Shown here one piece after another: positions 1-64,000 of a stretch of DNA of 64,000 nt. This stretch comes from Candidatus Uhrbacteria bacterium. Lineage in GTDB: Bacteria > Patescibacteriota > Patescibacteriia > UBA9934 > GWF2-40-263. Location: positions 81,887 to 145,886 of the forward strand of contig JAHFIQ010000001.1 of the NCBI GenBank assembly GCA_023246355.1. The letters run 5' to 3'. The notes under the pieces were generated by a model that saw only the letters and a program-made list of their open reading frames with translations, did no database searches and was not told where the DNA came from. The translations under genes were made by a program, and so were the position numbers. The stretch's first letter is position 1. The number at the start of each line of letters is the position of its first letter.

Positions 1-825
1 AAAAAGGCACAGGAGAGAATTCGCAACGCGGTCACCGGTCTCACGCTTCTGTTATGCGTCTATCTGATTTTGGCGTCTATCAATCCTCAGCTGGTGATCT
101 TCAAACCTCTGCGTGTGTTGAATGTCGAAGGTCTGGAACTGGAAAAAGGAATAAACAGCAACGAGGGATTAAGCAGCTCCTCCTCAAGTGGGGGATCTTC
201 ATCTTCTTCTTCCAGCGCGGCAAAGAGCACGTGTGAAACAATAAGCGAAACAGCAAAAGCAGAAGGAACCTGTGAAATAACTCAAGAGGTTATTTCTCCC
301 ATTGGGGAAGCGCCCGTTTGTGACAGCAACAGTCATTGGACAGATGAAACAGGCACCTTCAAAGACTACTCAGAAATCACGGAACTCGATTTTGCTGCAG
401 GATTCGGCGTGGCCATCATGGCACCGATGGATGGAACGGTTTCCTACATTGTGGGGCAGGACACGAAATGTGGAAACTGGATTACCCTCACAGGTTCAGG
501 CGATGCCGCTGGCGCACAAATCAGCTTCTGTCATGTCGCAGACTTTGTGGACGACGCCGGAGAATACCACGATAATACCGCTGTCTCCCAAGGTGATACC
601 ATTGGTCATACAGGGGGTGTCTGGTGCAAGGGAGAAACGCCTCCCACGGACTGGGATCCGGATGGAAGTGCAACCTATGTTGACGGGACGGCTTGCACAG
701 ATCCGACGACCGCAGAAAACTGCAATTGCCAAACCGTTCTCCAAGCAGGGCTTTCAAAAAAAGCTCACCTGCACATGCAATGGCACCGCGGTGGAGACCT
801 GCTCGCTTGTTTGGAAGACTTCTAA
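1..825 (+). CDS. Membrane-anchored peptidase M23 (LytM-like) domain protein, 5' end outside window
   Basis: The ORF runs in frame from nt 1. A hydrophobic helix ends in the INPQLVIFKPL linker, followed by an S-rich stretch and an M23-like motif set (MAPMDGTVSY ... HTGGVW). It is paralogous to the next gene. Confidence 0.6.
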   Translation, partial: KKAQERIRNAVTGLTLLLCVYLILASINPQLVIFKPLRVLNVEGLELEKGINSNEGLSSSSSSGGSSSSSSSAAKSTCETISETAKAEGTCEITQEVISPIGEAPVCDSNSHWTDETGTFKDYSEITELDFAAGFGVAIMAPMDGTVSYIVGQDTKCGNWITLTGSGDAAGAQISFCHVADFVDDAGEYHDNTAVSQGDTIGHTGGVWCKGETPPTDWDPDGSATYVDGTACTDPTTAENCNCQTVLQAGLSKKAHLHMQWHRGGDLLACLEDF

Positions 826-827
826 CT

Positions 828-1847
828 ATGAGACGTAACACTGTCATCTTTCTGGCTCTCATACCGATGATGCTATTCATCGGACTTTTTGGGCATCCAG
901 TGCATGCAGCGAGCACTTCGTCTTCTTCCCTCATCAAACCCACCCTCGCGATCGATATCCCGACGGTGACGTTTAGTGATGGGGAGATCGACGGCGATAC
1001 GATCAAAATCAATTACCTGGGCGACTACATTGCCGGTGTGTACAAGTGGCTGCTAGGCTCTGCGACCTTGATCGCGATCGTCATGCTCATGATCGGCGGG
1101 CTGCAGTACACCATCTTTCAAGAAGACAAGGCAAAGACCCGGATCAAAAATGCCGTTACGGGACTCGTGCTTCTGCTTTCCACGTACTTGATTCTTGCCA
1201 CGATCAATCCACAACTTGTTATTTTTAAACCACTCAGTATCCAAAACATTCCTGAGGTCCCCTTGGAAAACCTTGAAGTAGAATTCAGTAGCGACACGAC
1301 GACGAGCACCTGTACAGGAAGTGACTGCGTAGGGGTCTCTCACTATCAAGACTGTATGATCGAACAATACGGTGGAAGTCCAGGTGCTGTCCGGGCGCAA
1401 CTCGTGCCAGTTACCGTTGACTACGCCGGGCACACCGGAACCTACTACGTCCATCAAAAAGTACAGGCGAAATTTCAAGCGGTGTTCGATGCTATTGCTG
1501 CTTCAGGGACGACCTATGATATTACAAAAAGTATAGGAATCTTTAATTGGCGCGCCGTAACAGCTAAGCCGAAATACTTAAGCAACCACTCATGGGCAAC
1601 GGGAATCGACATTAACCCTGATACAAATCCCTATTGTTCAGCAGAATGTTTCGATAGTGACGCTAGCACGAAATGTTTCTGCGTTGGTGCAAATTGTCAG
1701 ACAGACTGCCCAGCTGGAAAATACGACCTACCCAAAAAAGAAGTCATCGATATTTTTATCAGTAATGGGTTTGACTGGCTTGGAGATCGTGCGGAGGGAA
1801 AATTCCAGGACTACATGCATTTTGACGCACATACAGGCTGTGAATAA
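828..1847 (+). CDS. Exported two-helix (TrbC/VirB2 pilin-like topology) protein fused to a peptidase M15 (VanY/LAS-type) domain
   Basis: ATG at 828 follows the upstream stop by 3 nt. Signal peptide MRRNTVIFLALIPMMLFIGLFGHPVHAAS, two hydrophobic helices, and the same INPQLVIFKPL linker as the upstream gene. C-terminal SNHSWATGIDINP (SxHxxGxAxD) and DYMHFDAH motifs are typical of LAS metallopeptidases. Confidence 0.55.
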   Translation: MRRNTVIFLALIPMMLFIGLFGHPVHAASTSSSSLIKPTLAIDIPTVTFSDGEIDGDTIKINYLGDYIAGVYKWLLGSATLIAIVMLMIGGLQYTIFQEDKAKTRIKNAVTGLVLLLSTYLILATINPQLVIFKPLSIQNIPEVPLENLEVEFSSDTTTSTCTGSDCVGVSHYQDCMIEQYGGSPGAVRAQLVPVTVDYAGHTGTYYVHQKVQAKFQAVFDAIAASGTTYDITKSIGIFNWRAVTAKPKYLSNHSWATGIDINPDTNPYCSAECFDSDASTKCFCVGANCQTDCPAGKYDLPKKEVIDIFISNGFDWLGDRAEGKFQDYMHFDAHTGCE

Positions 1848-1850
1848 CCT

Positions 1851-3197
1851 ATGTTCATCTGTTCCCATTGCGACTCCCAATCCCTGAAGTGGTCTGGAAA
1901 ATGCGTGACCTGCGAAAAGTGGGGCACGCTTGTTGAGGAGAAGGCCGAGGTAGCCCCAGGCTTTAGCCAGGGTTCGGCCGCAAAAGCAAAGCCTGCAAAG
2001 AGTCAGGCTCTTTCTGATGTGGCGAAGCAAAACGAACATGATCGCTTGAGTACACAGGATCCTGAAGTGGATCGTGTCTTGGGTGGAGGAATTGTCGCGG
2101 GATCGGTTGTCTTGCTTTCGGGTGAACCAGGAATCGGCAAATCAACACTCGTGGCACAAATTGCCGGTAGTGTCCTTTCCACCTCTTCCACCTTATCCAC
2201 CTCATCTCCCTCCTCTGTCCTCTATATTTCTGGCGAAGAATCTGCAATGCAACTTGCTTCAAGATTTAAAAGATTATCTCTCACAGCCGACAGAGTCCGC
2301 GTGCTCGAACCTTTTCCTGTGGAGACACTGGTCGCGACCATCGAAAAGGAGAAGCCTTCCCTTGCTGTGATTGACTCGGTACAGACTCTCACCTCATCTC
2401 TCATCGACAGCACGGCTGGCTCACCGACCTTGGTGCGCTACGCCACTTCCCTGCTGCTTGATCTTGCCAAGCGCACCAACGTGTCAATTCTGCTGGTGGG
2501 ACAGGTCACCAAAGATGGATCGATCGCAGGGCCCAAGACCCTGGAACACTTGGTGGATGTGGTCGTGAATTTGGAAGGCGATCCTGTGCATAGCTATAGG
2601 ATGCTGCGCGCGGCCAAAAATCGATTCGGCGCAACAGACGAAATCGGCGTGTTTGAAATGACTGAGCAAGGACTCAAGGCTGTGACGAATCCTTCTGAAA
2701 GATTCTTAGCTGAGCGGTCAAGAACACCAGGATCTGTCATCGCCGCCACGGTCGAAGGTTCACGGGTGTTTCTCGTGGAAGTCCAGGCCCTGGTCGAACA
2801 AAGTTTCTACGGCACGCCTGTGCGCCGCGCCTCAGGCTTTGATCCCAACCGTTTACAGATGCTCGTGGCAATCCTGTCAAAACGTGCGGGCCTCAAACTC
2901 GGCGAGAAAGACGTGTATGTGAATGTGATCGGTGGAATGGACCTGCGAGAGCCGGCAGCTGACTTGGCGGTTTGTGCGGCGATCGTCAGCGCGTTTAAAA
3001 ATGTCACGGACGCGTCCTCAACGGTCTACCTGGGAGAAGTCGGCTTGGGTGGTGAAGTGCGCTCTGTGGGTCTTGTGGACAAGCGTCTCCAGGAAGCCGC
3101 ACGCCTTGGCATCACGGCCGCGGCAGTGCCGTCCAAGAGTAAAATAAAAATGAATTCCGTTGAGATTCGAAAAATAGAAAACGTAAAAGACCTCTGA
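1851..3197 (+). CDS. radA: DNA repair protein RadA/Sms
   Basis: N-terminal C4 zinc ribbon (CSHCDSQSLKWSGKCVTCEKWG), Walker A GEPGIGKST and a C-terminal Lon-like domain. It contains a 12-aa S/T-rich in-frame insert (STSSTLSTSSPS) encoded by a dispersed mini-repeat. Confidence 0.9.
   Translation: MFICSHCDSQSLKWSGKCVTCEKWGTLVEEKAEVAPGFSQGSAAKAKPAKSQALSDVAKQNEHDRLSTQDPEVDRVLGGGIVAGSVVLLSGEPGIGKSTLVAQIAGSVLSTSSTLSTSSPSSVLYISGEESAMQLASRFKRLSLTADRVRVLEPFPVETLVATIEKEKPSLAVIDSVQTLTSSLIDSTAGSPTLVRYATSLLLDLAKRTNVSILLVGQVTKDGSIAGPKTLEHLVDVVVNLEGDPVHSYRMLRAAKNRFGATDEIGVFEMTEQGLKAVTNPSERFLAERSRTPGSVIAATVEGSRVFLVEVQALVEQSFYGTPVRRASGFDPNRLQMLVAILSKRAGLKLGEKDVYVNVIGGMDLREPAADLAVCAAIVSAFKNVTDASSTVYLGEVGLGGEVRSVGLVDKRLQEAARLGITAAAVPSKSKIKMNSVEIRKIENVKDL
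2176..2212. repeat. GAGGTGGA-type mini-repeat inserted in-frame in radA
   Basis: ccacctcttccaccttatccacctcatctccctcc is the reverse complement of gatgaggtggataaggtggaagaggtgg. It encodes STSSTLSTSSPS. Confidence 0.6.
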
Positions 3198-5242
3198 TCA
3201 TTCCAGATGGACTTTTTCAAACGATGCTTGAATACGACTCTGAATCCGAGGATGACTCTGAAAACCCGGATCCTGTACCAAAAGGCCGCTCGCATAGTCG
3301 CGGGCTTTTTTCATAATCTGTGTGTCAGCAGCTGTGGCAAGCTGAAAATCTGGAAAGCCAGACTGGGCATTGCCAAACACATTGCCTGGACCACGCAGCT
3401 CGAGATCTTTTTCCGCGAGCAGAAATCCGTGATGGATCGTTTCAACAGCACGCAGTCGCGCCTCACTTGAATCAGAAAGTTGTTCAGGGAGAAGATAACA
3501 ATACGACTGGATGTCTGAACGCCCCACGCGACCACGCAACTGATGCAACTGCGCCAACCCAAATCGCTCTGCTCCCATAATCACCATTACGCTTGCATTT
3601 GGAATATCAACTCCCACCTCCACTACCGTCGTCGCGACAAGCACGTCGATCTTGCCATCACGAAATTTTTGGATGGCGTCTTCTTTTTCATGAGACGCTA
3701 AACGACCGTGCAGAATGCCAATCCGTGTATCGGACAAAGGACCCTTTTTGAGATCCCGAGCAACATCTGTCACAGACTTCGCCCCCATCTTGTCAGATGG
3801 GTCGATGAGCGGACACACGACAAACACTTGGCGACCTTCCTGAATTTGTTCACGCACATGACGCCACATGCCCTTTTGATGACTCTCAGGAACAAGCGCG
3901 GTTGCCACGGGTTTTCGACCGTGCGGCATCTCGTTTAGAATCGAAAGCTCGAGATCACCGTAGATCGTGAGCGCAAGAGAACGTGGAATCGGCGTGCGGT
4001 CATCGACAGCAAGTGAGGCGCCACGGCACCTTCTCGCTGCAACAGGGCATGTCGTTGTTCCACACCAAATCGATGCTGTTCATCAACGATCACGAGCGCT
4101 GGCTGGAGTTCAACGTAATCTTCCAAAATGGCATGGGTTCCAATCACACAGCGGATTCTACCAAGACGGATCGCATTTAGGAGTTCGTCTTTTGTCACGG
4201 TCTCTGATCCAATCCTCTGCTGCGTTCGTGTAAGAAGTCCAACCGGCTTTTTCAATAGTCGACAAAACGCTTCGTGCTGCTGAGAAGCCAGTATTTCGGT
4301 TGGTGCCAAGTACACGACCGTGTGACCAGCGTCCAGAACCGATGCACATGCCGCTGCAGCCACAACCGTCTTTCCAGAACCCACGTCTCCTTCCAGTAAT
4401 CGATTCATGGACGAAGTCCCTGCCATATCCTGAACGATTTCCCAGATGGCTTTTCGCTGTGCGTTGGTGAGTTGAAACGGCAATGCACTTACGAAGACAC
4501 GCAGGAATTCTTCGTTGATGGGAATCGAATGTACAGGCCGCTTTGCTCGCTCACTCCTCACGTGAGCAAACAGGAGTTGATGCAAAAAAAGCTCATCAAA
4601 CTTGAGACGCGCGACGCTGGCTTGAAGCACTTGTTGTGAAACAGGAAAGTGCACTCCACGCAAGGCATCACAGAGCGATGGATACGATTCGTGTTCAATC
4701 ACCTCTTCTGGTAACCACTCAGCCATTTCATCGGCACAACAGAGTGCCACGTTGATTGCCTCACGCAGTCGACGCATGGTGAGTGATCCTGTCAGTCCGT
4801 AGATCGGAACGATCCGACCGGTGTGAACCTGGGCACCTGATTTTTCGATGATTGGGTTTACGAGACTCAAACCGAATCGTCCATCCACTCGGCCAGCGAG
4901 AGAAACCGTGCTCCCCACAGGGAGCGTACGCTCAAGATATTCTTGGTTGAACCACACGACTTTCAACTCCCCTGTCGCATCCGCTATCACTCCTTCAACT
5001 AACTTCACCTTACGGTTTTTTGAAGGGCGGCTGGCCAGAGACTGAATCGTCCCAATAACCGTGACCATCTCACCCGACCGAACCTTCCCAGCTCCTGTGA
5101 CTTTGGAAAAGTCATCATAGCGAAACGGCAGGTACCACAAGAGATCTTTCACCGAAGAAACGCCCAGGTTCTTCAGATCTTGAACCGCCTTCCCGCCAAT
5201 TCCAGGAAGTTCAGAAACAGATGAGTTCAAGTGAATGGCCAT
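3198..5242 (-). pseudogene. recG: ATP-dependent DNA helicase RecG, interrupted by a single-nucleotide frameshift near 3994-3997 (two ORFs, 3935..5242 and 3198..3929)
   Basis: The 435-aa ORF carries GDVGSGKT and DEQHRFGV and ends LLSMTA. The RecG continuation TPIPRSLALTIYGDLELSILNEMPHGRKP is read in another frame and runs into the 243-aa ORF, which has the VLVATTVVEVGVDIP and QLRGRVGR helicase C motifs. Confidence 0.6.
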
Positions 5243-5297
5243 ATCAATGGAATCTTAACACAAACAAAAACCGCTCTCGCAAAGAGAACGATTTTTG

Positions 5298-5373
5298 TGG
5301 TGCGGTCGGGGGGACTCGAACCCTCGACCCTCAGCTCCGCAAGCTGATGCTCTATCCAGCTGAGCTACGACCG
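5298..5373 (-). tRNA. tRNA-Arg (anticodon GCG as read)
   Basis: Manual fold: acceptor GCGGTCG/CGACCGC, D arm GCTC..GAGC, anticodon stem TCAGC/GCTGA with loop TTGCGGA, T loop TTCGAGT, CCA encoded. Confidence 0.6.
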
Positions 5374-5380
5374 CCTAACG

Positions 5381-5878
5381 TCAGAGTTTATACAGTCTAC
5401 GAACCATATCTGTCAAACGCTCTTCGCTCTGGTGGATATTCTCTTTGCAGTACGGGAGCAAGCATTCACGAACCTGATTGGGGTCCACGTCCTCCAAAGG
5501 AATGGAAAGCAATGGCTGCCATGGGGACTGGAAATCAAGATACAAAATCTTCACCTCTGGTGGATCGTATGCAAGAGCGAAATCTTTGATCGCCTCAAAG
5601 TCGTAGTACATATCAGCCACAACCACCCCTGTGTTGGTGATGACCACCGGGACCCGTTCGGGTGACACAAACGTAGAAAGCAGCATGATGACCCCGATCA
5701 TAAGCACAATCACGGCAAACAAAAAGTTGGCTGTTGCCACGGCGTAGATGATGAGCGCCACGCCCAGCACCGCAGCGACCAGATACCATCGCTGTGAGCG
5801 TTCATGTGTGGGGTACTCATCGACCTCCCACTGCAGTTGTGGCGCACCGATTTCAATTGGCAGTTCTTGTTCTTCCAT
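5381..5878 (-). CDS. Hypothetical membrane protein (two TM helices)
   Basis: 165-aa ORF with an ATG start and two hydrophobic helices, lying between tRNA genes. No recognisable family. Confidence 0.45.
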   Translation of the reverse strand: MEEQELPIEIGAPQLQWEVDEYPTHERSQRWYLVAAVLGVALIIYAVATANFLFAVIVLMIGVIMLLSTFVSPERVPVVITNTGVVVADMYYDFEAIKDFALAYDPPEVKILYLDFQSPWQPLLSIPLEDVDPNQVRECLLPYCKENIHQSEERLTDMVRRLYKL

Positions 5879-5932
5879 ACCGGTTTATTTTAGCACGGAA
5901 CAAAAAAACCGGAAACGAATTCCGATCCTTTT

Positions 5933-6020
5933 TGGCGGAGGGGGTGGGATTCGAACCCACGGTTCCTTGCGGAACGTCGCATTTCAAGTGCGATGGAATA
6001 AACCACTATCCGACCCCTCC
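5933..6020 (-). tRNA. tRNA-Ser (anticodon TGA), type II with long variable arm
   Basis: Acceptor GGAGGGG/CCCCTCC, anticodon stem TCGCA/TGCGA with loop CTTGAAA, long variable arm, T arm GTGGG TTCGAAT CCCAC, CCA encoded. Confidence 0.7.
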
Positions 6021-6032
6021 AAAAGAGTCGAA

Positions 6033-6127
6033 TGGCGGAGAGAGAGGGATTCGAACCCTCGCGCCGGGTATAAAACCGGCCTAACGGTTTAGCAAACCGT
6101 CCCCTTCAGCCTCTTGGGTACCTCTCC
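6033..6127 (-). tRNA. tRNA-Ser (anticodon GCT), type II, unusually long (~95 nt)
   Basis: Acceptor GGAGAGG/TCTCTCC, D arm CCC..GGG, anticodon stem ACGGT/ACCGT with loop TTGCTAA, long variable arm GGCCGG..CCCGGC, T loop TTCGAAT, CCA encoded. Confidence 0.65.
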
Positions 6128-6154
6128 GTAACGGACGTTAGAGTATCGTATTCA

Positions 6155-6847
6155 TCATCCTTTGGCAATCACGAATCCCCACACGGTTTTGGCGCCGGCT
6201 TCTTTCAAAACTCGAGCCGCAGCGTCCATGGTCGTGCCGCTGGTAAACACGTCATCACAGAGCAAGAGATGATCTGGAATCTGGATGCCGTCCATCATCT
6301 TGAACGCATCGTCCATCTCGCCGACACGCCGCAGCTCATGACTCGTGCGAGCTTGAGGATTGGTTGAACGCACACGCCTGACAAACGTCTCGTGAGGAAT
6401 CCCAAATAACTCCCCTGCCCACTGAGCCACCAGATCTGCTTGGTCAAATCCTCGTTCTCGTCGACGCTTCTCATGCAAAGGAACACTCGTTGCATAAAAA
6501 GGCAAAACCGGTGGGGAGAGTCGCAGAGAGGCTTTCTTCAAACAGCCTTCCAGGATTCTCTCAACGCTCCTGTCCCCGTGGTACTTCCAATGTCCAAGCA
6601 GCTCGCGCACAACCGTATTTCCATACGGGGCAAAGGCCGTGAGTCCATCCAAGTAGACGTCCTCACAACAGGACGTACAGGTCCGATCACTTCCCAGTTC
6701 CCCGCAAAACGCACAAGACGCCAGTGCTGAGACTGGCGTCCACTCCTGTTCACACACCTCGCATAATAGTGAACCCTCGCGCTTACAGGAAACACAAAAT
6801 CGAGGAAACAACGTTTCTATTGCCAGACGGCCGAGTCGACTTTCCAT
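6155..6847 (-). CDS. comFC: ComF-family competence protein / phosphoribosyltransferase (ComFC)
   Basis: N-terminal Cys-rich zinc-finger region (FPRFCVSCKREGSLLCEVCEQ ... CAFCG) and a C-terminal PRTase motif LLCDDVFTSGTT. Its start overlaps the stop of the upstream gene, indicating an operon. Confidence 0.75.
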   Translation of the reverse strand: MESRLGRLAIETLFPRFCVSCKREGSLLCEVCEQEWTPVSALASCAFCGELGSDRTCTSCCEDVYLDGLTAFAPYGNTVVRELLGHWKYHGDRSVERILEGCLKKASLRLSPPVLPFYATSVPLHEKRRRERGFDQADLVAQWAGELFGIPHETFVRRVRSTNPQARTSHELRRVGEMDDAFKMMDGIQIPDHLLLCDDVFTSGTTMDAAARVLKEAGAKTVWGFVIAKG

Positions 6848-7401
6848 ACGCCGTCCTCCGTCACATAACTTAAAATGATGTCTTGATACTTCACGGTTGT
6901 GTTTTGCGGTGAGTCAATGGCTTCTTCCCGTTGCGTGGTCACGGTCACCTGCGCCGTTCCGGCTGTTTCATCTTTCTCATCCACGGTCACGGTCACGATC
7001 GATGTGGAAACGCCATAGTAGCCTTCTGGCATTTCACCTTCGTCAATCATCTTTTGTGTTTTGGCCGCAAACGCCTCACTCATGAGGGGTAAGACATCCA
7101 CCAGGTTGCCAAAATCTGCTTCATTGGAATAACTCCCGTAGCGGGTGACAAATGTTTTTGAAAGAGACGTGACGTCAGACGTTTGTGTCCGTACTTCGCG
7201 TTCTTGTTCTAGTTCAAGCTCTGACACGGTCGGCCGATCTGGCACCACTTGTTCTTCTTGTGTGACCTCTGCCACCTCTTCACCCTGTTTCACCTCGTCC
7301 ACCTTCCCAGAAAACAAGACATACAAAAGCCAGCCAAGCAGCAGCAGTAAAATAAGCAGAATTAAGACAACAATTGAAATACGTTTGCGTCGAGTCATCA
7401 T
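6817..7401 (-). CDS. Bitopic membrane protein, possible VirB8/PrgL-like (NTF2-like) T4SS component
   Basis: N-terminal TM helix (ISIVVLILLILLLLLGWLLYVLF), acidic linker, and a ~110-aa C-terminal domain ending WKVDSAVWQ. Its start overlaps the VirB4 stop (ATGA). The VirB8 assignment rests on position and topology only. Confidence 0.4.
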   Translation of the reverse strand: MMTRRKRISIVVLILLILLLLLGWLLYVLFSGKVDEVKQGEEVAEVTQEEQVVPDRPTVSELELEQEREVRTQTSDVTSLSKTFVTRYGSYSNEADFGNLVDVLPLMSEAFAAKTQKMIDEGEMPEGYYGVSTSIVTVTVDEKDETAGTAQVTVTTQREEAIDSPQNTTVKYQDIILSYVTEDGVWKVDSAVWQ

Positions 7402-9506
7402 ACTTTGAGAGAGTCACGGATTTTATCGGCTTGTTCTTTTCCCGCGTTCTCCGTGGACAGCAAGGCGGCAGCGGCATCCTGTGCAGCCTTCTCCTGCTCA
7501 GCAATCTCCTGAGCCTCCTTGGCATCTTCATCCAAATCCATGACGTCTTCTTTTGCTTGTGCGGCCTGTGCAGCTTGGGATTCTTTCTGCTGTACTTCCT
7601 GAACTTTTTTCTGTTCATCAGCGATGTCTTGCTTTGCCTTTTCTTGTTTGAGCAATTGCTGCGGGTTGGTTGTCACAATCTGGTCCTCAACATAGGAGGC
7701 AACCACTTTGATGGCCGCATGCTTATTTCCTGCAAAGAAAATCCCCTCTCCCACTCCAGACTCAAGCAACAGATATTTTTCTCCATCGGTGAGGTGAAAC
7801 GTTTTTTGAATGTTGTCCACGGCTGAGGCTGCTTGTTTGAGAAGAACTTGCATGGCAGAGTTGGTCACAATCGCCTGGCCATAGGCCGAGCGCAAAAAGT
7901 CGTTCACGTCCTGGGTGATGGTGGTGACGCCAAGGAAATATTTTCTCGCACGCTTCACCAAGGCGAAAATAAACTTCGCCGAGTCCTCATTTTGCATGAG
8001 CCACCACGCTTCATCCACCACCAAAATACGCTTGCGGCGCACTGAGCGCACCACGTTCCAGATGTAATTGACGATGTTGTAAATGGCCACAGGTCGCAGT
8101 TCGTCCTCGAGGTCTCTGACGGAAAAAACGACTAATTGATTTTTCATCTCCACGTTGGTGGTGGAATTGAGCAGTCCCGCAAAGGTGCCTTCCGTATATT
8201 TCTGCAAACGCGCCATGAGATTGGACGAGCCTTCCATGCCGTCAAGCACGTCTTCAAAATCTGTGAGCGTAGGCGGTTCGACCGCGGAGAGATCGGTGAG
8301 ATCAGGCGTGATGTCTTTTTTCGCGTAGGTTTCAATGAGGGCTCGATCAAGCAGAGAGTCTTCCTCCGGGGTAAACCCAAGTTTGCCGCCCTCTCCAATG
8401 GGCTGACCAATCATGATACGCAACAGACCTTTGAGTGTGATCACGGCTGAGCGAATAATATCTTCGACTTTTGTTCCCTCACCGATCGCGCGAGGCAGGT
8501 CAAAGGGATTCACGCGAGCCTCGGAGGCCAGAGACACATTGATAAACGTGCCGCCCACCGCGTCAGACAAATCTTTATATTCGTATTCCGGATCTATCAC
8601 AATCACATCCACGCCCATCATGAGGGAGCGAATAATCTCAAGCTTCACGGTGTAGGACTTTCCTGCACCTGAGGTGGCAAACACGACCGCATTGGCATTT
8701 TGCAAACTAAAACGATCGAACAAAATAAGCGAGTTGTTGTGGCGGTTGATGCCGTAGAGGATGCCGTTATCGCTGGTGAGATCAGAGGAAATGAACGGGA
8801 AAGACGCGGCGATAGGACTGGTGTTCATGTTGTAGCTGATGACCAGCTCGTCGTTGCCAAGAGGAACTGTTGAATTGAACCCTTGTTCTGCCTGATAAAA
8901 ACCAGACTTTGTATAAATGAGTTTGCTTCCAAACAAGGATTCCACCTCCCCGGTAAATTTTTCCAGCTCTTCTGGAGACTTGGCGTAAATCGTCACGTAG
9001 AACGAAAACTGAAAGAAATGTTCAATGCCTTGGGTGAGGGCGTCACGCAGAGATTCAATATCGCGCAGAGCGGTTTCGGCAATCGGATCACGTGGCGCGC
9101 CTTTTTCCGCATCACCCAAAATTTTGGCTTCAAATACTCCTACCTTTTTTTGCAACTGCTTCAAAATAATGTTCGCCTTGAGCGGATAAAAGAACATGGC
9201 CACGTCAAACGTTTTGTTGAGATTGATGAGTGGCGAAGACCATCCCAAACCGATGTGGCGCGGGTAGGTGATGATAAACAATGTTCTGGCGTAGACCCCA
9301 GAGAGCATCAAGTACGTTGGCTTCACTTCAAATGATGCCGGCGCGATGATCTGCCTCACCGTGACCACACCACGCCGATACACCCGCTCTTCTTCCAGAA
9401 CGATCTTTTCCTCTGTGACGCGTTTCACCTCCGCCTTCACCTCCTTCACCTTTTCAGGCGGTGGCGCTGGCATCGCGGCTTTAATTTTTCCAATATCAAT
9501 GGGCAT
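7398..9506 (-). CDS. virB4: VirB4/TraC/PrgJ-like type IV secretion ATPase
   Basis: Walker A FATSGAGKSYT, Walker B/DEAW motif ILVVDEAWWLM and a TTITQDVNDF motif. The N-terminal region resembles Gram-positive-type VirB4 (FIITYPRHIGLGW). Confidence 0.8.
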   Translation of the reverse strand: MPIDIGKIKAAMPAPPPEKVKEVKAEVKRVTEEKIVLEEERVYRRGVVTVRQIIAPASFEVKPTYLMLSGVYARTLFIITYPRHIGLGWSSPLINLNKTFDVAMFFYPLKANIILKQLQKKVGVFEAKILGDAEKGAPRDPIAETALRDIESLRDALTQGIEHFFQFSFYVTIYAKSPEELEKFTGEVESLFGSKLIYTKSGFYQAEQGFNSTVPLGNDELVISYNMNTSPIAASFPFISSDLTSDNGILYGINRHNNSLILFDRFSLQNANAVVFATSGAGKSYTVKLEIIRSLMMGVDVIVIDPEYEYKDLSDAVGGTFINVSLASEARVNPFDLPRAIGEGTKVEDIIRSAVITLKGLLRIMIGQPIGEGGKLGFTPEEDSLLDRALIETYAKKDITPDLTDLSAVEPPTLTDFEDVLDGMEGSSNLMARLQKYTEGTFAGLLNSTTNVEMKNQLVVFSVRDLEDELRPVAIYNIVNYIWNVVRSVRRKRILVVDEAWWLMQNEDSAKFIFALVKRARKYFLGVTTITQDVNDFLRSAYGQAIVTNSAMQVLLKQAASAVDNIQKTFHLTDGEKYLLLESGVGEGIFFAGNKHAAIKVVASYVEDQIVTTNPQQLLKQEKAKQDIADEQKKVQEVQQKESQAAQAAQAKEDVMDLDEDAKEAQEIAEQEKAAQDAAAALLSTENAGKEQADKIRDSLKV

Positions 9507-9588
9507 AGAATAGGTGGATCAGGGAGACAAGGTGGAACAAGTGGTCGGAATCCGGAACCACCTAGTCTCCCTTGTCTACCTTTCTACC

Positions 9589-10293
9589 TTACATTTTTAC
9601 ATCGTCCACGTGCGTCATATCTTCTGATTGAACTTGGGTGATGTCATTCAACTTTTCTGTTTCCTGCAAATCGGGATTGTAGACATTGTAGTAGAGCTCA
9701 ATGAGACTCTGGGTATCCAACCGTGCGGAAGAAAGCCCCATGCTATTCAACTGTCCTTGAAGAATTTCCACGCGTCTCCCGAGCTGTTCCACTCTCTCCG
9801 TCAGTTGTTTCTTGCTCAATTTGGCAGCCGCGGCTGGTGAGAGCGACTCGGACAGTCGTGTCCAAAAATTTTTCTTTTTGTTCGTGAGAGGATCGTAGGG
9901 CAACACGACGTAGAACAGTTTTTGCATGATTTGACCCAGCTCAACCAGTTCAGTGACAAAAGCGCGGTAATCTGCAATCTGGGCACGCAACAGATCGTTC
10001 TCAATCTTGCGTTCCTGCTCACGGAGCCTGGCCATGTACGCATCAATGTTCATGCGACGCGACTGAATCACGATCTGAACTGGATACTCGAGTGAATTCA
10101 AAAACGTCATGTAGGCCTGAATGATCGCCTCCTGCTCTTCCCCAGACTTGAGCGCAAAGTTAATGCTCGACACCAACAACACGGCACGAACCGTCCCATC
10201 TTTGAGCAACACCAAGTCATCTCGAATCTCAGCAATATCGAGATACTTCTCGGTTGCCGGACCTGGTTTTGATTTGGCGAGTTTTGTTGCCAT
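9589..10293 (-). CDS. T4SS-associated hypothetical protein; possibly a separately encoded VirB4 N-terminal-like domain
   Basis: ATG at 10293 (MATKLAKSK...). The motif DIAEIRDDLVLLKDGTVRAVLLVSSINFALKSGEEQEAIIQAYMTFLNSL resembles the start of VirB4/CagE N-domains. The gene sits immediately upstream of virB4. Confidence 0.4.
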   Translation of the reverse strand: MATKLAKSKPGPATEKYLDIAEIRDDLVLLKDGTVRAVLLVSSINFALKSGEEQEAIIQAYMTFLNSLEYPVQIVIQSRRMNIDAYMARLREQERKIENDLLRAQIADYRAFVTELVELGQIMQKLFYVVLPYDPLTNKKKNFWTRLSESLSPAAAAKLSKKQLTERVEQLGRRVEILQGQLNSMGLSSARLDTQSLIELYYNVYNPDLQETEKLNDITQVQSEDMTHVDDVKM

Positions 10294-10401
10294 ACGAGTG
10301 TGAACGGGTGGCACGGTGTCTGACCCTGGCCGGCTAGCGCAGGCCACAGGCCGAGCACCGACAGGGTCTGCACCGTGACAGGACCCGTTCACGGCGATAC
10401 A

Positions 10402-10833
10402 TTATTCTTCAGGCTTATACACTCCCCCCGTATTCACCACTAAGGTTAATTCTTGCAATCGTGAAGTAGCGGTAAATTCTTTGCGCACAAAGTGCACGGG
10501 AGGCGGAGGGGTTTTCTGCGAGATCAATTCTTTGAGTTCTGAATCTTGATAGACCTTCTGCCACACCCGCAGCTTTGGTTTTTTCAGTGTTTGCAACAGG
10601 TTGAGAAAAAAATAATGAAAGGCCTGGCCATTGATTCTCACAAACGCCACAATCCCAGCCAGACAGATAAGCGGAATGCCGAAGATCAGAAACTGAACAA
10701 AACTGAGGAGTTTGAACAGTGCAAAATTTGTAAGACCTGCAACCATGAGGATGATAAATTGCCGAGCCGTGACAGGCCCGAAAATTTTGTCCTCTGCATC
10801 GATAAATTGTGGCACCACGAATTGTTCGGGCAT
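10402..10833 (-). CDS. PrgI/VirB3-like small membrane protein
   Basis: 143 aa. N-terminal EDKIFGPVTARQF motif (PrgI-like) followed by two TM helices. It lies upstream of virB4, as in Gram-positive T4SS loci. Confidence 0.45.
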   Translation of the reverse strand: MPEQFVVPQFIDAEDKIFGPVTARQFIILMVAGLTNFALFKLLSFVQFLIFGIPLICLAGIVAFVRINGQAFHYFFLNLLQTLKKPKLRVWQKVYQDSELKELISQKTPPPPVHFVRKEFTATSRLQELTLVVNTGGVYKPEE

Positions 10834-10856
10834 ACCCTATTCTACCAGAACCTGAG

Positions 10857-12101
10857 TTAAAACCTGAGTTCTGCATTCAATTCCATCATCATCTTGAGCT
10901 CTTCGTCCGTCAGTGTCTCTTCTTTTGCTGCACGACGTTCGGAAAGCAGCTGCACCACCGGCATGCCCTTCAAAACCGCATCTCGCGTGACTCCCATGTA
11001 AAGTTTGTTAAGGGGCGACTCCCGCCAGGCTTTGATGCCTTCAATTTTTTTGTCATACCCCTGTTCTTCCAACAAGCCGACTTTGTCTTTTACTTTTGTG
11101 GCCGCCTGCTTTGGATCAGATGAAAGCCGACGGAAATCTAGAAGACTCAACATCCGCAATTCTTCCACCGGCCCGGTCAGCCGTTTTTCAAAGGCAATCT
11201 CTTGCATGGATGCCTGGGCCTGTACGCGAGGACGTTTGGGAACAGCGGGAACCTTGCTCTGCTCAATGGCGTTGCGAACCTGACCTGTGAGCTGCTCATA
11301 GCGCTTGGCGAGTTGAGCTTCTTCTTGTTTTGCCACGTCTTGTTTTTCAATGACCTTTTTTTGTCGAGCCTCTTTTGCTGCGCCCTTTTCTTGTTCCTGT
11401 TTGACCATGGAGGCTTCCTGATAGCGTGTCACTTCCCCCTCGATCATCGAGAGCATGTCAGCAAGCCGTCGTCCTGTGACCCCCAGTCCTCCGGCATCCA
11501 CGGATCGCTCGAGCTGTGAACGTGTCTGTTCGGCGGTTCTGACCTCGCGCACGCGAGACTCGACGAGCTTGCCACATCTGTCTTTCAAAAGAACATCTGA
11601 AAATTGAAACGCGGGGTTTTCGCAAATCGTTTTCACAATGCTCTCAACATCAACAGGCGCGGCAGAGGTGAGAACAGCAGCGTGTTTTTCTTTGATCGCT
11701 GCAAGATCTTGTTCATCTTGAGCGTGATCGTCTTGTTGTACAACCGCGCCCAAGGGTTTGGTCCCTGAGTCGGATGGGATTAATGGGACGGATGAGGCGG
11801 CCGGTTTTCCAATCTTTCCAGCAAGCAAAATCGAAACGATTTCATCCAACAAGGTCATGGCCTTCATCCGCTCGAGTCCCAAAAGCTTCTTGATGGTCTC
11901 GATCAGTTCTTCTTCTGTCCTGGACCCTTCACACAATTCGATCACATCGGAGTGGAGTTTGGATACTTCATCCTCTCCCCCGCCGGCTTCTGTCACCAAC
12001 CGCTCGAGTCCATCAAAAACCTCCGGGCTCCACAAATACGCGCGAGCTTCTTGAGACAATTCTTTTTTTTGTACGGTCGTAGTGCTTGTCATGAAGTTCA
12101 C
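10857..12101 (-). CDS. Hypothetical coiled-coil protein within the T4SS-like operon
   Basis: 414 aa, no TM, K/E/Q-rich coiled-coil segments. Its start overlaps the stop of the VirB6-like gene. Confidence 0.5.
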   Translation of the reverse strand: MNFMTSTTTVQKKELSQEARAYLWSPEVFDGLERLVTEAGGGEDEVSKLHSDVIELCEGSRTEEELIETIKKLLGLERMKAMTLLDEIVSILLAGKIGKPAASSVPLIPSDSGTKPLGAVVQQDDHAQDEQDLAAIKEKHAAVLTSAAPVDVESIVKTICENPAFQFSDVLLKDRCGKLVESRVREVRTAEQTRSQLERSVDAGGLGVTGRRLADMLSMIEGEVTRYQEASMVKQEQEKGAAKEARQKKVIEKQDVAKQEEAQLAKRYEQLTGQVRNAIEQSKVPAVPKRPRVQAQASMQEIAFEKRLTGPVEELRMLSLLDFRRLSSDPKQAATKVKDKVGLLEEQGYDKKIEGIKAWRESPLNKLYMGVTRDAVLKGMPVVQLLSERRAAKEETLTDEELKMMMELNAELRF

Positions 12102-14830
12102 GTAGTTCTAGCCTTCTTCTCCTCTTCTCTTTTTTTCAAGTACGCCCGCATCGCGTTCAACTGCGCTTCTACTTTTGCAAACTCCTTGCCTTCATCGGTG
12201 GCTGGATCAACCACAGGATTTACTTTTTCTGCTTCCTTCTTCGTGATTCTATTCAAAATGTTCACGACCGTGGAAGCCTTGTCGACATTCTCGGGTTTAG
12301 CCGCTTCCTTGGCTGCATCAGCCTCTGCTCTGGCCGCAGCTTTATCTTGAGGGCGATTCATGGGATCAGCCGCAGCGCGCTGTGCTGTTTGTTCAGCTCG
12401 ATCTGCGGTCGCTTGTAATTGTGCGGCCACCTGTGACCTTGCCGCTGCAAGATCACGAGCAAGCTGATCCAACTCCTGCGTGACCTTTTCACGGGCTGGT
12501 TCCAATCTTGATTTCTGTTCTGTTTCAACCCTGCCGACATCTCGCTGAACGGCCTCATCCACACCGCGAGTAACACGATTCATGTGTTGTGCTGAACTTG
12601 AACCTGGTTTCATGGCACCAACGTTCTGAGCGGTTTCACGCATGACCGTCACAATTTTCATCCGCTCACTGGGATCCGTAGCTCCATGAAACTTGGCTCC
12701 AAGATTGCTCATGAGCGTCCTGGCACGATTTTCGTCGCCGGCTCGCATCGCCGCCTCTATGGCTTTTCTGATTCCATCAGCGGTTCCTTTCTCACCAAGG
12801 GTCGTCACATTCACACGAGCCAACTCTGCATCATTCATGCGCTCATATTTTTCTCCTTCACCGCTGGTAAGCGCATTCTTCTTTGCGTCGCCCGCTCCGC
12901 CCAGACCCTTTGACACAGCATCATAAGCAGAAAGATACTCCCCATCGGCTCCACGCACATCCGACTTCACATTCCTCAACCGTTCCTGAATGGCTTTATC
13001 TTTCAGGGCATCATCATTCAGGCCTTTGACATCATCCCAAGTGCTGATAAGCCCTGCAGATTTCGTAATATCGGCATTGGATTTTTTGAAGTCGTTAATC
13101 TGATCCAACTTGGCCGCATCGTGTTTGTTATCGTTTGTGAACTCGTTGCCTTTCTGCGCCCAAGCTTTTTGCAATGTTCCATCAGCTCGCGCTTCTTTTT
13201 GCATGCGCTTGTCACCCATGGTTTCATCCAAAAGCGCCTTGTACTGCGCGTCTTCTTTTGCAGAAAGCGATCCGCCACGTGCAACTTGATTGGCGTAGGT
13301 TCGCATGAGGTTCAACTTTTCGTCGCGACCCTTGTTCTTCATGCCTTCCTTAGCAAGCTTCATGTCCTCAGTACGCGCAAGCCCAGCCTGCGCTTTGGAA
13401 CGAGCTTGAACCCCAACACCAAGGCGTTCGAGCGTTCTGAGTCCTGTCACCTTTCCCGTCTTTTGTACGATGCTGCCTGCACCTGTCTTCACAGATTCAC
13501 GAGCAGAAGCATACCCTCGAGCAACAGCCGATGAGCCTGGTAAGTAGCTCGCGACTGTCACAGCGGCAGAAGGAGCGCGATAGGCACCCTTGGCTCCCAA
13601 TCGCAATCCTGCGCCACCAGCTTTAAGACCAAGGCCACCGGCTCCGAGACCCAATGCAGCCGCCCCTTTTGCAAGCACACCACCCCTGGCTTTTTGTAGA
13701 GATTTCCCAAGCACGCCGCCGGACAAAGACGAACACAATTGTTGAGCGGCATCAAACCCGGCAAACAACATAGCCATGCCGATGAGAAAGCTCATGAAAT
13801 GTTGAGGTTCGAGTAACTTAGAAGCAAGGTCAGCAGAGTTCGCTGAACTTACATTAAAACCAGTCTCGGCCGCTATATTTCCTGCTCCAGCTACGGCAAG
13901 AGTCAGCCATAAGAAAAAAGTAAGAACAGGGCCTACACCAACCAAACACTTAAAACGATCCCACCATTTTGCATACGCGTCTGATTGAATGATGCCGCTT
14001 GAACCGCCTGCTCCACCAACAAACCAGGCGAGCGGAGAAATCACCACCAAAATCCACAGACCAATAATACGATAGATCAAAATCACTACCAACATGATGA
14101 GCGTTCCTAAGACCCACAGGGTGAGCAAGACAGACATGATGCCACCACCTAAGTAGTCAAAATTATCAATAGTTTTTCCTGCAGCCGTCCCAACGTCGTT
14201 GAGCGCCTGAATGTTTGTGCTCACCTGATACAATTGATTCAGTCCTAAAAGTTGAATAAAGTTTCCGGCCGCAATCTCACGCAGGGCATTGGCAAAGGTG
14301 AGCATGATCACCTGACCAAAATCGATCATGATGCCACAGAGGGTTTTTGAAAAGTTGATCACGATCGCAAAGGTGAGAAGTTTTGGCACCTGCTGTGACC
14401 ATTGAAACTTGGAGTGACCGAAGATGGTTCCAAACGCTATGATGATGAGCACGATCACAAAAAACATGTTGACTGTGTCGCGCATGATGGCCCAACCAGC
14501 ACTCACCACTTTGTTGGTCACAAAACTGTTATACGTCATGATGGGAACCATGAGGTCAATCATGAGTACAATACCTTGGGTCAAAATGCCTGCAATAGAA
14601 TAGGCAATATTGGCGAGCGTACCTGCAATAGTATCCAAGACGCTCAGTCCACCGAGAGCAGCCGCAGAGGCGCCGGGAGCTGCGGCCCGAGTCATCACCG
14701 GAATCAAAAAAGCAAAAAGAGACGAAACAAAAACACCTCCCACACGACCAAAACGATGCGGAGTCTTCCGCTTCGCACGATCGCTGAGCCAGTCTTTGAG
14801 CGCATGCAGACGCAGAAAAAGCTTCAGCAT
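12098..14830 (-). CDS. VirB6/TrbL/PrgH-like polytopic membrane protein with a long hydrophilic C-terminal domain
   Basis: 910 aa: about 8-10 TM helices in the N-terminal 400 aa, then a ~500-aa charged tail. Assignment is by topology and synteny (VirB6, VirB3, VirB4, VirB8 order) only. Confidence 0.5.
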   Translation of the reverse strand: MLKLFLRLHALKDWLSDRAKRKTPHRFGRVGGVFVSSLFAFLIPVMTRAAAPGASAAALGGLSVLDTIAGTLANIAYSIAGILTQGIVLMIDLMVPIMTYNSFVTNKVVSAGWAIMRDTVNMFFVIVLIIIAFGTIFGHSKFQWSQQVPKLLTFAIVINFSKTLCGIMIDFGQVIMLTFANALREIAAGNFIQLLGLNQLYQVSTNIQALNDVGTAAGKTIDNFDYLGGGIMSVLLTLWVLGTLIMLVVILIYRIIGLWILVVISPLAWFVGGAGGSSGIIQSDAYAKWWDRFKCLVGVGPVLTFFLWLTLAVAGAGNIAAETGFNVSSANSADLASKLLEPQHFMSFLIGMAMLFAGFDAAQQLCSSLSGGVLGKSLQKARGGVLAKGAAALGLGAGGLGLKAGGAGLRLGAKGAYRAPSAAVTVASYLPGSSAVARGYASARESVKTGAGSIVQKTGKVTGLRTLERLGVGVQARSKAQAGLARTEDMKLAKEGMKNKGRDEKLNLMRTYANQVARGGSLSAKEDAQYKALLDETMGDKRMQKEARADGTLQKAWAQKGNEFTNDNKHDAAKLDQINDFKKSNADITKSAGLISTWDDVKGLNDDALKDKAIQERLRNVKSDVRGADGEYLSAYDAVSKGLGGAGDAKKNALTSGEGEKYERMNDAELARVNVTTLGEKGTADGIRKAIEAAMRAGDENRARTLMSNLGAKFHGATDPSERMKIVTVMRETAQNVGAMKPGSSSAQHMNRVTRGVDEAVQRDVGRVETEQKSRLEPAREKVTQELDQLARDLAAARSQVAAQLQATADRAEQTAQRAAADPMNRPQDKAAARAEADAAKEAAKPENVDKASTVVNILNRITKKEAEKVNPVVDPATDEGKEFAKVEAQLNAMRAYLKKREEEKKARTT

Positions 14831-14850
14831 AATCTGGGGGAATTATAGCA

Positions 14851-14945
14851 TGGAAGAGGAGGTGGAAGAGGTAGACGAGGTGGATAAGGTGGATTGGAAA
14901 GTCATTCTAAAACCTCATCTCCCTCATCCACCTCGGCCACCTTAA
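14851..14945. repeat. GAGGTGGA-type mini-repeat, intergenic copy with a partial inverted copy
   Basis: gaggtggaagaggtagacgaggtggataaggtgg at 14851-14900, with the partial inverted copy cctcatctccctcatccacctc at 14921-14945. Near-identical to copies inside rsmA, radA and nusA. Confidence 0.6.
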
Positions 14946-14978
14946 ATATAAAACCGGACGGGTCGTACCGTCCGGTAG
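14944..14978 (-). terminator. Rho-independent terminator downstream of the M23 lipoprotein gene
   Basis: Perfect 8-bp stem ccggacgg/ccgtccgg, followed on the minus strand by a T-rich run. Confidence 0.5.
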
Positions 14979-15017
14979 CGAGGGGTTAGCCTCCCATGTG
15001 GTCCTCCTGGTTATGGA

Positions 15018-17018
15018 TCACAATTGAGAATTGTCCGTGTAACCGTTGCCGATGCCCTGAAGTCCATCACTGGGATCCCAGGACACGTAGATGAGCCACT
15101 CCTCCCAGCTGGTGTCGTTGTCCATGAGCTCGCACAGGTCACTCCCACCGGAACAGAACCCATCGTTCTGCCACCAGTACCAGTTGCCCATGCTCGAATC
15201 CGGATCGTCACCGTCCGTGCCTTCAGCGTTGATGAGACTCATCTGCACTTCACAGTCGTAGGCAAACTCCGAGAAGTCGATCTCGTAGTAGCCACCACTG
15301 TTTGCGTAGACAAGGTCACCGCTTGAGAGCGTGCCGTTGTAGCATCCGCCATTGCCGTAGACGTAGGCGTCTTCACCGTCGATCGCGGAAGTGAGCCAGA
15401 GGTCGTCGGCCATGAGCAAGGTTTCGTAGAGTCCGTCTCCATCGCTGTCCACGATGCAGGCGTCTTCCCCATCGCAGTCCGTGTTGGTTTCAGGATCTTC
15501 GACTTCCTCTTCCTCATCGGTGTCTTCCTCATCAGCTTCTTCTTGGTCAGATGCGTCAGATGGGTCGGATGCGTCCGTATCCTCGTTGGATGCGTCCGCG
15601 TCATCACCATCTTCATCCTCGTCTTCATCCGACGTCGAGATCTCCTCGTCCTCGCCGTCCGATGAACCGCCGGTGCTGCCGCCACTGACCAGATCCAGTC
15701 CGCCGCCACAGGTCGCGACTGCATCCTCGTCCAAGCACCACTGATCTGCCGCGCAACTCCCGACCGTATCGAGTTCGCCCACGGTGCCGTCTGCCACCGT
15801 GATGATGTTGCGACTCAGATACCCCATCATGAGGTACATGTCCCAACTCACGATGGGCAGTGCGACTCCGCCGGAAACTTCCCACACGTCCGAGGCATCC
15901 TCTTCTTTGACGAGCGTCCCGTCGCGCAGCCCAACGTAGGAACTGCTCGGCGGCCAGGTTTCCATGTAGTCGCTGGAATCCGAGTACGTATCCGGATAGT
16001 TGTCCGTCCCGTAATCGAGTCCCCAGGACTCCATCACCGCCTCCCAGCCGATCTCGCGCACGCGGGCGCGATAGCGATTGGGGTCCGTGCTGGTTCCCAC
16101 GAACAGCCAGAGCTGCTCTTCGGTATCAAACGCGGCCTGCACCCAGCCAGTCTGCGTGATGTCGTCGCCCTCGCCCAGGCAGTCGAGTTCCTCGTCGGAG
16201 ATGATGACGACTTCCTCAAAGTCCCAGTTGTGACCCCAGAAGACGTCCTCGTTCTCGATCCACCTGGCCGCACCATCTTCCAGGACGTAGACGCGGGCAT
16301 TGTCACCGGTCTTCACGAGCGTCCCATCCGGATGCCAGAGCGGTACCGAAAGCTGGCTCTCGTAGAAGTCCCCGTCATGCGGATCACCTTCACTGGCGAT
16401 CCCGCAGACGAAGTCCTCCGAGTCGATCATCTGGGCCTCCCCGCGATCGCTCGCATTGGCTGCCCAGTACAGCGTGGGAATCGACACGCCGTTTCCGGCA
16501 TCCTCGCTGGCATCACCTTCATGAAGCCCGATGTGGATGTGGTCGCCGCTTGAGGCGCCCGTGTTTCCCTCGTACCCGATCAGCTCTCCCTGTCCGACCT
16601 CGTCCCCATCGCCGACAAAGATGTCGGAGAAGTGGCCCAGCACGATGTAGGTGCCATCACCCAGATCGATGTTGACGTGGTAGCCGAAGCCAGAGGTGGC
16701 ATCGAGATGCACGTAGGCCGTGCCCGAGATGGGCGCGTAGACTTCCTCGTCTGCGTAGTTGTTCGTATCCAGATCGATGTCGTACTCGGTGGACGTCTTC
16801 GAGTGGCTGTGAGAGCCGTGGGCTCCCTGCGTACACATGGTCTCGTGACCAGATTCCAGAGGAAGCTGGAGCGCTCCCTCACCTCCCCCTTGATCGGAGG
16901 AACCATTCGTCTCACGGGACACATCGAAGGGCTCGCAGCCCGACATGACGATGATCGTCAAAGCGCTCACAATGAGCGTGCTCACAAACAGGTAGCTTGG
17001 CAAACGATGGAAAAACAT
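15018..17018 (-). CDS. Lipoprotein with peptidase M23 domain, long D/E/S-rich acidic linker and C-terminal domain
   Basis: Likely start MFFHRLPSYLFVSTLIVSALTIIVMSGC (lipobox). M23 motifs GYHVNIDLGDGTYIVLGHF and GNTGASSGDHIHIGLHEG. Acidic low-complexity stretch of about 80 aa. GC about 63%. Confidence 0.65.
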   Translation of the reverse strand: MFFHRLPSYLFVSTLIVSALTIIVMSGCEPFDVSRETNGSSDQGGGEGALQLPLESGHETMCTQGAHGSHSHSKTSTEYDIDLDTNNYADEEVYAPISGTAYVHLDATSGFGYHVNIDLGDGTYIVLGHFSDIFVGDGDEVGQGELIGYEGNTGASSGDHIHIGLHEGDASEDAGNGVSIPTLYWAANASDRGEAQMIDSEDFVCGIASEGDPHDGDFYESQLSVPLWHPDGTLVKTGDNARVYVLEDGAARWIENEDVFWGHNWDFEEVVIISDEELDCLGEGDDITQTGWVQAAFDTEEQLWLFVGTSTDPNRYRARVREIGWEAVMESWGLDYGTDNYPDTYSDSSDYMETWPPSSSYVGLRDGTLVKEEDASDVWEVSGGVALPIVSWDMYLMMGYLSRNIITVADGTVGELDTVGSCAADQWCLDEDAVATCGGGLDLVSGGSTGGSSDGEDEEISTSDEDEDEDGDDADASNEDTDASDPSDASDQEEADEEDTDEEEEVEDPETNTDCDGEDACIVDSDGDGLYETLLMADDLWLTSAIDGEDAYVYGNGGCYNGTLSSGDLVYANSGGYYEIDFSEFAYDCEVQMSLINAEGTDGDDPDSSMGNWYWWQNDGFCSGGSDLCELMDNDTSWEEWLIYVSWDPSDGLQGIGNGYTDNSQL

Positions 17019-17445
17019 GGCATCACACGGTCTTTTGAACGTACGTAACTGGGTCAAGATGAACCGGAATGGATCAACTTCCCCGGGCGGCGCAATAAGC
17101 CTCTTGCACCGACCCATGGACGTCGACCACACTCTCCAAAGTCACGGGTCCAGAAGTCTCTTGTCCTCCCCACCAACAGACTTCCGTTAAGCTTGGACCT
17201 GTTCTCTGGCACCGCAGCACCGCCGCTTGGAATCATTGAGGGAACCTTCGATTCCCTGAACGCAACCGTTCTTGTTCCGTTGCATGCAAGTGATGCAGAT
17301 GTGTGTGCGATCTACAATCATCAAATCAAAAAACCGCTCATGGGTCAAGCAGTTTTTCGCTAAATTTAGATATTTTTTGTTAATGCTCTTTTTACACGTG
17401 TCGATGCCTTTCAACAAAATATCAAACATTGCTTTTCTTTTTTGT

Positions 17446-18735
17446 TCACTTTTTCTTTGCAACCTCTTTGTGAATAACTTCTTTGCCCATCCATGGACGC
17501 AGCACTTCAGGAACCACAACAGATCCATCTTGCTGCTGATAATTTTCCAAAATGGCAATGATCGGACGACACATAGAAAAGGCTGTTCCATTGAGCGCGT
17601 GGGAAAGCACGTTTTTATTTCCCACCTTCACCCGCGTGTTCAAACGACGTGTCTGAAAGTCTGTGGTGTTGGAAGTGGAAGATGTTTCCCGATAGGTTTT
17701 CTGACTGGGGATCCAGGTTTCGATGTCATAGGTACGAGCAGAAGGAGCGCCGGTGTCGCCTGAGCAGAGCTTCATCACGCGATGTGGAAGATTCAATCCT
17801 TGCATGAGCCGCTCTTGGATCGACAGAAGGAGTTCGTGCTCCTCGTCTGATCCCTCAGGAGTCGTGAAGGAAAACATCTCGACTTTATCAAATTGGTGAA
17901 CACGCAAAATGCCGCGTGTATCTTTCCCATACGACCCTGCTTCACGGCGATAGCACGGAGAAAAACCAACATACCGCAGCGGCAGATGATCTGCATCTAA
18001 AATTTCATCCATGTGCATGGGCCCGATGGATTGCTCTGAGGTGCCGATGAGCACCATTTCGTCATGCTTCAAGTGGTAGATTTCCTCCTCGCCGCCGTGC
18101 TCGAGATATCCCATGGCGCTCATGGCCTTGGTCGAGATGAGATGCGGAGGAAGGACAGGGATGAACCCCGCCTTCATGGTTTCTTGCAGGGCATACTGAA
18201 GCAGAGCCATCTCAAGAAGCACTCCATCGCCTTTCAAATAAGCAAAGCGCGCACCAGAAACCTTGGCCGCACGATCCATGTCGATGATTCCCAAATCCAC
18301 ACCAAGATCAAGATGGTCTTTTGGCTCAAACGAAAAGGCTGTGGGTTCGCCGAAGGTACGCATCACCTGATTGGCTGTTTCATCACGACCAATCGGCACG
18401 TCGTCGCGCAAGAGATTTGGATATCGACGCAACTCGCATTCAAGATCCCCTTCTGTTTGCACGAGTGTGGCTTCAAGATGTTTGACTTGATCCTTGAGCG
18501 CCTTGCCTTCCTGTACAAGTGCCTCACGGTTCTCAGCTTTGGGAATGAGTTCAGCCACCTCGTTGGCACGGGTACGCACAACCTGAATTTCCTCCAACGT
18601 GGTAAGACGCTTTTGTTGCAAAGCTTGGGCAACAGACACATCAATGTCTTTCCCACGATTTACATTGTTTTTGGCAATACGCTCAGGCTCCTCCATGAGC
18701 TGTTTGATGTCGATCATACGACCACTATGATGCAC
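17446..18735 (-). CDS. serS: Seryl-tRNA synthetase
   Basis: N-terminal coiled-coil arm and class II motifs (FSPCYRREAGSYGKDTRGILRVHQFDKVE). 429 aa. Confidence 0.9.
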   Translation of the reverse strand: MHHSGRMIDIKQLMEEPERIAKNNVNRGKDIDVSVAQALQQKRLTTLEEIQVVRTRANEVAELIPKAENREALVQEGKALKDQVKHLEATLVQTEGDLECELRRYPNLLRDDVPIGRDETANQVMRTFGEPTAFSFEPKDHLDLGVDLGIIDMDRAAKVSGARFAYLKGDGVLLEMALLQYALQETMKAGFIPVLPPHLISTKAMSAMGYLEHGGEEEIYHLKHDEMVLIGTSEQSIGPMHMDEILDADHLPLRYVGFSPCYRREAGSYGKDTRGILRVHQFDKVEMFSFTTPEGSDEEHELLLSIQERLMQGLNLPHRVMKLCSGDTGAPSARTYDIETWIPSQKTYRETSSTSNTTDFQTRRLNTRVKVGNKNVLSHALNGTAFSMCRPIIAILENYQQQDGSVVVPEVLRPWMGKEVIHKEVAKKK

Positions 18736-18780
18736 GAACTTGGAATAAATGAAAAGACGAGAGGCGGGCTCTCGTCTGCG

Positions 18781-20511
18781 TTACTTGATCCCCGTGCACT
18801 TTTGGAAGCGTGCCGTGCAGGTGATCGTCGTGATCCCGGGAGTCACGTTGAGCGTCCCGGTTTGGGGCGCTCCGTTGCGGCCGTCCATTTGGACCGTGAC
18901 CTGGTAGGTCCCCTCTGGCAGCTTCACTGTGGTATCGGCAGGCGAGACACTGAATGTGCCACCTGCACCAACCAGCTTGATCGTTGCGACCGTGTCTTCC
19001 TTCAAGATGAGCCGCACCATGGCCGGCTCCGTCTGCAGCGCGACTTCAGCAGGAGCCTTCACGACCGCAGCTGTTTTTTGCGTCTTCTTTTCGATCTTGG
19101 TGGGCGCGGGAGGCGCGACTTGGACTGGAGCAGACACGGGCACAACCGTCTCGACCTTGGGAGTCACAGAGGGCACAGACACCGGCTCCTCCTGCACGGT
19201 CGGAGCAACAATCGCAACCGGCGTGCTGCTGTTCGTGAGATACCAGACGGACATCACAGCGATCACGAGAACCGCTGCAATGACACCCAGACTCAGGAAG
19301 AACTTCCGCTTGGCCGCTCTGCGGGTTGAATCAAGCTCGCGCTCAAACTGCGTTCCGCTCTGGGTCCCTGCTCCATGGAGCGTTCCTCCTGCTGGCTCAG
19401 CGCGCCCTCCCCATGGATTGGCAACCTCCGCTTGCGAGGACGTCGCCACCTTTGGAGCGGAGACAACTCGTCCTTCTTCTTCGACACTGGCCAGTCCTCC
19501 CGAGGAGGCATGAACTCCTCCCCTGGGCGGCAAAATCGTCACATGCGGATCGCCAGGCTTCGGGGATTCCAGTCGAACACGCTGTGCCTCACGGCGGGCA
19601 CGCTCGACCTCAGGAGCTGTTCCCAGTGCATGGGTGATTTCTCCCTCGGGAAGCGCCTCGAGCGCATCCCTCAGAACCTGCGCCATCACCTCGGCCGTAG
19701 AATAGCGATCATCTCGTTGTTCTGATGTGGCCTTGCGGATCACCTCAGCAAGCACGGGAGGAACCCCATCCATCATGTCTGGATTGCGAGCAAGGGTGAC
19801 GTGAAAGGCATCATTCCACATTCGCTCAGGATTCATGAGCATGATGTAGAGCGTCACAGCCACGGCGTAGAGGTCTGCTCGACCATCCACGTTTCGGGCA
19901 TCCCGCTGTTCAGGCGCCATGTAGGCAAGCGTGCCAAGCGTGGTCACATCAGCCGTGAGCTGCCTGGTTCCACTTTCGATGTGGGCGATCCCGAAGTCGC
20001 CAAGCTTTGGCGTGCCGCCTTTGGTAAGGAGCAGATTCTCGGCCTTTACATCCCGGTGGATGATCGGCGAAGGCTTTCCTTCTTCGTCAGTGTGCGTGTG
20101 CGCGGACGAAAGCGCGGTGAGAATCGCGATCGCGACTTGGGTAGCCTGACGAGGCGGCATGCACCCGAACTCGACCAGATGGTCGAAGAGCGTTCCACCT
20201 TCCAGGTATTCCATGATGATGAAGGGATACCCATTCACATCATCCACTTCGTACACTTCGACGAGATGTGGACCCCGAAGCCTTGCCATCACGCGTGCTT
20301 CGTTGAAGAAGCGACGACGCAATGTCTCAGACCTGAGATAGGTTGGGTTGATGAGCTTCAAGGCTCGCCGTCCCAGCACGTCATGGCGCACCAAGACGAC
20401 CGAGCCCATGGCCCCACTTCCCAAAACCCTCTCGACCGTGTAACGCTTGAGCGGAGTAAGGAGCCCCCGCACTTCCGCAAGAACTGCTGCGTGTGGATCA
20501 GGGGGCATGGT
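18781..20511 (-). CDS. Hanks-type Ser/Thr protein kinase with TM segment and C-terminal PEGA domain
   Basis: LGSGAMGSV glycine loop, HRDVKAENLLL, DFGIA and APE motifs. TM helix SLGVIAAVLVIAVMSVWYL. C-terminal KLPEGTYQVTV PEGA-like motif. Likely start MPPDPH at 20511. GC about 63%. Confidence 0.8.
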   Translation of the reverse strand, partial: TMPPDPHAAVLAEVRGLLTPLKRYTVERVLGSGAMGSVVLVRHDVLGRRALKLINPTYLRSETLRRRFFNEARVMARLRGPHLVEVYEVDDVNGYPFIIMEYLEGGTLFDHLVEFGCMPPRQATQVAIAILTALSSAHTHTDEEGKPSPIIHRDVKAENLLLTKGGTPKLGDFGIAHIESGTRQLTADVTTLGTLAYMAPEQRDARNVDGRADLYAVAVTLYIMLMNPERMWNDAFHVTLARNPDMMDGVPPVLAEVIRKATSEQRDDRYSTAEVMAQVLRDALEALPEGEITHALGTAPEVERARREAQRVRLESPKPGDPHVTILPPRGGVHASSGGLASVEEEGRVVSAPKVATSSQAEVANPWGGRAEPAGGTLHGAGTQSGTQFERELDSTRRAAKRKFFLSLGVIAAVLVIAVMSVWYLTNSSTPVAIVAPTVQEEPVSVPSVTPKVETVVPVSAPVQVAPPAPTKIEKKTQKTAAVVKAPAEVALQTEPAMVRLILKEDTVATIKLVGAGGTFSVSPADTTVKLPEGTYQVTVQMDGRNGAPQTGTLNVTPGITTITCTARFQKCTGIK

Positions 20512-21427
20512 ATGCCTCCGTGGAAAGAGTGGGTGGCTGCTTGGCACCGAAATGCACTTGGAACCCAACGCCCAATCCTGTGAACACGAGCGTGGTACCA
20601 GCTGCGACGATCGAGGCCGCGCCAAGGGTGTTGGCGCTGCTCTGATGGCCGAGCAGTTCCCCATCTGGGGTTCCTGGATCCTCAAACAGTGATCGCTCGT
20701 TCATGGCAACCGCGTAGAGGACACCGCCAGTCAGGGCCGAAACCCCAGCCGCGATGTACCACGGACGCGGGTCCTTGAGCGGCGAGCGCTTGATTCCCAA
20801 GTCCGCGGCCGTCAGCCCCAAAGGATTGTCGCTCCACTTGGGGATCGCCTCACCTGGTTGGATGTAGCGCGTCTCCATGAGCACGTCGCCAGGTCCAAAC
20901 ACTTGGATCACCACCGGCGTTGCCTTGTAGCGCGCGGCATTGCGGACTCCCGAGACCATGATGTAGCCACCGATGGGCGGATAGACCGGCTCGGCTTCGC
21001 CGTCTGCAACAGAGGCTGCTGTCTCGTACAGAGCACGCAACGGGTGATCCGCATCCACGACCTCGGTTGAAAACGCGTAGCCTGGCTCGAGCTTGCGCGC
21101 GGCATGGAACTCCGCGATCGCCCTGGGTTCATCGTTGTTGATGAACGCCTCCATGGCCATCAGTCGATGAAAACCGGCTGCGGCGTTCACGGACAGTGGC
21201 TGTGCAAGGCACGGGAGGATCCTGGTCCGCGCGAGCGTCGAGGCAGTGAGAAGCCCTTCGGCATTCATCTGCGCGAACGCCTCCTCAGCGACGACTTCCG
21301 ATCGCGTCAAATCGGCGAGCACCGTGGGCACTTCGCACCCAGCCAGGGCCGAACGCGGCATCACAATCGACAGCGCCAACATGGCACTCAACAGAATCTT
21401 GGACATCTTCCCTCCGATAGATTTCAT
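20498..21427 (-). CDS. Hypothetical lipoprotein/exported protein with C-terminal TM
   Basis: Signal peptide with lipobox LAGC. 309 aa. Overlaps the kinase start by 14 nt. GC-rich. Confidence 0.45.
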   Translation of the reverse strand: MKSIGGKMSKILLSAMLALSIVMPRSALAGCEVPTVLADLTRSEVVAEEAFAQMNAEGLLTASTLARTRILPCLAQPLSVNAAAGFHRLMAMEAFINNDEPRAIAEFHAARKLEPGYAFSTEVVDADHPLRALYETAASVADGEAEPVYPPIGGYIMVSGVRNAARYKATPVVIQVFGPGDVLMETRYIQPGEAIPKWSDNPLGLTAADLGIKRSPLKDPRPWYIAAGVSALTGGVLYAVAMNERSLFEDPGTPDGELLGHQSSANTLGAASIVAAGTTLVFTGLGVGFQVHFGAKQPPTLSTEAYHAP

Positions 21428-21490
21428 CGTCCTTTGACCTCAAAGAACGAGGCGATTTTTTATCATAAATCGCCCTCAACGTCAATATAG

Positions 21491-21629
21491 CATGGAGACC
21501 TCTGCAAAACTCGATGAGATTGCGTTGAACGGGCTGTCGAGCCCCACGAGACGTAGGTTATCTACGTAGAGTGGGGTCGACGGGTGCCCGTGAAACGCAA
21601 GATCGCGAGTTTTGCAGAGGTCTCCATGG
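21491..21629. repeat. Long-hairpin intergenic repeat element, copy 1 (inverted orientation)
   Basis: Perfect 23-bp terminal inverted repeat catggagacctctgcaaaactcg / cgagttttgcagaggtctccatg. Conserved core ctcgatgagattgcg ... cgcaagatcgcgag. Confidence 0.75.
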
Positions 21630-21637
21630 TTTAAAAG

Positions 21638-22081
21638 CTACCTAGTGTCCTCAACAGTCCATTCAGAAACGCGAGTTGCAGCTTCGATCTGTTCTGTCGT
21701 TGGTGAAACAACAATGGAGTCAGAAATGGAAGTGGTGAGGTCTGAGTTCAGATCAGACGCGGTCGTGACTTCGCCCGCGAGATCAACCTTGATGGTCATT
21801 TGAAACTCACTTGATTTGGTCTCGCGGATGGTCACAATGCTGACGGATCCTGCATCAGCCTGACGCACAAACCAACCCGTTGGTGCTTCAAAAAGCACAG
21901 AAACCTTGCTGGACATGACATACGTGGTCATGTCGATTTCCTCCTCAACGATCTGCACCCGCTCTTGTGCATTTGAATCCTCCGCGAAAAATTCCTGGTT
22001 GACGGAAGATTGCGCACATCCAGCACCGAGAAGAACAAGGCCGAGTAAAAGCATTGATGATCGCATAGAGAATTTATTCAC
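21638..22081 (-). CDS. Hypothetical lipoprotein
   Basis: Signal peptide with lipobox LLGAGCAQS. 147 aa. Confidence 0.5.
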   Translation of the reverse strand: MNKFSMRSSMLLLGLVLLGAGCAQSSVNQEFFAEDSNAQERVQIVEEEIDMTTYVMSSKVSVLFEAPTGWFVRQADAGSVSIVTIRETKSSEFQMTIKVDLAGEVTTASDLNSDLTTSISDSIVVSPTTEQIEAATRVSEWTVEDTR

Positions 22082-22195
22082 ACCTTACCCACTTTTTGTT
22101 AGAAAAAGCTGATTTTACGGCCTGAGTTGGGAGCCTGGCTCCCAACTTGGTGCTGGCGGGGTTGACAAAATCACCAAAAAGGCGCTAAATGGAAG

Positions 22196-22228
22196 TAGAG
22201 ACTAGCTCTTTTCCGGCCGAAAGGCCAC
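22196..22228 (+). promoter_or_regulatory. Sigma70-like promoter for the 22239 lipoprotein gene, with upstream hairpin
   Basis: TTGACA, 17-nt spacer, CTAAAT; the preceding hairpin gttgggag/ctcccaac lies at 22127-22147. Confidence 0.35.
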
Positions 22229-22238
22229 GGAGTGCATC

Positions 22239-22853
22239 ATGACCAGTTCCCTGCGCTTTGCGCTTCTTCCCCTGGCCCTCGGGCTGGGATGCAATGGCCT
22301 TCCGGGAACGGATGGCCAGGACTGCGAAGGTTCGGCCTGCACGCAGGACTCCGGGGACGGCAACGACCCCGAGACCTACGTCACCGCGGCCCACATGGTG
22401 GCGCCGTACGGATGGATGGGCGACTTCAGCGCCGACAACGACACGGTGTGCGAGAACGCGGCCGAATGCCTGTTCGAGCCCGACGACCCGGACACCTACG
22501 AGCTCGAGCTCCAGGGAGATCTCTTCCTGTGCGTGAGCCAGGAGACGCCGCTCACCGAAGCCGACGCTGCCGCGACCACGGATCTCACCTGGGAAGGCGA
22601 AGGCCAGTGTGGTCTCGCGCCGGATGGTCAGTACAGCCAGTTCGACGTCAAGACCGATACGCACGACTGGATCGGTTACGACCAAGTGCGGATCCAGATC
22701 GACTCCTGGGGAGCTCCGGTCACGAAGGACGCCTTCTCCTGGGAAGACTCCGACTACCTGCTCGAAGGTACGATCGCCAGCGACCTCTCCTCGATCACCT
22801 ACCACCTGGCAGCTGGATCGAACGAAGAGACCGCGACCATCACGCTGCAGTAG
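22239..22853 (+). CDS. Hypothetical lipoprotein (acidic, GC-rich gene)
   Basis: Signal peptide with lipobox ALGLGCNG. 204 aa. GC about 68%. The overlapping ORFs on both strands are high-GC artefacts. Confidence 0.55.
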   Translation: MTSSLRFALLPLALGLGCNGLPGTDGQDCEGSACTQDSGDGNDPETYVTAAHMVAPYGWMGDFSADNDTVCENAAECLFEPDDPDTYELELQGDLFLCVSQETPLTEADAAATTDLTWEGEGQCGLAPDGQYSQFDVKTDTHDWIGYDQVRIQIDSWGAPVTKDAFSWEDSDYLLEGTIASDLSSITYHLAAGSNEETATITLQ

Positions 22854-22871
22854 ACACCGGTCGCTGCATAT

Positions 22872-22900
22872 CCCCGACTACGACAGTCGGGTTTTATTAT
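22872..22900 (+). terminator. Rho-independent terminator
   Basis: Stem cccgact/agtcggg followed by ttttattatt, directly after the lipoprotein stop. Confidence 0.5.
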
Positions 22901-22901
22901 T

Positions 22902-23029
22902 GAGACCTCTGCAAAAGCCGCGATCTTTGCTTTCACGGGCACCCAGGCACCTCCTCAACGTAGTTTTCACTACGTTTCGGAGGCTGCCAGCCCGTTCAAG
23001 CAAATCTCATCGACTTTTGCAAAGGTCTG
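22902..23029. repeat. Long-hairpin intergenic repeat element, copy 2
   Basis: gagacctctgcaaaagccgcgatc ... core acgggcacc ... caagcaaatctcatcgacttttgcaaaggtctg. Lies between convergent gene ends. Confidence 0.7.
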
Positions 23030-23074
23030 TATTGTCTATATTATCCCGAACCAAGTGAGGGATGACGCAGAGCG

Positions 23075-26000
23075 TCAATCCGGCGTAACAGCAATCGTGC
23101 CGTCAAAGTTGATCCAAGGATTCGCTGTTCCTGCTCCGCCATAGTCCACACACGAACTTGAATCTCCTTCAGAGGGACAGCTCTCAATATTACACTCTCT
23201 AACACTCGTCCCATCCTCCGTCTCCCCTGAAAAACAATTATCCGTACCATCCGCACCCGCGTCACAAAACCCAGTGCACCAGCCCCAGTTGTCAGTCACA
23301 CTCACGCGAGGCTGGAAGACACAGGCACCGCTTGAATCCAAGCACGGCGAGTTGAGTAAACGGGTTGTGTCTGTATCGTCATACTCACAGGTTCGAGAGG
23401 TGAGCAGCGCCGTATCGCCGTCTGTGCAAATGTAGTCGTGAGCGAAGTTGATGTAGGACGTGGAGCAGGCTGTGCTCGATGTTCCAAATTCAACTGGATC
23501 GCTACCACAAATTTCTTGCTCTGACGTCGCATTCAACCCGCGATGGTTTTGATAGAAGTTGTCTTCTGCTGTGGAGCCACTTTGAGAACCCGTCGGCCAG
23601 TGCGCGCCAAGACCCGTAGGTTGGACCCCACCAAAATCATCTCCCCAGTCGATCACAATCCGACGAATCGGCATCTGGTTAGAATTCGCGTAGGTAAAGA
23701 AGCTCACGTTGGCATGATACGTCCCCTCTCCTTCCAAATCTCCCCCGTCGACCTCTCCGATATTGAACTTCCCTTCCGTGTCCTCGATACATTCAGTACC
23801 CACACAATCTCCCACCGACACCACCGTCGGCGGCTCAGGTTCATTATCATCGTCGCCCACGGAACGCGTGTCCCAGAGCCAAGGTTCGTCTGCCGCTAGA
23901 TCTTCATATGCAACAGGGGTCCAACTCCCAAATTGCTCTCCTGTATTAAATCCAGTTGTCAACGCGCCATCAGGAACTTCTTGAGCTGCCACACCTTCAT
24001 ACCCGTCTTCAAATTGAATCATGCCATAGATGCGACCAAACAATTGTGATAGTCGGCTAATCGCATCATCAATTGTGTCGTTCTCTGTAAAAGTCGTGTA
24101 TCCACTCGTTGGAACAACGGAATCAAACGTCATCGAAAAATCACGGAAACTGCGAGCGTCCTCACCAGCCGTACTGGTAAAACTGCTAGCAGAGGCATCG
24201 CAGGCCGTTGTTGTTTCAACAGGTGGAATCTGGTAGTCGTCGTTTCCTTCTGAACACATCACAGGAGTGTGAGCCCAAGGGTCAGGATTGTCATCAGTTG
24301 TAAATTCCACTGCCAATTCTTCAGGATCAGTCGCCACACCATATGGAGAAAGAAGCGTGTCATAGGTATACCCAAAGTGGGCATCATCTCCACCTGGATC
24401 AGCAATAGAAAACGCTGCTGAAGAACTCTCCCACAGTCGATCGGTCCAAGCCGCATTGTAGGAATCGAACGGGTAGTCATCTTCATTTGGTTCTGTGGCA
24501 GAAACTTGAACAAGGGTCGAACAAGCTGGATATCGGGTAAACACCCATGCTGCCAGAGAGTCGACTCCAGTAATTCCATCAGCATAAGAATAGTAATATC
24601 CACAGCTCACCAAATTATTTCCATAACAGGTCGTTGGATCTTCTGTGGTTGGAATACCGTCCTCCAACAAATCATAAGGTGACGTAAACTCGTCAAGACT
24701 ATCACCTAAGACACCTCGTGCTGCACAATCGTCATACAATTCAAATGCATTATCAAATCTCCATGGCGCCAACACATATACTTCTACATTGAGACCAGGG
24801 TACCAGTGGTCACCTACATCACTTGTGTTAACCGAATAATCTACCGTGTAATAATTCCCAGGAGACAAGCAGCGATCTCCATCATCACCCTCTGCGTCAG
24901 TTGCTGTCTTGTAAGAAAATTTCGGTACACAGAAATAGGGACAATCATCAGTCGTAATAGACGCTCCACAATACTGACCGCTTGCTCCACCATTTAGATC
25001 ATGATACGTGGAGTTATCTTGACCTCCACACCCTGTCATCACGGCAAAATAACCTTCTGGACAAAACACAGAGGAAATACAGTCATCGTTTGTAGAATTT
25101 GAGGATGGATCATTCGCCGTTGCCAACCAAACATCCCATGTCGTCTCTGCATCATCTTGCTCAGCTTCTGTTCCTTCGTGATCGTAATACAATCCACCAT
25201 CACAATAGTCATCGACTTCCTCTGCACATAAAATGTTCGATGTCCAAACACTATACGCCGCCTCAATATCCGCACAGTAATACGTCTCCTGTGGCGTGTA
25301 GCCGGCGGAGGTGTATTTGCCGTACAAATCGGTCGAGCCGGCGAGTTGGTCCACCGGGAGCCAGCTGAGACAGGCTTGGTCTTCTGTGTCAGAAGAACCG
25401 AGCGTCTGGATCGAGGTATCTTTTTCAATGCAGTAGCCTTCCCAGCCGTACATCGTGGAAACACCGCTCAACGCCGAGCAGGTGCCCACTTGCGTAGTAC
25501 CAATGGAACAATCATCGTCATCAAGACACGGAAGTCCTGGAACAGGTCCACCTGTACAAATGCCATCTGGAACCTCGCCACTCTGGCTGAACGTATCTGC
25601 CCCTGTGCCTGCCTCATAGTAACGGTATCCGGAACCTTCTCCGTATTCCACTTTATCGTAGCTACAATCACAGTCCACTGGCTCGCCGTATAAATCTAAT
25701 CCACACACCGCAGAATCTTGGAACCCTCCCACATAGGCATAGGGCAGAGAGTACCAAGAAGCTGGCAGACCTCCTGATCCGGAAGCGCTAAACGTCGCAT
25801 CCGTTGGAGACGTGCCATCAGCCGTGCTGTATCTGAAGGTCTTCCAGTCATCAACGACCGACGTTGGATACGGCGAATCGATCTCTGGATACCCTCGGCA
25901 GCCCATCTCACGGCCAGAGGTCACTTCGCCGCCAGAAATCGCCAAAGTATCGGCATACCCATCGCCGTTGTCGTCCTTGATGTCGGACAGACATCGGTTG

Positions 26001-29000
26001 TTGAAGCACTCACCGGTGGTTGAGGTGGAAGCTGGAACACAGGTGGCACCATACGCATACGCGCTACAACTTGTATCTGCATCGCAAGCTTCAGTGGCAA
26101 CAAAATCATTTTCAGACGTGAACTTATCTACACAGACAAACTGCACAGGATCGCAGAAATACGTATGAAGCCCAATGTCGGTCGTGTTTGTTGTGCAATC
26201 GGAATTGGTACCATCACTGGAATTATCATTATCGGGATTACACGAACAGTCGGAATTAACACAATTCGTTGTTCCACTCGCCTGACAATATCCCACCACG
26301 CAGGCCTCAGAACCTGAACAGTCATCATCGGATGCACACGCGCTGCCAGAGTCCTCGCACATTCCAATAGAACACGATCCTCCATTGCCATCACCAGACT
26401 CTGTCGCATCACATGGTCCGGCGTTATAGACGAGACGATAGTCCGTGTCGGAATTATTTGCGCAAGAGTAGTAGCAATATCCAGAATCGGAACAGATACC
26501 AGAGTACGAGGCACAGTCAGCATTCGTCGTACACGCTGTCGTGCTAACTCCGCAATCTTCGTACGTATTACAGTACGTAGGAAGTCCAGCATCGTTGGTA
26601 AGTTCGGTCGACGTCGTTTCCATGCACACCGTCGTTGGCTCCAAATTAAACTGCGTATACAAATCCGTCGGGAGCTGATTGGGGATGGTGCCGCCTGACC
26701 ACTCCTCGCCAAACCAATTCACGTCACGTGCTGAATACTGATAGGCACCCAAAATTTCTGGATCGCTCGAATCCCACTGTGTACATGTTGAGGTATCACC
26801 CTGGTTGGTTCCCTCCACGCACAGATTGATGGAATCACAAATGGTGTCGTAGGTTGAAGACGTTGTGTTCCAACTGGTCTTGGATGATTCACATGCCAGC
26901 CACGCTGAACACGAGCGATCACGATTCACTTTGATGACTTCGTTCGCATCGTCATCAAGAGCATATGTCGCGGACACGTCCTCACAGGTTGCGGTCACGT
27001 CTTCTCCCAAATTGGTTGTAAGCACAGGGCAGTCGTCATCCACCAAACAAGAACGTTCATAAACTTGTGTGGAAGAAACTTCTGTGGCAGAAGGCGTGTC
27101 AATCGAATCTCCATCTTCGACTTCATACGAACAGCGTCGTGCGCACAAATCTACGGTCTCGCTTGTGAGTCCCAGCGCATCTGCATCTGAGGAGGAAACC
27201 GTAAACTCACCACCCTCGTCCAACTCACAGTCGATCGGATCCTGAAGGGAATTTTGCTCTTCGCCAAAGAAGACATCCGCATGCATGGACACCACATACG
27301 AGGCCCCGGCGTTATAGCTCAACTCCGAGTCGGTTGTGTTATTGAATACGGCGCAGCCAAACTTCTGGCTCACTTGACCATCACAGCGCTGGGTATCGGT
27401 AAGCGTGTCTTCGCTGAGCAAATCATCATTGGTGAAGTAGTACGACTCTCCGTCCTCACCCCCGCCGCCAGCCGTGTCCACCACATCCACAAACTCGGTA
27501 CACAGATCATACGCGTCTTCACAGGCCGCCACCCAACCGTCATAGTCATCGTCACCATTGGCCCACACACCAAATTCATTGCCATTGATGAGGTAGGAAT
27601 CATCCTCGTCTGGATCAAAGTCGCCGCTTGCATCACTGTCAGTCCAATCGCACGGCTCCGTTGTGCCAGATCTAAACCAGCCTGAGTACTCCTGATTGCC
27701 GATCGTAACCGAGTCTTGATACTCACAGGTCTTGTCCAGTGGATCCTTAAAATAGAAATTCCCGTCTTGGGTGGAATCCCATTCTTCACAGAATAATTCT
27801 TCGTCACTGCACAGCAGCGTGTCGTAATCTTCAGGCAGATTCAGGTAATACACGGACTCAAAACTATCGACCTCTGACTGATCTTGATTGAACGTTGGCA
27901 AACCGAGCTCCTCACAACCCATGGCTTCCTCATCACATTCATAGGTGTCGTCGGCAACGAGATACACAGGAGCATCCGTGGGAACAATCACTGTTTCGGG
28001 CCCAAAGACAACCGCGTAGTGAACTGTTGAGCTCACAGCTTCAGAGGGCAATGGTTCCTCCAAAACCGTATCCGCATCAAATGTACAGTACGAAGAACCC
28101 GAAGTAATCGTGCAGTACTCAACTCCGTCGATCTCGCAGGTCGTGTTCGCGCCGACGGTTTCTGGCTCATCAGAAAAGTCCGTGTCAGAGGAATACATGC
28201 ACCTGGCGTTGTAGACCTGCTGGTAACTCGAATCAGAATTCCCTGTATCAAAGAATCCTTCACATCCAACGACATCCTCGGAACACAAATCTGAGAACTG
28301 ATACAGATCCGCGTCCACGCCGTTCTGATCCGTGTACGCTTCACAGCCAAGATAATACTGATCAGACTCTACTCCGTCAGCCGTCGCATCACAGGTTGAT
28401 GGCACCACCCACGAGTCTTTGATGAGCGTGATGTCTTCTTCGACCTGTTTGAGCGAGATGTTGTCCACGTAGGCTTCCGCAGCTGAGGCCACTCTAAATC
28501 GCAGGACCGCGTTCTCGTCAAAATCTGCGTAATCACTTGTGTCCAGTGGACCCAGGCTGAATAGCTGCCAGGAGCCCGTGAGTTCCACAGGTGTTAAATC
28601 TGAGGCAGAAGAAATGGTCGCACTTGGGTTTGACAGATCATGCGTGTCGCCCGATCCGCCCTCCTCCTCAAACGTGACATACATGTTCCCGGATCCCTTC
28701 GCCCAGAAGTCCACGACAAACGTTTTGCCACCCACAAGATCAGACGTGAGCGCTCCACAACTTTCCTCACTATCCTCAATCGTACAGTCTTCATCGGCTG
28801 AACCATCGGCATCTACATCATTTTCAACGTCACAGCCAGAGTCGCCTATCGTTCCTCCATTTCCTGTACAGGTTGTTGATGTTCCTGCTGCATCTCCTGC
28901 CTCATCATACGTTTCTGTTGTAGTTGCACTGTCCAAATAAATCTGGATCGTCTCAAACCCAGCCAAGCCACCGGTTGCAGAAACATAGAGTGAATGACCG

Positions 29001-32000
29001 TCCGTCGCGATGGATTCATTACTCACAGACAAACTTGAAGTCGAGCTGCTTGTTTCTGAAATCACAAAATCATCGTACGTTCCATCTTCAAACGTCTCGT
29101 CCAAAATGGTCGTAGCATTTCGTCCTGTGCCGCCGGTATATTCTCGACACCCGCTTTGTTCAGCCGGACACTCGGTGCTTTCATCGGCCAACACGTAGTA
29201 GCGGCAGAAGCCTTGGTCCGTCCAATAGCCACCCGAGTCTTCACAGTCGGTTTCTGTTGACTCGTCTTTGCGATACGGCGCGCAGTCGTTGGAAATCGAA
29301 ATCGTGTCTGGATATTCCCGGTAATGAATGTTGCCTTCGGTATCGAAAAACTCTCGGCAGTCGGGATTATCAAAGATGTCATCGTGCTCGTCACAGTCTG
29401 CGTTGTCCCAGACGTCCGCTGACATATTCCCTGCAAACGAATCGTTACAGGAGACGTCGTTTTCTGATGTCATGGTGACATGCGTACAAGGCGCCAAGTC
29501 TGGCGAGTCTTCCACATAGCCAGAGCCCGAGAATGTTCCGGAGCTGGTCACGACATTTGATTCAAGCAAATACCACGTCTGCAACTGATAGCCTTCGTTG
29601 TCAGAACCTTCCCAGGTGAAAAACGTCGCTGGCGTGGTAAATTTGTCACTGCTATCTGCAATATCCTCACTCAAACAAAATCGCAGTGAAGAATAATTCT
29701 CAGTCCCTTCTCCACCTGCATCCACGGCATCAAGGTTGGTGTAGGAATCGCACCCAATGTATTGCGATGAACACGACGTGGCGCGATCAGCAATAAAGTA
29801 GAGCGGAAATTCCTCCGAGTCATAATCCGTGGCTTCCTGTTTGTACGTGGTGTAGCCCACACATTCCTCAGGACACTCGTCCAGTTCCGAGATAATCGCT
29901 GGGACATCTGGATCTCCATCTTCAGGTGTGTAGAGATTGCACCCAACTTCTTGGGCGCTGCAGACCTGAGCGTAATCATCACACTCAGAAGGATCCGTAT
30001 CAGCATCTCCTGTGCATCCAAGGTAATCTGGCGCGACTTGATAATAGACTTCGGTAGCGCTGGTGTTGTAATCCTCAGTAAAGTTGCTCACGTCTTCTCC
30101 AAGCTCCAGTTGCACGGCATCAAGCAAAATTTCATCTGAGTCAAATTTCAACAGTCCTTGCGCTACGTCTTCTGGCGTCGTAAATGTACAATCAAACTGC
30201 GTCCACTCTCCAGAAGTAAATTGTGAACTATCAGTTGGATCAGCTGTGATGACATACGATGAGGTTCCTTGCACACAGTCACCTCCATACGAAGTTCCTG
30301 CGACGGAGACGGCTTCACCAAATTCATCGTACAAATACAAGTAGGCATACGTTTCAGCCGCCGCAGTGTTGTCCGCACGAGCGGAAAAACTCAATGTGTA
30401 AAAGTTGTTCGGTGAGAGCGAAACGTATTGCTCAAGAATGCTCGCGTCTGTGCTGAAACTGAAACTTCCAGATACAGGACCATCATCTTCCTGCATCGTC
30501 TGAGCAGACGTTGCTGCGGATCCGTTGGTCCAGTTGTCTGGAACATCGTCCTCGTCTTCGTCAGATTCAAAACTCGGGTTCTGGATTTGGTTAAACACCA
30601 AATCATCGTTAAATTCATTCAACCGTGTACAGCCTATATCATCCTCGGAACATTCCTCTGCTTCGTTAGTGAAATAGATCCGATCGTTGTAGGCGTAGGA
30701 CGTGTTTGAATAAATCTCTCCTGAGTCAGACGTATAGCTGTAGCTCACAGGCTCCTCAGAATCTCCTGTGCTCAGTTGATACTTCCAAGCTGAATCGTGA
30801 GTGGCTGTGGTGTACGTTTCCCCGTCAGGAAGAAACTCATAGGTATCGTCACTGTCGTCATCAGCGGTGCCTGCATCTTCATAATGCTTCTGCGTGGCAT
30901 ACCACCGGCAACCGGCATTGTTGGAATCGCATACTGAATAATCCACACTGCTTACGCGATAAGCTGCCTTGTCTCCGGTAAACGTATTTTCAAACGAAAG
31001 ACATGTTGAATATTCCTCAGGACATTCATCCCCGCGAAAGCGCCAAGTATTTTTTTCCCTCACGCAATACCCGTAACCGTCGGAACAATTGCCGTCGTTG
31101 TCCTCCCCGATACAGCTTGGTGCATCAACGCATGAACTGGCACGGCCTGGCGTCTGAGCCCCGATGCGAATTTCTCCGTTGGCAATCGCACGACATTGAG
31201 TCTCAGGATATTTCAAAACCCAGTTTGGATCGATCAGATGGCACCACTCATCCGCACCAGAGCTTGAATTGGCCGGACCGATTGTCCCGTCTTCCGTACA
31301 ATCATCAAATCCATCGACAATATCTTGCAAGGTCGCTGGAGATCCACTGTCATTGCGAAGTGCGGCCAGCTCCCACCCAACAGGAATCACACGAGCTTTC
31401 CTGAGCTTCACCAAGTTTCCATAGCAATACCCATACGTATAGCAGTAAGGATCTTGGTTGGCTGAGGTGTCTTCAGGAGAAATGAGCGGCCAGTCGCCGT
31501 TCAATAACCCCTCATCAATCGCCTCCTGCACAGTCAGTGCGGCAACAGCGCCACTGGACCCACGACTGACGGCTGCCATAAAATTGGTGTCCATGACACA
31601 ATTATTGAGACCTCGGTTACTCACATTCCCTGACACACAGACGACAAATTCTCCTAATGCATTGTATTGTGTGGTGGCAATCGGGGAGGACGAAAAAATA
31701 CTCGCAAACCGCGCTTGAGCGGTTTCTTTACTTCCCTCAGCGGTAGCTTCAACATCAAATGGATCGATGTCCAAAGAAACATCAAATAATCCAGTATAAA
31801 TTCGGGAAAACAAAGTTGAGAGCAGCGTGTTGGTAAACGTCGAGGCTGTTGTCAGCGCTAAGCCTCCGATAAGATCGCCCGCACCAACCAGGTCTCCAAC
31901 CTTTACTTTCTCTTGATCAGAAGCCGATAATTTTTTGTGAAAATCTTCAGTCACCGTCGCAGAAGGTGTTTTTACATCCCCCGTAATAAAATCTGTCACC

Positions 32001-32803
32001 GGCTTATATTCATCCTTGGTGATGCCCATGAGCTCAAGCAATTTGGCTTCCCGCACCTTTCCATCAATGGCAATGTTGGTTCGAAGTGCTGCACTGATTT
32101 CGTTTTGACCTGGTTTCAAGGACTCGGCGAATTTGCTCAACACAGCTTCTTGAATAGCCTCTGGATCGGTCACGGTTTGATAGATGTTCGTAAAAAATGA
32201 CCCCCAGGCTTTTCCGACTTCCAAAATATCACATCGAGGCGCTGAAGGTTGATATTTTTGTTTGATCCCAATCGCCAGAGCAAGCTGAAGAATCCCGTCT
32301 GGGGAACAGAGATTGAATTTGTATCCAAGGTCTCCTGTAAGATCCGACATCGTTGCCACAGCCTCGCCCGCGGCCTCAAGTCCCAATTGACCAAAGGCTT
32401 CTGCCGGGGTCTTGTTGTAAAAAAGCGAACCCTCGCCAGGACCTCCTGAGGCAACGGCCACGGCCGCTTCATAAGCGAGACGATCAAGGACAAAACGAGA
32501 AAGATTCATGAGCGATTGGACAAGCGCCACACGAAAAGCCGGCGAGGCAATTTTTTTTCCGATGGTATCCAACACCTCGCCGATCGCATCCGGAGGACAG
32601 GTACTGGGAACAGCAGCTGTTTTTAAACAGACGGCTCGTGAACCCTTCACCACAACCTCGGCAGTTGTTTGGGCAGGGTTGTCTTGGGCTTGCACTCCGC
32701 GAGCCACAAAAATGCCCAAACTCACAAAACTAAACACAAACACCATTAAGAATCCTGCTGTGATCAATCGTTTTGTGTGATGGGATGCGTTGGTCATACG
32801 CAA
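23075..32803 (-). CDS. Giant (3242 aa) secreted/surface protein, Cys-, D/E-, S/T- and G-rich
   Basis: Single uninterrupted ORF with an N-terminal signal/TM (LITAGFLMVFVFSFVSLGIFVARG). Many Cys-rich segments. NPSFESD-type motifs suggest carbohydrate-binding-like modules. The antisense ORFs are artefacts. Confidence 0.8.
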   Translation of the reverse strand: MRMTNASHHTKRLITAGFLMVFVFSFVSLGIFVARGVQAQDNPAQTTAEVVVKGSRAVCLKTAAVPSTCPPDAIGEVLDTIGKKIASPAFRVALVQSLMNLSRFVLDRLAYEAAVAVASGGPGEGSLFYNKTPAEAFGQLGLEAAGEAVATMSDLTGDLGYKFNLCSPDGILQLALAIGIKQKYQPSAPRCDILEVGKAWGSFFTNIYQTVTDPEAIQEAVLSKFAESLKPGQNEISAALRTNIAIDGKVREAKLLELMGITKDEYKPVTDFITGDVKTPSATVTEDFHKKLSASDQEKVKVGDLVGAGDLIGGLALTTASTFTNTLLSTLFSRIYTGLFDVSLDIDPFDVEATAEGSKETAQARFASIFSSSPIATTQYNALGEFVVCVSGNVSNRGLNNCVMDTNFMAAVSRGSSGAVAALTVQEAIDEGLLNGDWPLISPEDTSANQDPYCYTYGYCYGNLVKLRKARVIPVGWELAALRNDSGSPATLQDIVDGFDDCTEDGTIGPANSSSGADEWCHLIDPNWVLKYPETQCRAIANGEIRIGAQTPGRASSCVDAPSCIGEDNDGNCSDGYGYCVREKNTWRFRGDECPEEYSTCLSFENTFTGDKAAYRVSSVDYSVCDSNNAGCRWYATQKHYEDAGTADDDSDDTYEFLPDGETYTTATHDSAWKYQLSTGDSEEPVSYSYTSDSGEIYSNTSYAYNDRIYFTNEAEECSEDDIGCTRLNEFNDDLVFNQIQNPSFESDEDEDDVPDNWTNGSAATSAQTMQEDDGPVSGSFSFSTDASILEQYVSLSPNNFYTLSFSARADNTAAAETYAYLYLYDEFGEAVSVAGTSYGGDCVQGTSSYVITADPTDSSQFTSGEWTQFDCTFTTPEDVAQGLLKFDSDEILLDAVQLELGEDVSNFTEDYNTSATEVYYQVAPDYLGCTGDADTDPSECDDYAQVCSAQEVGCNLYTPEDGDPDVPAIISELDECPEECVGYTTYKQEATDYDSEEFPLYFIADRATSCSSQYIGCDSYTNLDAVDAGGEGTENYSSLRFCLSEDIADSSDKFTTPATFFTWEGSDNEGYQLQTWYLLESNVVTSSGTFSGSGYVEDSPDLAPCTHVTMTSENDVSCNDSFAGNMSADVWDNADCDEHDDIFDNPDCREFFDTEGNIHYREYPDTISISNDCAPYRKDESTETDCEDSGGYWTDQGFCRYYVLADESTECPAEQSGCREYTGGTGRNATTILDETFEDGTYDDFVISETSSSTSSLSVSNESIATDGHSLYVSATGGLAGFETIQIYLDSATTTETYDEAGDAAGTSTTCTGNGGTIGDSGCDVENDVDADGSADEDCTIEDSEESCGALTSDLVGGKTFVVDFWAKGSGNMYVTFEEEGGSGDTHDLSNPSATISSASDLTPVELTGSWQLFSLGPLDTSDYADFDENAVLRFRVASAAEAYVDNISLKQVEEDITLIKDSWVVPSTCDATADGVESDQYYLGCEAYTDQNGVDADLYQFSDLCSEDVVGCEGFFDTGNSDSSYQQVYNARCMYSSDTDFSDEPETVGANTTCEIDGVEYCTITSGSSYCTFDADTVLEEPLPSEAVSSTVHYAVVFGPETVIVPTDAPVYLVADDTYECDEEAMGCEELGLPTFNQDQSEVDSFESVYYLNLPEDYDTLLCSDEELFCEEWDSTQDGNFYFKDPLDKTCEYQDSVTIGNQEYSGWFRSGTTEPCDWTDSDASGDFDPDEDDSYLINGNEFGVWANGDDDYDGWVAACEDAYDLCTEFVDVVDTAGGGGEDGESYYFTNDDLLSEDTLTDTQRCDGQVSQKFGCAVFNNTTDSELSYNAGASYVVSMHADVFFGEEQNSLQDPIDCELDEGGEFTVSSSDADALGLTSETVDLCARRCSYEVEDGDSIDTPSATEVSSTQVYERSCLVDDDCPVLTTNLGEDVTATCEDVSATYALDDDANEVIKVNRDRSCSAWLACESSKTSWNTTSSTYDTICDSINLCVEGTNQGDTSTCTQWDSSDPEILGAYQYSARDVNWFGEEWSGGTIPNQLPTDLYTQFNLEPTTVCMETTSTELTNDAGLPTYCNTYEDCGVSTTACTTNADCASYSGICSDSGYCYYSCANNSDTDYRLVYNAGPCDATESGDGNGGSCSIGMCEDSGSACASDDDCSGSEACVVGYCQASGTTNCVNSDCSCNPDNDNSSDGTNSDCTTNTTDIGLHTYFCDPVQFVCVDKFTSENDFVATEACDADTSCSAYAYGATCVPASTSTTGECFNNRCLSDIKDDNGDGYADTLAISGGEVTSGREMGCRGYPEIDSPYPTSVVDDWKTFRYSTADGTSPTDATFSASGSGGLPASWYSLPYAYVGGFQDSAVCGLDLYGEPVDCDCSYDKVEYGEGSGYRYYEAGTGADTFSQSGEVPDGICTGGPVPGLPCLDDDDCSIGTTQVGTCSALSGVSTMYGWEGYCIEKDTSIQTLGSSDTEDQACLSWLPVDQLAGSTDLYGKYTSAGYTPQETYYCADIEAAYSVWTSNILCAEEVDDYCDGGLYYDHEGTEAEQDDAETTWDVWLATANDPSSNSTNDDCISSVFCPEGYFAVMTGCGGQDNSTYHDLNGGASGQYCGASITTDDCPYFCVPKFSYKTATDAEGDDGDRCLSPGNYYTVDYSVNTSDVGDHWYPGLNVEVYVLAPWRFDNAFELYDDCAARGVLGDSLDEFTSPYDLLEDGIPTTEDPTTCYGNNLVSCGYYYSYADGITGVDSLAAWVFTRYPACSTLVQVSATEPNEDDYPFDSYNAAWTDRLWESSSAAFSIADPGGDDAHFGYTYDTLLSPYGVATDPEELAVEFTTDDNPDPWAHTPVMCSEGNDDYQIPPVETTTACDASASSFTSTAGEDARSFRDFSMTFDSVVPTSGYTTFTENDTIDDAISRLSQLFGRIYGMIQFEDGYEGVAAQEVPDGALTTGFNTGEQFGSWTPVAYEDLAADEPWLWDTRSVGDDDNEPEPPTVVSVGDCVGTECIEDTEGKFNIGEVDGGDLEGEGTYHANVSFFTYANSNQMPIRRIVIDWGDDFGGVQPTGLGAHWPTGSQSGSTAEDNFYQNHRGLNATSEQEICGSDPVEFGTSSTACSTSYINFAHDYICTDGDTALLTSRTCEYDDTDTTRLLNSPCLDSSGACVFQPRVSVTDNWGWCTGFCDAGADGTDNCFSGETEDGTSVRECNIESCPSEGDSSSCVDYGGAGTANPWINFDGTIAVTPD

Positions 32804-33499
32804 CTATTCCGAAGGAGTTTGTACAAGCGCATCGAGCTCGCCTAAGGCAGCAGCCTCTTCAAGCGCGCCGTTCAAATAATCTTGAAGGGTCTGGTCGTCG
32901 ATCGAATCGAGTTCTTCCTGGCTCATGCCAGCTTCCAAAAGCGCGGCACGAATTTGTTCGACCGTTGCGGACTTAAAAAAGGCTTCGACATCTTCAGGAG
33001 AATCAAACTGTACAGAACCGGCTTGAAGCAATTGATCTTCGCCAAGTCCTTGGATGAGACCTTCCACAGAGGCGCCGTTTTCTCCCACTTCCTCAGACCC
33101 TGTCACAAAAGAGCCGCAGTCTTTTCCCTCTGGACAATTTGGATTGTTTCCTGAAAAAACTTCTTGCTTGTCGTCATAGCCGTCTGAATCTGAGTCGCTT
33201 ACGTAGGGTGAGGTCTTGTACACATACAACTCGTCGTAATCGACCAAGCCGTCGCTGTCCGTATCTTTTGTTTTGGATTCTTCCAGAGCCTGTGCCTCGC
33301 GCTGTTCTGAGGTGAGATAGGGTTGGCCTGTTGCCAATGCCGCGATCTGTTCTTGGATCGGACGAGCAAGATTGGCGCCAAAAGATTTAAACCCAAAAAA
33401 GAAACCGCCAAAACCTAAAAACATTAAAAGCACGAACGCGAATTTCTGCTCCGCGCTCAAGGCTCGAGGTGGCCTTGTTCCTAATCGTCGTGTGGCCAT
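32804..33499 (-). CDS. Membrane-anchored protein with thrombospondin-type-3-like calcium-binding D-rich repeats
   Basis: Likely start MATRRLG at 33499. TM FAFVLLMFLGFGGFFFGF. DTDSDGLVDYDELYVYK and SDSDSDGYDDKQE (DxDxDG) motifs. Its stop abuts the giant gene start, indicating an operon. Confidence 0.55.
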   Translation of the reverse strand: MATRRLGTRPPRALSAEQKFAFVLLMFLGFGGFFFGFKSFGANLARPIQEQIAALATGQPYLTSEQREAQALEESKTKDTDSDGLVDYDELYVYKTSPYVSDSDSDGYDDKQEVFSGNNPNCPEGKDCGSFVTGSEEVGENGASVEGLIQGLGEDQLLQAGSVQFDSPEDVEAFFKSATVEQIRAALLEAGMSQEELDSIDDQTLQDYLNGALEEAAALGELDALVQTPSE

Positions 33500-33503
33500 A
33501 ATC

Positions 33504-33632
33504 GAGACCTCAGCAAAAGTCGCGATCTTGCAACTTACGGGGCCCCGCCACCACCTCAACGTAGGATTTACCTACGTCTCGGCGGCTGGCTTCCCCGTGC
33601 GTTGCAATCTCATCGACTTTTTCAGAGGTCTC
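33504..33632. repeat. Long-hairpin intergenic repeat element, copy 3
   Basis: gagacctcagcaaaagtcgcgatc ... cacggggccccgccaccacctcaacgtag ... ctcggcggctggcttccccgt ... gcaatctcatcgactttttcagaggtctc. Confidence 0.75.
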
Positions 33633-33664
33633 TAGTAGAGAGATTATAACAAAACACCCAGGGT

Positions 33665-34492
33665 TTACCTAGGCGTTTTATCTTCCACAGGAGCCAAGAT
33701 GTGGGTAAGTGTCCTCCAGTTTTCTACCGTGAGGGATTCGGCGCGAATTTTGGGATCTAATTTCAGTGACTCAAGCGCGACTTTGACCTGTAGCGATGAC
33801 AAATGCAGATGCGCTGAGAGATTATGATGGAGCTGCTTGCGGCGTGAGGAAAAGCCGGCTTTGGCGATGGAGATGATTGATTCAAGAGGTGGTGAGGTGG
33901 AAAAGGTAGATGAGGTGGATGAGGTAGAACATGAAAGGTCGAGACGAACAATTGCGGAATCAATCTTTGGAATAGGCCGAAACGCGCCAGCAGGAACATT
34001 CGCGATTTTTTCACAGTGAGCGTAGAGCTGGCAGACAACGGAGAGCAGACTCATGTGTGGTGGCAGTGCCGTGATTCTGTCGGCTACTTCTTTCTGAACC
34101 ATCAGAACCATGCGGGATGGTTTTGGATCGGTTGTCAGGAATTTTTTCAAGAGATCAGAAGTGATGTTGTAGGGAATATTTGCAATGAGTTTGTAGCCGC
34201 AGGCTTCAGCCTGTGTTCCGTGAAGTGAAAAAGACAAAGCATCACCGTGGATCAGAGTAATCTTGGTGCCAAAACGGTCGTGTAAAGCATCAACGAGATC
34301 TTGATCAGCCTCGATCGCCGTCACTCTGGCACCTGCATCGACCAGTGCTTGAGTCAGAACCCCCGTTCCTGGACCAATCTCAAGCACGTGCTCGCCAGGG
34401 TGAATCTCAGCGGCCACGATTATTTTGGCAACGACTGTCTCATCCACCAGCCAATTTTGCCCAAAAGATTTTTTCGCACGCGGCAATCTCAT
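33665..34492 (-). CDS. rsmA: 16S rRNA (adenine1518/1519-N6)-dimethyltransferase RsmA/KsgA
   Basis: FGQNWLVDETVV, SAM-binding motif LEIGPGTGVLT, NIPYNITS. Contains the in-frame insert CSTSSTSSTFSTS encoded by the GAGGTGGA mini-repeat. Confidence 0.85.
   Translation of the reverse strand: MRLPRAKKSFGQNWLVDETVVAKIIVAAEIHPGEHVLEIGPGTGVLTQALVDAGARVTAIEADQDLVDALHDRFGTKITLIHGDALSFSLHGTQAEACGYKLIANIPYNITSDLLKKFLTTDPKPSRMVLMVQKEVADRITALPPHMSLLSVVCQLYAHCEKIANVPAGAFRPIPKIDSAIVRLDLSCSTSSTSSTFSTSPPLESIISIAKAGFSSRRKQLHHNLSAHLHLSSLQVKVALESLKLDPKIRAESLTVENWRTLTHILAPVEDKTPR
33886..33940. repeat. GAGGTGGA-type mini-repeat inserted in-frame in rsmA
   Basis: gaggtggtgaggtggaaaaggtagatgaggtggatgaggtagaacatgaaagg, near-identical to the intergenic copy at 14851-14900. 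Confidence 0.65.
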
Positions 34493-35088
34493 AGTTCGAT
34501 CACCCCTTGTCTCAAAATTTCTGGATACCCATAATCGTCCACACTCACGATCGTTGATGGAAGACCAGGCGTGAGCTCTCCCCCATCGAGATAGACATCA
34601 GGGCGTACGTCCTGATGCTGAAACTGATCCTGAACCTCCTTCAGGGAATAGCATGGCTTCTCGCCACTTCGATTCGCAGAGGTGGACACAATGGGCGCAC
34701 CGAGTCCATGTGAAAGAGCGGTCGCAACCGGATGAGACGAAACACGAATGGCAATCTCGCCATGTTTCATGACTCCAGGAGCTAGGGCATCCCCAACAAC
34801 AGGAAGAACAAGGGTCAAGGGGCCTGGCCAATGCTCATCTGCAAAACGGACAAGCCCGCTGGGAATCCCCGCGACTCTCTCAATCATGCCACGATCTGCC
34901 GCAATGAGCGGCAATGATTTGTCTCCCTGGCGACCCTTGATCTGAAACACACGCTCGACGGCTTCTGTGTTTCTCGCGTCTGCCGCAAGTCCATAGGCTG
35001 TCTCGGTTGGGAACACAACAACGCCGCCGCGTTTCAGAACCGCGACGGCCTCCTGTATCTGTTCTTCTGTTAGAGCTTTGAAAACCAT
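34489..35088 (-). CDS. tsaC: L-threonylcarbamoyladenylate synthase (TsaC/YrdC/Sua5 family)
   Basis: VVVFPTETAYGLAADA motif, 199 aa. Overlaps rsmA by 4 nt. Confidence 0.8.
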   Translation of the reverse strand: MVFKALTEEQIQEAVAVLKRGGVVVFPTETAYGLAADARNTEAVERVFQIKGRQGDKSLPLIAADRGMIERVAGIPSGLVRFADEHWPGPLTLVLPVVGDALAPGVMKHGEIAIRVSSHPVATALSHGLGAPIVSTSANRSGEKPCYSLKEVQDQFQHQDVRPDVYLDGGELTPGLPSTIVSVDDYGYPEILRQGVIEL

Positions 35089-36002
35089 GTGACTGTTTTT
35101 TTGAGACCCTCATCGAGTTTTACCTTCGGCATCCATCCAAGTTCACGTCGGGCTTTTCTGGCATCGAGCGCGGAGCGCATCACCTCCCCTTTGCAAGCTG
35201 GGCCATGGACCTCTTTTTGCTTTGAACCTGTGAGCTTGTTGATGGCACGAAAGAGGGTGTTTACGTCGGTCTGAATGCCAGACCCAATATTAAACGTCCC
35301 TGTGACTGGCTTTTCCATGGCCAGCATATGTGCCTGAACAATGTCGGAAACGTAGACGTAATCTCGCGTCTGCTTTCCGTTTCCATTGATCACGGCTTTT
35401 TCTTTCTTGATCAGCTGGCGCGCAAACACAGAAATCACTCCTGCATAGCCTCCTCGCAGCGCTTGGCGTGGACCATAGGCGTTGGCCAGACGCAGCACCA
35501 CCGTCTTCATTCCATGAATGCGATGCTCAAAACTTAAGTACATCTCAGCAGAACGTTTGGCGATCGCGTAGGGCGACAGTGGATCATCGAGTGTTTTCTC
35601 TGAATACGGAGGTCGCAGCGTGTCGGGATACATGGCGCCACCACTGGATGTAAAAATAAACTTCTTGACTCCGGCCTTCGCAGAAGCATGGGCGATATTC
35701 AGTGTTCCCATGATGTTGACGCGCGCATCGCTTGGTGGATCTTCTACAGAACAGCGCACATCAATTTGCGCTGCCAGATGAAACACCACGTCTGGTTTGA
35801 GCTTTGCCACAAGTTGTGCCGCCGCCGGATCCACCACGGACAATTTGTGAAAGGCCACGTTTGGGTTCAAATTTTTGCGCGAGCCAGTGGAGAGATCGTC
35901 AATGACGTGCACTTTAATATGACGACGAACAAGCGCATCGACGATATGCGAGCCGATGAATCCCGCGCCTCCTGTGACCAAGGCTGTTTTATATTTAGGC
36001 AT
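35070..36002 (-). CDS. NAD-dependent epimerase/dehydratase (UDP-glucose 4-epimerase-like)
   Basis: Rossmann motif TGGAGFIGSH and a YxxxK SDR-type catalytic region. Likely start MPKYKTALV at 36002. Confidence 0.75.
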   Translation of the reverse strand: MPKYKTALVTGGAGFIGSHIVDALVRRHIKVHVIDDLSTGSRKNLNPNVAFHKLSVVDPAAAQLVAKLKPDVVFHLAAQIDVRCSVEDPPSDARVNIMGTLNIAHASAKAGVKKFIFTSSGGAMYPDTLRPPYSEKTLDDPLSPYAIAKRSAEMYLSFEHRIHGMKTVVLRLANAYGPRQALRGGYAGVISVFARQLIKKEKAVINGNGKQTRDYVYVSDIVQAHMLAMEKPVTGTFNIGSGIQTDVNTLFRAINKLTGSKQKEVHGPACKGEVMRSALDARKARRELGWMPKVKLDEGLKKTVTWFSKL

Positions 36003-36010
36003 AGAATGAA

Positions 36011-36082
36011 GTAGCAAGTATCTAGTAGCAAGAAGCAAGTATGGGATCCACGAATTTACTTGCTACATGCTACTTGCTACTG
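36011..36082. repeat. Intergenic inverted repeat (gtagcaag x3 / cttgctac x3) between prfB and the epimerase gene
   Basis: Arms agtagcaagtatctagtagcaagaagcaagtat and acttgctacatgctacttgctact around the loop tgggatccacgaattt. Likely a prfB terminator hairpin. Confidence 0.45.
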
Positions 36083-37165
36083 AGTAAATTCCGCAAATAC
36101 GCTTCCATAAATGGCTCAAGATCCCCATCGAGCACAGCCTCAGCGTCTGAGGTCTCCTGCTCTGTTCGATGATCTTTTACCATTTTATACGGATGCAGCA
36201 CATAGGAACGAATCTGGTTTCCCCATTCAGCCGATTGATAATCGCCTCGCAACTCCCCTTTTTTCTTTTCTTGCGCTTTCAAATTCAACTGATGCAACTT
36301 GGACTTCAAAATCTTCATGGCTGTTTCTTTGTTCTGTACCTGAGAGCGTTCATTCTGGCAGGACACGACGGTATTGGTTGGAATATGAACGATGCGCACA
36401 GCCGAGTACGTCGTGTTCACACTTTGCCCACCCTTGCCGCCGCTCATGAACGTATCAATGCGCAAATCCTTTGGATCGATTTCCATTTCCACGACCTCAT
36501 CAAGCTCTGGGATCACTTCGACGAGTGCAAACGTTGTATGTCGCATCTTCTCCGCATCAAAGGGTGAAATGCGCACCAGCCGATGCACGCCTGCCTCGCT
36601 TTTCAAATACCCATACGCCCATCGTCCGTTGACTCGCAGGGTGATGCTTTTGAGTCCCACATCCTCACCTCGAGACTCAGACAGCACGGTCACTTCCCAT
36701 TTTCTCGCCTCAGCAAATCGCATGTACATTCGCGTAAGCATCGCGGTCCAGTCTTGAGCTTCCGTGCCACCGGAACCTGCATGAATCGCGACAATGGCTG
36801 GATCCTTGTCATAGTCTCCAGAAAACAACGTGGCAAACTCGAGCTTGGTGAATTGCCCTTCAAGATCGGCAAGTTTGTTTGTGATGTCATCTTGCAAACT
36901 TTGATCATCACCCGAAAGCTCCACAAGATCTTTGAGCTCAGTCACATTTGATCGCAAACTCTCCCAGGTTGAAAGCTCTTCTCGCAAATCAGATGCTTCT
37001 TGACTTACACGCCTGGCTTTCTGCGCATCCTGCCAAAAATCGGCTCCAGACATTTCTGTCTCTAGACGTTTGATCTGCGCGGCAACGGCATCCAAGTCAA
37101 AGTAACCTCCAGGTGCTCTGCAGTCTCTCCTGGAGGATTTGAATTTTTTTGAGGAGGTCTTTCAT
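36070..37165 (-). CDS. prfB: Peptide chain release factor 2 with programmed +1 frameshift (join 37165..37100, 37098..36070)
   Basis: SPF and GGQ motifs in the main ORF. The upstream short frame ATG AAA ... TGG AGG TTA CTT TGA C matches the canonical SD-like GGAGG, 3 nt, CUU UGA C slippery site. The +1 frame continues DLDAVAAQ. Confidence 0.85.
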
Positions 37166-37222
37166 ACACGAGCGTTCAGTGACAACGTGTCGAGAAGCAA
37201 CACGTTGTCACTAAATACGTTA

Positions 37223-37349
37223 GAGGCCTCTGCAAAACTCGATGAGATTGCGATGCGCGGGGAAGCCAGCCTCCGAGACGTAGTGAAAACTACGTTGAGG
37301 AGGTGGCGGGGCCCCGCAAGTCGCAAGATCGCGAGTTTTGCAGAGGTCC
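37223..37349. repeat. Long-hairpin intergenic repeat element, copy 4 (inverted orientation)
   Basis: gaggcctctgcaaaactcgatgagattgcg ... gaggtggcggggccccgcaagtcgcaagatcgcgagttttgcagaggtcc. Confidence 0.75.
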
Positions 37350-37351
37350 CG

Positions 37352-37687
37352 TTACAATTTTATCTGTTTAGCAAACACTCCCAGCACCGGCATGTTCCAC
37401 AGACGCCCTTGCAGGGCGTTGATCATCCCCAAGATCATGAGGATGATGAGCACAATAGAACCAAGCATCCAGACAATCTGTCCGAGCACGGGAATGACAT
37501 TGCCCACCCACAGGATGATCCAGGCAACGAGCAGCACGAGTCCTTGCTTGCCATGATGCTGGGCAAACGCAGAGTCTTTTTTTAGAAGCAATGGAACCAA
37601 ACACAGGATTCCCAGGTACCCGATCGCGGCAAGGAAACGATCGTCTGGGAGATGGACCTGTGGAGGAACGTGATCTCGTTGAGTCAT
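37352..37687 (-). CDS. Small membrane protein (DUF4870-like topology)
   Basis: Likely start MTQRDHVPP. Three or four TM helices. The N-terminal extension in the ORF track is a read-through of the repeat element. Confidence 0.45.
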   Translation of the reverse strand: MTQRDHVPPQVHLPDDRFLAAIGYLGILCLVPLLLKKDSAFAQHHGKQGLVLLVAWIILWVGNVIPVLGQIVWMLGSIVLIILMILGMINALQGRLWNMPVLGVFAKQIKL

Positions 37688-37841
37688 ACTCACATGATGA
37701 TAACAGAAAATGAAAGACGAGGGCAGACCCTCGTCTTTCTGTAACAAACCTTGAGTGGCACGGCGTCTGACCTTGATCGGCAGCGCAGCGTAAGCGAGCA
37801 CCGGCAAGGTCTGCGCCGTGACGAGGCTCAAGGTTTGTGAA

Positions 37842-39506
<1,665 letters not shown>

Positions 39507-39797
39507 CTACTCAACAATAGCCATCACGTCCTCGATGCGGATGACAAGATATTCAACGCCATCGATCTTCACCTCATCTGGCGCATATTTTTTAAACAGG
39601 ACAACTTGGCCAACCGCGACTTCCATGTTGACGCGCTTCCCTCCATCCAGTTCGCGTCCTGGGCCAACCGCGATCACCTCGCCTCGCTCCGCGCGTTCTT
39701 TTTGAGCCGTGTCAGGGATGATGATTCCGGCTTTTGATGTTTCCTCCTTTGGGGCGGCTTTCACAATGATGTGATCGCCAACGGGTGTGAGCTTCAT
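39507..39797 (-). CDS. groS: Co-chaperonin GroES
   Basis: 96 aa with a typical GroES sequence (LKPLGDRV-like N-terminus, mobile loop). Confidence 0.9.
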   Translation of the reverse strand: MKLTPVGDHIIVKAAPKEETSKAGIIIPDTAQKERAERGEVIAVGPGRELDGGKRVNMEVAVGQVVLFKKYAPDEVKIDGVEYLVIRIEDVMAIVE

Positions 39798-39863
39798 AGA
39801 AAAAGGGATTAGGGGGTAGGTATTAGGTAGTAGAGGAAGGGCAAAAAAATTACGCTAGCAGTC

Positions 39864-39890
39864 TTCATCAAAGAGTGCTAACGGTGGCAT
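39864..39890. promoter_or_regulatory. CIRCE-like HrcA operator upstream of groES
   Basis: ctagcagtc-N9-gagtgctaa. The second half-site matches the consensus perfectly; the first matches 7 of 9. Confidence 0.5.
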
Positions 39891-39913
39891 TTTTGCTCAG
39901 ACGACCAAGCCTG

Positions 39914-41179
39914 TCAAGGGGTTTTGGAAAAACGAACCAGGATCCCCAGTACAAAGGCACTTAAAGCCAAACCAGGCCACAGGGACCAAAGATAGTGATC
40001 GAAAAGAGCGATCGTAGTCAGGCTCACCCCAAGCGCCACAGCAAACAACCCATTTGGATTTTTGATGGCCATGAGACTTCGACCAATGCGACCTATCCAG
40101 AAAACAAACAGCACAAACCCAACCACACCAAGCTCTGCCAAGATGAGCAAGAAGACATTATGAATCGGCTGATAGACCCAAACCGGTTGTCCAGGATCCT
40201 GATCGGCAAGCGTGAATGTGTAGGCATTTGGGCCGACGCCAAAAATCGGCGAAGAAAAAAACACCTCATCAAACATCTGATACTGCGACGCACGTTCTTC
40301 AATCGATATCGCTTCTAGACGGAGGGTGGGGTTGAAACGCGAAAAGACTTCCTGACGAAAAACAAAGATTGTCAGCAGCACAGACACGATCCCAACACTG
40401 AGAACCGTAATCAGATGATGTGCAAGGTTCTTTTTTTGTTTGAGCATGAGCGCCATCGACACCACAACTCCGATCAAGAGCCCCAGCCACGCTGATCGTG
40501 AGAAGGTGATGACGAGTGCTGATCCAAGCACGGCAGCAAGCATTGACAGAACCACCACATCGCGTTGGCTTTTCATGCTTTTGGCAAGCCAACCGAGAAT
40601 CACCACCCCGATCGCCAGATACCCCCCGAAAACATTTGGGTGTGGAAATGTTCCATAGGCTCGCAGGGTTCTTCCGCTGACTGTCTCGACCACGGCTGTG
40701 CCTAACGTCTGTGCGTCTTTCGCACTCATCCCAAGCAGTGTTGAATCAGGTGTGGCTCCTGTGAGCGTTTGAAACCAACCGACGGTCACAGGGACGAGCA
40801 GTCCGAATAAAAATGCAATGAGAACAGGTTTGAGTTTCGTTCGTTCATCTGTAAGCAGAAAAAAAAGCATGGCAGCTGAGACAACATGAATGAGGTGAAA
40901 CCAGCCAACGGAACTGAACGCACTGAGGGAAAGAGAGAAGAAGGCGCTCGCTAAAAAAAGATACAGGGCTTTGTCCATCTGACGCACATCTCTGTCGTTT
41001 GGTCTGTGCATGCGAAGCAGAAAGACAAACAGAAGCATCACCTCCACCACATAGATCCCAAGCACCGCATAGGGCGATGGCTCACCTGAAACCATCCCCT
41101 GACTCAGCAGGACTTCCGTCTGCCAAGGCAAGAGAAACACGGCAAGGAAAAAAAGTCTGTTGGAAAATTTTTCTAGCAT
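39914..41179 (-). CDS. O-antigen ligase (Wzy_C)-like polytopic membrane protein
   Basis: About 12 TM helices. VITFSRSAWLGLLIG matches the O-antigen ligase signature. Confidence 0.55.
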   Translation of the reverse strand: MLEKFSNRLFFLAVFLLPWQTEVLLSQGMVSGEPSPYAVLGIYVVEVMLLFVFLLRMHRPNDRDVRQMDKALYLFLASAFFSLSLSAFSSVGWFHLIHVVSAAMLFFLLTDERTKLKPVLIAFLFGLLVPVTVGWFQTLTGATPDSTLLGMSAKDAQTLGTAVVETVSGRTLRAYGTFPHPNVFGGYLAIGVVILGWLAKSMKSQRDVVVLSMLAAVLGSALVITFSRSAWLGLLIGVVVSMALMLKQKKNLAHHLITVLSVGIVSVLLTIFVFRQEVFSRFNPTLRLEAISIEERASQYQMFDEVFFSSPIFGVGPNAYTFTLADQDPGQPVWVYQPIHNVFLLILAELGVVGFVLFVFWIGRIGRSLMAIKNPNGLFAVALGVSLTTIALFDHYLWSLWPGLALSAFVLGILVRFSKTP

Positions 41180-42099
41180 AGGTGTTGTGCCGTGAGCGCC
41201 TCAAACCGATCGCGAAACTCGACCCGTCGATCTTGGTCGTGAAACTTGAGCATCTCGTCATTCACCACAACACGGGAATCTTGATTGGCAAGATCGCGGA
41301 GATGCACAGGCAGCCGACGTCGCTGGAATGATCGAAACACCGATTCCACGAGCCGTGACTGAACAGGAACACGTGGACAGAAGCGTGGAATGTGTCGGTG
41401 ATCCGGTATGCGTCCCCTGGCATTTGGCAGGAGCTGAGATGCCCAACGATTCACACGATGAAACTCGGAAAAACTGCTATCGCGATCCAACAGAGGGACT
41501 AACGACTTCACCCAAAACGCCAAGTAATAATCTCGCGGAAAACAAAGCTCCTCCAGTTGCAACGATGCTTGCGTAGAAAAAAAACTGAAACAAAATGGAT
41601 CGCGCCCTGTTTGTTCTTGTCCTGGCCGAGCTTTGAAGAGCGCAAACGGAAGAACGAGCCAAAATCGCGATGACCAAATCAACCCAGGTTTGGTGACCAC
41701 ATACAGATCAATATCGCTGTTTTCGGTCGTCCCCCACCATGCCAGGCTATTCACCGCAGCCACGGCCCGCACGCCAGGCAACAGTTGAAAATATCGCGCC
41801 GCGCGACGAAGGCGTTTGAACTTACGCTCGGCGTCCAAGAATCGCTCTTGTCTGGTTTGAACAAGCGATGAAATAGAGGCTTCCCTTTTCACGCTCCAAA
41901 ATCCATCAAACGATTGAAGTTTCTCCTTGAGCCAGGCGCTCCGCTCAAGAATCGACTGAACCTCACACAGATCATGCGGACGCGCTGGTTGCATGAGCCA
42001 TTTCCAGATCTCAAAAACAGTCAAAGGATGAGAGAAAAGAGAAAACCACAGAACCGTCTTCAGGATAGATCGTTCAAGGTCTGTGGTTTGACTGCCCAT
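41173..42099 (-). CDS. Hypothetical protein (possible nucleotidyltransferase-like)
   Basis: 308 aa, basic, no clear family. The SDIDLYVV segment is reminiscent of nucleotidyltransferases. Overlaps neighbouring genes by a few nt. Confidence 0.35.
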   Translation of the reverse strand: MGSQTTDLERSILKTVLWFSLFSHPLTVFEIWKWLMQPARPHDLCEVQSILERSAWLKEKLQSFDGFWSVKREASISSLVQTRQERFLDAERKFKRLRRAARYFQLLPGVRAVAAVNSLAWWGTTENSDIDLYVVTKPGLIWSSRFWLVLPFALFKARPGQEQTGRDPFCFSFFSTQASLQLEELCFPRDYYLAFWVKSLVPLLDRDSSFSEFHRVNRWASQLLPNARGRIPDHRHIPRFCPRVPVQSRLVESVFRSFQRRRLPVHLRDLANQDSRVVVNDEMLKFHDQDRRVEFRDRFEALTAQHLC

Positions 42100-42110
42100 A
42101 TGAGGGCATC

Positions 42111-42839
42111 TTACTTCGGATTCCGAATCTTTGAAAAGACGAACTGTTGCTGGAGAATGGAAACGATGTTCACCGTCACCCAGTAGAGGGTCAACCCTCC
42201 AGGGAGATTGGTTCCAATGACGACCGTCATGACAGGCATGAACATGAGCATGGACTTGTTCATGGAGGCCAGCATGGTTTCATCGAGCGCCCCTTTTTTG
42301 CCAGCCACTTGCTTCGGAGGACGGCGGGAGATCAACATCCGTGTCTGCATGAACTGGAAATATCCAGCGAGGATAGCCAAGTACGTACTCTTGTGTGACA
42401 AATCGATCGTATGCAAAAAAACCGTGTTGATCATCTCGGGGTTGTGAATAAACGGATAGAGCTGGTTGAGCGTTTCGGTTCCAAAACCGCCAAGGAGCAC
42501 GCGATACAGCGCGATCAGAATGGGGAGCTGAATGATGATCGGCAAACACGAGGCAAGAGGATTGACCTTTTCGGTCTGATACAACTCCATCATGGCCTTG
42601 GCGAGCGCTTCTTTGTTATCGGCATGCTTCTCCTTCAGGGCATCAATTTTGGGTTGCAATTCCTGAAGCGCTTTCTGTGAACGCAACGAAGATGACATGA
42701 AGGGCCACAACATCATTTTTATAAGAACCGTAAGCGCGATGATCGCAAATCCAACATCAGCTCCTGGCAAGATGTCATAGAGAAACACCAAGAGGTTGAA
42801 AATCGGCAGGTAAAGAACCGTGTGAAAAAGATTTCCCAT
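42111..42839 (-). CDS. yidC: Membrane protein insertase YidC/Oxa1 (short form)
   Basis: Five TM helices and the conserved motif VNPLASCLPIIIQLPILIALY. Confidence 0.8.
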   Translation of the reverse strand: MGNLFHTVLYLPIFNLLVFLYDILPGADVGFAIIALTVLIKMMLWPFMSSSLRSQKALQELQPKIDALKEKHADNKEALAKAMMELYQTEKVNPLASCLPIIIQLPILIALYRVLLGGFGTETLNQLYPFIHNPEMINTVFLHTIDLSHKSTYLAILAGYFQFMQTRMLISRRPPKQVAGKKGALDETMLASMNKSMLMFMPVMTVVIGTNLPGGLTLYWVTVNIVSILQQQFVFSKIRNPK

Positions 42840-42841
42840 AC

Positions 42842-44083
42842 TTAGGCTTGTTCGGTAGTATCCGGTGCCACCTCTTTCACCTCGTCTACCTTCTCCACCT
42901 CTGCCACCTGTTCCACCTTCTCTTCACCTGATATATTAATTTTCCATCCTGTGAGCCGCGCGGCAAGGCGAACGTTTTGGCCACCTTTGCCAATCGCCAG
43001 AGACAGCTGATCGTCTTTGACTTTTGCAAACGCGCTCATGTCTTCTTTTTTAAGCTCAAGACTCGTGACCTTGGCTGGGGAAAGTGCGTTGGTGATAAAC
43101 GTCTCTGGGGATTCACTCCACTCGACAATATCAATCTTCTCACCACCCAGCTCAGCAATAATGGTCTGAATACGCGACCCGCGCTGACCAATGCACGCCC
43201 CGATTGGATCGATCGTGTTCTCGCTGGTTGTGACCGCGACTTTTGATCTGGATCCGGCTTCTCTGGCAATGCCTTTGATTTCCACCAGCCCCTCGCCGAC
43301 CTCTGGCACTTCAAACTCAAACAGCTTGCGCACCATTTCCTCAGACGTGCGGGATACCAAAATTTCTGGACCCTTGGTTGTGAGTCCAACTTGGCGGACA
43401 AAGACTTTAATCCGGTCGCCCGTGTTGTAGCGCTCCGTTGAAATTTGATCTTCAGGACGCATCACACCAGTCGTGCGGCCAAGATCCACGAGCACAATGC
43501 GACCTTCACGACGTTGGACCGTGCCGTTCATGATGGTGCCTTCGTGTTCCTTGAACTCACTAAAAATCACTTCACGTTCAGCCTCGCGCAATTTTTGCGT
43601 GATGACTTGCTTGGCCGTCATGGCTGCCATGCGACCAAATTCTCCCGCCTGAGGAAGTTCTGTACGCAAGACCTCCCCAATTTCTGCATCATGTTTCAAA
43701 ACCCGTGCATCAGAAAACATGAGATCTGTTTTTGGATTGAACCGTGGACCCAACTCTTCTTCAAAGGAAATAGCTGGAACCTCCTCGCCTTTTCTGCGCG
43801 CCTCTTCCACCTGAAGGGCAAGCGCTTCGGCTTTGGCTTTGCGTTCTGTTTCAAGACGTTCAAGTTCGAGAAGATCGACATCTTCGACAACCGTCTTCAC
43901 GTCATACACATGTGACTCAGCCGTGGCGGGATCAAACTCCACTTCAATATTTTGATTTTTGTCACCAAAATCTTTTCGATACGCTGCCGCCAGGGCGGAT
44001 TGAATCGCGTCAATCACAGACTCGTACGCCAGTCCTTTTTCCTCACAGATTTGTCTAATCGCTTGTTCGATCGCTGAAGCCAT
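42842..44083 (-). CDS. nusA: Transcription termination/antitermination factor NusA
   Basis: N-terminal domain, S1 and KH domains. The C-terminal tail QVAEVEKVDEVKEV is encoded by a GAGGTGGA mini-repeat copy. Confidence 0.9.
   Translation of the reverse strand: MASAIEQAIRQICEEKGLAYESVIDAIQSALAAAYRKDFGDKNQNIEVEFDPATAESHVYDVKTVVEDVDLLELERLETERKAKAEALALQVEEARRKGEEVPAISFEEELGPRFNPKTDLMFSDARVLKHDAEIGEVLRTELPQAGEFGRMAAMTAKQVITQKLREAEREVIFSEFKEHEGTIMNGTVQRREGRIVLVDLGRTTGVMRPEDQISTERYNTGDRIKVFVRQVGLTTKGPEILVSRTSEEMVRKLFEFEVPEVGEGLVEIKGIAREAGSRSKVAVTTSENTIDPIGACIGQRGSRIQTIIAELGGEKIDIVEWSESPETFITNALSPAKVTSLELKKEDMSAFAKVKDDQLSLAIGKGGQNVRLAARLTGWKINISGEEKVEQVAEVEKVDEVKEVAPDTTEQA
42867..42930. repeat. GAGGTGGA-type mini-repeat forming the 3' end of nusA
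   Basis: The reverse complement reads gaggtggagaaggtagacgaggtgaaagaggtgg, which matches the other copies. Confidence 0.6.
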
Positions 44084-44260
44084 AAAATATTCTTAGGAAA
44101 GGATTTAAAACGATGAGATGCGAAGGGCTGGAGGAAGCAACAGCCGAGGCGTACTGAAACGTACGGTGAGGCTGTTGTGAACCGAAGCCCGAGCAGATCG
44201 CGTTTTAAATCCTTTCAATAAAGAAACCCGTCTAGCGACAGGTTTCAGGATGTCCATAAT

Positions 44261-44629
44261 CTACCAAAACCGCTCAGGGATGTCAATGTCTTCGATGTGA
44301 GTAAACTGAGGCTCTCCTTGATCATACTCAATGGCAACCACATCAATGCGCCAAGGCACCTCACCTGCTTTTGATTGATCAAGGTATTCCTGTGCCGTTC
44401 TCACCAAGTGCCCGATCTTGGTGACGGTCACGGAATCTTCCGGATCGGCTAAATCACTGTGTCGACTTTTCACCTCAACAAAAACGATCTCTTCGCCATC
44501 CGCACAAATGAGATCGATTTCTCCGTAGGAATTTTTGTACTGCCGCTGACTCACTTTGTACCCTTTGTCTACCAAAAACTTCGCAGCAGCTTCCTCTCCC
44601 TGATTCCCAAATATCCTCCGAGCATCCAT
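44261..44629 (-). CDS. yraN: YraN-family (UPF0102) putative endonuclease
   Basis: Motif GEIDLICADGEEIVFVEVKSR. Likely start MDARRIFG. The ORF track extends to 44692. Confidence 0.7.
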   Translation of the reverse strand: MDARRIFGNQGEEAAAKFLVDKGYKVSQRQYKNSYGEIDLICADGEEIVFVEVKSRHSDLADPEDSVTVTKIGHLVRTAQEYLDQSKAGEVPWRIDVVAIEYDQGEPQFTHIEDIDIPERFW

Positions 44630-44630
44630 A

Positions 44631-45041
44631 CTATTTTTTTCTGCGACCTGGGAGGTATTTTTGATTGGCATGACGCTGCGCTTCACGCTCACGCATTCCT
44701 GGCACGGTCCATTTCACATAACGAAAAATCAGAAAGCTCCAAAAAAGAAATCCAGCAATCCACACCAAGTACCAGAAGCGCGCGCCAAACAGTCGAATCT
44801 CTTCAAAGCTGAAAAAGAACAGGAGCACGCCCAAAATTCCCATCACCACGAGCAAGGTAGAAATGTTGTGGCCCACTTCACGCATGAATCGATCTGAGCC
44901 GCGTCTGTCAGCGACGAGATGACCAACAATACCCAGTACAAAAACGACGACAAAAATGACGAAGGTAATCGTGCCAAGAAGTCCTCCAACCTCGGGTGGA
45001 TTCATGGTGAGCCAGTAGGTGGGCTGTAAAAATTCAGACAT
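44631..45041 (-). CDS. Hypothetical membrane protein
   Basis: 136 aa with 3-4 TM helices and an ATG start. Confidence 0.4.
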   Translation of the reverse strand: MSEFLQPTYWLTMNPPEVGGLLGTITFVIFVVVFVLGIVGHLVADRRGSDRFMREVGHNISTLLVVMGILGVLLFFFSFEEIRLFGARFWYLVWIAGFLFWSFLIFRYVKWTVPGMREREAQRHANQKYLPGRRKK

Positions 45042-45044
45042 AGG

Positions 45045-45299
45045 TTATTTGCAGTGAGTGAGGGTGCAGGCAAGCGACCCTAGGATATCAGATATCACAT
45101 TTGTGGCAACAAAGATGCCGATGAAGGTTGTGAGGATCCCGATCAACTTGTAGAAGAATCTCGAGCCGCCAGAACCAAACGTCTTCTCGGCAAATGGAAT
45201 CTCCCCAAACCAACTAAAAAAAACCTCTGTTTTTTTGACGATCAAAAAGCCAATGAGCATGATGAGGAGGCCAAGGGGAATGCGAAAGAGTGGGGACAT
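45045..45299 (-). CDS. Hypothetical small membrane protein
   Basis: 84 aa with two TM helices. Its start is immediately downstream of tRNA-Val. Confidence 0.4.
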   Translation of the reverse strand: MSPLFRIPLGLLIMLIGFLIVKKTEVFFSWFGEIPFAEKTFGSGGSRFFYKLIGILTTFIGIFVATNVISDILGSLACTLTHCK

Positions 45300-45302
45300 A
45301 CA

Positions 45303-45379
45303 TGGTGGGCGCTGAGGGGATCGAACCCCCGACCTTCTCGGTGTAAACGAGACGCTCTAACCAGCTGAGCTAAGCGCCC
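45303..45379 (-). tRNA. tRNA-Val (anticodon TAC)
   Basis: GGGCGCTTAGCTCAGCTGGTTAGAGC D arm, anticodon stem TCTCG/CGAGA with loop TTTACAC, T loop TTCGATC, CCA encoded. Confidence 0.7.
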
Positions 45380-45383
45380 TCTT

Positions 45384-45511
45384 GAGACTGTTGCAAAACT
45401 CGCGATCTTGCGTTTCACGGGGCCCCGCCACCACCTCATCGTAGCTTTCGCTACGCCTCGGCGGCTGGCTTCCCCGTTCAACGCAATCTCATCGAGTTTT
45501 GCAACAGTCTC
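45384..45511. repeat. Long-hairpin intergenic repeat element, copy 5 (abuts tRNA-Val)
   Basis: Terminal stems gagactgttgcaaaactcg / cgagttttgcaacagtctc are perfect and carry compensatory changes relative to copy 1. Core cgcgatcttgcgtttcacggggccccgccaccacctcatcgtag. Confidence 0.75.
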
Positions 45512-45587
45512 CTACTACGACCATTGGAGCTTACAGGATTTGCGTCTTCAAATCAAAATTTAAAAGCGCCAGTCGTTGGCGCTTGCG

Positions 45588-46052
45588 TTACGTGTCGAGA
45601 TGATGGGCGTTGGGACAGCGGAACTCGAAACGCAATCCGTATGGGCCATCCATGAAGGCACTCCAGTCCCCGGTTCCCCAACGGACACGACCGTCGTCAC
45701 CAAGCGATCGATCGACTCGCGGATGATCGAGCAGGTCATCGAAATCCCGAGGGGCGACCAGAAAGGCCACGTGGGAGCGGTACCGGTACAGATGCCTGCA
45801 CACCATGGCCGGCCACAGAGAGCGACGTTTTCCAGGGGCGAAGGTGATCGTGGTTTCCCCAACACGGAAATCGTAGCGGATCCCAGGAAGGAAATCGTCG
45901 ATACGACGGGGTTCATCACGACGAGCAACGCCGACTCCCAGCGATGTGAAGAAGGCGATGACCGACTTGGGTTCCCGCTGACGTGGATACCCAAACGTGA
46001 CGTGATCGATCCCTCTCACAGATCCAGGGGAAAGGGCAGGATCAATATCCAT
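45588..46052 (-). CDS. VOC-family (glyoxalase/bleomycin-resistance/dioxygenase-like) protein, GC-rich
   Basis: IDHVTFGY ... HVAFLV ... GPYGLRFEF segments. 154 aa. Flanked by tRNA-Val and tRNA-Leu. Confidence 0.5.
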   Translation of the reverse strand: MDIDPALSPGSVRGIDHVTFGYPRQREPKSVIAFFTSLGVGVARRDEPRRIDDFLPGIRYDFRVGETTITFAPGKRRSLWPAMVCRHLYRYRSHVAFLVAPRDFDDLLDHPRVDRSLGDDGRVRWGTGDWSAFMDGPYGLRFEFRCPNAHHLDT

Positions 46053-46144
46053 GGAAGACCTCTCTGAGCGCTGACAACATAGATTGAATAACCTTGCACG
46101 TCAAGAACCAAACAAAAAACGCTCTCATGAGAGAACATTTTTTG

Positions 46145-46230
46145 TGGTGCGCGGGAGAGGACTCGAACCTCCACGCCCTTGCGAGCGCTACCACCTCAAG
46201 GTAGTGCGTCTACCATTTCGCCACCCGCGC
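46145..46230 (-). tRNA. tRNA-Leu (anticodon GAG), type II
   Basis: GCGCGGGTGGCGAAATGGTAGACGC, anticodon stem CTACC/GGTAG with loop TTGAGGT, long variable arm, T loop TTCGAGT, CCA encoded. Confidence 0.7.
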
Positions 46231-46274
46231 AAATTCCGCGCCGATCTTACCTGACTCAAAAAAAAAGAGCAACC

Positions 46275-47012
46275 CTAGAAGACGCGTGCTTTCCCCGTAA
46301 TCACTCTGAGAAACATCGGCTCGATACCGATGTCAAAACGGGTGGAGGTCATTTCCTCACCGTCCACAAATAAGGAAATAGGATCGTCGCTGCGAATCGC
46401 GAGCGACTTCATGGGAAACACAGACTCTTTAAAAACCTTCCTGCCAAAAATTCCCCAACCTGTTTTGACCGCGGCTCGAATCACGGCTTCAAATTTTCCG
46501 TCGCAGGGATCCGCCACATCCGCGAGGTTCCGAATCTCAAGGGCAGCACGACGAGAGGTAGAGGTAATTCGAAACTGGTCTTCGCAGGTCAGCTCTGCAT
46601 GAAAATCTGGAACCGAGAGCCCTGTCACAAACCGACGACCGTTCACGGTTCCCACATCAATCGTTTCAATCCGCCGAGCGGAGAGAATATCGCAGGCGGC
46701 CACTCCCTCAGGAATGCCCATCATGCGTGCCAACTCGTTCCCTGGTCCAATGGGGATGATTCCAAGAACGACTTCGCAATCTGCCACGACATCGATCACC
46801 TTGCGTACGGTCTCATCGTTCCCGAGCACCACGACCGTCTGCACGCCACGCTGAATTTCATCGCGGATCATTTCCTCGGCATTACGGAACAGGGCAAGAC
46901 GAGAAATTTTCCCGGCGATCCCCAAGTCGGTCAACCGATTTTCAATTTTCAAAAGCTCGCGCTCATAGCGCTTATTTTGCTGAATGTATTCATCGTATAA
47001 ATAACAGTACAT
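46275..47012 (-). CDS. Diacylglycerol/lipid kinase catalytic-domain protein (YegS/BmrU family)
   Basis: VVVLGNDETVRKVIDVV and GIIPIGPGNELAR motifs. 245 aa. Confidence 0.7.
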   Translation of the reverse strand: MYCYLYDEYIQQNKRYERELLKIENRLTDLGIAGKISRLALFRNAEEMIRDEIQRGVQTVVVLGNDETVRKVIDVVADCEVVLGIIPIGPGNELARMMGIPEGVAACDILSARRIETIDVGTVNGRRFVTGLSVPDFHAELTCEDQFRITSTSRRAALEIRNLADVADPCDGKFEAVIRAAVKTGWGIFGRKVFKESVFPMKSLAIRSDDPISLFVDGEEMTSTRFDIGIEPMFLRVITGKARVF

Positions 47013-47203
47013 GTGCTTGATGACGAACGAAAGGACATGCTTTGGACAAAAACCGTCACGGAAGGCCGGACTCTCCCTCCGACAGGCTCAGAGCATAATC
47101 ACTTGCGGCCTGAGTGACGAGGGGCGCCGAGACGACCGTCGGGTATCACTCAGGGTGGGCGACCCCGTGTTTTTGGACAAGGCTTGTCCTTTCGTTCGTT
47201 GTT
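47013..47203. repeat. ~190-bp element with ~37-bp terminal inverted repeats (structured ncRNA or MITE-like)
   Basis: gacgaacgaaaggacatgctttggacaaaaaccgtcacgg pairs with ccccgtgtttttggacaaggcttgtcctttcgttcgt. The GC-rich interior has an internal hairpin cctgagtga/tcactcagg. Confidence 0.5.
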
Positions 47204-47576
47204 ATTCTTCTTCACTGTTGGCAGATCCATCCATGCTCAGTCGCCCATTAACTTGAGCTCCAGCGGCGACCGAAATACGCGCTGTGGCCACATCCCCCTT
47301 CACCCGAGAGGTAGCCAAGAGCTCGAGCATCTCGTGAACCGTGACATTCCCCTGTACCTCCCCGGCAATCACCGCGCTCTTCGCTTTCACGTCTGCCTTG
47401 ATACGTGCGGTTTCTCCGATGCGTAAAAACTTTTCCGTCTCCACTGTGCCGGAAACCTCCCCATCGATCACCACATCGCCATCTGAACGGAAATCTCCCT
47501 CCACCTTGACCCCCTGTGCAATAATCGTCTCCTGCGTATTCGTGCTTGGCATAGCGCTGTGTTTTTTATCCCTAAA
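47202..47576 (-). CDS. Bactofilin
   Basis: Repetitive beta-helix motifs (VEGDFRSDGDVVIDGEVSGTV ... IAGEVQGNVTV ... VKGDV). Likely start MFRDKK, with GGAGGA upstream. Confidence 0.7.
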   Translation of the reverse strand, partial: FRDKKHSAMPSTNTQETIIAQGVKVEGDFRSDGDVVIDGEVSGTVETEKFLRIGETARIKADVKAKSAVIAGEVQGNVTVHEMLELLATSRVKGDVATARISVAAGAQVNGRLSMDGSANSEEE

Positions 47577-47628
47577 CATAGAGTGATTCTTAGTCCTCCG
47601 GATCTTAACAGTCTGAGCTTCCGTCTGT

Positions 47629-49335
47629 CTACATCTCTTCCACGGTCTCAATCCCAAGCAGTGCTAAGCCATTTCTGAGCACCTGGGACACGGCTCTGAG
47701 CAACGCCACCCTTTCCTGTATTTGATCCTCACGTGCTTGAAGCACGGGAACGTGTTCGTAAAAATGTGAGAACGACTTGGCAAGGTTAAAGAGGTACTGA
47801 GCCAAAATGGCTGGCTGGAGTTCCTGTGACGATCGGAAAAGGACTTCAGGAAATTGTGCGATCGCAAACACAAGCGCGTGACTGTGACGATCGTCAAGGG
47901 TTTTGGCACTCGGCTTCCCTTTCATCTTGGGGGCTTTCTTCAGAATACTTTGGATGCGAGCAACGGTGTAGAGAAGATACGGACCGGTACACCCATCAAA
48001 CGACAACGACTCGTCTAGATCAAATACAATTTTTTTCCCAACGTCTTGTTTCAACATGGAAAAACGCATGCCAGCAAACGCAATCGCACGAACGACCTCT
48101 TTGGTGTGTTCCTTGGTCCAATCCGTATGGCGGCTCTGAGTTTCTTGACGCGCTTTCTCGATCATCTCGTCTCGCAGTGTTTCGTAGCGCACCACGTTCC
48201 CCTTTCGGGCGGCCATCGCTCCGTCTGAAAGCGTGACAAATTCGTAGGAAAGATGGGTCAGCTCACGCTCAAATTTCATCCGTTTGAGCGTCGCAAACAA
48301 TTGTTGAAGTGCGTGACTTTGACGGGCATCAACCACGTAAATCGATCGAGCTGAGTGATAATCTTTTTCTTTTTCAAGAGCAAGGGCGAGATCTTTGGCG
48401 TTGTACAACAAGGTCCCATCGCTTTTGATGAGCAGGTTCACGCCCAGTTTCTCATTTTCTAAATCTACAATCCATGCACCTTGCGACTGCACCACCACAC
48501 CGTCCTTAATAAGCCCATCAATAATTTTTTTGGTTTTCTTGATGAGCTGGCTTTCAAAGTACCAATGATCAAGCGTGAGCCCGAGTTCATCGTACACCTG
48601 TTTCAAATAGTCGAGTGACCACTTGCGTGTGACTTTCCACACCGCGACTTCACTTCCTTTTTGATTTTCCAAATGCTTGAAGACTTCCGTGACCTGTTCT
48701 TTCAACGAAGGATTTACTTCGAGCGCCTGGTTCGCTTCCACATACACCTCGCGCAAAAAATCGATGCGCTTGTCTTTGGGTGTTTTGTCCCAATCTTCCT
48801 TCGCCGCGATCGCCCAAACCGACTGTGCGACATGCAGTCCCAAGTCGTTGATGTAGGCCACAGGAATGACGTCGTACCCACAGGCTTTGAGCAGATTCAC
48901 GGCCGCCTGTCCGACAAACAAATTCCGCAAGTGACCAACATGGACATCTTTATGAGAGTTGAGGTTGGCGAACTCAACCATCACCCGTTTCTCTTTTCCC
49001 ACATCCGATGTCCCAAAGGTGTCTCTCATCTCTGAAACTTCCTCAAGAATCGCCTTGCCAAATTCAGCATCGGCCAACACAAAATTCACATACGGCCCAT
49101 GAGCTTTCGCGCTGGCAATATGCCCTTTGGGACCAATCTTTACAGCGATTTCTGTGGCGATTTCTGCTGGGTTGCGTTTAAGCTTTTTCCCTAATTCAAA
49201 ACACGGAAACGCCACGTCTCCCATCGCGGGGTCTGGAGGCGATTGAAGTTCTTCAATCACTGGAACAAAACCGTGACCCACAGCCTTCTTGATCGCCTGA
49301 AGAATATCTTGCTTGGCTTGTTGGATTACGTACAT
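47629..49335 (-). CDS. argS: Arginyl-tRNA synthetase
   Basis: Class I HIGH-like motif SHKDVHVGHLRN and anticodon-binding domain. 568 aa. Overlaps the valS stop by 10 nt. Confidence 0.9.
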   Translation of the reverse strand: MYVIQQAKQDILQAIKKAVGHGFVPVIEELQSPPDPAMGDVAFPCFELGKKLKRNPAEIATEIAVKIGPKGHIASAKAHGPYVNFVLADAEFGKAILEEVSEMRDTFGTSDVGKEKRVMVEFANLNSHKDVHVGHLRNLFVGQAAVNLLKACGYDVIPVAYINDLGLHVAQSVWAIAAKEDWDKTPKDKRIDFLREVYVEANQALEVNPSLKEQVTEVFKHLENQKGSEVAVWKVTRKWSLDYLKQVYDELGLTLDHWYFESQLIKKTKKIIDGLIKDGVVVQSQGAWIVDLENEKLGVNLLIKSDGTLLYNAKDLALALEKEKDYHSARSIYVVDARQSHALQQLFATLKRMKFERELTHLSYEFVTLSDGAMAARKGNVVRYETLRDEMIEKARQETQSRHTDWTKEHTKEVVRAIAFAGMRFSMLKQDVGKKIVFDLDESLSFDGCTGPYLLYTVARIQSILKKAPKMKGKPSAKTLDDRHSHALVFAIAQFPEVLFRSSQELQPAILAQYLFNLAKSFSHFYEHVPVLQAREDQIQERVALLRAVSQVLRNGLALLGIETVEEM

Positions 49336-51962
49336 AGTTTTTCTAATTTCCCTTTGGCCTCTGCAAGGTTGTGCTCCATGGTTGCGACGACTTGCTCTGG
49401 AGCCTTCGAAGTAAACTCTTCGTTTTCTAGTTTGCTTGTGAGACTCCGGATGTATTTCTCCAACTCCTTTGCTTGGGCCTTCGACTTTGCTAATTCTTTT
49501 TCGTGATCGACCAAACCTCCCAGAGAGACAAAAATCTGTGTCTGACCAACAACGACAGAAGCATTCTCATCTTTTGGAGATTGTGTTTCAAATGTGAGCG
49601 ACTCCACACCTGCGAGCGACTCAATCACGGCACGATGAGACTCCACTTCGTTTCCACCAACCAAGACCACAGAAATCTTTTGTTTTGGTGCCACAGAATA
49701 CTGTGATCGAATGTTGCGCATTGCCCCAATCACTTCTTGCAATCGCGCCATTTCGGCTTCTGCATCCAGATCAAGGTCGATCAGACGCATGACAGGCCAG
49801 GCATGAGCGATCAACAATTCTTGATCGTCCAGATACTTCCAAATTTGCTCAGTCACAAATGGCATAATGGGATGCCAGTAGGTGAGCAGATGCTCAAGGA
49901 CATACACGAGAATGGCATCGGTCGATGCTTTGATCTTTGGGTCCACGCGCTGAGCTTTGGAAATCTCCAAATACCAATCGGCAAAATCATTCCATGTAAA
50001 CTCCCGCAATTTCTCACTGGCTTGGGAAAACTCAGCAGCCCCCATGTGTGCGGCAACGTCTTCTTCAAGTCGCGTGAGCCGTGACAATATCCACCGATCG
50101 GCAAGTGTGGACGGCTTCAATTCTTTGAACGCACGCCCATGACTCACGGTTTCAACGCTCGTTAAAATGAAGCGTGAGATATTCCAAAGTTTATTCACGA
50201 GCCGCTGTGCGGCTTCGACTTTCTCTTCATAGAAACGCGAATCATTTCCAGGAGACACGCCCGTCACGACACTGAACCGTAAGGCATCAGCACTATATTT
50301 TTCAATGATGTCGATCGGATCGATCCCATTGTTGAGCGATTTGGAAAACTTCCGTCCGTTCTTATCTTGCACCATGCCATGGATGTACACCTCATGAAAG
50401 GGAATCTCGTCAAGGGCATAGGCACTCATGAGCACCATCCGCATGAGCCACAAATACAAAATCTCATAGCCCATTTGCATCCAACTTGTGGGATGAAACG
50501 TCTGCAGGTCATCGGTTTGCTCGGGCCAGCCAAGAGTCGAAAACGTCCAAGAACCAGAGCTAAACCAGGTATCAAGCGTATCTTCATCCTGAACCCAACC
50601 ATCGCCTTCTGGGATCTGTCCCACAACCATCTCCTCACCTTTGTACCAAACCGGAACACGATGCCCCCACCAAATCTGACGAGACAGGCACCAATCACGA
50701 AGATGCTCAACGCGATCGAGATAGAGTTTCACAAAACGTTCTGGGTTGATGGTGACCCTTTGCTTCTCGTCGCCGGAGAGTCCAGTGGTCAGCGCATCGC
50801 GCATCAAGTCACGCAAGCTTTTGCCACGACCAGGAATGGGTTTTTGCACATCGAGCCACCATTGGGTCATGGGGATCGCTTCCACCACATCACCAAACCG
50901 ATCAGAGGTCCCGACGTTTTGTTCGATCTCTTCCTCTTGCACCAGCAACCCGGCTGCACGCAACTGTGCAACAACGTTCTCTCGTGCTTCTTCGCTTGTC
51001 AGTCCTGCAAAATCTTTTCCAGCTTGAGCGGTCATTTTTCCATCCGCCCCAATGACGGGAATGATTCCGATGTCGTTCCCCATGGCTTTCTGTTTTTCAT
51101 ACATGGCAAAATCAACCGCAGAGTGAGCCGGCGTCACACCCAAGGCGCCTGTCCCAAAGGCGGGATCAACATGCTCGTCGGCAATCACGTGTAACCGCAG
51201 TGGTACCCCGCAAAAATTTACCTCGAATGTTTTCCCGACAAAATCTTTGTAACGTTCATCCGTGGGATGAACGGCAACAGCGGTATCTCCCAACTTGGTT
51301 TCAGGACGAGTCGAAGCAATCGTAAATGGAACGTCTGCAGAATACTTGAATGTGTAGAGCTTGGCCTTTCGGTCAACGTACTCCAATTCATCATCGCTAC
51401 ACGTGCACTGCCCCTTCACCGACCAATTCACCACGCGGTATCCACGATAAATAAGACCATCGTGATACATCCGTGTGAACAACTCGTTCACGGCCTTGTT
51501 CCGGGCCTCATCAAACGTGTACGCAAGACGTGACCAATCGCAGCTCGTTCCCATTTTTTTAATCTGACTCAAAATCGTTTCGCGTGATGCATCAGCAAAT
51601 GCCCGAATACGTTCAACGAGTTTCTCCCGACCAAGTTCCTGACGCGGGAACCGCATTCCTTCTTCCATGAGCATTTTTTCCACACGAGCCTGTGTCGGCA
51701 CCGCGGCATGATCTGTGCCTGGAACCAACAGAGCCTTTCGTCCACGCATTCGCTGGTAGCGGATCATGCTGTCCATGAGGGTATTTTCCAGAGCATGTCC
51801 CAAGTGCAAAATACCGGTCACGTTTGGTGGTGGCATCATGATCGTGAACGGTTCGCCTTTCAGCTTGTCTGGATTAAAAAATCCGCTCTTTTCCCAAGCC
51901 TCGTAAATAGCGTCTTCGTAGAGTTTGGCTTCGTACGCCTTCGGCATTTCTGGTTTGCCCAT
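49326..51962 (-). CDS. valS: Valyl-tRNA synthetase
   Basis: PPPNVTGILHLGHAL (HIGH), KFSKS (KMSKS), and a C-terminal coiled coil. Likely start MGKPEMPKAYE. Confidence 0.9.
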   Translation of the reverse strand: MGKPEMPKAYEAKLYEDAIYEAWEKSGFFNPDKLKGEPFTIMMPPPNVTGILHLGHALENTLMDSMIRYQRMRGRKALLVPGTDHAAVPTQARVEKMLMEEGMRFPRQELGREKLVERIRAFADASRETILSQIKKMGTSCDWSRLAYTFDEARNKAVNELFTRMYHDGLIYRGYRVVNWSVKGQCTCSDDELEYVDRKAKLYTFKYSADVPFTIASTRPETKLGDTAVAVHPTDERYKDFVGKTFEVNFCGVPLRLHVIADEHVDPAFGTGALGVTPAHSAVDFAMYEKQKAMGNDIGIIPVIGADGKMTAQAGKDFAGLTSEEARENVVAQLRAAGLLVQEEEIEQNVGTSDRFGDVVEAIPMTQWWLDVQKPIPGRGKSLRDLMRDALTTGLSGDEKQRVTINPERFVKLYLDRVEHLRDWCLSRQIWWGHRVPVWYKGEEMVVGQIPEGDGWVQDEDTLDTWFSSGSWTFSTLGWPEQTDDLQTFHPTSWMQMGYEILYLWLMRMVLMSAYALDEIPFHEVYIHGMVQDKNGRKFSKSLNNGIDPIDIIEKYSADALRFSVVTGVSPGNDSRFYEEKVEAAQRLVNKLWNISRFILTSVETVSHGRAFKELKPSTLADRWILSRLTRLEEDVAAHMGAAEFSQASEKLREFTWNDFADWYLEISKAQRVDPKIKASTDAILVYVLEHLLTYWHPIMPFVTEQIWKYLDDQELLIAHAWPVMRLIDLDLDAEAEMARLQEVIGAMRNIRSQYSVAPKQKISVVLVGGNEVESHRAVIESLAGVESLTFETQSPKDENASVVVGQTQIFVSLGGLVDHEKELAKSKAQAKELEKYIRSLTSKLENEEFTSKAPEQVVATMEHNLAEAKGKLEKLCT

Positions 51963-52073
51963 AATGTTCAACAGTTTAGGGAAATATCCCCAAGTTGGCA
52001 ACCGACAGAGTTGACAAAAAGCCCATTTTTGATGAGGATGGGGTGTCGTTCATTACAACGACCGGAGGAATCT

Positions 52074-54407
52074 ATGAGTCAGCTCCTGACCGCGACTGCG
52101 GTACTGCTGATGCTCTCTGGCTGCGACACGATCTCCCCGTTCGTTGGGGAGGAGCTCAAGGCCTCTGTCTGCGATCGAGATCACGATGGTCTTTCTCGCT
52201 CAAGCGAGTTCTGCGGTGGCGAGGACTGCGACGATGGGGACCAGGAAGTGGGATCGCCCACGGGTTGGTACCGCGATGTGGACCTCGACACCTACGGCGC
52301 GGGTGAGGAAGAATTTTCTTGCTCGCAACCCGAAGGATTCGTGATCGTCACCGGTGACTGCGATGATACAGATGAACTCGTGTCCCCTGGCGGCATCGAA
52401 ACCTGCAACGAAATCGATGACGACTGCGACGGAGACATCGACGAGGAAAACATCACGACTTGGTACCTGGACGCAGATGAGGATACCTACGGCAACGTGG
52501 ATATCTATCTCGTCCAGTGTGACGAGCCTATGGGCTACGTCGACAACGCCGATGACTGTGATGACCTTGTCTCCACGGTGAGTCCTGATGGCACGGAACT
52601 GTGCGACGATGACATCGATCAGGATTGCAACGGCCTCATCGACGATGCAGAGGGCTCGCAAGCTTGGTACGCAGATGCGGATCAGGACAGCTACGGCGAC
52701 CCACAGACGGCTTTGTATTCGTGCAACGAGTCTGTTGAAGGCTATGTGCTGGATGCGACCGACTGCGACGATGCCAACCTGGACGTGAACCCGAGCGCCA
52801 ACGAGGCCTGCCTCGATCACGTCGACAATGACTGTGATGGCGAGATAGACACGGACGCCGTGGATGTTGCCTGGTACGCAGATGTGGATGAGGACGGCTA
52901 CGGCGACGTGAACGTCACCACCACCGACTGCGCCCCGCCAGAAGGGTACGTCGGAAACAGTGAAGACTGTGACGATGCATCAAACGAAGTGAATCCTGGT
53001 GTCGACGAGGTCTGCAACAACGGCATCGACGACAACTGTGACGACTCACCGGGTGCGTGTGTGCATGCAGGGGCTTCGACCCTCGCAAGCGTCGATGTCA
53101 CTTTGACTGGTGACAGCGACTCCACGGGCTGGGCCATTGTCGGTCCCTGCGACCTAGACGGCTCTGGTGAACTCGATCTCGTTGCCTCGGCTCCTGATGG
53201 TGACCAGAACGCACAAAACACCGGCTCAATCTTCATCTTCTTCAATGGGTCCCTCACGACCTCCTCGCTCACGACCAGCGCGGCAGATGTGGTGATTGTG
53301 GGAGACGAAGAGTATGACTACGCTGGTTCAGCGGTCGCGTGTGGTGATGTGGATCGAGATGGAGTCGACGACTTACTCTTTGGCGCATTCGGAGACGACG
53401 AGGGAGGCTCTGATGTCGGAGCTGTGGCCTTCTTTCCTGGCACAACCCTTTCAGGCTCGCTGAGCGCCTCAGACGCCTCCAGCTCCTGGGTGGGAACCGA
53501 GGGGGCAACCTCTCTTGGAGAACGAGCTCTCGCTATTGGAGACGTGGACGGAAATGGATCCGGAGACTTGGTCGTTGGTTGGTCAAACAACTCCGACTAT
53601 GACAGCAATGCCGGAGCCCTGTACTTCATCTCTGGTGACGCGATTCCGGAAGAAACTGTTCGCATCGATGATGCGGATGCTCAGTGGCTGGGAGAAGCCA
53701 CGGGAGACCGAGCTGGCCTGAGCATTGGGCTGTGCGATCTCAACAGCGACGGCGCACAGGACATCCTCACTGGGTCCTACGGCCTTGATGATGGAGGCAG
53801 TGACGCTGGAGGGATGTACCTCATCTGGGGTGACGCGTACGCTGGGATCATGAGTTTCTCAGAGAGCGATGCCCTATGGACGGGAGAGTCAGCAGGTGAC
53901 CTCTCAGGATCTTCGATCGCTTGCAATGGCGACGTTGACGACGATGGGGTGAATGACATCCTCGTGAGCGCTCCGTATCAGGATGAGGCAGCGGACAACG
54001 CAGGAGCTGTATATCTCATCTACGGTGCTGACACCTTCGCAGGAGAAATGAGTCTCACAAGCGCTGACGCCAAGTGGATCGGAGAGACCAGCGACGATCA
54101 AGTTGGGAATGCCGCTGCGATGTGCGACATCGATGACAACGGCATGGACGACATCTTCGTTTCATCGATCAACTACGACGGAGGATCTAGCAACCTGGGC
54201 ATCGTCTACATGGTGTCGGGTGGCGTGCACTCTGGAACCTCAAACCTCTCGAGCGCGGAAGCCTCCTGGACCGGAACGAGTGGTGGATCACAGGCCGGCT
54301 CTGCCCTGAGCTGTCCTACGGATCTCAACAACGACAACGTCGACGATTTGGCCGTAGGCGCTCCTACAAAGAGCGAGGCTTACCTCATCTTCGGCCTGGG
54401 CTACTAG
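52074..54407 (+). CDS. Lipoprotein with tandem Cys-rich MopE-like putative metal-binding repeats and FG-GAP/integrin-alpha-like repeats
   Basis: ATG at 52074 with RBS GGAGGAA. Lipobox LMLSGC. About six repeats of the form D.D.DGYG....C..P.GY....DCDD....V.P...E.C....D.DCDG. C-terminal repeats VGDVDGNGSGDLVVG / DVDDDGVNDILVSAP. GC about 63%. Confidence 0.7.
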   Translation: MSQLLTATAVLLMLSGCDTISPFVGEELKASVCDRDHDGLSRSSEFCGGEDCDDGDQEVGSPTGWYRDVDLDTYGAGEEEFSCSQPEGFVIVTGDCDDTDELVSPGGIETCNEIDDDCDGDIDEENITTWYLDADEDTYGNVDIYLVQCDEPMGYVDNADDCDDLVSTVSPDGTELCDDDIDQDCNGLIDDAEGSQAWYADADQDSYGDPQTALYSCNESVEGYVLDATDCDDANLDVNPSANEACLDHVDNDCDGEIDTDAVDVAWYADVDEDGYGDVNVTTTDCAPPEGYVGNSEDCDDASNEVNPGVDEVCNNGIDDNCDDSPGACVHAGASTLASVDVTLTGDSDSTGWAIVGPCDLDGSGELDLVASAPDGDQNAQNTGSIFIFFNGSLTTSSLTTSAADVVIVGDEEYDYAGSAVACGDVDRDGVDDLLFGAFGDDEGGSDVGAVAFFPGTTLSGSLSASDASSSWVGTEGATSLGERALAIGDVDGNGSGDLVVGWSNNSDYDSNAGALYFISGDAIPEETVRIDDADAQWLGEATGDRAGLSIGLCDLNSDGAQDILTGSYGLDDGGSDAGGMYLIWGDAYAGIMSFSESDALWTGESAGDLSGSSIACNGDVDDDGVNDILVSAPYQDEAADNAGAVYLIYGADTFAGEMSLTSADAKWIGETSDDQVGNAAAMCDIDDNGMDDIFVSSINYDGGSSNLGIVYMVSGGVHSGTSNLSSAEASWTGTSGGSQAGSALSCPTDLNNDNVDDLAVGAPTKSEAYLIFGLGY

Positions 54408-54412
54408 AAACG

Positions 54413-54445
54413 CGCCTCCTTTTCAGGAGGCTTTTCATTTTCCTA
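54413..54445 (+). terminator. Rho-independent terminator
   Basis: Stem gcctcct/aggaggc followed by ttttcatttt, directly after the stop at 54407. Confidence 0.5.
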
Positions 54446-54454
54446 CGGTTCCTT

Positions 54455-54509
54455 GACACGTCGGTCGCGACCGACGTGTCTTGACCTTCAATCAAACCCC
54501 TTGTAAACT
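54455..54509 (+). promoter_or_regulatory. Perfect 26-bp palindrome (candidate operator) abutting a sigma70-like promoter
   Basis: GACACGTCGGTCG/CGACCGACGTGTC at 54455-54480, then TTGACC (54481-54486), a 17-nt spacer and TAAACT (54504-54509), about 35 nt upstream of the 54544 start. Confidence 0.45.
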
Positions 54510-54543
54510 GCCCTATCCCCTGCTTGTTGAAGATACCTAACAC

Positions 54544-55680
54544 ATGGCCCTCAAAGAATCACAACAAGTCCTTGAAGCCATTAAGCGCTCTTCGCGCCCA
54601 CTTCTTTGTGTTCCCTCAGGTGGTGGAGCTGATGCCTATGCCACAGCCCTGGGACTCTCAAGGGTCTTAACTAAACTCGACAAAAAGCCGCTCATCGTTG
54701 CGGCTGATGGCAAAGCGCCAAAAAATGTCGAGTTTCTCAAAGGTCATGAACAGATCCAGCCGCGACTGGAAAATATGCGGCAATTCGTCATCGAGTTGGA
54801 CGCGAGTAAAACAAAAGTAGATGAGCTCAGTTACGAAATGAAAAACGATAAACTGTTCGTTTATCTCTCTCCCAAAAAAGGCTTCTGGGACCAGAAGGAC
54901 GTACGGACAAGTTCCAGTGGCTACAAGTTTGATCTCATCATCTGTATCGGCTCCCCGGACTTTGAATCTTGTGCGCATCTCTACTCTGAAAATCCTGATT
55001 TCTTTTTCCGCACGCCAGTTATCAACATCGACCACACGCCTGAAAACGAACACTACGGCCAAATGAACATCGTGGACATGACGGCCTCTGCGTGCGGCGA
55101 AGTCTGTCATGATCTCATCGACGCGATCGAACCTGGACTCATCGATGAAGAAGTTGCGACCGCGTTTTTGACCGGCATGATCGCCAAGACAAAAAGTTTC
55201 AGATCAAAAGCAGTGACGCCCAAAACACTACAGACAGCGAGCAAGCTGATTGCCAAAGGTGCCAAACGGGACGAGATCGTGCAGCGGCTCTATCGAACCA
55301 GAAGCGTAGAAACGCTCAGACTCTGGGGTCGCGCCCTAGCTCGCCTGAAGGCGGACGAGGAGGCGAAAATGGTCTGGACCATGCTCAGCCAGCAAGATTT
55401 CATGCATGCGGGAAGTGAAGAACACGATCTCCCGGATGTGATCGACGAGCTGATCGCGTCCTCTCCACAAGCCAAAGTCGTTGTGCTGTTGTATGAGATG
55501 CGGGACCGAAACATCTGTGCCATCGTCCGAGCGGAACGCCCGCTGGATGCCATCGCTCTGTGCCAAGGTTACAATGCCGCTGGAACCCGCGAAGAGATCC
55601 GACTCTGCCTCTTAAACAAGACGATCATCCAGGTTGAGAAAGAACTGATCGGATCGATCAAAGCACAGATCAAAAAATAG
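54544..55680 (+). CDS. DHH-family phosphoesterase (NrnA-like)
   Basis: NIDHTPENEHYG (DHH motif variant) and a DHHA1-like C-terminal region. 378 aa. Confidence 0.6.
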   Translation: MALKESQQVLEAIKRSSRPLLCVPSGGGADAYATALGLSRVLTKLDKKPLIVAADGKAPKNVEFLKGHEQIQPRLENMRQFVIELDASKTKVDELSYEMKNDKLFVYLSPKKGFWDQKDVRTSSSGYKFDLIICIGSPDFESCAHLYSENPDFFFRTPVINIDHTPENEHYGQMNIVDMTASACGEVCHDLIDAIEPGLIDEEVATAFLTGMIAKTKSFRSKAVTPKTLQTASKLIAKGAKRDEIVQRLYRTRSVETLRLWGRALARLKADEEAKMVWTMLSQQDFMHAGSEEHDLPDVIDELIASSPQAKVVVLLYEMRDRNICAIVRAERPLDAIALCQGYNAAGTREEIRLCLLNKTIIQVEKELIGSIKAQIKK

Positions 55681-55711
55681 CTCCGACGTGACGTCGGAGC
55701 TATTTTTTGAT

Positions 55712-58183
55712 TTACTCTTCTGAAGCTTCTCCTTCATCTGTGGTTGCTTCTTCTTCCACGACTTCGCCTTCATCCACTTCGGTCACGCCCTCTTGCCCTG
55801 GCTGAATAGGCTCTGGCAACACCGTGGTGATCTCCCCTGCACGCATGCGCGCAAGACGATTTTTTGCCAGTTCATTCTCTGGATTAATCTGAACTACGCG
55901 TTCAATCAAATCAATCGCCTCTCCCTGTCGATCGGAAATTTCATACATGGAAGCCAAGTACCACAAAGCATTAGAGTAGTCCGGATTCAACTCAAGGATG
56001 CGTTCAAGTTCCTGAGTGGCTGTATCGTATTGTTCCAAACGAATGAGGAGCTGCGAAAGCTGGAACGCGATTCCGACGTCGGCAAGATTATTATTTCGAA
56101 GCGCGAGCAATCTGGCTGCGGCTTGATCTAACTTTCCTTGTCGTTCATACACAGCGGCCAAGTAGTAATGCGCTGGTAAATAATCACGCTTCTGTTCGAT
56201 CGCCTTCAGGAAGGCCTGCTCGGCCGTTGAAAGTAAACTGACTTCTTGATCAGCAGCCTGCTTTGCGGCTTCAGGATCTTTGGATGTTTTTAGAGCACGA
56301 GCACGTTCAGCCACGACCAAGTACACACGACCGAGGTTTGTGTAGTGCACCGGGTTGGTTGGCTCAAGCTGAATGGTATTCAAGAACATGGTTGCAGCAA
56401 GGTCTTCTGCGCCTTGAGCAAAACTCATCACATCTCGATACACCGAACCGCGAACGACCCAGTTGGAAACAGAGTTCGGCTCAATTTCTGTGGCACGAGT
56501 GGCCGCATTGATCGCGAGGGTCACAGAGTTGGCAATATCCTGCGTCTGCTCACCGGTGAGTTCCTGACCTCCGGCGGAGGCGGCGACAATTTTGTCACGG
56601 GCCTCAACGAGATAGGCTGAACTCAAATTGCGATAGTATTGATCGCTCAGGCCGTTGAAACGAACAGCGCGGTTGAGCTGATCAATCACCTCGGCGAGGG
56701 TTCCGTCTTCGGATTGATCAATCGCGACGGCCTTGGCAAAGGCGACTTCTGCGGCGTAGCGAGAACCGGTCACGAACAACGAAGCAATCACACCAACCGC
56801 TACAACCACAAAGGCAAACGAGGTTGCCAGACCGAGCTTAGGCGATCGTGAAAAGTCTGTACTCCACACCTTCAAGACCACTTGAGACGCAAGAAGACCT
56901 GTGAAGCCCCAGAGCAGAAACTCCATGGTCATGTTGGAGGAGTAGAAAAGATGTGAGAGGAAGAGCACGGCCCATCCGACGAACAAGACGTAGGTCATTT
57001 TCCATTCTTCATGATCGCGCTCAAATACCAGACGTTGAACCGCCTTGGCTGCCACCCAGATCATAAGCACAAGCCAGAGCAAACCTCCCAATACCCCAAG
57101 ATGCGTAAGCGTGGTGACGAAATCACTCTTGGCTCGGTCAAAATGGATGGACCAAAACTGGGACGCATTGATTGTTACAGGCTTGTACGCCAGAAAATCA
57201 TACAGAAACGTTCCAGGACCTGATCCAACGAGCAACTGCTTGGTGCTCACCCCCAGAGTCGTTTTGGCAATCTGCCAACTGGTTCCATAGCTTGGAGAAA
57301 CGGTGAGCGGCAGAGACAGTTTGAGCGGCGTAGGAAGGAAGAGAAGTAAAATGCTAACAAAGAGAACTACCAAAGGCAGAGCAAAGCGACGAGGATTTGG
57401 AAATTCTTGCGATTGGATGAAGACAAATCCGCCCAAGAGCAGCACACCGATGATGTTGATGATCCAGAACACGGAAAAATCAATCGCGATCAAGGTGATG
57501 AGATTGATTACGGTTACGATTACAATCAGCGCTCGCGTAAACATCCCAATGCCCCCCAACGGGATAATGCGATCTCGTCCACTTTGGGAAACCAACCAAA
57601 GAGCCAGTCCCACAAACATCATGAGCGTCAGCAACGAGGCCAAACCATTCATGGTGCCGACCGTATTGAATCCATTGGACTGCGAAAAGACAAACGGCAA
57701 GTGAAAAAGATTAAACATGCCAAGCAAACCCAAGAGTCCAGCAAGCGTTGAGGAAAGCAACAGCGCAAACAAAACATTGCGCTGAACCGCTGTATCACTT
57801 GCGCCGTTCATGAGCAGGTAAAAAATCACGAGAAACATCGTGGTGGAAAGGAAACTCGCATATTCCTGTGAGGCCTGTCCGACCCAGGTCTGATAGCCAG
57901 CGATCGATGTAAGTGACGAGATCAACAGCACGACAAAAAACAATCCAGGCACGAGATTCAACCACCCAGCTTTGAAGGAAAGCTGTTTGCTCATGACCAT
58001 CTGGCCGAGCCATGCCAAGAGGCCCACCACCGTCAATACGACCAACAAGATTTGCTTGTTGTCTTCAAGGACGCTGGTCGTCCATGGAAGAAAGAAGATG
58101 GGAACGAGAAAAAAGAGTAAATAGGTGGCCCAATGAGTCACCATGACGAACAGTTTGTTGGCCTCCTCAACTCGACTTGGCAT
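55712..58183 (-). CDS. Polytopic membrane protein (O-antigen ligase-like N-terminal domain) with C-terminal TPR repeats
   Basis: At least 12 TM helices, a GSRYAAE motif, TPR-like repeats (AHYYLAAVYERQGKLDQAA) and an acidic C-terminal tail. Confidence 0.6.
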   Translation of the reverse strand: MPSRVEEANKLFVMVTHWATYLLFFLVPIFFLPWTTSVLEDNKQILLVVLTVVGLLAWLGQMVMSKQLSFKAGWLNLVPGLFFVVLLISSLTSIAGYQTWVGQASQEYASFLSTTMFLVIFYLLMNGASDTAVQRNVLFALLLSSTLAGLLGLLGMFNLFHLPFVFSQSNGFNTVGTMNGLASLLTLMMFVGLALWLVSQSGRDRIIPLGGIGMFTRALIVIVTVINLITLIAIDFSVFWIINIIGVLLLGGFVFIQSQEFPNPRRFALPLVVLFVSILLLFLPTPLKLSLPLTVSPSYGTSWQIAKTTLGVSTKQLLVGSGPGTFLYDFLAYKPVTINASQFWSIHFDRAKSDFVTTLTHLGVLGGLLWLVLMIWVAAKAVQRLVFERDHEEWKMTYVLFVGWAVLFLSHLFYSSNMTMEFLLWGFTGLLASQVVLKVWSTDFSRSPKLGLATSFAFVVVAVGVIASLFVTGSRYAAEVAFAKAVAIDQSEDGTLAEVIDQLNRAVRFNGLSDQYYRNLSSAYLVEARDKIVAASAGGQELTGEQTQDIANSVTLAINAATRATEIEPNSVSNWVVRGSVYRDVMSFAQGAEDLAATMFLNTIQLEPTNPVHYTNLGRVYLVVAERARALKTSKDPEAAKQAADQEVSLLSTAEQAFLKAIEQKRDYLPAHYYLAAVYERQGKLDQAAARLLALRNNNLADVGIAFQLSQLLIRLEQYDTATQELERILELNPDYSNALWYLASMYEISDRQGEAIDLIERVVQINPENELAKNRLARMRAGEITTVLPEPIQPGQEGVTEVDEGEVVEEEATTDEGEASEE

Positions 58184-58206
58184 AGCAATGACACGGTTAG
58201 GGTAAA

Positions 58207-58662
58207 TTACTTTGATTTGTAAGCTTGGATGGCTTGAACGACTTTGGAATCACTCTTCATGTCTTCGACAAATAAGACGTGCTCAACATTGATCTCCATC
58301 CGGTCCTCTGGGCCATGCGCTTCAGCACCAAGTTTTGTGAGTGCCAAGTTCGCATTTTCCGTAACAGAGACCCCTGTTTGAAGATAGAACACATCGGTGA
58401 GTGTGAAGAAGTCATCGTCTGACTCATCGAGCTTGCCGAAGTAGACCTGACCGTTGTCCAAAAAAACGGCCTGGTACTCACCTGAGGTGATCGGCGTGCT
58501 TGTTTCTCCCTCTCCTTTGCCCCAAAAATACCACGCACCAAAACCGATGGCCAACAGGACAAGGACGATTACCCACACCCAGCCACTGCTCTTCTTCCCT
58601 TCTGTGGAAGAAGGCGGTCTGGCACCAATCGGACCACGAGTCATTTTCGATTCAATCGCCAT
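58207..58662 (-). CDS. Hypothetical membrane-anchored protein
   Basis: 151 aa. N-terminal TM (WVWVIVLVLLAIGFGAWYFW) and a C-terminal soluble domain. Confidence 0.45.
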   Translation of the reverse strand: MAIESKMTRGPIGARPPSSTEGKKSSGWVWVIVLVLLAIGFGAWYFWGKGEGETSTPITSGEYQAVFLDNGQVYFGKLDESDDDFFTLTDVFYLQTGVSVTENANLALTKLGAEAHGPEDRMEINVEHVLFVEDMKSDSKVVQAIQAYKSK

Positions 58663-58748
58663 AGTGAAAATAGCTAAATACGCTGCTCATCTTACCTGAA
58701 AGTAAGAAAAAGCAACAAGGCTTAGGTTGTGGGTAACATGGGGCTAAT

Positions 58749-58878
58749 CGGGACTGTTCCCAAATGAGCGATCTTGGCTTTCACGGGGCCCCGCGACCAC
58801 CTCAATGTAGGATTTACCTACATCTCGGCGGCTCGCTTCCCCGTTCAAGCCAATCTCATCTCATTTGGGAACAGTCCC
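58749..58878. repeat. Long-hairpin intergenic repeat element, copy 6
   Basis: Perfect terminal stems gggactgttcccaaatgag / ctcatttgggaacagtccc, with compensatory changes relative to the other copies. Core cacggggccccgcgaccacctcaatgtag. Confidence 0.75.
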
Positions 58879-58885
58879 AATCAAA

Positions 58886-58918
58886 AGACGGGACTCCTTT
58901 GAATCCCGTCTTTTTTTG
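58886..58918. terminator. Bidirectional rho-independent terminator downstream of the giant repeat gene
   Basis: Stem agacggga/tcccgtct followed by T7 on the plus strand, and by TTTTGATT on the minus strand. Confidence 0.5.
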
Positions 58919-58924
58919 CTTGCT

Positions 58925-61900
58925 TTACAGAGCGGCCTCAGCGGCTGGCTCCTCAGCAGGAGCTTCCTCAGAAGAGGTTGCCTCTTCCTCGGTTGCCTCA
59001 GGAGCTGGAGCCGACACCCCGTTCACGTCCGTCACTGATACGGCTGTGCCTTCTGAGTTGTCGTCCGAAACGGTCACTTGCGCATCTTCCACACCGATCG
59101 CAATCCAGTTGAACTCGACTTGAGCCTCTGAATTTGGTCGGTTGATGGTGAAGCCTGTTGTGTCCTCGTCTGAGATCCACGCGCCGTCAGCAGAATCTGA
59201 GTTGGAGCGTGAGGAGAAGGTCACAATTGGCAAGAAGTCGTATTCGGTTTCAAACGTCACACGCACCGAGCTCTTTCCAGAGGCGAGTCTCACGCGTCCG
59301 GCCATATCCTGAGATCCATAGAGATGCTCGGCGATGGTGACAGAACCGGAGAAGTTGCCATCAGACACTGAGACGCTCGAGCTGTCGGAAGAAGAGTCAG
59401 AGATGCTGACACCAGAGTCTGGTTGGTACCAAGTATTCACGACCTGGACCATAACTTGACCTTCACTGCCACTAAAGCTTGAGAGGGCCATACCGATCAC
59501 GCGTCCAGCCTCCGTGGCCTTCATACCTTTTCCTGCAGTCGATGATGTCGTGATGAAGTCGCCTACAGCAATCGATCCGTTTTCGTCTGTCACGTTCACT
59601 GGGACACGTCCCACAAGGGCAATTGGCATTGGATTGTCACTGTCAGCGATGTTGTACCCAGCGGATGTTCCGTCTTCATAGTTATCAGACACGATACCGG
59701 ATACCGGACCCTGATAGGTCTCAGATGACTTAACGAGCTGTACGATCGAGTCTCCTTGTTTTGTGGTAACCGATTGCGATCCAGGAACCACGATGTCTCC
59801 ATACGTGACCCCTTCGGCAACCGGGTACATTTCAGCAAAGTCAGCTTGACCGGCGTTAGAACAGTCCACAACGGTGGAGTTATTCAGAGCAATTCCATCT
59901 CCACCACCTGTATTTGCACACAGACGCTGCGTACTTGTGTTCGCTGGTGCGTCAATGATGAGAAAATCATTAATTTGCACTGTTGCGTGTGTAACCGAGT
60001 CAATGACAGGTCCAGCAGCACCGTCTAGGTCAAAGCGTACATCCGTTGTTGTTCCGCCAGTACCCTGGAATGAAAGCTCTGCGTTGATAGAATTTGAGAT
60101 GTATTCAGCGTTTTGGAACTCAATGTCCTCGTCCCAAACGTCTCCATTGTCAATCTTGATGGCCTTTGTGGTGTCAGTGTCATCTGTTCCAGTAAGAGTC
60201 AGGTAAAGCCCTGTGGCGACGTCTCCTGAGCCCGTTCCATTTGTGGCTAAGCTTATAGAGATTCCAGAGTTCGTCACGTTTGCACCGTCTCCAATCGTGT
60301 AGGACAGGTTCAGAGCATCTACTCCACGCGTGATCGAGCTTCCTGTGACACTTAAGTTTATGGCGTCTGTGGTGATGGTACCTGTTGAGCTAACATCGAG
60401 GACCTTCGATCCAGTGGCGTTCGTCTTGATGTCGAAGATGTCACCAGTAGAATTTGCATTGCTTACGTTCAAGTCAATCATGTTGGCTGTGAAGACACCA
60501 GTACCAGTTGCAGCCAGGAGCCAACCTGTGTTGGGAGCGTCAGCGGCTGAGAGACCAGCATCAAGAGCTCCAGCAGCATTCACGACAATGGCTTGGACGT
60601 CATCGTTGGCAGAGTCACCGATGTTGAGGTCGATGATGTTGGTGGTGGAGTTACCTGTTCCTGTATCGACATCGAAGAGGTTACCTGTGAAGGCAGAGTT
60701 GTTGGAAGACTTCACAGAGAAGGCCTCACCAGTGGAAGCACCAGAGAAGTCGACATCGATAATGTTTCCAGAACCTGTGCTAGAAGAGTTCAAGTCAATC
60801 ATGTTGGCGGTGAAGACACCAGTACCAGTTGCAGCCAGAAGCCAACCAGTGTTGGCAGCGTCAGCGGCTGAGAGACCAGCGTCCAGAGCACCATCCGCGT
60901 TAATCACAATCGCTTGAACATCATCGTTGGCGGAATCTTCAATGAACAGGTCCACGAGGTTTGCTGTGGCATTTCCTGTACCAGTATCCATGTCAATGAT
61001 ATTGCCTGTGTAGGCATTGTTGGTAGAGGAGTCAAAGCTGAAGCCCTTACCAGTTACGCTTGCAGTGAAGTCGATATCAATGACGTCACCCGAGGCAGCG
61101 CTATTGACATTCAAGTCAATCATGTTTGCCGTGAAGGAACCAGTACCTGTGGCAGCAATGAGCCAACCAGTGTTAGCAGCGTTTGCAGCAGAGAGACCAG
61201 CGTCCAGAGCTCCAGCAGCATTCACGACAATGGCTTGGACGTCATCGTTGGCAGAGTCACCGATGTTCAGATCGATGATGTTGGTGGTGGAGTTTCCTGT
61301 TCCTGTATCGACATCGAAGAGGTTACCTGTGAAGGCAGAGTTGTTGGAAGACTTCACAGAGAAGGCCTCACCAGTGGAAGCACCAGAGAAGTCGACATCG
61401 ATAATGTTTCCAGAACCTGTGCTAGAAGAGTTCAAGTCAATCATGTTGGCGGTGAAGACACCAGTACCAGTTGCAGCCAGGAGCCAACCCGTGTTGGCAG
61501 CGTCAGCAGCTGAGAGACCAGCGTCCAGAGCTCCAGCAGCGTTTATCACAATCGCTTGAACGTCATCGTTAGCGGAATCCTCGATGTTGAGGTCGATGAG
61601 GTTTGAGGTAGAGTTCCCCGTTCCTGTATCAACGTCGATGATGTTGCCTGTGTAGGCAGAGTCTAGCGTGGAGTCAACCTTGATGGCGTTACCAACGACT
61701 GCAGCAGCAAGATCGATATCAAAGACGTTTTCATCGGTGATGTTTTGAACGTTGATATCCATCATTGGAGCAGAAGCCGTCGCGTCAGCCTGGTCATCCA
61801 ATCGGAACAGGGACGTGGAAGAACGGTCAGCATCAGAATCGATGTAGAAGAGATGGCCGGTAGCAGCCTGAGCATCGTTATCAATGAAGATCCCATGACC

Positions 61901-64000
61901 GGTAGAAGTACCTGTAAGGGCAATGTCGATGATGTTTCCAGAAGAAGTCGAAGAAGAATTGAGATCAATCATGTCAGCAGTAAAGGCACCAGAACCTGTA
62001 GCAGCAATGAGCCAACCGGTTCCACTTGCAGGAGCCGCAGCGTCCAGAGCTCCAGCAGCATTCACGACAATGGCTTGGACGTCATCGTTACCAGAGTCAC
62101 CGATGTTGAGGTCGATGATGTTGGTGGTGGAGTTACCTGTTCCTGTATCGACATCGAAGAGGTTACCTGTGAAGGCAGAGTTGTTGGATGACTTCACAGA
62201 GAAGGCCTCACCAGTGGAAGCACCAGAGAAGTCGACATCGATAATGTTTCCAGAACCTGTGCTAGAAGAGTTCAAGTCAATCATGTTGGCGGTGAAGACA
62301 CCAGTACCAGTTGCAGCCAGGAGCCAACCCGTGTTGGCAGCGTCAGCAGCTGAGAGACCAGCGTCCAGAGCTCCAGCAGCGTTTATCACAATCGCTTGAA
62401 CGTCATCGTTAGCGGAATCCTCGATGTTGAGGTCGATGAGGTTTGAGGTAGAGTTCCCCGTTCCTGTATCAACGTCGATGATGTTGCCTGTGTAGGCAGA
62501 GTCATTGGTGGAGTCAAAGGTGAAGGCTTCACCAGATGAGGCACCTGTGACGTTTACGTCAATGATGTTTCCAGCACCGGTTGAGGTGTTGTTGAGATCA
62601 AGAAGGTTGCTTGAGAAGGCGGCAGAGACGGTGAGGTCAATCAAGTTCTCTGTTCCAAGAGCGCCTGTGATGTTCGCATCAAGAAGTCCACCACGAGTCT
62701 CAGCGGAATCCCACTGAATAGATGGGACAGTACCTGTGGTGTTGTTCTCCGTGATCTGGATAGCAGCGGCCGTGCGTACACCAGCTGAGGTGGTGGTCAC
62801 GAAGGCCTGTGTCCCAACAGAGGTTGCACCCAAGGCAATGTTGATGACGTCCCCAGTGGCAGCACCACTTGTGTTCAGATCAAGCATGTTGGTTGTGAAG
62901 GCACCGGTACCTGTGGCAGCCAGGAGCCAACCCGTGTTGGCAGCGTCAGCAGCTGAGAGACCAGCGTCCAGAGCTCCAGCAGCGTTTATCACAATCGCTT
63001 GAACGTCATCGTTAGCGGAATCCTCGATGTTGAGGTCGATGAGGTTTGAGGTAGAGTTCCCCGTTCCTGTATCAACGTCGATGATGTTGCCTGTGTAGGC
63101 AGAGTCATTGGTGGAGTCAAAGGTGAAGGCTTCACCAGATGAGGCACCTGTGACGTTTACGTCAATGATGTTTCCAGCACCGGTTGAGGTGTTGTTGAGA
63201 TCAAGAAGGTTGCTTGAGAAGGCGGCAGAGACGGTGAGGTCAATCAAGTTCTCTGTTCCAAGAGCGCCTGTGATGTTCGCATCAAGAAGTCCACCACGAG
63301 TCTCAGCGGAATCCCACTGAATAGATGGGACAGTACCTGTGGTGTTGTTCTCCGTGATCTGGATAGCAGCGGCCGTGCGTACACCAGCTGAGGTGGTGGT
63401 CACGAAGGCCTGAGCGCCAACGGCTGCAGCACCCATAGAGACGTTCACCGCATCACCTGTGTCAGCAATGTTGCCGAAGTTGAGATCAATCAGGTTTCCA
63501 GAAGAAGCAGCCGTAGCGGTGGTCACGTCAATCACGTTGCCTGTGAAGGCAGCGGTGGTATCAACGTCAATGCCTGTTCCTGTGAAGGCACCCGTTGCAT
63601 TGATCTCAGCGATCCATCCATCTACCGTCGAAGCGGCAGCGTTATCGATCACTAACGATTGTGTGGCAACCGCAAGAGCAGGGTTGTTGATGTTGATGAC
63701 GTCCCCTGTTGCAGCAGCGTTACCAAAGTTGAAGTCCATGACGTTCCCCGTCCAGGCCTGAGCGCCGGTTGTAAAATCAATGGCGTTCGATGTCCATGCG
63801 GCGGACGTGTCTACATCCATGAGCCAGCCGGCTTGGTCGCTCTGTGAGGCGTTAGCGATCACAAAGGCTTGCACGTCATCATTGGTCGAGTCTTCGATGT
63901 TCAAATCGTAGACGTTTCCAGATGCGTTTCCTGTTCCTGTGTCAATGTCGTAAATGTTACCTGTCCATGCGGCATTGCCCGTGTCATCAAAATCATAAAT
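58925..64000 (-). CDS. Giant repetitive surface protein (more than 1690 aa; N-terminus beyond the window end) with near-identical tandem intragenic repeats
   Basis: The ORF is open to the window edge. Repeated 85-190-aa blocks (NIIDVDTGTGNSTSNLIDLNIEDSANDDVQAIVINAAGALDAGLSAADAANTGWLLAATGTG ...) recur three or more times at essentially 100% nucleotide identity. Acidic C-terminal tail. Confidence 0.75.
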   Translation of the reverse strand: MYDFDDTGNAAWTGNIYDIDTGTGNASGNVYDLNIEDSTNDDVQAFVIANASQSDQAGWLMDVDTSAAWTSNAIDFTTGAQAWTGNVMDFNFGNAAATGDVININNPALAVATQSLVIDNAAASTVDGWIAEINATGAFTGTGIDVDTTAAFTGNVIDVTTATAASSGNLIDLNFGNIADTGDAVNVSMGAAAVGAQAFVTTTSAGVRTAAAIQITENNTTGTVPSIQWDSAETRGGLLDANITGALGTENLIDLTVSAAFSSNLLDLNNTSTGAGNIIDVNVTGASSGEAFTFDSTNDSAYTGNIIDVDTGTGNSTSNLIDLNIEDSANDDVQAIVINAAGALDAGLSAADAANTGWLLAATGTGAFTTNMLDLNTSGAATGDVINIALGATSVGTQAFVTTTSAGVRTAAAIQITENNTTGTVPSIQWDSAETRGGLLDANITGALGTENLIDLTVSAAFSSNLLDLNNTSTGAGNIIDVNVTGASSGEAFTFDSTNDSAYTGNIIDVDTGTGNSTSNLIDLNIEDSANDDVQAIVINAAGALDAGLSAADAANTGWLLAATGTGVFTANMIDLNSSSTGSGNIIDVDFSGASTGEAFSVKSSNNSAFTGNLFDVDTGTGNSTTNIIDLNIGDSGNDDVQAIVVNAAGALDAAAPASGTGWLIAATGSGAFTADMIDLNSSSTSSGNIIDIALTGTSTGHGIFIDNDAQAATGHLFYIDSDADRSSTSLFRLDDQADATASAPMMDINVQNITDENVFDIDLAAAVVGNAIKVDSTLDSAYTGNIIDVDTGTGNSTSNLIDLNIEDSANDDVQAIVINAAGALDAGLSAADAANTGWLLAATGTGVFTANMIDLNSSSTGSGNIIDVDFSGASTGEAFSVKSSNNSAFTGNLFDVDTGTGNSTTNIIDLNIGDSANDDVQAIVVNAAGALDAGLSAANAANTGWLIAATGTGSFTANMIDLNVNSAASGDVIDIDFTASVTGKGFSFDSSTNNAYTGNIIDMDTGTGNATANLVDLFIEDSANDDVQAIVINADGALDAGLSAADAANTGWLLAATGTGVFTANMIDLNSSSTGSGNIIDVDFSGASTGEAFSVKSSNNSAFTGNLFDVDTGTGNSTTNIIDLNIGDSANDDVQAIVVNAAGALDAGLSAADAPNTGWLLAATGTGVFTANMIDLNVSNANSTGDIFDIKTNATGSKVLDVSSTGTITTDAINLSVTGSSITRGVDALNLSYTIGDGANVTNSGISISLATNGTGSGDVATGLYLTLTGTDDTDTTKAIKIDNGDVWDEDIEFQNAEYISNSINAELSFQGTGGTTTDVRFDLDGAAGPVIDSVTHATVQINDFLIIDAPANTSTQRLCANTGGGDGIALNNSTVVDCSNAGQADFAEMYPVAEGVTYGDIVVPGSQSVTTKQGDSIVQLVKSSETYQGPVSGIVSDNYEDGTSAGYNIADSDNPMPIALVGRVPVNVTDENGSIAVGDFITTSSTAGKGMKATEAGRVIGMALSSFSGSEGQVMVQVVNTWYQPDSGVSISDSSSDSSSVSVSDGNFSGSVTIAEHLYGSQDMAGRVRLASGKSSVRVTFETEYDFLPIVTFSSRSNSDSADGAWISDEDTTGFTINRPNSEAQVEFNWIAIGVEDAQVTVSDDNSEGTAVSVTDVNGVSAPAPEATEEEATSSEEAPAEEPAAEAAL

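Follow-up and report, generated by a model that had tools for sequence, protein, structure and literature searches.

Results

Two abutting genes encode a giant protein and a small predicted membrane protein

The locus lies in a stretch of 64,000 nucleotides (hereafter the window) from a Candidatus Uhrbacteria bacterium, a member of the ultra-small Patescibacteria (CPR), and consists of two abutting genes on the minus strand. The larger is a single 9.7-kb ORF, which the earlier note on this DNA had described correctly: it runs unbroken over 23075..32803 and counts 3242 codons from the first TTG. As the N-termini of homologues align with MTNASHHTKRL, the ATG at 32797 is the likely start, giving a product of 3240 aa. 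The features of this giant gene and of its smaller upstream partner are the following.

23075..32797, minus strand: giant gene, 3240 aa plus stop (likely start at the ATG); computed mass 349 kDa, computed pI about 4.05, 140 Cys
32687..32797, minus strand: probable Sec signal peptide, aa 1-37, with n-region K9 R10, h-region aa 11-32, and V35-Q36-A37 followed by Q38
31673..32515, minus strand: predicted all-helical N-terminal domain, aa 95-375, from the helices of AF2 model 1 (pLDDT 30-60) and conserved blocks
30878..31645, minus strand: best-conserved block, aa 385-640, a predicted small helical disulfide-rich domain and then Cys-rich hairpins
30092..30601, minus strand: CBM-like beta-sandwich 1 (CBM1), aa 733-902, opening with NPSFE, from Pfam CBM_4_9 and Foldseek
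29123..29845, minus strand: predicted beta-rich disulfide domain, aa 985-1225, fold unassigned, pLDDT mostly above 90
28433..29110, minus strand: CBM-like beta-sandwich 2, aa 1230-1455, opening with ETFEDG, with a 4-Cys insertion and a profile match to 1gui
24848..28432, minus strand: central 1,195 residues, aa 1456-2650, with 75 Cys, predicted beta-rich in AF2 model 2
23828..25240, minus strand: most variable region, aa 2520-2990, from per-window identity
23078..23830, minus strand: conserved Cys-rich C-terminal domain, aa 2990-3240, with motifs NQMPIRR..DWGD and DNWGWCTG
32804..33499, minus strand: partner gene, 231 aa, predicted type II (N-in) single-pass membrane protein, from ORF, synteny and alignment
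33380..33442, minus strand: partner TM segment, about aa 20-40, a probable uncleaved signal anchor, from the hydropathy peak and the lack of [AV]-x-A in the family
33161..33265, minus strand: two TSP3-type DxDxDGxxDxxE repeats of the partner, aa 79-113, from residues invariant in the alignment

The possibility that the giant ORF stems from an assembly chimera or a pseudogene has a negligible chance of being right. The identical protein, called as 3,223 aa, was found in at least four independent assemblies, three from ENA (ERZ27276474, ERZ27280116 and ERZ27296333) and one from Logan (SRR14366766). More than 120 full-length orthologues, colinear with the giant protein from end to end, were present among the matches listed, with 33-72% identity. 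Repeats that could mislead an assembler are absent from the DNA of the gene, where TRF reported one trivial 15-bp array and no direct repeats of 30 nt or more were detected, and its GC content is that of the surrounding genome. Nothing was found in favour of the chimera against which the earlier note had cautioned, and it can be regarded as refuted for practical purposes. The 9.7-kb ORF is a genuine gene.

The partner is strictly linked to the giant gene

The partner ORF ends 0 nt before the TTG and 6 nt before the ATG of the giant gene, and a gap of 2-6 nt separates the two genes in the three loci that were read. In 54/54 related loci, the gene immediately upstream, with the same orientation, is a partner homologue. 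No promoter-like site was detected in or near the junction, and the only terminator-like match is within the partner gene, away from the junction. This tight and conserved arrangement suggests that the two genes probably form one transcription unit, in line with the co-transcription proposed for them earlier. The search yielded 169 partner homologues, and the named records among them belong to Uhrbacteria, Parcubacteria or Patescibacteria.

The upstream gene had been said to encode a TM protein with DxDxDG repeats. Indeed, the 231-aa sequence contains one predicted TM segment, two TSP3-like repeats (DTDSDGLVDYDE and DSDSDGYDDKQE, at aa 79-90 and 102-113), one C-x5-C pair and an acidic tail predicted to be helical. 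In three divergent orthologues, residues D79 T80 D81 D83 G84 D87 D89 E90 of repeat 1 and D102 S103 D104 S105 D106 G107 D110 E113 of repeat 2 are invariant. The Pfam model TSP3_bac (PF18884) scored below threshold on the partner (14.2 bits vs a cut-off of 25, E 0.04), and about 20 of the 120 family members listed have a precomputed PF18884 match. The partner shares two consecutive DxDxDGxxDxxE repeats in an extracytoplasmic segment with bacterial TSP3 proteins (PF18884; Myxococcus MtsD and CglD), and shows weak NCBIfam matches to MtsD and CglD. It differs from these proteins in its length of just 231 aa, its mere two repeats, its one TM anchor and its acidic helical tail. We rejected its assignment to the MtsD/CglD family because its score (18.8 bits vs 800) is far under the equivalog cut-offs.

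The giant protein is acidic, non-repetitive and rich in conserved cysteines

The giant protein is acidic and rich in Ser and Thr, as previously observed (D 11.1%, E 7.2%, S 10.0%, T 9.6%, K+R 3.7%). The acidic low-complexity tracts reported at the same time are few, however, since stretches of at least four D/E are limited to DEDEDD, DEDD and DDDD and the acidity is dispersed along the chain. Acidity is common to other predicted exported proteins within the window. Cysteines had been put at hundreds in repeated C-x-C contexts; their number is in fact 140 (4.3%), and they are most often spaced as C-x5-C (13 cases) or C-x6-C (17 cases), C-x-C occurring only twice. In an alignment of 31 relatives, with identity down to 36%, 122 of these 140 cysteines are at least 80% conserved, and this pattern is far above chance. 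No disulfide-forming enzyme was found within the 64-kb window.

All-against-all hhalign comparison of windows of the protein revealed only two weak internal similarities; aa 990-1019 weakly resemble aa 1602-1631 (hhalign probability 92). Giant adhesins of the RTX/BIg (SiiE, LapA, MpIBP) and Bap/SasG types are assembled from Ig-like repeats, tens of them in tandem and nearly identical, contain little Cys, and rely on T1SS export or sortase anchoring. The giant protein resembles them as a giant, acidic and probably Ca-binding bacterial surface protein, but it is Cys-rich, probably Sec-exported and non-repetitive in both DNA and protein. A tandem-repeat adhesin was rejected on this last ground.

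The giant protein is probably exported and released from the membrane

The giant protein contains only one hydrophobic segment, at its N-terminus (aa 9-37). The h-region is long, about 21 residues, and an uncleaved anchor is conceivable. The N-terminus displays the charged n-region, the h-region and the small residues at -3/-1 that are expected of a signal peptidase I substrate. An [AV]-x-A motif is present at the end of the h-region in 171 of the 196 full-length relatives (87%), compared with 13% in control windows, and the residue that follows it is Q in 87 relatives. The same motif was found after the hydrophobic segment in 0/108 members of the partner family. The earlier note had called this N-terminus a signal anchor; it is more likely a cleavable Sec signal peptide. 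The conserved motif suggests that the giant protein probably leaves the membrane and that the small partner is the anchored component. An exported, extracellular product, already proposed, is supported by the position of the only hydrophobic segment and by the 122 conserved cysteines.

No C-terminal TM or hydrophobic segment was detected in the giant protein. Its C-terminus is hydrophilic and LPXTG is absent, the nearest sequence being VPTSG at aa 2895; the hypothesis of a sortase-anchored protein was discarded on both counts. Pfam and NCBIfam searches of the window protein and 14 relatives did not reveal any SLH, CWB2 or other S-layer or cell-wall-binding domain. In the apparent absence of a membrane, sortase or cell-wall anchor, the giant protein would be held by docking onto its TSP3 partner.

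Two modules resemble carbohydrate-binding modules

Domain annotation and structure prediction supported the presence of modules resembling carbohydrate-binding modules, as the earlier note had anticipated, and identified two of them. Pfam CBM_4_9 (PF02018) matched aa 736-887 of the window protein just under the gathering cut-off (25.2 bits vs 25.9, E 2.3e-05), and 13/15 family members at E <= 0.1, the best E being 2.4e-10. This CBM1 module was modelled with a pLDDT of 80-90, and Foldseek aligned it with 2zey/2zew (CBM16), 1gui (CBM4) and 4xup (CBM22), with E of 3e-6 to 1e-4 and target-normalised TM of 0.54-0.69. The CBM16 matches reached a TM of 0.66-0.69 at an E of about 3e-6. For sandwich 2, the family profile matched the CBM4 of laminarinase 16A (1gui) with E 0.007. 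NPSFE-type motifs had been reported in the plural; NPSFE occurs once, at aa 740, and the second module opens with the related ETFEDG at aa 1234.

These results support a CBM4/9/16-type beta-sandwich fold for the two modules. Like CBM_4_9, CBM4, CBM16 and CBM22, they combine a predicted jelly-roll fold with a motif of the N-x-x-F-E type at the N-terminus and a D-x-x-Q-L-E strand at the C-terminus. They differ in that CBM1 has conserved C841 and C870 and a poorly conserved interior, and in that sandwich 2 carries a Cys-bearing insertion. The conserved N-x-x-F-E and D-x-x-Q-L-E sit at the start and the end, in the first and the last strand, and may serve the architecture of the sandwich and not ligand contact; carbohydrate binding therefore stays putative.

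CBM4/9/16/22 modules are usually joined to glycoside hydrolases, and the PDB matches found here are CBMs from such enzymes. The giant protein could therefore be a secreted enzyme degrading polysaccharide or cell walls, its CBMs targeting an unrecognised catalytic domain. About 2,500 residues without assigned function would leave room for one, and giant genes of predatory Omnitrophota have been linked to cell-wall degradation (bioRxiv 10.1101/2023.11.21.568195). Nevertheless, no glycoside hydrolase or other catalytic family was detected by Pfam/NCBIfam (15 members), PDB profile search or Foldseek (2,341 modelled residues), and the dense disulfide modules appear structural. We consider a degrading enzyme extremely improbable.

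Most of the chain has no recognisable relative

The two CBM-like sandwiches were the only parts that could be recognised; for the remainder of the giant protein, Pfam, PDB and BFVD offered no relative. Conserved Cys pairs accompany the N-terminal helical domain (C164/C189 and C387/C400). The block at aa 385-640 has 15 Cys, all invariant, and a mean identity to the query of 50-70% per 50-aa window among 31 relatives; its first part (aa 385-535) was modelled with a pLDDT of 80-90, and it gave no Pfam or PDB sequence match. The central aa 1456-2650 include a Cys-dense stretch (aa 2058-2270) with 26 Cys and C-x2-D-x-D-C ... G-x-C motifs, as well as a conserved block (aa 2300-2520). The model of this region has a mean pLDDT of 63.9, with some stretches at 80-95, and Foldseek found no structural relative for it (best E 1.1 vs PDB and 0.45 vs BFVD). 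In both AF2 models about one third of the residues are below a pLDDT of 50, and the pTM values of 0.33 and 0.42 leave the inter-domain geometry unfixed.

The C-terminal family profile gave nothing relevant against PDB sequences at E <= 10. A PKD domain was rejected for these 250 aa after Pfam PKD was not detected at E <= 0.1 in 15 members and the PDB profile search proved negative. A Rhs/YD or teneurin-like polymorphic toxin was rejected as well: no Rhs/YD match was found, and the last 250 aa are conserved where such a toxin would be polymorphic.

The family is widespread, syntenic and conserved like housekeeping genes

The giant-protein family comprises more than 1,100 clusters at 50% identity, with named records nearly all from Uhrbacteria or Patescibacteria. 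Its N-terminal module alone defines 1,325 clusters at 50% identity, and the full-length proteins among the top 150 have about 3,000 aa. Matches to the giant protein were found in at least 584 stretches of GTDB species genomes. The comparison with related genomes that had been suggested earlier shows both genes to be widely retained, and so far the two-gene module is almost restricted to records named Uhrbacteria or Patescibacteria. Synteny of the giant gene with RF1, epimerase, Sua5 and KsgA is kept in related loci. Over 58 loci, the mean identity to the query was 44% for the giant protein, 48% for KsgA, 49% for Sua5, 52% for the epimerase and 64% for RF1. Clear variability is confined to CBM1, whose interior has a mean identity of 26-32% per window, and to aa 2520-2990. 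The latter region shows 11-33% mean identity per 50-aa window (46% in the last one), with gaps in 13-49% of rows (31 relatives for both regions). Even P0002, a 71%-identical relative, has 48-60% identity there, rising to 72% over the last 100 aa. The divergence of the whole protein, no faster than that of KsgA and Sua5, suggests a conserved core component of the envelope rather than a fast-evolving host-specific adhesin.

These data bear directly on the idea, put forward in the earlier note, of a strict host-attachment adhesin, membrane-anchored by its N-terminus and projecting from the cell, whose main job would be to bind a specific host cell. The source is, as the earlier note had implied, a small-genome CPR bacterium, and for members of this group an attachment function of giant surface proteins has been put forward (Peribacteria, PMC4736985; Vampirococcus, PMC8080830). 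The CBM-like modules would suit such a function, CBM1 and, near the distal end, aa 2520-2990 are variable, and the long h-region could serve as anchor. Against this stand the cleavage motif conserved in 87% of relatives, the non-repetitive architecture and the housekeeping-like divergence of a single syntenic orthologue, which contrasts with the strain-variable adhesins of PMC4736985. Moreover, we found in the literature neither a study of Uhrbacteria lifestyle nor evidence that they are epibionts. We regard this explanation as unlikely.

Lineage-wide, single-copy presence with housekeeping-like conservation, in a conserved neighbourhood of housekeeping genes, would also fit an S-layer-like or sheath scaffold, self-assembling on the partner as a pedestal with a purely structural and protective role. 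The acidic pI of about 4 and the probable Ca dependence point the same way, and Luef et al. (2015) reportedly saw S-layers on CPR cells by cryo-EM. Classical S-layer proteins are much smaller, however (40-200 kDa), and nearly Cys-free. No S-layer domain was found in the window protein and its 14 relatives, and the variability of CBM1 and aa 2520-2990 suits a binding role better. A scaffold of this kind seems decidedly unlikely.

A T4SS-like cluster lies downstream

On the strand of the giant gene, and 8-25 kb downstream of it, is a T4SS-like cluster with a VirB4/TraG-like ATPase (7398..9506) and a TraC-like ORF among its members; on the opposite strand, an ORF combines a below-threshold T4SS_pilin match with an M15 peptidase domain. 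Within 10 kb downstream, homologues of the 910-aa ORF were found in 21/33 related loci and of the M23 peptidase in 26/33. As a PrgB homologue was reported not to be detected in Patescibacteria (PMC12102498), the giant protein could be imagined as the mating or contact adhesin of their monoderm-type T4SS. A possible functional analogy, that of a large surface protein near such a system, is its sole likeness to PrgB-type adhesins: searches by Pfam, PDB profile and Foldseek revealed no resemblance to PrgB or other T4SS components in sequence or structure. VirB4 is within reach in only 3 loci. The genes in between are housekeeping or regulatory (SerRS, Ser/Thr kinase), and the linkage may for this reason be mere general synteny of small genomes. 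A T4SS adhesin is thus very improbable.

Discussion

The explanation that we favour, held tentatively and with somewhat less than even confidence, is a vertically inherited two-gene envelope module in which a surface protein, exported by Sec and stabilised by disulfides and probably by Ca, is held at the membrane by its TSP3 partner and makes glycan contacts. Both genes would be expressed as one unit. The 231-aa product would stay in the membrane as an uncleaved type II protein, exposing Ca-binding TSP3 repeats and the acidic helical tail. The 3,240-aa product would be exported by Sec and cut by signal peptidase I after V35-Q36-A37, and about 60 disulfides, formed by the 122 conserved Cys, would lock it as a long non-repetitive chain. 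This chain would be helical at its base and would contain, in addition to the two CBM4/9/16-like sandwiches, many small Cys-knotted modules rich in beta structure. It would dock non-covalently, probably in a Ca-dependent manner, on the TSP3 partner at the cell surface, an interaction that we infer from gene adjacency alone. The giant protein could then be part of a surface coat or of fibres, with glycan-based contacts to the cell's own wall or to another cell, for which the fast-evolving face of CBM1 and aa 2520-2990 would supply specificity. The earlier interpretation of an extracellular, CBM-like protein paired with a TSP3 gene survives in this scheme, without its signal anchor and its account of the cysteines.

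The giant protein joins the known class of giant Cys-rich CPR surface proteins, a descriptive class and not a homology family, to whose Peribacteria members it is likened by description. The latter are large, exported and unusually Cys-rich, have no functional annotation, and have been proposed to provide rigidity or attachment; they form a multi-gene, strain-variable set with a mean of about 1,655 aa and 7% Cys, and similarity to FG-GAP or Myxococcus repeats is seen in some of them (Anantharaman et al. 2016, PMC4736985). The Uhrbacteria protein has the features of the class (3,240 aa, signal peptide, 4.3% Cys). In contrast to the Peribacteria set, it is a single orthologue, of about 3,100 aa in the family, with housekeeping-like conservation and constant TSP3 pairing. 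Vampirococcus lugosii (Absconditabacteria), another small-genome CPR bacterium, has giant membrane proteins of 1,392-4,163 aa, for which roles in a fibrous coat and in host contact were proposed (PMC8080830). These contain WD40, PKD, integrin or fibronectin domains, whereas only two CBM-like modules were recognised here, no structural relative was found for 1,195 modelled residues, and Uhrbacteria have no known host.

A bolder proposal, which we judge quite improbable, would make the Ca-binding TSP3 pedestal and a 345-kDa secreted protein of largely new disulfide-knotted folds into a lineage-defining envelope machine, either the missing adhesin of the monoderm-type T4SS of Patescibacteria or more generally a cell-contact organelle of Uhrbacteria. 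If this were true, housekeeping-like conservation would mean that an invariant glycan is recognised and not a variable host protein.

Patescibacteria (CPR) represent a large share of bacterial diversity, and their envelope building and cell contacts are little known beyond a few cultured Saccharibacteria. The giant gene is among the largest in genomes of about 1 Mb, accounting for about 1% of coding capacity, and its family extends over hundreds of Uhrbacteria species genomes with about 120 conserved cysteines. This combination of size, spread, conservation, Cys content and scarcity of known relatives makes it a well-defined subject for structural work on new disulfide-rich folds, cryo-ET of the envelope, proteomics and studies of glycan-mediated attachment. 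The constant company of a tiny TSP3 membrane protein provides a concrete and testable docking hypothesis, and such a Cys-rich giant protein would imply that Uhrbacteria possess an efficient extracytoplasmic disulfide-forming system.

The giant gene and its product

The large open reading frame described in the earlier note is a single, uninterrupted frame of 3242 codons when counted from the first TTG. It forms a pair with the gene directly upstream.

23075..32803, minus strand: giant gene, encoding the Cys-rich giant protein
32804..33499, minus strand: partner gene, encoding a 231-amino-acid membrane protein with TSP3 repeats

The ATG at 32797, giving a protein of 3240 amino acids, is the likely start because the N-termini of homologues align with MTNASHHTKRL.... 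In public gene calls the protein has 3,223 amino acids and begins at an internal ATG (M18; region 32746..32797). In this shorter version the signal peptide is missing its charged n-region, and the orthologue alignment favours the ATG at 32797. The product (349 kDa, pI about 4.05) contains 11.1% Asp, 10.0% Ser, 9.6% Thr, 8.6% Gly, 7.2% Glu, 4.3% Cys and 3.7% Lys plus Arg. Its acidity and its poverty in Lys and Arg are equalled by other predicted exported proteins of the window and are not special to this gene. Where hundreds of Cys residues in repeated C-x-C contexts had been announced, we counted 140 Cys and two C-x-C. Cys residues are typically spaced as C-x5-C or C-x6-C, and a common context is ...C-x5-G-C-x2-[YF]-T. 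The NPSFE motif, previously given in the plural, is present a single time (aa 740); the related ETFEDG is found at aa 1234.

Gene calls in no fewer than four independent assemblies, three from ENA and one from Logan, include an identical protein, which is present on at least 10 contigs. The population occurs in groundwater or lake samples, for instance those of ENA ERZ27276474 and SRR14366766. The GC content of the gene is that of the flanking sequence, and neither tandem nor dispersed DNA repeats were found in it by TRF and a direct-repeat search. More than 120 full-length relatives were listed (2,900-3,500 aa, 33-72% identity, coverage mostly about 90-100%), all of them annotated as 'hypothetical protein' in MAGs of Candidatus Uhrbacteria or Patescibacteria. 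The assembly chimera that the earlier note had envisaged is therefore dismissed, and it is barely conceivable that the gene is an artefact. The comparison with related genomes proposed in that note extended the family further. A pattern scan of GTDB species genomes gave at least 584 encoding stretches, some matches bearing placeholder titles such as 'uncultured Gammaproteobacteria', and an exhaustive profile search with aa 95-645 retrieved 1,325 clusters (50% identity), E being <= 1e-30 for 1,111. Within the best 150, full-length proteins have about 3,000 aa and the rest are shorter sequences (about 500-2,300 aa); the match starts at about aa 70-110 in nearly all cases.

Conservation and variability

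Conservation of 80% or more was seen for 122 of the 140 Cys residues in 31 relatives whose identity goes as low as 36%; most of these residues are invariant. We compared the mean identity of the giant protein with that of the products of neighbouring genes from the same genomes.

Mean identity to the proteins of the window (across 58 loci)
Giant protein: 44%
KsgA: 48%
Sua5: 49%
Epimerase: 52%
RF1: 64%

With a mean of 44%, against 48-64% for the neighbours, the roughly 3,100 residues are thus subject to housekeeping-like constraint. Variable regions were found at aa 650-700, in the interior of the first module resembling carbohydrate-binding modules (CBM1, aa 733-902), and at aa 1250-1350, 2050-2350 and 2520-2990. 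The last of these is the most variable, with 48-60% identity (72% over the last 100 aa) even when compared with a relative of 71% overall identity.

Domains and predicted folds

The sole Pfam match of the giant protein was CBM_4_9 at aa 736-887, with 25.2 bits against a cut-off of 25.9; this domain matched 13 of 15 relatives (best E 2.4e-10). NCBIfam gave no match. When the full-length family profile was compared with PDB sequences, only CBM4 (1gui, E 0.007, at the second module, CBM2, aa 1230-1455) and CBM16 (E 0.1, at the first module) were retrieved. Two regions were modelled with AlphaFold2. The first model (aa 95-1240, 41-row alignment) had a mean pLDDT of 65.6.

Regions of the first model
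aa 95-375: all-helical region, pLDDT 30-60
aa 385-535: small helical, disulfide domain, pLDDT 80-90
aa about 725-945: jelly roll, pLDDT 80-90
aa 985-1225: beta-rich domain, pLDDT above 90

With the whole of aa 95-1240 as a single Foldseek query, aa 385-535 and 985-1225 being covered as parts of it, nearly all of the 50 listed PDB matches were carbohydrate-binding modules or domains, within larger proteins, that have a similar beta-sandwich. A phage tailspike domain, CBM16, CBM4 and CBM22 headed these listed matches (E 2e-6 to 4e-4), with target-normalised TM scores of up to 0.69. The second model (aa 1456-2650) had a mean pLDDT of 63.9, with stretches at 80-95, and its best Foldseek E values were 1.1 in PDB and 0.45 in BFVD, none falling below 0.4. 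Domain search and structure prediction, as the earlier note had recommended, thus recognised CBM_4_9-like modules and left aa 1456-2650 with no PDB or BFVD relative. The carbohydrate-binding modules suggested there stand as CBM-like folds at two places; binding of glycans by them would be a plausible consequence. It is very improbable that the protein is an unrecognised enzyme degrading glycan or cell wall.

The final 250 aa form a conserved, Cys-rich region for which no match was obtained. A PKD domain, guessed there from WGD ... H.Y ... V.D..G, is rejected: Pfam did not match it in 15 members, and the C-terminal family profile retrieved no PDB sequence, PKD included. TRF, direct-repeat searches and an all-against-all hhalign of 140-aa windows revealed only two weak internal similarities (aa 990-1019 with 1602-1631, and the tail of CBM1 with that of CBM2). 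Unlike repeat-built adhesins, the giant protein strings together distinct modules and is non-repetitive. Defining features of repeat adhesins, LPXTG proteins, S-layer proteins, PKD proteins and Rhs proteins were tested for and not found in it, and it belongs to none of these families. An S-layer-like scaffold is judged improbable.

Export and anchoring

The giant protein has one hydrophobic segment (aa 9-37); neither a C-terminal anchor nor an LPXTG motif was found. An [AV]-x-A motif ends this segment in 171 of 196 full-length relatives (13% in control windows), most often followed by Gln, whereas it was present in none of the 108 members of the partner family. We therefore interpret the N-terminus of the giant protein as a cleavable Sec signal peptide (VQA37, then Q38). 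On this interpretation the uncleaved N-in/C-out membrane protein is the partner, which reverses the earlier assignment of a signal anchor to the giant protein. The partner would then be the obvious candidate tether, which might explain why the two genes are inseparable. A host-specific adhesin itself anchored in the membrane would agree with the CBM-like modules and less well with the [AV]-x-A motif; we regard it as unlikely.

The partner gene and its surroundings

The upstream membrane protein with calcium-binding-type repeats noted earlier is confirmed. A single TM segment was found in it, together with two repeats, DTDSDGLVDYDE and DSDSDGYDDKQE, and its stop codon lies 6 nt from the giant ATG. 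A partner homologue was found directly upstream, on the same strand, at all 54 loci having enough upstream DNA. The partner family comprises 169 matches of about 230 aa, from Uhrbacteria, Parcubacteria or Patescibacteria where the source gives a name. About 20 of 120 listed members carry a precomputed TSP3_bac match, and the aligned sequences have invariant TSP3 repeats and an invariant C-x5-C pair. The order RF1, epimerase, (Sua5), KsgA, small protein, giant protein is repeated in distant relatives. No promoter-like site was found in or near the junction of the two genes; the one terminator-like match lies inside the partner coding sequence, a number within chance expectation.

The following features lie downstream.

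22082..23074: about 1 kb with only Arg-rich ORFs on both strands
15018..17132, minus strand: M23 peptidase, 704 aa, very acidic (D+E 22%), 2.1% Cys
693..14830, mostly minus strand: T4SS-like cluster, also containing unannotated 414-aa and 910-aa ORFs
9589..10392: weak TraC-like ORF of the cluster
7398..9506: VirB4/TraG-type P-loop ATPase of the cluster
693..1847, plus strand: ORF of the cluster with an M15 peptidase domain and a below-threshold T4SS_pilin match

No downstream partner gene was found: none of the ORFs in the 1-kb stretch had a homologue in 78 related loci. Public annotation nonetheless calls a 204-aa gene in this stretch, which is possibly non-coding or a decayed gene. The genes beyond it are a 309-aa ORF, a Ser/Thr kinase, SerRS, the M23 peptidase, the 910-aa ORF and the T4SS-like cluster with VirB4. 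Of 33 loci, 26 have an M23 peptidase homologue and 21 a homologue of the 910-aa ORF in the 10 kb that follow the giant gene downstream. The peptidase is a possible wall-remodelling companion of the giant protein, or its linkage may be mere general synteny. The T4SS-like cluster would suit a T4SS contact adhesin analogous to PrgB; we hold this reading to be quite unlikely.

Other features of the window

From position 1 the cumulative GC skew declines steadily, reaches its minimum near 58-60 kb and rises thereafter; nearly all genes to the left of the minimum are on the minus strand. This pattern would fit a replication origin near that point. T4SS loci of Patescibacteria are often origin-proximal (PMC12102498). 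The giant protein has no paralogue in the window: it shows no relationship to the other large ORFs, which have 1659, 910, 899 and 704 aa. No disulfide oxidoreductase was found among the ORFs scanned in the 64 kb.

51708..54407, plus strand: acidic protein of 899 aa (D 14.5%, C 3.2%) carrying FG-GAP repeats and four metal-binding motifs of MopE type
58925..63904, minus strand: 1,659-aa ORF, rich in Thr/Ser and very acidic (D 9.9%, T 11.3%, K+R 1.8%), almost free of Cys (0.1%)
3935..5242, minus strand: recG wedge and DEAD domains
3198..3929, minus strand: recG Helicase_C and RecG C-terminal domain

The 899-aa protein, encoded in a locally GC-richer stretch (0.578 versus about 0.51), would seem to be a further Cys-rich exported protein such as those described from Peribacteria. 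The 1,659-aa ORF, in which Pfam revealed no credible domain, may encode another giant exported protein, built quite differently. The recG gene (3198..5242) appears as two neighbouring ORFs that differ in frame; a frameshift, an error in sequencing or a gene truly in two parts might explain this.

Discussion

The gene's reality, its conservation, the gene pairing, the contrast in signal motif and the CBM-like folds are shown by the analysis; cleavage, disulfides, calcium binding, docking, glycan binding and the surface role are inferred. As the picture with the best support we tentatively propose, at somewhat less than even confidence, that one operon encodes a calcium-binding TSP3 membrane pedestal and a giant protein that would be exported by Sec and processed by signal peptidase. 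The latter would be stabilised by disulfides, and probably also by calcium, and be kept at the surface through docking onto the pedestal. There it may form part of a coat or of fibres and contact glycans by its two CBM-like sandwiches, CBM1 and aa 2520-2990 being the parts that would bear specificity.

Large exported Cys-rich proteins have been noted in Peribacteria, with a proposed role in attachment or rigidity (PMC4736985), and the fibrous, host-binding coat of Vampirococcus has been proposed to consist of giant membrane proteins (PMC8080830). According to a 2024 review, surface proteins with a predicted role as adhesins are listed with the essential functions of Saccharibacteria (PMC11665869). 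We found no paper on the giant-protein family and nothing on the lifestyle of Uhrbacteria. The family fits this descriptive class of large Cys-rich or giant CPR surface proteins, but is distinguished from its described members by a single syntenic orthologue across the whole lineage, housekeeping-like conservation, about 120 fixed Cys, an obligate TSP3 partner and well over 1,000 residues with no structural relative. The general theme has already been described; the family is a solid, sizeable part of the dark matter of the CPR envelope and offers a docking hypothesis that can be tested.

What the first reader, a model, noticed from the sequence alone, without database searches (positions are those of the whole stretch)
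33886..33940. Dispersed GAGGTGGA mini-repeat inserted in-frame into conserved housekeeping genes (radA, rsmA, nusA)
A ~40-50-bp unit (consensus roughly gaggtggaagaggtagacgaggtggataaggtgg) occurs at 14851-14945 (intergenic, with an inverted partial copy), 33886-33940 (in rsmA), 2176-2212 (in radA) and 42867-42930 (3' end of nusA). In radA and rsmA it adds S/T-rich loops (STSSTLSTSSPS and CSTSSTSSTFSTS) at positions where orthologues are contiguous. In nusA the other orientation supplies the acidic tail EVEKVDEVKEV. This resembles Rickettsia palindromic elements, which insert in-frame into ORFs.
Basis: partly seen in the sequence, partly recalled or inferred. Interest (0 to 1): 0.7.

Follow-up and report, generated by a model that had tools for sequence, protein, structure and literature searches.

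The report
Nine-base repeat arrays inside essential genes
An uncultured groundwater bacterium (Candidatus Uhrbacteria) carries a family of short repeats built from 9-base units that forms hairpins between genes and adds in-frame, probably harmless loops to essential proteins such as RadA and RsmA, much as the 'selfish' palindromic elements of Rickettsia do.

Summary
At all four reported sites, and at several more, the window holds head-to-tail arrays of a 9-base unit ([G/A]AGGT[G/A]GAN, 3-6 units). There are 8 arrays against 0.01 expected by chance. The repeat is an array of 3-codon units, not a single 40-50-bp unit.

Copies between genes are inverted pairs of arrays. They fold into long hairpins that fill stop-to-start spacers. 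Copies inside genes are single arms, and they sit only in frames that read (E/K)V(E/D), STS or PPx.

- **radA:** the array adds 33 nt (11 aa) that orthologues of 85-90% identity lack. It lies in a low-confidence loop after the Walker A helix.
- **rsmA:** the array replaces a hypervariable inter-domain linker. Only a 95%-identical relative shares it.
- **nusA:** the array encodes the C-terminal tail. Related species share this tail with about 3-7 units.

The nucleotide match exceeds a synonymous-codon null (P 2e-4 to 4e-3). Related Uhrbacteria carry the family at other loci (gyrB, nrd, grpE).

Best explanation: a lineage-specific, frame-neutral palindromic repeat family. It is copied to new sites, changes length by slippage, and selection filters which copies survive. 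It works like Rickettsia palindromic elements but is not a member of that family. How it spreads is unknown.

The parts
33885..33929 (+). Array of 5 units (AGAGGTGGT GAGGTGGAA AAGGTAGAT GAGGTGGAT GAGGTAGAA) inside rsmA. The gene is 33665-34492 on the - strand and reads the array antisense as SCSTSSTSSTFSTSP. It lies in the linker between the methyltransferase domain and the C-terminal domain.
2175..2216 (-). Array of about 4 units inside radA (gene 1851-3197 on the + strand), read antisense as LSTSSTLSTSSPSS. It adds a net 33 nt (11 aa) relative to orthologues without it. It sits between the helix after Walker A and the next beta-strand.
42866..42919 (-). Array of 6 units at the 3' end of nusA (gene 42842-44083 on the - strand), read in sense as KVEQVAEVEKVDEVKEVA. 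This is the C-terminal tail.
14850..14943 (.). Full palindromic element: forward arm 14850-14894, centre 14895-14907, reverse arm 14908-14943. It lies between the terminator of the M23-peptidase gene (15018-17132) and the TGCTATAAT box and start (14830) of a 910-aa gene. It folds at -47 kcal/mol, z -6.8.
9507..9588 (.). Full palindromic element that fills the whole spacer between the stop codon of a TraC-like ORF (9589-10392, - strand) and the ATG of a VirB4-like ATPase (7398-9506, - strand). The centre is GGTTCCGGATTCCGACC (9543-9559). It folds at -38.6 kcal/mol, z -4.1.
7243..7305 (-). Degenerate array in a 194-aa membrane-anchored protein (6817-7401, - strand), read in sense as KVDEVKQGEEVAEVT just after the transmembrane helix.
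   Evidence: P 0.017
9426..9452 (-). Weak 3-unit array in the N-terminus of the VirB4-like protein, read as KVKEVKAEVK. It is a possible decayed copy.
   Evidence: P 0.02
39798..39842 (-). G-poor groES leader (CTACTACCTAATACCTACCCCCTAATCCC...). It is probably an eroded reverse arm: the orthologous site in relative L130 holds an intact 4-unit array at 16923-16958, a few bases before the groES ATG.

Best explanation
The window comes from a Candidatus Uhrbacteria (Patescibacteria/CPR) genome that carries a lineage-specific family of small repeat elements. The building block is a 9-bp unit, [G/A]AGGT[G/A]GAN.

The full element is about 85-115 bp. It has a forward array, a short centre and a reverse array, and it folds into a long hairpin. 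It sits in very short spacers between genes, typically running from the stop codon of one gene to a few bases before the start codon of the next.

Because one unit equals three codons, a single arm can also sit inside an ORF without breaking the reading frame.

Inferred steps:
- Copies are written into new sites by a copy-paste or templated-repair process. The enzyme is unknown.
- Copies then gain and lose units by replication slippage.
- Selection removes any copy that damages a protein. Only copies at termini, domain linkers and surface loops survive, and only in frames that give flexible hydrophilic peptides.

The inserts in RadA and RsmA are most likely neutral passengers. The NusA tail array supplies an acidic tail of the kind that other Uhrbacteria obtain from unrelated sequence.

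Shown here: the repeat family, its anatomy, filled versus empty orthologous sites, the frame bias, unit-number variation, and the loop location.

Inferred only: the mode of spread, neutrality, and any role of the hairpins (for example in RNA stability or translation).
For: Statistics:
- 8 arrays against 0.01 expected.
- The 8-mer occurs 11 times against 2.5 expected.
- The nucleotide fit exceeds the synonymous-codon null.
- The same DNA motif is read on opposite strands as EV(E/D) and as STS, which protein-level selection cannot explain.

Filled versus empty sites:
- radA has +33 nt in the window and in L127 (P0122). L126 (P0123) and L128 (P0124) are empty.
- Upstream of nusA, L131 is empty, L130 has a 6-unit solo arm, L108 has a degenerate hairpin, and the window has a different repeat.

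Dispersal to non-orthologous loci in related genomes:
- GrpE N-terminus, the GyrB Toprim/C-terminal linker, two sites in ribonucleotide reductase, a glycosyltransferase, and surface proteins.
- Also upstream of murA, of an M16 peptidase gene, of clpB and of groES.
- 10 of the 119 stretches returned by a truncated scan of 185,579 species genomes come from four Uhrbacteria-type MAGs.

Anatomy:
- Hairpins fold at -36 to -54 kcal/mol, with z-scores of -3.9 to -7.6.
- Copies at unrelated loci in the window and in CAYHRJ01 share the central motif.

Selection filter:
- 12 independent coding copies use the frames EV (8), STS (3) and PPx (1). None uses the other three frames. Under equal use of the six frames this has a probability of about (1/2)^12, or 2e-4.
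- The inserts are coil, with pLDDT below 50 in RadA and about 57 in RsmA.

Slippage:
- The nusA tails of relatives hold about 3-7 units.

Permissive sites:
- Other Uhrbacteria carry unrelated inserts in the same RadA and RsmA loops.
- One genome has two 98%-identical 99-nt palindromes in frame in rsmA.
Against: - No transposase, integrase or reverse transcriptase was found among the genes of the window or its flanks.
- No target-site duplication or defined element termini were seen at the two filled/empty comparisons. Transposition is therefore not shown.
- Copies inside genes are single arms, not whole palindromes, so their descent from the hairpin element rests on the shared 9-mer.
- In rsmA the array mostly replaces a loop rather than adding to it (net +6 aa). 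This fits conversion or templated repair better than simple insertion.
- No strain-level polymorphism was seen. All assemblies carrying the identical RsmA that were fetched match the window exactly at these sites.
Confidence: 0.62

Rival explanations
1. Local minisatellites only. Each array arose in place by replication slippage from a chance proto-repeat, and nothing moved between loci. The shared motif would then reflect a sequence that is unusually prone to slippage or is favoured by mutation bias.
For: - Unit number varies at the orthologous nusA tail.
- Arrays are pure tandem repeats.
- No mobility enzyme or target-site duplication was found.
- GGTGGA is mildly over-represented outside the arrays, 55 against 36 expected, so seeds exist.
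Against: - The empty radA site holds a unit-like GGTGGAAAT, but in the opposite orientation to the array in the filled allele. No same-strand seed is visible.
- The empty site upstream of nusA (L131) has no seed.
- Copies between genes share a composite layout (arm, conserved centre, inverted arm) at unrelated loci and in different genomes. Slippage does not produce that layout.
- 8 arrays of one motif in 64 kb against 0.01 expected.
Confidence: 0.15
2. The element is primarily a functional RNA or DNA signal. The hairpins would act as intercistronic RNA elements (stabilisers, processing or attenuation sites, or occluders of the start codon). The C-rich reverse arm would serve as an unstructured, G-poor leader for Shine-Dalgarno-independent translation. 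Copies inside genes would be by-products.
For: - Most intergenic copies examined end within about 20 nt upstream of a start codon.
- Several begin at or next to the stop codon of the gene before.
- All four solo arms upstream of genes (murA, M16 peptidase, nusA, groES) place the C-rich strand in the mRNA.
- Genes here show no obvious Shine-Dalgarno motif, and the groES and groEL leaders are G-poor and ACCTACC-rich.
- The solo-arm leader is unstructured, with z 0.17.
- The hairpin between the M48 peptidase gene and clpB is kept in two species.
Against: - Spacers are so short that any element inserted there must lie next to a start codon.
- The genes downstream are functionally unrelated.
- The orthologous nusA leader is empty in one relative and is filled by a different repeat in the window, so no particular sequence is required.
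- No Rfam family matches.
- There are no expression data.
Confidence: 0.15
3. Convergent protein-level selection for low-complexity acidic (EVE) or S/T-rich linkers, with the nucleotide similarity being a by-product of codon bias.
For: The tails and linkers of many Uhrbacteria orthologues are acidic or low in complexity.
Against: - The synonymous-codon null is rejected.
- Ser and Thr codon usage in this genome is nearly flat (TCC 0.19, ACC 0.33), yet the inserts use TCC-ACC-TCN.
- The S/T arrays are the exact reverse complement of the EV arrays.
- Identical arrays occur in non-coding hairpins.
Confidence: 0.03
4. The 9-mer is a protein-binding or uptake signal kept by selection or molecular drive. 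Candidates are a DNA uptake sequence, a DnaA-box-like site (TTATCCACC against the consensus TTATCCACA) or a Chi-like site (GGTGG).
For: - The unit length is 9 bp.
- Some units read TTATCCACC, one base from the canonical DnaA box (sequence; the consensus is from general knowledge).
- Inverted pairs of uptake sequences are known in Neisseria (general knowledge).
- CPR bacteria are thought to take up DNA (general knowledge).
Against: - Single units outside the arrays are not enriched: GAGGTGGA occurs 3 times against 2.4 expected. Uptake sequences, by contrast, are dispersed singly at about one per kb.
- A head-to-tail 9-bp spacing is not how DnaA boxes are arranged.
- The copies lie inside unrelated genes.
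- No binding data exist.
Confidence: 0.05

Closest known systems
Rickettsia palindromic elements (RPEs; Ogata et al. 2000, as summarised in PMC10969869)
   Same: - A small non-coding repeat family dispersed through a reduced genome.
- Found both between genes and in frame inside unrelated conserved genes.
- The encoded segments lie where the protein fold tolerates them.
- No transposase is encoded by the element.
   Different: - RPEs are about 100-150-bp units inserted whole, each family encoding a conserved peptide.
- Here the copies inside genes are 27-54-bp single arms made of 9-bp tandem units. They are read on either strand and vary in unit number.
- The host is a different phylum.
- No sequence relationship was tested.
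REP/BIME elements (repetitive extragenic palindromes) of Proteobacteria (PMC3733652 and PMC3184786, listed)
   Same: High-copy imperfect palindromes in spacers between genes of the same or neighbouring operons. They form stable stem-loops in DNA or RNA.
   Different: - REPs are 20-40 bp, usually carry a GTAG or CGTC tag, stay outside genes, and are linked to RAYT transposases.
- Here the arms are arrays of 9-mers.
- Half of the copies are inside genes.
- No RAYT was seen.
Mycobacterial interspersed repetitive units (MIRUs; from general knowledge, not checked in the paper library)
   Same: - Short units in tandem, dispersed at many loci.
- They sit in spacers inside operons, with ends that touch or overlap the flanking stop and start codons.
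- Unit number varies between strains.
   Different: - MIRU units are 46-101 bp and are not palindromic pairs.
- They are not reported as in-frame inserts in the middle of housekeeping enzymes.
In-frame minisatellites / VNTRs and PARCELs (PMC2996958)
   Same: - Tandem coding repeats whose length is a multiple of three.
- Copy-number variation.
- For PARCELs, dyad-symmetric DNA that can be read on both strands and appears to move between loci.
   Different: - VNTRs are normally locus-specific. Here one 9-mer recurs at more than 20 unrelated loci.
- PARCELs encode a 25-residue amphipathic domain in surface proteins of unknown function. They are not loops in housekeeping enzymes.

Membership tests
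Rickettsia palindromic elements (RPE) | Inserted in frame in unrelated protein-coding genes, at positions compatible with the fold | tested here: met
   radA and rsmA, and in relatives gyrB, nrd, grpE and a glycosyltransferase. The inserts are coil with low pLDDT, or lie in linkers.
Rickettsia palindromic elements (RPE) | A unit of about 100-150 bp with palindromic structure, inserted whole, each family encoding a conserved peptide | tested here: not met
   Copies inside genes are 27-54-bp non-palindromic arrays of 9-bp units, read as EV, STS or PPx depending on strand and frame. Only the intergenic copies are palindromic, at 82-115 bp.
Rickettsia palindromic elements (RPE) | Sequence similarity to RPE consensus sequences; host genus Rickettsia | not tested
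   No RPE consensus was available in the tools. The host is Candidatus Uhrbacteria, judged from the source names of the closest RsmA, RadA and NusA homologues.
REP/BIME | A 20-40-bp imperfect palindrome confined to extragenic regions | tested here: not met
   Arms are 27-54 bp each and built of 9-mers. About half of the copies lie inside ORFs.
REP/BIME | Association with a RAYT (Y1) transposase | tested here: inconclusive
   No such domain was found among the genes of the window and its flanks. Only about 72 kb of the genome was seen.
MITE | Terminal inverted repeats flanked by a target-site duplication | tested here: inconclusive
   Intergenic copies are inverted repeats along their whole length. 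No duplication was recognisable at the radA or nusA-leader filled/empty pairs.
MITE | A related autonomous insertion sequence with the same ends | not testable with these tools
   This needs the complete genome or a pangenome. None was seen in the loci fetched.
VNTR / coding minisatellite | Head-to-tail units with copy-number variation at an orthologous locus | tested here: met
   9-bp period. The nusA tails of relatives hold about 3-7 units.
VNTR / coding minisatellite | Locus-specific origin (a unit not shared among unrelated loci) | tested here: not met
   The same unit is found at 7 loci in the window and at more than 15 other loci in related genomes.
DNA uptake sequences (USS/DUS) | Strong genome-wide excess of single dispersed copies of the motif | tested here: not met
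   Outside the arrays, GAGGTGGA occurs 3 times against 2.4 expected, and RAGGTRGA 10 times against 6.1.

The most novel reading that the evidence does not exclude
The 9-bp-unit palindrome is an active, frame-neutral element peculiar to a clade of CPR bacteria, and it does two jobs. First, it is a general generator of the lineage-specific insertions seen in CPR housekeeping proteins. Spread would be by templated repair or by transformation-driven recombination rather than by a transposase. Second, its C-rich arm has been co-opted as a leader for Shine-Dalgarno-independent translation, and its hairpin as an intercistronic regulator. On this reading, insertion next to a start codon rewires gene expression.
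Probability: 0.2. Interest if true: 0.75.

Novelty: new variant of a known kind. Interest (0 to 1): 0.55.

Why it matters
Proteins of CPR/Patescibacteria are full of unexplained lineage-specific insertions. This case gives a concrete DNA-level source for some of them.

The source is repeat families that colonise tiny intergenic spacers and, because their unit is three codons long, also colonise permissive loops of essential enzymes.

The same RadA and RsmA loops were hit independently by different repeat families in different Uhrbacteria. This maps permissive sites in these proteins. It also suggests that selfish DNA inside coding genes, so far best known from Rickettsia, is common in another group of reduced genomes.

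There are practical consequences:
- Such arrays can mislead gene callers. One database NusA begins with a spurious STS-rich extension.
- They can also disturb alignments, phylogenies and assembly.

Tried and rejected
- **Codon-bias explanation.** Rejected by a synonymous back-translation null. An earlier run used the wrong frames and is discarded, apart from its codon-usage table.
- **Uptake-sequence or single-motif enrichment.** Single units outside the arrays are not enriched.
- **Known RNA family.** No Rfam hit at gathering threshold other than five tRNAs.
- **The 9507-9588 hairpin splitting a virB4 gene.** Rejected. The upstream ORF matches its own Pfam family, TraC-like PF26593, in the precomputed annotation.
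- **Locus L099** (a 64,274-nt contig) as the source of the window. It is not; it belongs to another Uhrbacteria genome.
- **Strain-level variation in unit number.** None found. All six fetched assemblies with the identical RsmA match the window exactly at rsmA, and the two that reach nusA match there too.
- **A mobilising enzyme.** No transposase, integrase or reverse-transcriptase domains among the scanned or pre-annotated genes.
- **The conserved centre as a search handle.** It occurs only once in the window and in two loci of one relative.
- **Literature.** Six searches found no description of this family in Uhrbacteria or CPR.
- **The small + strand ORF at 14851-14946** (MEEEVEEVDEVDKVDWKVILKPHLPHPPRPP). 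Judged a by-product of the palindrome; not tested further.
Full report
**1. The observation**

The sequence at the four reported sites holds the motif as described. Tandem Repeats Finder reports a 9-bp period at each site:
- 2177-2203;
- 14859-14894 and 14912-14942;
- 33893-28;
- 42868-42918.

(The third range reads 33893-33928 in full.)

A scan for three consecutive units of GAGGTGGAN finds arrays at:
- 2177-2212 (-);
- 7270-7305 (-);
- 9426-9452 (-);
- 9511-9537 (+);
- 14850-14894 (+);
- 14908-14943 (-);
- 33894-33929 (+);
- 42866-42919 (-).

A further copy lies at about 9560-9590 (-).

Eight arrays reach 19 of 24 matches, against 0.01 expected under a first-order Markov model of the window. 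The exact 8-mer occurs 11 times against 2.5 expected. The thing is therefore real and far beyond chance. It is an array of 3-codon units, not a 40-50-bp unit.

**2. Genes and organism**

Pfam identifies three of the host genes:
- 1851-3197 (+) is RadA.
- 33665-34492 (-) is the RsmA/KsgA dimethyltransferase.
- 42842-44083 (-) is NusA.

The closest homologues of all three are named Candidatus Uhrbacteria or Patescibacteria by their sources. At least 12 contigs from independent assemblies carry the identical RsmA. The six that were fetched match the window exactly at the rsmA array, and L001 matches it over all 20.8 kb.

**3. radA**

In an alignment of 30 orthologues, the stretch from GIGKST to SGEES is 27 residues long in most sequences. 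It is 38 residues in the window and in P0122 (90% identity). P0123, P0124 and P0125 (90, 87 and 85% identity) have the short form.

At the DNA level the two forms compare as follows:
- Empty allele: ...TCG GTT GGT GGA AAT GTG CTT...
- Filled allele: ...AGT GTC CTT TCC ACC TCT TCC ACC TTA TCC ACC TCA TCT CCC TCC TCT GTC CTC...

The difference is a net +33 nt.

The two filled alleles differ at 7 of 42 positions. This is similar to the divergence of the whole gene, which is 81% identical at the nucleotide level. The array therefore entered before these two lineages split, and it has since drifted.

Against the solved S. pneumoniae RadA (5LKM), the extra residues fall in a gap between the helix that follows Walker A and the next strand. 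In an AlphaFold model (mean pLDDT 82.5), residues 108-122 are coil and residues 112-119 have pLDDT below 50.

One detail is unexplained. The empty allele of P0123 carries GGTGGAAAT. This matches the reverse complement of the first unit of the filled allele (CTTTCCACC) at 8 of 9 positions.

**4. rsmA**

The array lies between the last strand of the methyltransferase domain (AIVRLD) and the first helix of the C-terminal domain.

This linker is highly variable among 41 Uhrbacteria orthologues. The segment from AIVRLD to AKAGFSS is 26-54 residues long, commonly 30-31, and 37 in the window. Only P0001 (95% identity) shares the S/T-rich sequence. The next relatives in the alignment (71-76% identity) have unrelated sequences of 34-50 residues.

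The array (45 nt) therefore mostly replaces an older loop, for a net gain of about 6 residues. In the model (mean pLDDT 89.8), residues 187-202 are coil, and the 191-200 block averages pLDDT 57.

**5. nusA**

The array encodes the tail that follows the last KH domain. Relatives of 78-95% identity have the same kind of tail with different unit numbers. Examples:
- EEKKVEEVDKVEEVA;
- EVEKVDKVDEVEKVEEVEKVA;
- EEKVAEVEKVDEVEKVV.

More distant Uhrbacteria have unrelated acidic tails. The DNA of four species confirms that these tails are 9-bp arrays with about 4-7 units. This copy is old, and it behaves like a variable-number tandem repeat.

**6. Not a codon-bias effect**

Each peptide was back-translated 100,000 times using the window's codon usage. 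The fraction of back-translations that fitted the 9-mer consensus as well as the real sequence was:
- radA: 2e-4;
- rsmA: 4e-3;
- nusA: 1e-3;
- the two weak copies: 0.017 and 0.02.

Serine codon usage here is nearly flat. The S/T arrays are the reverse complement of the E/V arrays, and the same arrays occur in non-coding DNA.

**7. Intergenic copies are palindromes**

In the window, 14850-14943 and 9507-9588 each consist of a forward array, a centre and a reverse array. They fold at -47 and -38.6 kcal/mol, with z-scores of -6.8 and -4.1.

The 9507-9588 copy fills the whole spacer from the stop codon of a TraC-like ORF to the ATG of a VirB4-like ATPase.

Eight kb upstream of the window, in the same genome, a further hairpin runs from just after the stop codon of an M48 peptidase gene to about 6 nt before the clpB start. 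The orthologous spacer in a relative, L128, holds the same kind of hairpin.

Hairpins at unrelated loci share a centre of the type GGTTCCGGATTCCGACC. Local slippage does not produce such a composite layout. This is the main reason to call the repeat a dispersed element family.

**8. Spread in related genomes**

A pattern scan of one genome per species (185,579 species) stopped at 119 stretches. Ten of them belong to four Uhrbacteria-type MAGs:
- JACRJW01 (6);
- JACQSF01 (1);
- JACQSJ01 (1);
- CAYHRJ01 (2).

CAYHRJ01 is labelled Gammaproteobacteria, but it encodes a RadA 87% identical to the window's, in a syntenic locus.

In those genomes, arrays inside genes sit in:
- the N-terminal region of GrpE;
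- the GyrB linker between the Toprim domain and the C-terminal domain;
- two places in a ribonucleotide reductase;
- a glycosyltransferase;
- surface proteins.

Arrays also lie directly upstream of murA and of an M16 peptidase gene.

A 21-kb locus of another relative (L130) has five array loci:
- the nusA leader;
- the nusA tail;
- the groES leader;
- a hairpin after the MamF-like gene;
- a weak 20/24 match at 20106-20132 that was not examined further.

**9. Filled and empty states at an intergenic site**

The spacer between the terminator of the UPF0102 gene and the nusA start differs among four genomes:
- L131 has 15 nt and no repeat.
- L130 has a 6-unit solo arm.
- L108 has a degenerate hairpin.
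- The window has a fragment of a different palindromic repeat.

The site has therefore been colonised repeatedly and independently.

**10. Selection filter**

Twelve independent coding copies use only three of the six possible frames:
- (E/K)V(E/D): 8 copies;
- STS: 3 copies;
- PPx: 1 copy.

The frames that would give RW-rich, GG/stop or (F/L/I/V)HL strings are not seen. All coding copies examined lie at termini, in domain linkers or in loops.

Other Uhrbacteria carry unrelated inserts in exactly the same RadA and RsmA loops. One Patescibacteria genome has two 98%-identical 99-nt palindromes in frame in two loops of rsmA. Tolerance of these sites, rather than targeting, is the simplest reading.

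**11. Mechanism**

Shown:
- the family and its anatomy;
- gains at orthologous sites;
- unit-number change;
- the frame and position filter.

Inferred:
- Copies are written into new sites by an unknown copy-paste or templated-repair route.
- Slippage then changes their length.
- Selection keeps only harmless copies.

No transposase-like gene and no target-site duplication were found.

A functional role for the intergenic copies cannot be excluded:
- Genes here lack obvious Shine-Dalgarno motifs.
- The groES and groEL leaders are G-poor and ACCTACC-rich.
- The C-rich arm is the strand present in the mRNA upstream of several genes.
- A solo arm is unstructured.

**12. Comparison and novelty**

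In behaviour the family is closest to Rickettsia palindromic elements, which are selfish repeats found in frame in conserved genes (PMC10969869). It fails the defining anatomy of RPEs, which are whole 100-150-bp palindromes each encoding a conserved peptide.

It also shares traits with REP/BIME elements, with MIRUs, and with coding minisatellites or PARCELs.

Six literature searches found no description of this family. I rate it a new variant of a known kind. The new aspect is a palindromic element whose arms are arrays of a 3-codon unit, which makes any arm fragment frame-neutral.

Noticed in passing
window 21485-21633, 22899-23053, 33499-33656, 37212-37361, 45384-45512, 58745-58878 (partial copy at 44138-44171): A second, unrelated dispersed repeat of about 130 nt with six copies. 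It folds into one long hairpin with ends GAGACCTCTGCAAAACTCG...CGAGTTTTGCAGAGGTCTC. Of 48 predicted pairs, 18 show compensatory changes between copies. It has no Rfam match.
   Followed up: partly
window 3198-3929 and 3935-5242 (- strand): RecG is split into two ORFs (435 aa and 243 aa). The reading frame changes just before ...SILNEMPHGRKP. Relatives have a single 681-aa RecG. This is either a frameshift (pseudogene) or a sequencing error, and it is present in an independent assembly too (L133).
   Followed up: partly
window, 40 nt upstream of 39 start codons (for example 39468-39506 and 39798-39842): There is no obvious Shine-Dalgarno motif upstream of most genes. The leaders of groES, groEL, nusA and others are G-poor and rich in C, T and A. 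This suggests Shine-Dalgarno-independent initiation in this lineage.
   Followed up: no
RadA orthologues P0126, P0127, P0128, P0135, P0148, P0154, P0156; RsmA orthologues P0002, P0055, P0090, P0109, P0119: Other Uhrbacteria carry different inserts of 10-34 aa at the same RadA and RsmA loops. Many have PLSKGELEGV-like strings, which are typical of translated GC-rich palindromes. The same permissive sites have been hit independently.
   Followed up: partly
L132 10260-10358 and 10623-10721: In another Patescibacteria genome (GCA_004297215.1), rsmA holds two 98%-identical 99-nt palindromic elements in frame, in two different loops.
   Followed up: yes
L126 (P0123) radA, codons for GGN; window 2175-2183: The empty radA allele carries GGTGGAAAT. 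This matches the reverse complement of the first unit of the filled allele (CTTTCCACC) at 8 of 9 positions, so the seed-like sequence is in the opposite orientation. Unexplained.
   Followed up: no
L099 5499-8000 (- strand): The ribonucleotide reductase of a related Uhrbacteria genome carries an intein with a LAGLIDADG domain, in addition to two 9-mer arrays.
   Followed up: no
window 58925-63904 and 23075-32803 (- strand): Two giant ORFs of 1,659 and 3,242 aa. The first contains at least seven copies of a 321-nt (107-aa) tandem repeat.
   Followed up: no
P0251 (NusA, 457 aa): A database NusA begins with MAKVFRTSTSSISSTSSTLSTSSTYPL ahead of the normal MSSPIEQ start. An upstream array has been read as a spurious N-terminal extension, which shows that these arrays can mislead gene callers.
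   Followed up: no
L007, L087, L128 (CAYHRJ01, GCA_964359095.1): This MAG is labelled 'uncultured Gammaproteobacteria'. It encodes a RadA 87% identical to the window's, and its locus is syntenic with the window genome over the M48 peptidase gene, clpB, radA and recG. It is an Uhrbacteria relative, so the label looks wrong.
   Followed up: partly
window 14851-14946 (+ strand): The palindrome contains a 31-codon ORF, MEEEVEEVDEVDKVDWKVILKPHLPHPPRPP*, on the strand opposite to the flanking genes. It is probably not expressed.
   Followed up: no

Follow-up and report, generated by a model that had tools for sequence, protein, structure and literature searches.

Genomes of Candidatus Uhrbacteria (Patescibacteria/CPR) carry a hairpin element that is non-coding, present in many copies, restricted to this lineage and inserted with target duplications. 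Seven copies of it lie in the 64-kb stretch of DNA analysed here (the window), where they make up ~1.4% of the sequence. We propose that it represents a family of MITE-type transposable elements, ~128 bp long, non-coding and non-autonomous, and give this reading a probability of about 0.72, because copies are present or absent at orthologous junctions, because they are flanked by target-site duplications (TSDs) and because one of them sits in frame within a Ca-ATPase gene. The element is shorter than ~500 bp and has no coding capacity, it has terminal inverted repeats and TSDs, and its dispersed copies show presence/absence differences, as MITEs do. We read it as selfish or tolerated repeat DNA rather than as a novel RNA gene or terminator, and its hosts belong to a group (CPR/Patescibacteria) whose genomes are tiny, densely packed and usually described as poor in mobile DNA.

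The original prediction listed six copies in both orientations; repeat finding joined all six, on either strand and within 1-4 nt of the positions given, and they align across ~130 nt with a mean column identity of 76%. An exact pattern drawn from the invariant columns (GCGATCTT N8 CGGG N40-65 CCCG N8 AATCTCATC) matches exactly these six sites, with 0 matches expected from shuffles. The six thus all exist, but the count was one too low: a covariance model built from 89 copies gives 45 bits to a seventh, divergent copy (copy 7 in Table 1), whose hairpin has a z of -12.6. That the copies always lie 3′ of a minus-strand stop is true (at 2-76 nt) but says little, since all genes between 3.2 and 52 kb are minus-strand genes. 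Their neighbours are housekeeping genes, as judged by Pfam on 19 window proteins.

Table 1. Copies of the hairpin element in the window, with refined ends, and the tRNA gene beside copy 5; the strand given for each copy is the better-folding 'GA' strand.
Feature	Position	Strand	TSD	Sequence features	Context
Copy 1	21495-21624	+	CATG (21491-21494, 21625-21628)	outer stem GAGACCTCTGC	13 nt past stop of ORF 21638-22081(-); GA strand antisense to flanking genes
Copy 2	22902-23029	-	TATT on + strand (22898-22901, 23030-23033)		46 nt past stop of 3242-aa ORF
Copy 3	33504-33632	-	no clear TSD	TGTTATAAT box ~12 nt upstream on GA strand	32 nt past stop of ksgA-like 33665-34492(-)
Copy 4	37223-37350	+	GTTA (37219-37222, 37351-37354)		GA 3′ end abuts stop of DUF4870 ORF 37352-37879(-); release-factor gene downstream
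Copy 5 (hairpin of the original prediction)	45384-45511	-	none	128 bases	4 nt upstream of tRNA-Val(tac) 5′ end, same sense as the tRNA; terminator (45584-45564) and promoter-like TTGATT-17-TAAGCT both upstream of the copy
Copy 6	58750-58878	-	AATC on + strand (58746-58749, 58879-58882)	outer stem GGGACTGTTCCC	46 nt past stop of 1659-aa repeat protein ORF
Copy 7	44096-44216	+	none	divergent, yet CGAUGAGAU / AGAUCGCG kept	between terminator of UPF0102 gene 44261-44692(-) and nusA start (44083)
tRNA-Val(tac)	45303-45379	-			copy 5 within its 5′ leader; one of 12 tRNA-leader copies across species

Several other features of the window were recorded alongside these copies. The 1659-aa ORF (58925-63904; 321-nt tandem repeats in 7-8 units, 75-97% identical) and the 3242-aa ORF (23075-32803) show no informative Pfam domain, and in both cases a copy of the element follows the stop codon at a distance of 46 nt. 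Between a DAGK-like gene and ORF 47202-47657 lies a GC-rich intergenic stretch of 177 nt (47023-47199) with a 31-nt terminal inverted repeat; it has no Rfam match even at E<=1, is absent from the loci of other species, and may be an unannotated structured RNA (of 6S/SRP-like size) or another palindromic element. Two similar 40-nt stretches (5283-5322 and 46130-46169, 83% identical) lie over the 3′ ends of tRNA-Arg and tRNA-Leu, and these also share a downstream terminator-like hairpin (ACAAAAAATGTTCTCT...).

A pattern scan of one genome per GTDB species found at least 102 loci in 21 assemblies of related groundwater bacteria, from some twenty species with a GC content of 39-59%; one assembly, JACPHU01, carries at least 24 loci. 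The 8-kb blocks around copies (102 loci, 800 kb in all) are denoted by L numbers below. Among the matches listed, nearly all are labelled Candidatus Uhrbacteria or Patescibacteria, and the window's own genome is absent, its best relative being ~80% identical (L008). The element also occurs on contigs labelled Lentisphaerae or 'uncultured Gammaproteobacteria' (L002, L021, L047, L052, L074, L079 and L097); where comparable, these share gene order with Uhrbacteria contigs, at 75-88% identity, and because of this synteny the labels are probably wrong, through errors of binning or naming. Scanning IMG/VR with the family pattern gave 0 matches in viral contigs, and there is therefore no sign of a phage vector. 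At the gathering threshold Rfam 15 matched only tRNAs and has no family for the element, and at E<=10 it returned only generic long-hairpin miRNA models, far below threshold. Full-text literature searches found no description of the element, or of MITEs or palindromic repeats in CPR bacteria or Uhrbacteria; as far as could be checked, the family is undescribed.

Each window copy folds as a single, unbranched hairpin of ~128 nt (z from -10 to -16, with 0/200 shuffles folding as well), so that the long hairpin first proposed is borne out. The element ranges from 109 to 181 bp, with a mode of 129-130 bp, and contains no conserved ORF, the reading frames through copies being incidental. Its terminal inverted repeats are formed by an outer stem of 18-19 bp, paired in nearly all of 113 copies, whose sequence varies by subfamily (GAGACCTCTGCAAAACTCG, GGGACTGTTCCCAAATGAG, CTTGAATTACGAAACTCG, AAAATTTTTCAAAAAATCG and more; the stems GAGACCTCTGC.., GGGACTGTTCC.. 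and CTTGAATTACG.. are among the forms seen) and is paired within each copy. The claim that complementarity of the terminal stems is perfect in every copy was too strong: the copies at 33504 and 22902 carry 2-3 mismatches or wobbles each. Within the outer stem lies an invariant, asymmetric inner core, on the GA strand 5′-CG-A-UGA-GA-UU paired with AA-GA-UCG-CG-3′, which has a bulged A, a U.G wobble (88/89 copies) and tandem G.A pairs; part of this invariance is imposed by the pattern used for harvesting copies, and the core is kept also in model-found copies outside that pattern. A second tandem G.A often occurs seven pairs further inside the hairpin. The apical stem is variable and co-varying, with at least three or four types that are combined mosaic-fashion with the outer stems, and the extreme termini are the least conserved part, yet paired, with no common terminal dinucleotide. 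We considered a K-turn as a description of the core and rejected it on inspection, the G.A pairs lying 3 bp away from the 1-nt bulge.

Compensatory change, which had been proposed for the terminal stems, is confirmed by the 89 copies: over 34 lower-stem pairs 96.9% of cells are paired, against 79% when shuffled and ~40% with slid partners, double-sided changes are seen in 23/34 of the pairs, and many positions show four pair types. One copy (L019, 2798-2930) has as its core 5′ arm CGCGATCTT, the perfect complement of the 3′ arm, in place of CGATGAGATT; this looks like templated conversion within the hairpin, and shows how easily a copy can lose the asymmetric core, which nearly all copies nevertheless retain.

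Evidence for mobility came from presence/absence differences at orthologous intergenic regions in relatives and from target-site duplications in the flanks of copies, both of which the original prediction had put forward as checks. By synteny, copy 7 is missing at the orthologous nusA-upstream junction in L081 and L050, and neither L008 nor L081 has the tRNA-Val copy. Conversely, two ORFs that in the window are separated by only CAT-AGG-TTA have a copy between them in L008, and L034 has one in a 23-nt spacer that is without it in the window (10834-10856). Filled against empty orthologous sites, together with TSDs and the restriction to Uhrbacteria-type genomes, support the suggestion of a lineage-specific, MITE/REP-like mobile hairpin. 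At the nusA-upstream junction, where the window has copy 7, L008 (4060-4152) has an unrelated imperfect palindrome of ~90 nt; this junction looks like a hotspot for the insertion of palindromes.

With element ends set at 18 pairs outside the core, and the expectation taken from mismatched left and right flanks, TSDs of 4 bp were observed 27 times (4.4 expected), of 5 bp 10 times (1.0 expected) and of 7 bp 13 times (1.3 expected). Their length tracks the class of the outer stem, GAGACC/GGGAC ends having duplications of 4-5 bp and CTTGAATTACG ends of 7-8 bp. No TSD is present in 47/113 copies (almost all tRNA-leader copies among them); in the window, copies 3, 5 and 7 have none. The flanks share no conserved target motif or tetranucleotide, only AT-richness. 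One assembly, JAUYIW, has about ten near-identical copies with intact 7-bp TSDs, which indicates a recent burst. Among near-identical strains of the window's genome there was no insertion polymorphism, spacing being identical in 15 and 13 contigs.

Only 1/113 copies lies in a clearly real gene. This copy (L038, 5964-6092, in ORF 4255-7056) is in frame within the P-domain region of a P-type Ca-ATPase, to which it adds ~44 residues; LLVV is duplicated, all Pfam domains are present, and the best PDB homologue aligns on both sides with a gap of ~46 residues at the element. Derivatives were also found. In L034 (5092-5115) the sequence GAGACCTCTGCAATGCAGAGGTCT, which is the outer stems set head to head, stands 2 nt after a TAA stop at an operon junction and is probably the remnant of an internal deletion; others are a 75-nt version, a copy with a nested hairpin and the L019 copy with one arm converted to the other. 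Such outer-stem-only, shortened, nested and converted forms are derivatives typical of decaying repeats.

A transposase, or a full-length parent with matching ends, was not found in the 102 loci or in the window, where Pfam on the 19 proteins gave no transposase, and a blastn search of PLSDB for a plasmid-borne IS gave only chance matches. The original prediction had held that TSDs with an associated transposase would make this a plain MITE; the duplications are there, but the enzyme was not found in the loci searched. Near the copies we saw no Y1 transposase, integrase or reverse transcriptase and no multi-copy ORFs, and there were no solo half-cores in the loci searched. Outer-stem sequences outside the known copies led to further copies, one chance match in L075 and one unrelated hairpin element in L047. 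This last (3886-4045) is a different, 160-nt hairpin, whose 16-bp outer stems (AGACCTTTTTCAAAAT) are common to the copies in L056 and L063 and whose differing interior includes a 30-codon ORF; the same stems around another interior suggest that ends and interiors are exchangeable modules.

The two strands of the element fold differently. The GA strand folds better in 112/113 copies (mean -82 against -71 kcal/mol) and has 348 G.U pairs to the 78 of the other strand (~4.5x); the gap between strands is 10-18 kcal/mol with RNA parameters and 2-5 kcal/mol with DNA parameters. So strong an asymmetry suggests that a single-stranded form of one strand matters. Selection at the RNA level in the locally transcribed orientation was considered and rejected, the asymmetry being equal in copies whose host transcribes the GA strand and in those whose host transcribes its complement. 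Since it is independent of the direction of host transcription, it appears to be inherited from the propagating form rather than imposed by local mRNA.

Copies are found in both orientations relative to transcription and in all four gene configurations, and their placement follows clear rules. When a stop was scored from -12 to +6 nt, for ORFs of >=80 codons reading into the element, the GA-strand 3′ end was at the stop codon in 46 copies and the other end in 8 (p = 1.4e-7), and in the commonest arrangement the first one or two bases of the element complete the stop codon. Twelve copies lie 1-5 nt upstream of a mature tRNA 5′ end, before tRNAs of ten different anticodons; 12/12 are GA-sense, they stand downstream of sigma70-like promoters, and they form their own apical subtype, unlike dispersed copies. 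Others are in operon junctions, 8-20 nt before the next start. Enrichment of promoters upstream of the GA strand is weak (28 against 19 copies) and is accounted for by the AT-rich flanks. The young JAUYIW copies show neither the stop-codon rule nor the orientation bias, which points to selection after insertion and not to the mechanism of insertion; these orientation rules may have arisen because the more perfect hairpin, the GA-sense one, would terminate transcription or cause RNase III cleavage when it lies in an operon.

Taking these observations together, we propose that insertion would proceed by staggered cuts from one or more transposases supplied in trans, possibly more than one because there are two duplication lengths, with the conserved core as the likely recognition site. 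Selection would act on the GA-strand hairpin in single-stranded form (RNA or ssDNA), or on source copies that are highly transcribed, and not on host mRNA, because the GA strand has its excess of wobble pairs whatever the direction of host transcription. Copies would survive where they are harmless in a compact genome, which is to say at stop codons, in short tRNA leaders and once in a loop of the Ca-ATPase, and contact with stop codons and tRNA 5′ ends may largely reflect the very small permissible windows that such a genome offers. There they would be co-transcribed with their neighbours as long RNA hairpins.

Several observations sit awkwardly with a MITE. Besides the missing transposase or parent in the loci searched and in plasmid IS, the 47 of 113 copies without TSDs and the lack of insertion polymorphism among near-identical strains, the termini vary more than any other part and have no terminal dinucleotide in common, which is unusual for the ends of a DDE transposase, and the strong orientation rules are not explained by random insertion alone. 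A rather unlikely account, which would explain the free-but-paired termini, the constant better-folding strand and the orientation-specific placement, is that the element propagates via a single-stranded GA-strand hairpin (RNA or ssDNA), with the core recognised and cutting at a fixed distance from it, and with no conventional end-binding DDE transposase; the source copies would then be those GA-sense copies that have no TSD and lie in tRNA leaders, where tRNA promoters would express them and RNase P would trim them. If true, CPR bacteria would have a mobilisation mechanism of a new kind. Quite unlikely, in our judgement, is an account in which a ssDNA hairpin is moved by an HUH/Y1 enzyme (as in REP/REPIN-RAYT and IS200/IS605-PATE systems), or by a structure-specific recombinase to which the bulged core would be what attC is to IntI. 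The whole-length hairpin, its conserved extrahelical or mismatched bases, the strict strand asymmetry, the termini that vary freely provided they pair, and the orientation-specific placement beside neighbouring features would all be expected of it. However, HUH/Y1 and tyrosine-recombinase insertions are not known to make target-site duplications, and here these are statistically clear in two length classes; nor is there a conserved flanking target tetranucleotide, a GTAG-type REP head, or a Y1 transposase or integrase near copies in the 8-kb loci. Very improbable is a retro-mobile, SINE-like element, for which GA-sense RNA from master copies in tRNA leaders would be reverse-transcribed and inserted at nicks with variable TSDs. 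CPR genomes are rich in reverse transcriptases, and such a route could give RNA-type asymmetry in all copies regardless of local transcription, TSD-less copies in tRNA leaders behind strong promoters (with 3′ ends that RNase P would set) and two TSD length classes. Against it, daughters end exactly at the hairpin base, without the 10-20 nt of leader or 1-5 nt of pre-tRNA expected of such an RNA; TSD length follows outer-stem class, as expected for end-specific transposases; the apical subtype of the tRNA-leader copies does not match that of dispersed copies; and no reverse transcriptase lies near copies.

Tentatively, the element could be primarily a functional RNA module, of which the GA-sense hairpin would be freed from tRNA leaders by RNase P as a discrete small RNA. 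At stop codons, the hairpin of opposite sense would serve between cistrons or at 3′ ends (for example as an exonuclease block, or by preserving translational coupling through the looping out of 130 nt), and mobility would be only the module's means of spread; we regard this as possible, though not likely. Its core is RNA-typical, with the near-constant U.G wobble, tandem G.A and bulged A; RNA energies give a far greater asymmetry than DNA energies; the tRNA-leader copies share one sense behind their promoters; and one particular end abuts the stop codon. In one orthologous pair, L007/L097, the copies are 94% identical and two compensatory double changes are among their differences, against ~75% identity in the coding flanks. 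This suggests purifying selection on at least some copies, i.e. a host-level role, which speaks against a MITE alone, and a host-level RNA role for some copies is possible. Other orthologous junctions, however, carry different subtypes (L003/L064, L021/L090) or no copy, all four gene configurations are occupied, the asymmetry is there whichever strand is transcribed by the host, and the recently amplified JAUYIW copies are without the stop-codon rule or orientation bias. The idea of a free-standing structured ncRNA gene, which the original prediction had entertained as the primary nature of the hairpin, does not agree with copies in both orientations to transcription or with the lack of an Rfam match. 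Scarcely tenable is its other idea, a terminator family, taken here as a lineage-specific family of intrinsic (rho-independent) terminators, to which copies that are intergenic, GC-rich, stably folded and downstream of stop codons in the window might have pointed. No T-run follows the hairpin and the terminator scan reports no copy; copies occur in tRNA leaders between promoter and tRNA, in operon junctions shortly before the next start, and once inside an ORF; and the reading fails because canonical terminators lie directly beside copies 5 and 7. A mobile element of the MITE type thus remains our preferred reading.

Whatever moves it, the element matters in practice. It gives rise to spurious ORFs and to breaks in assemblies, several contigs having a copy at their end, and stop codons, tRNA leaders and even a P-type ATPase can be misannotated because of it. 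Its subfamilies, TSDs, asymmetric core and orientation rules form a natural data set on what is selected in hairpin repeats, whether DNA ends, ssDNA or RNA, and on the tolerance of insertions at the stop codons and tRNA leaders of minimal genomes. It would become more interesting still if the strand-specific core were the handle of an unconventional mobilisation mechanism.

Among known systems, integron attC sites, REP/REPIN sequences and IS200/IS605 derivatives were rejected on their defining features. Like the Uhrbacteria element, attC sites are hairpins (57-141 nt), variable in sequence and conserved in structure, in which extrahelical bases set the active strand and which begin right after the stop of the preceding gene; unlike them, the element has no GTTRRRY/RYYYAAC box (its ends are GAGACC...GGTCTC and similar) and has TSDs, and its neighbours are syntenic housekeeping genes, not cassettes, with no integrase nearby. 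With REP/REPIN-RAYT systems it shares intergenic hairpins, long persistence in a lineage, compensatory change and strand-specific structure. REPINs, however, are paired REPs of ~25 nt with a conserved GTAG head and no TSD, whereas the element is one continuous 128-nt hairpin that has TSDs and no conserved terminal tetranucleotide, with no RAYT in the 8-kb loci. PATEs derived from IS200/IS605 have subterminal hairpins, no TIR or TSD, and a fixed 4-5-nt target 5′ of the left end; here there are TIRs and TSDs and no fixed flanking motif.

The nearer likenesses are to palindromic elements and MITEs of other bacteria. Rickettsia palindromic elements (RPEs) are palindromes of ~100-150 bp which, like the copy in the L038 ATPase, lie in frame inside genes without destroying them, but they are mostly ancient and immobile, in contrast to a family with 1/113 copies in a clearly real gene and recent bursts with intact TSDs. 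The ERIC/IRU and YPAL-type MITEs of enterobacteria are imperfect palindromes of ~127 bp with a conserved central or inner part, which lie near or overlap stop codons and have orientation-dependent effects on mRNA; palindrome size, conserved inner part and stop-codon proximity are shared with our element, and sequence, TSD and phylum differ, as do the systematically better folding of one strand and the strict tRNA-leader class seen here. The Correia elements of Neisseria are non-coding, ~100-155 bp long with TIRs, intergenic, present in hundreds of copies and co-transcribed as long RNA hairpins. We know of no cognate transposase for Correia (CREE/NEMIS) or ERIC elements, and the element described here likewise is a small, non-coding, intergenic TIR hairpin for which no transposase was found among the loci searched. 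Correia elements have conserved 26-bp TIRs, a TA duplication and an IHF site; compared by description only, the Uhrbacteria element differs from them in its variable termini, its TSDs of 4-5 or 7-8 bp, its conserved asymmetric inner core and its CPR host.
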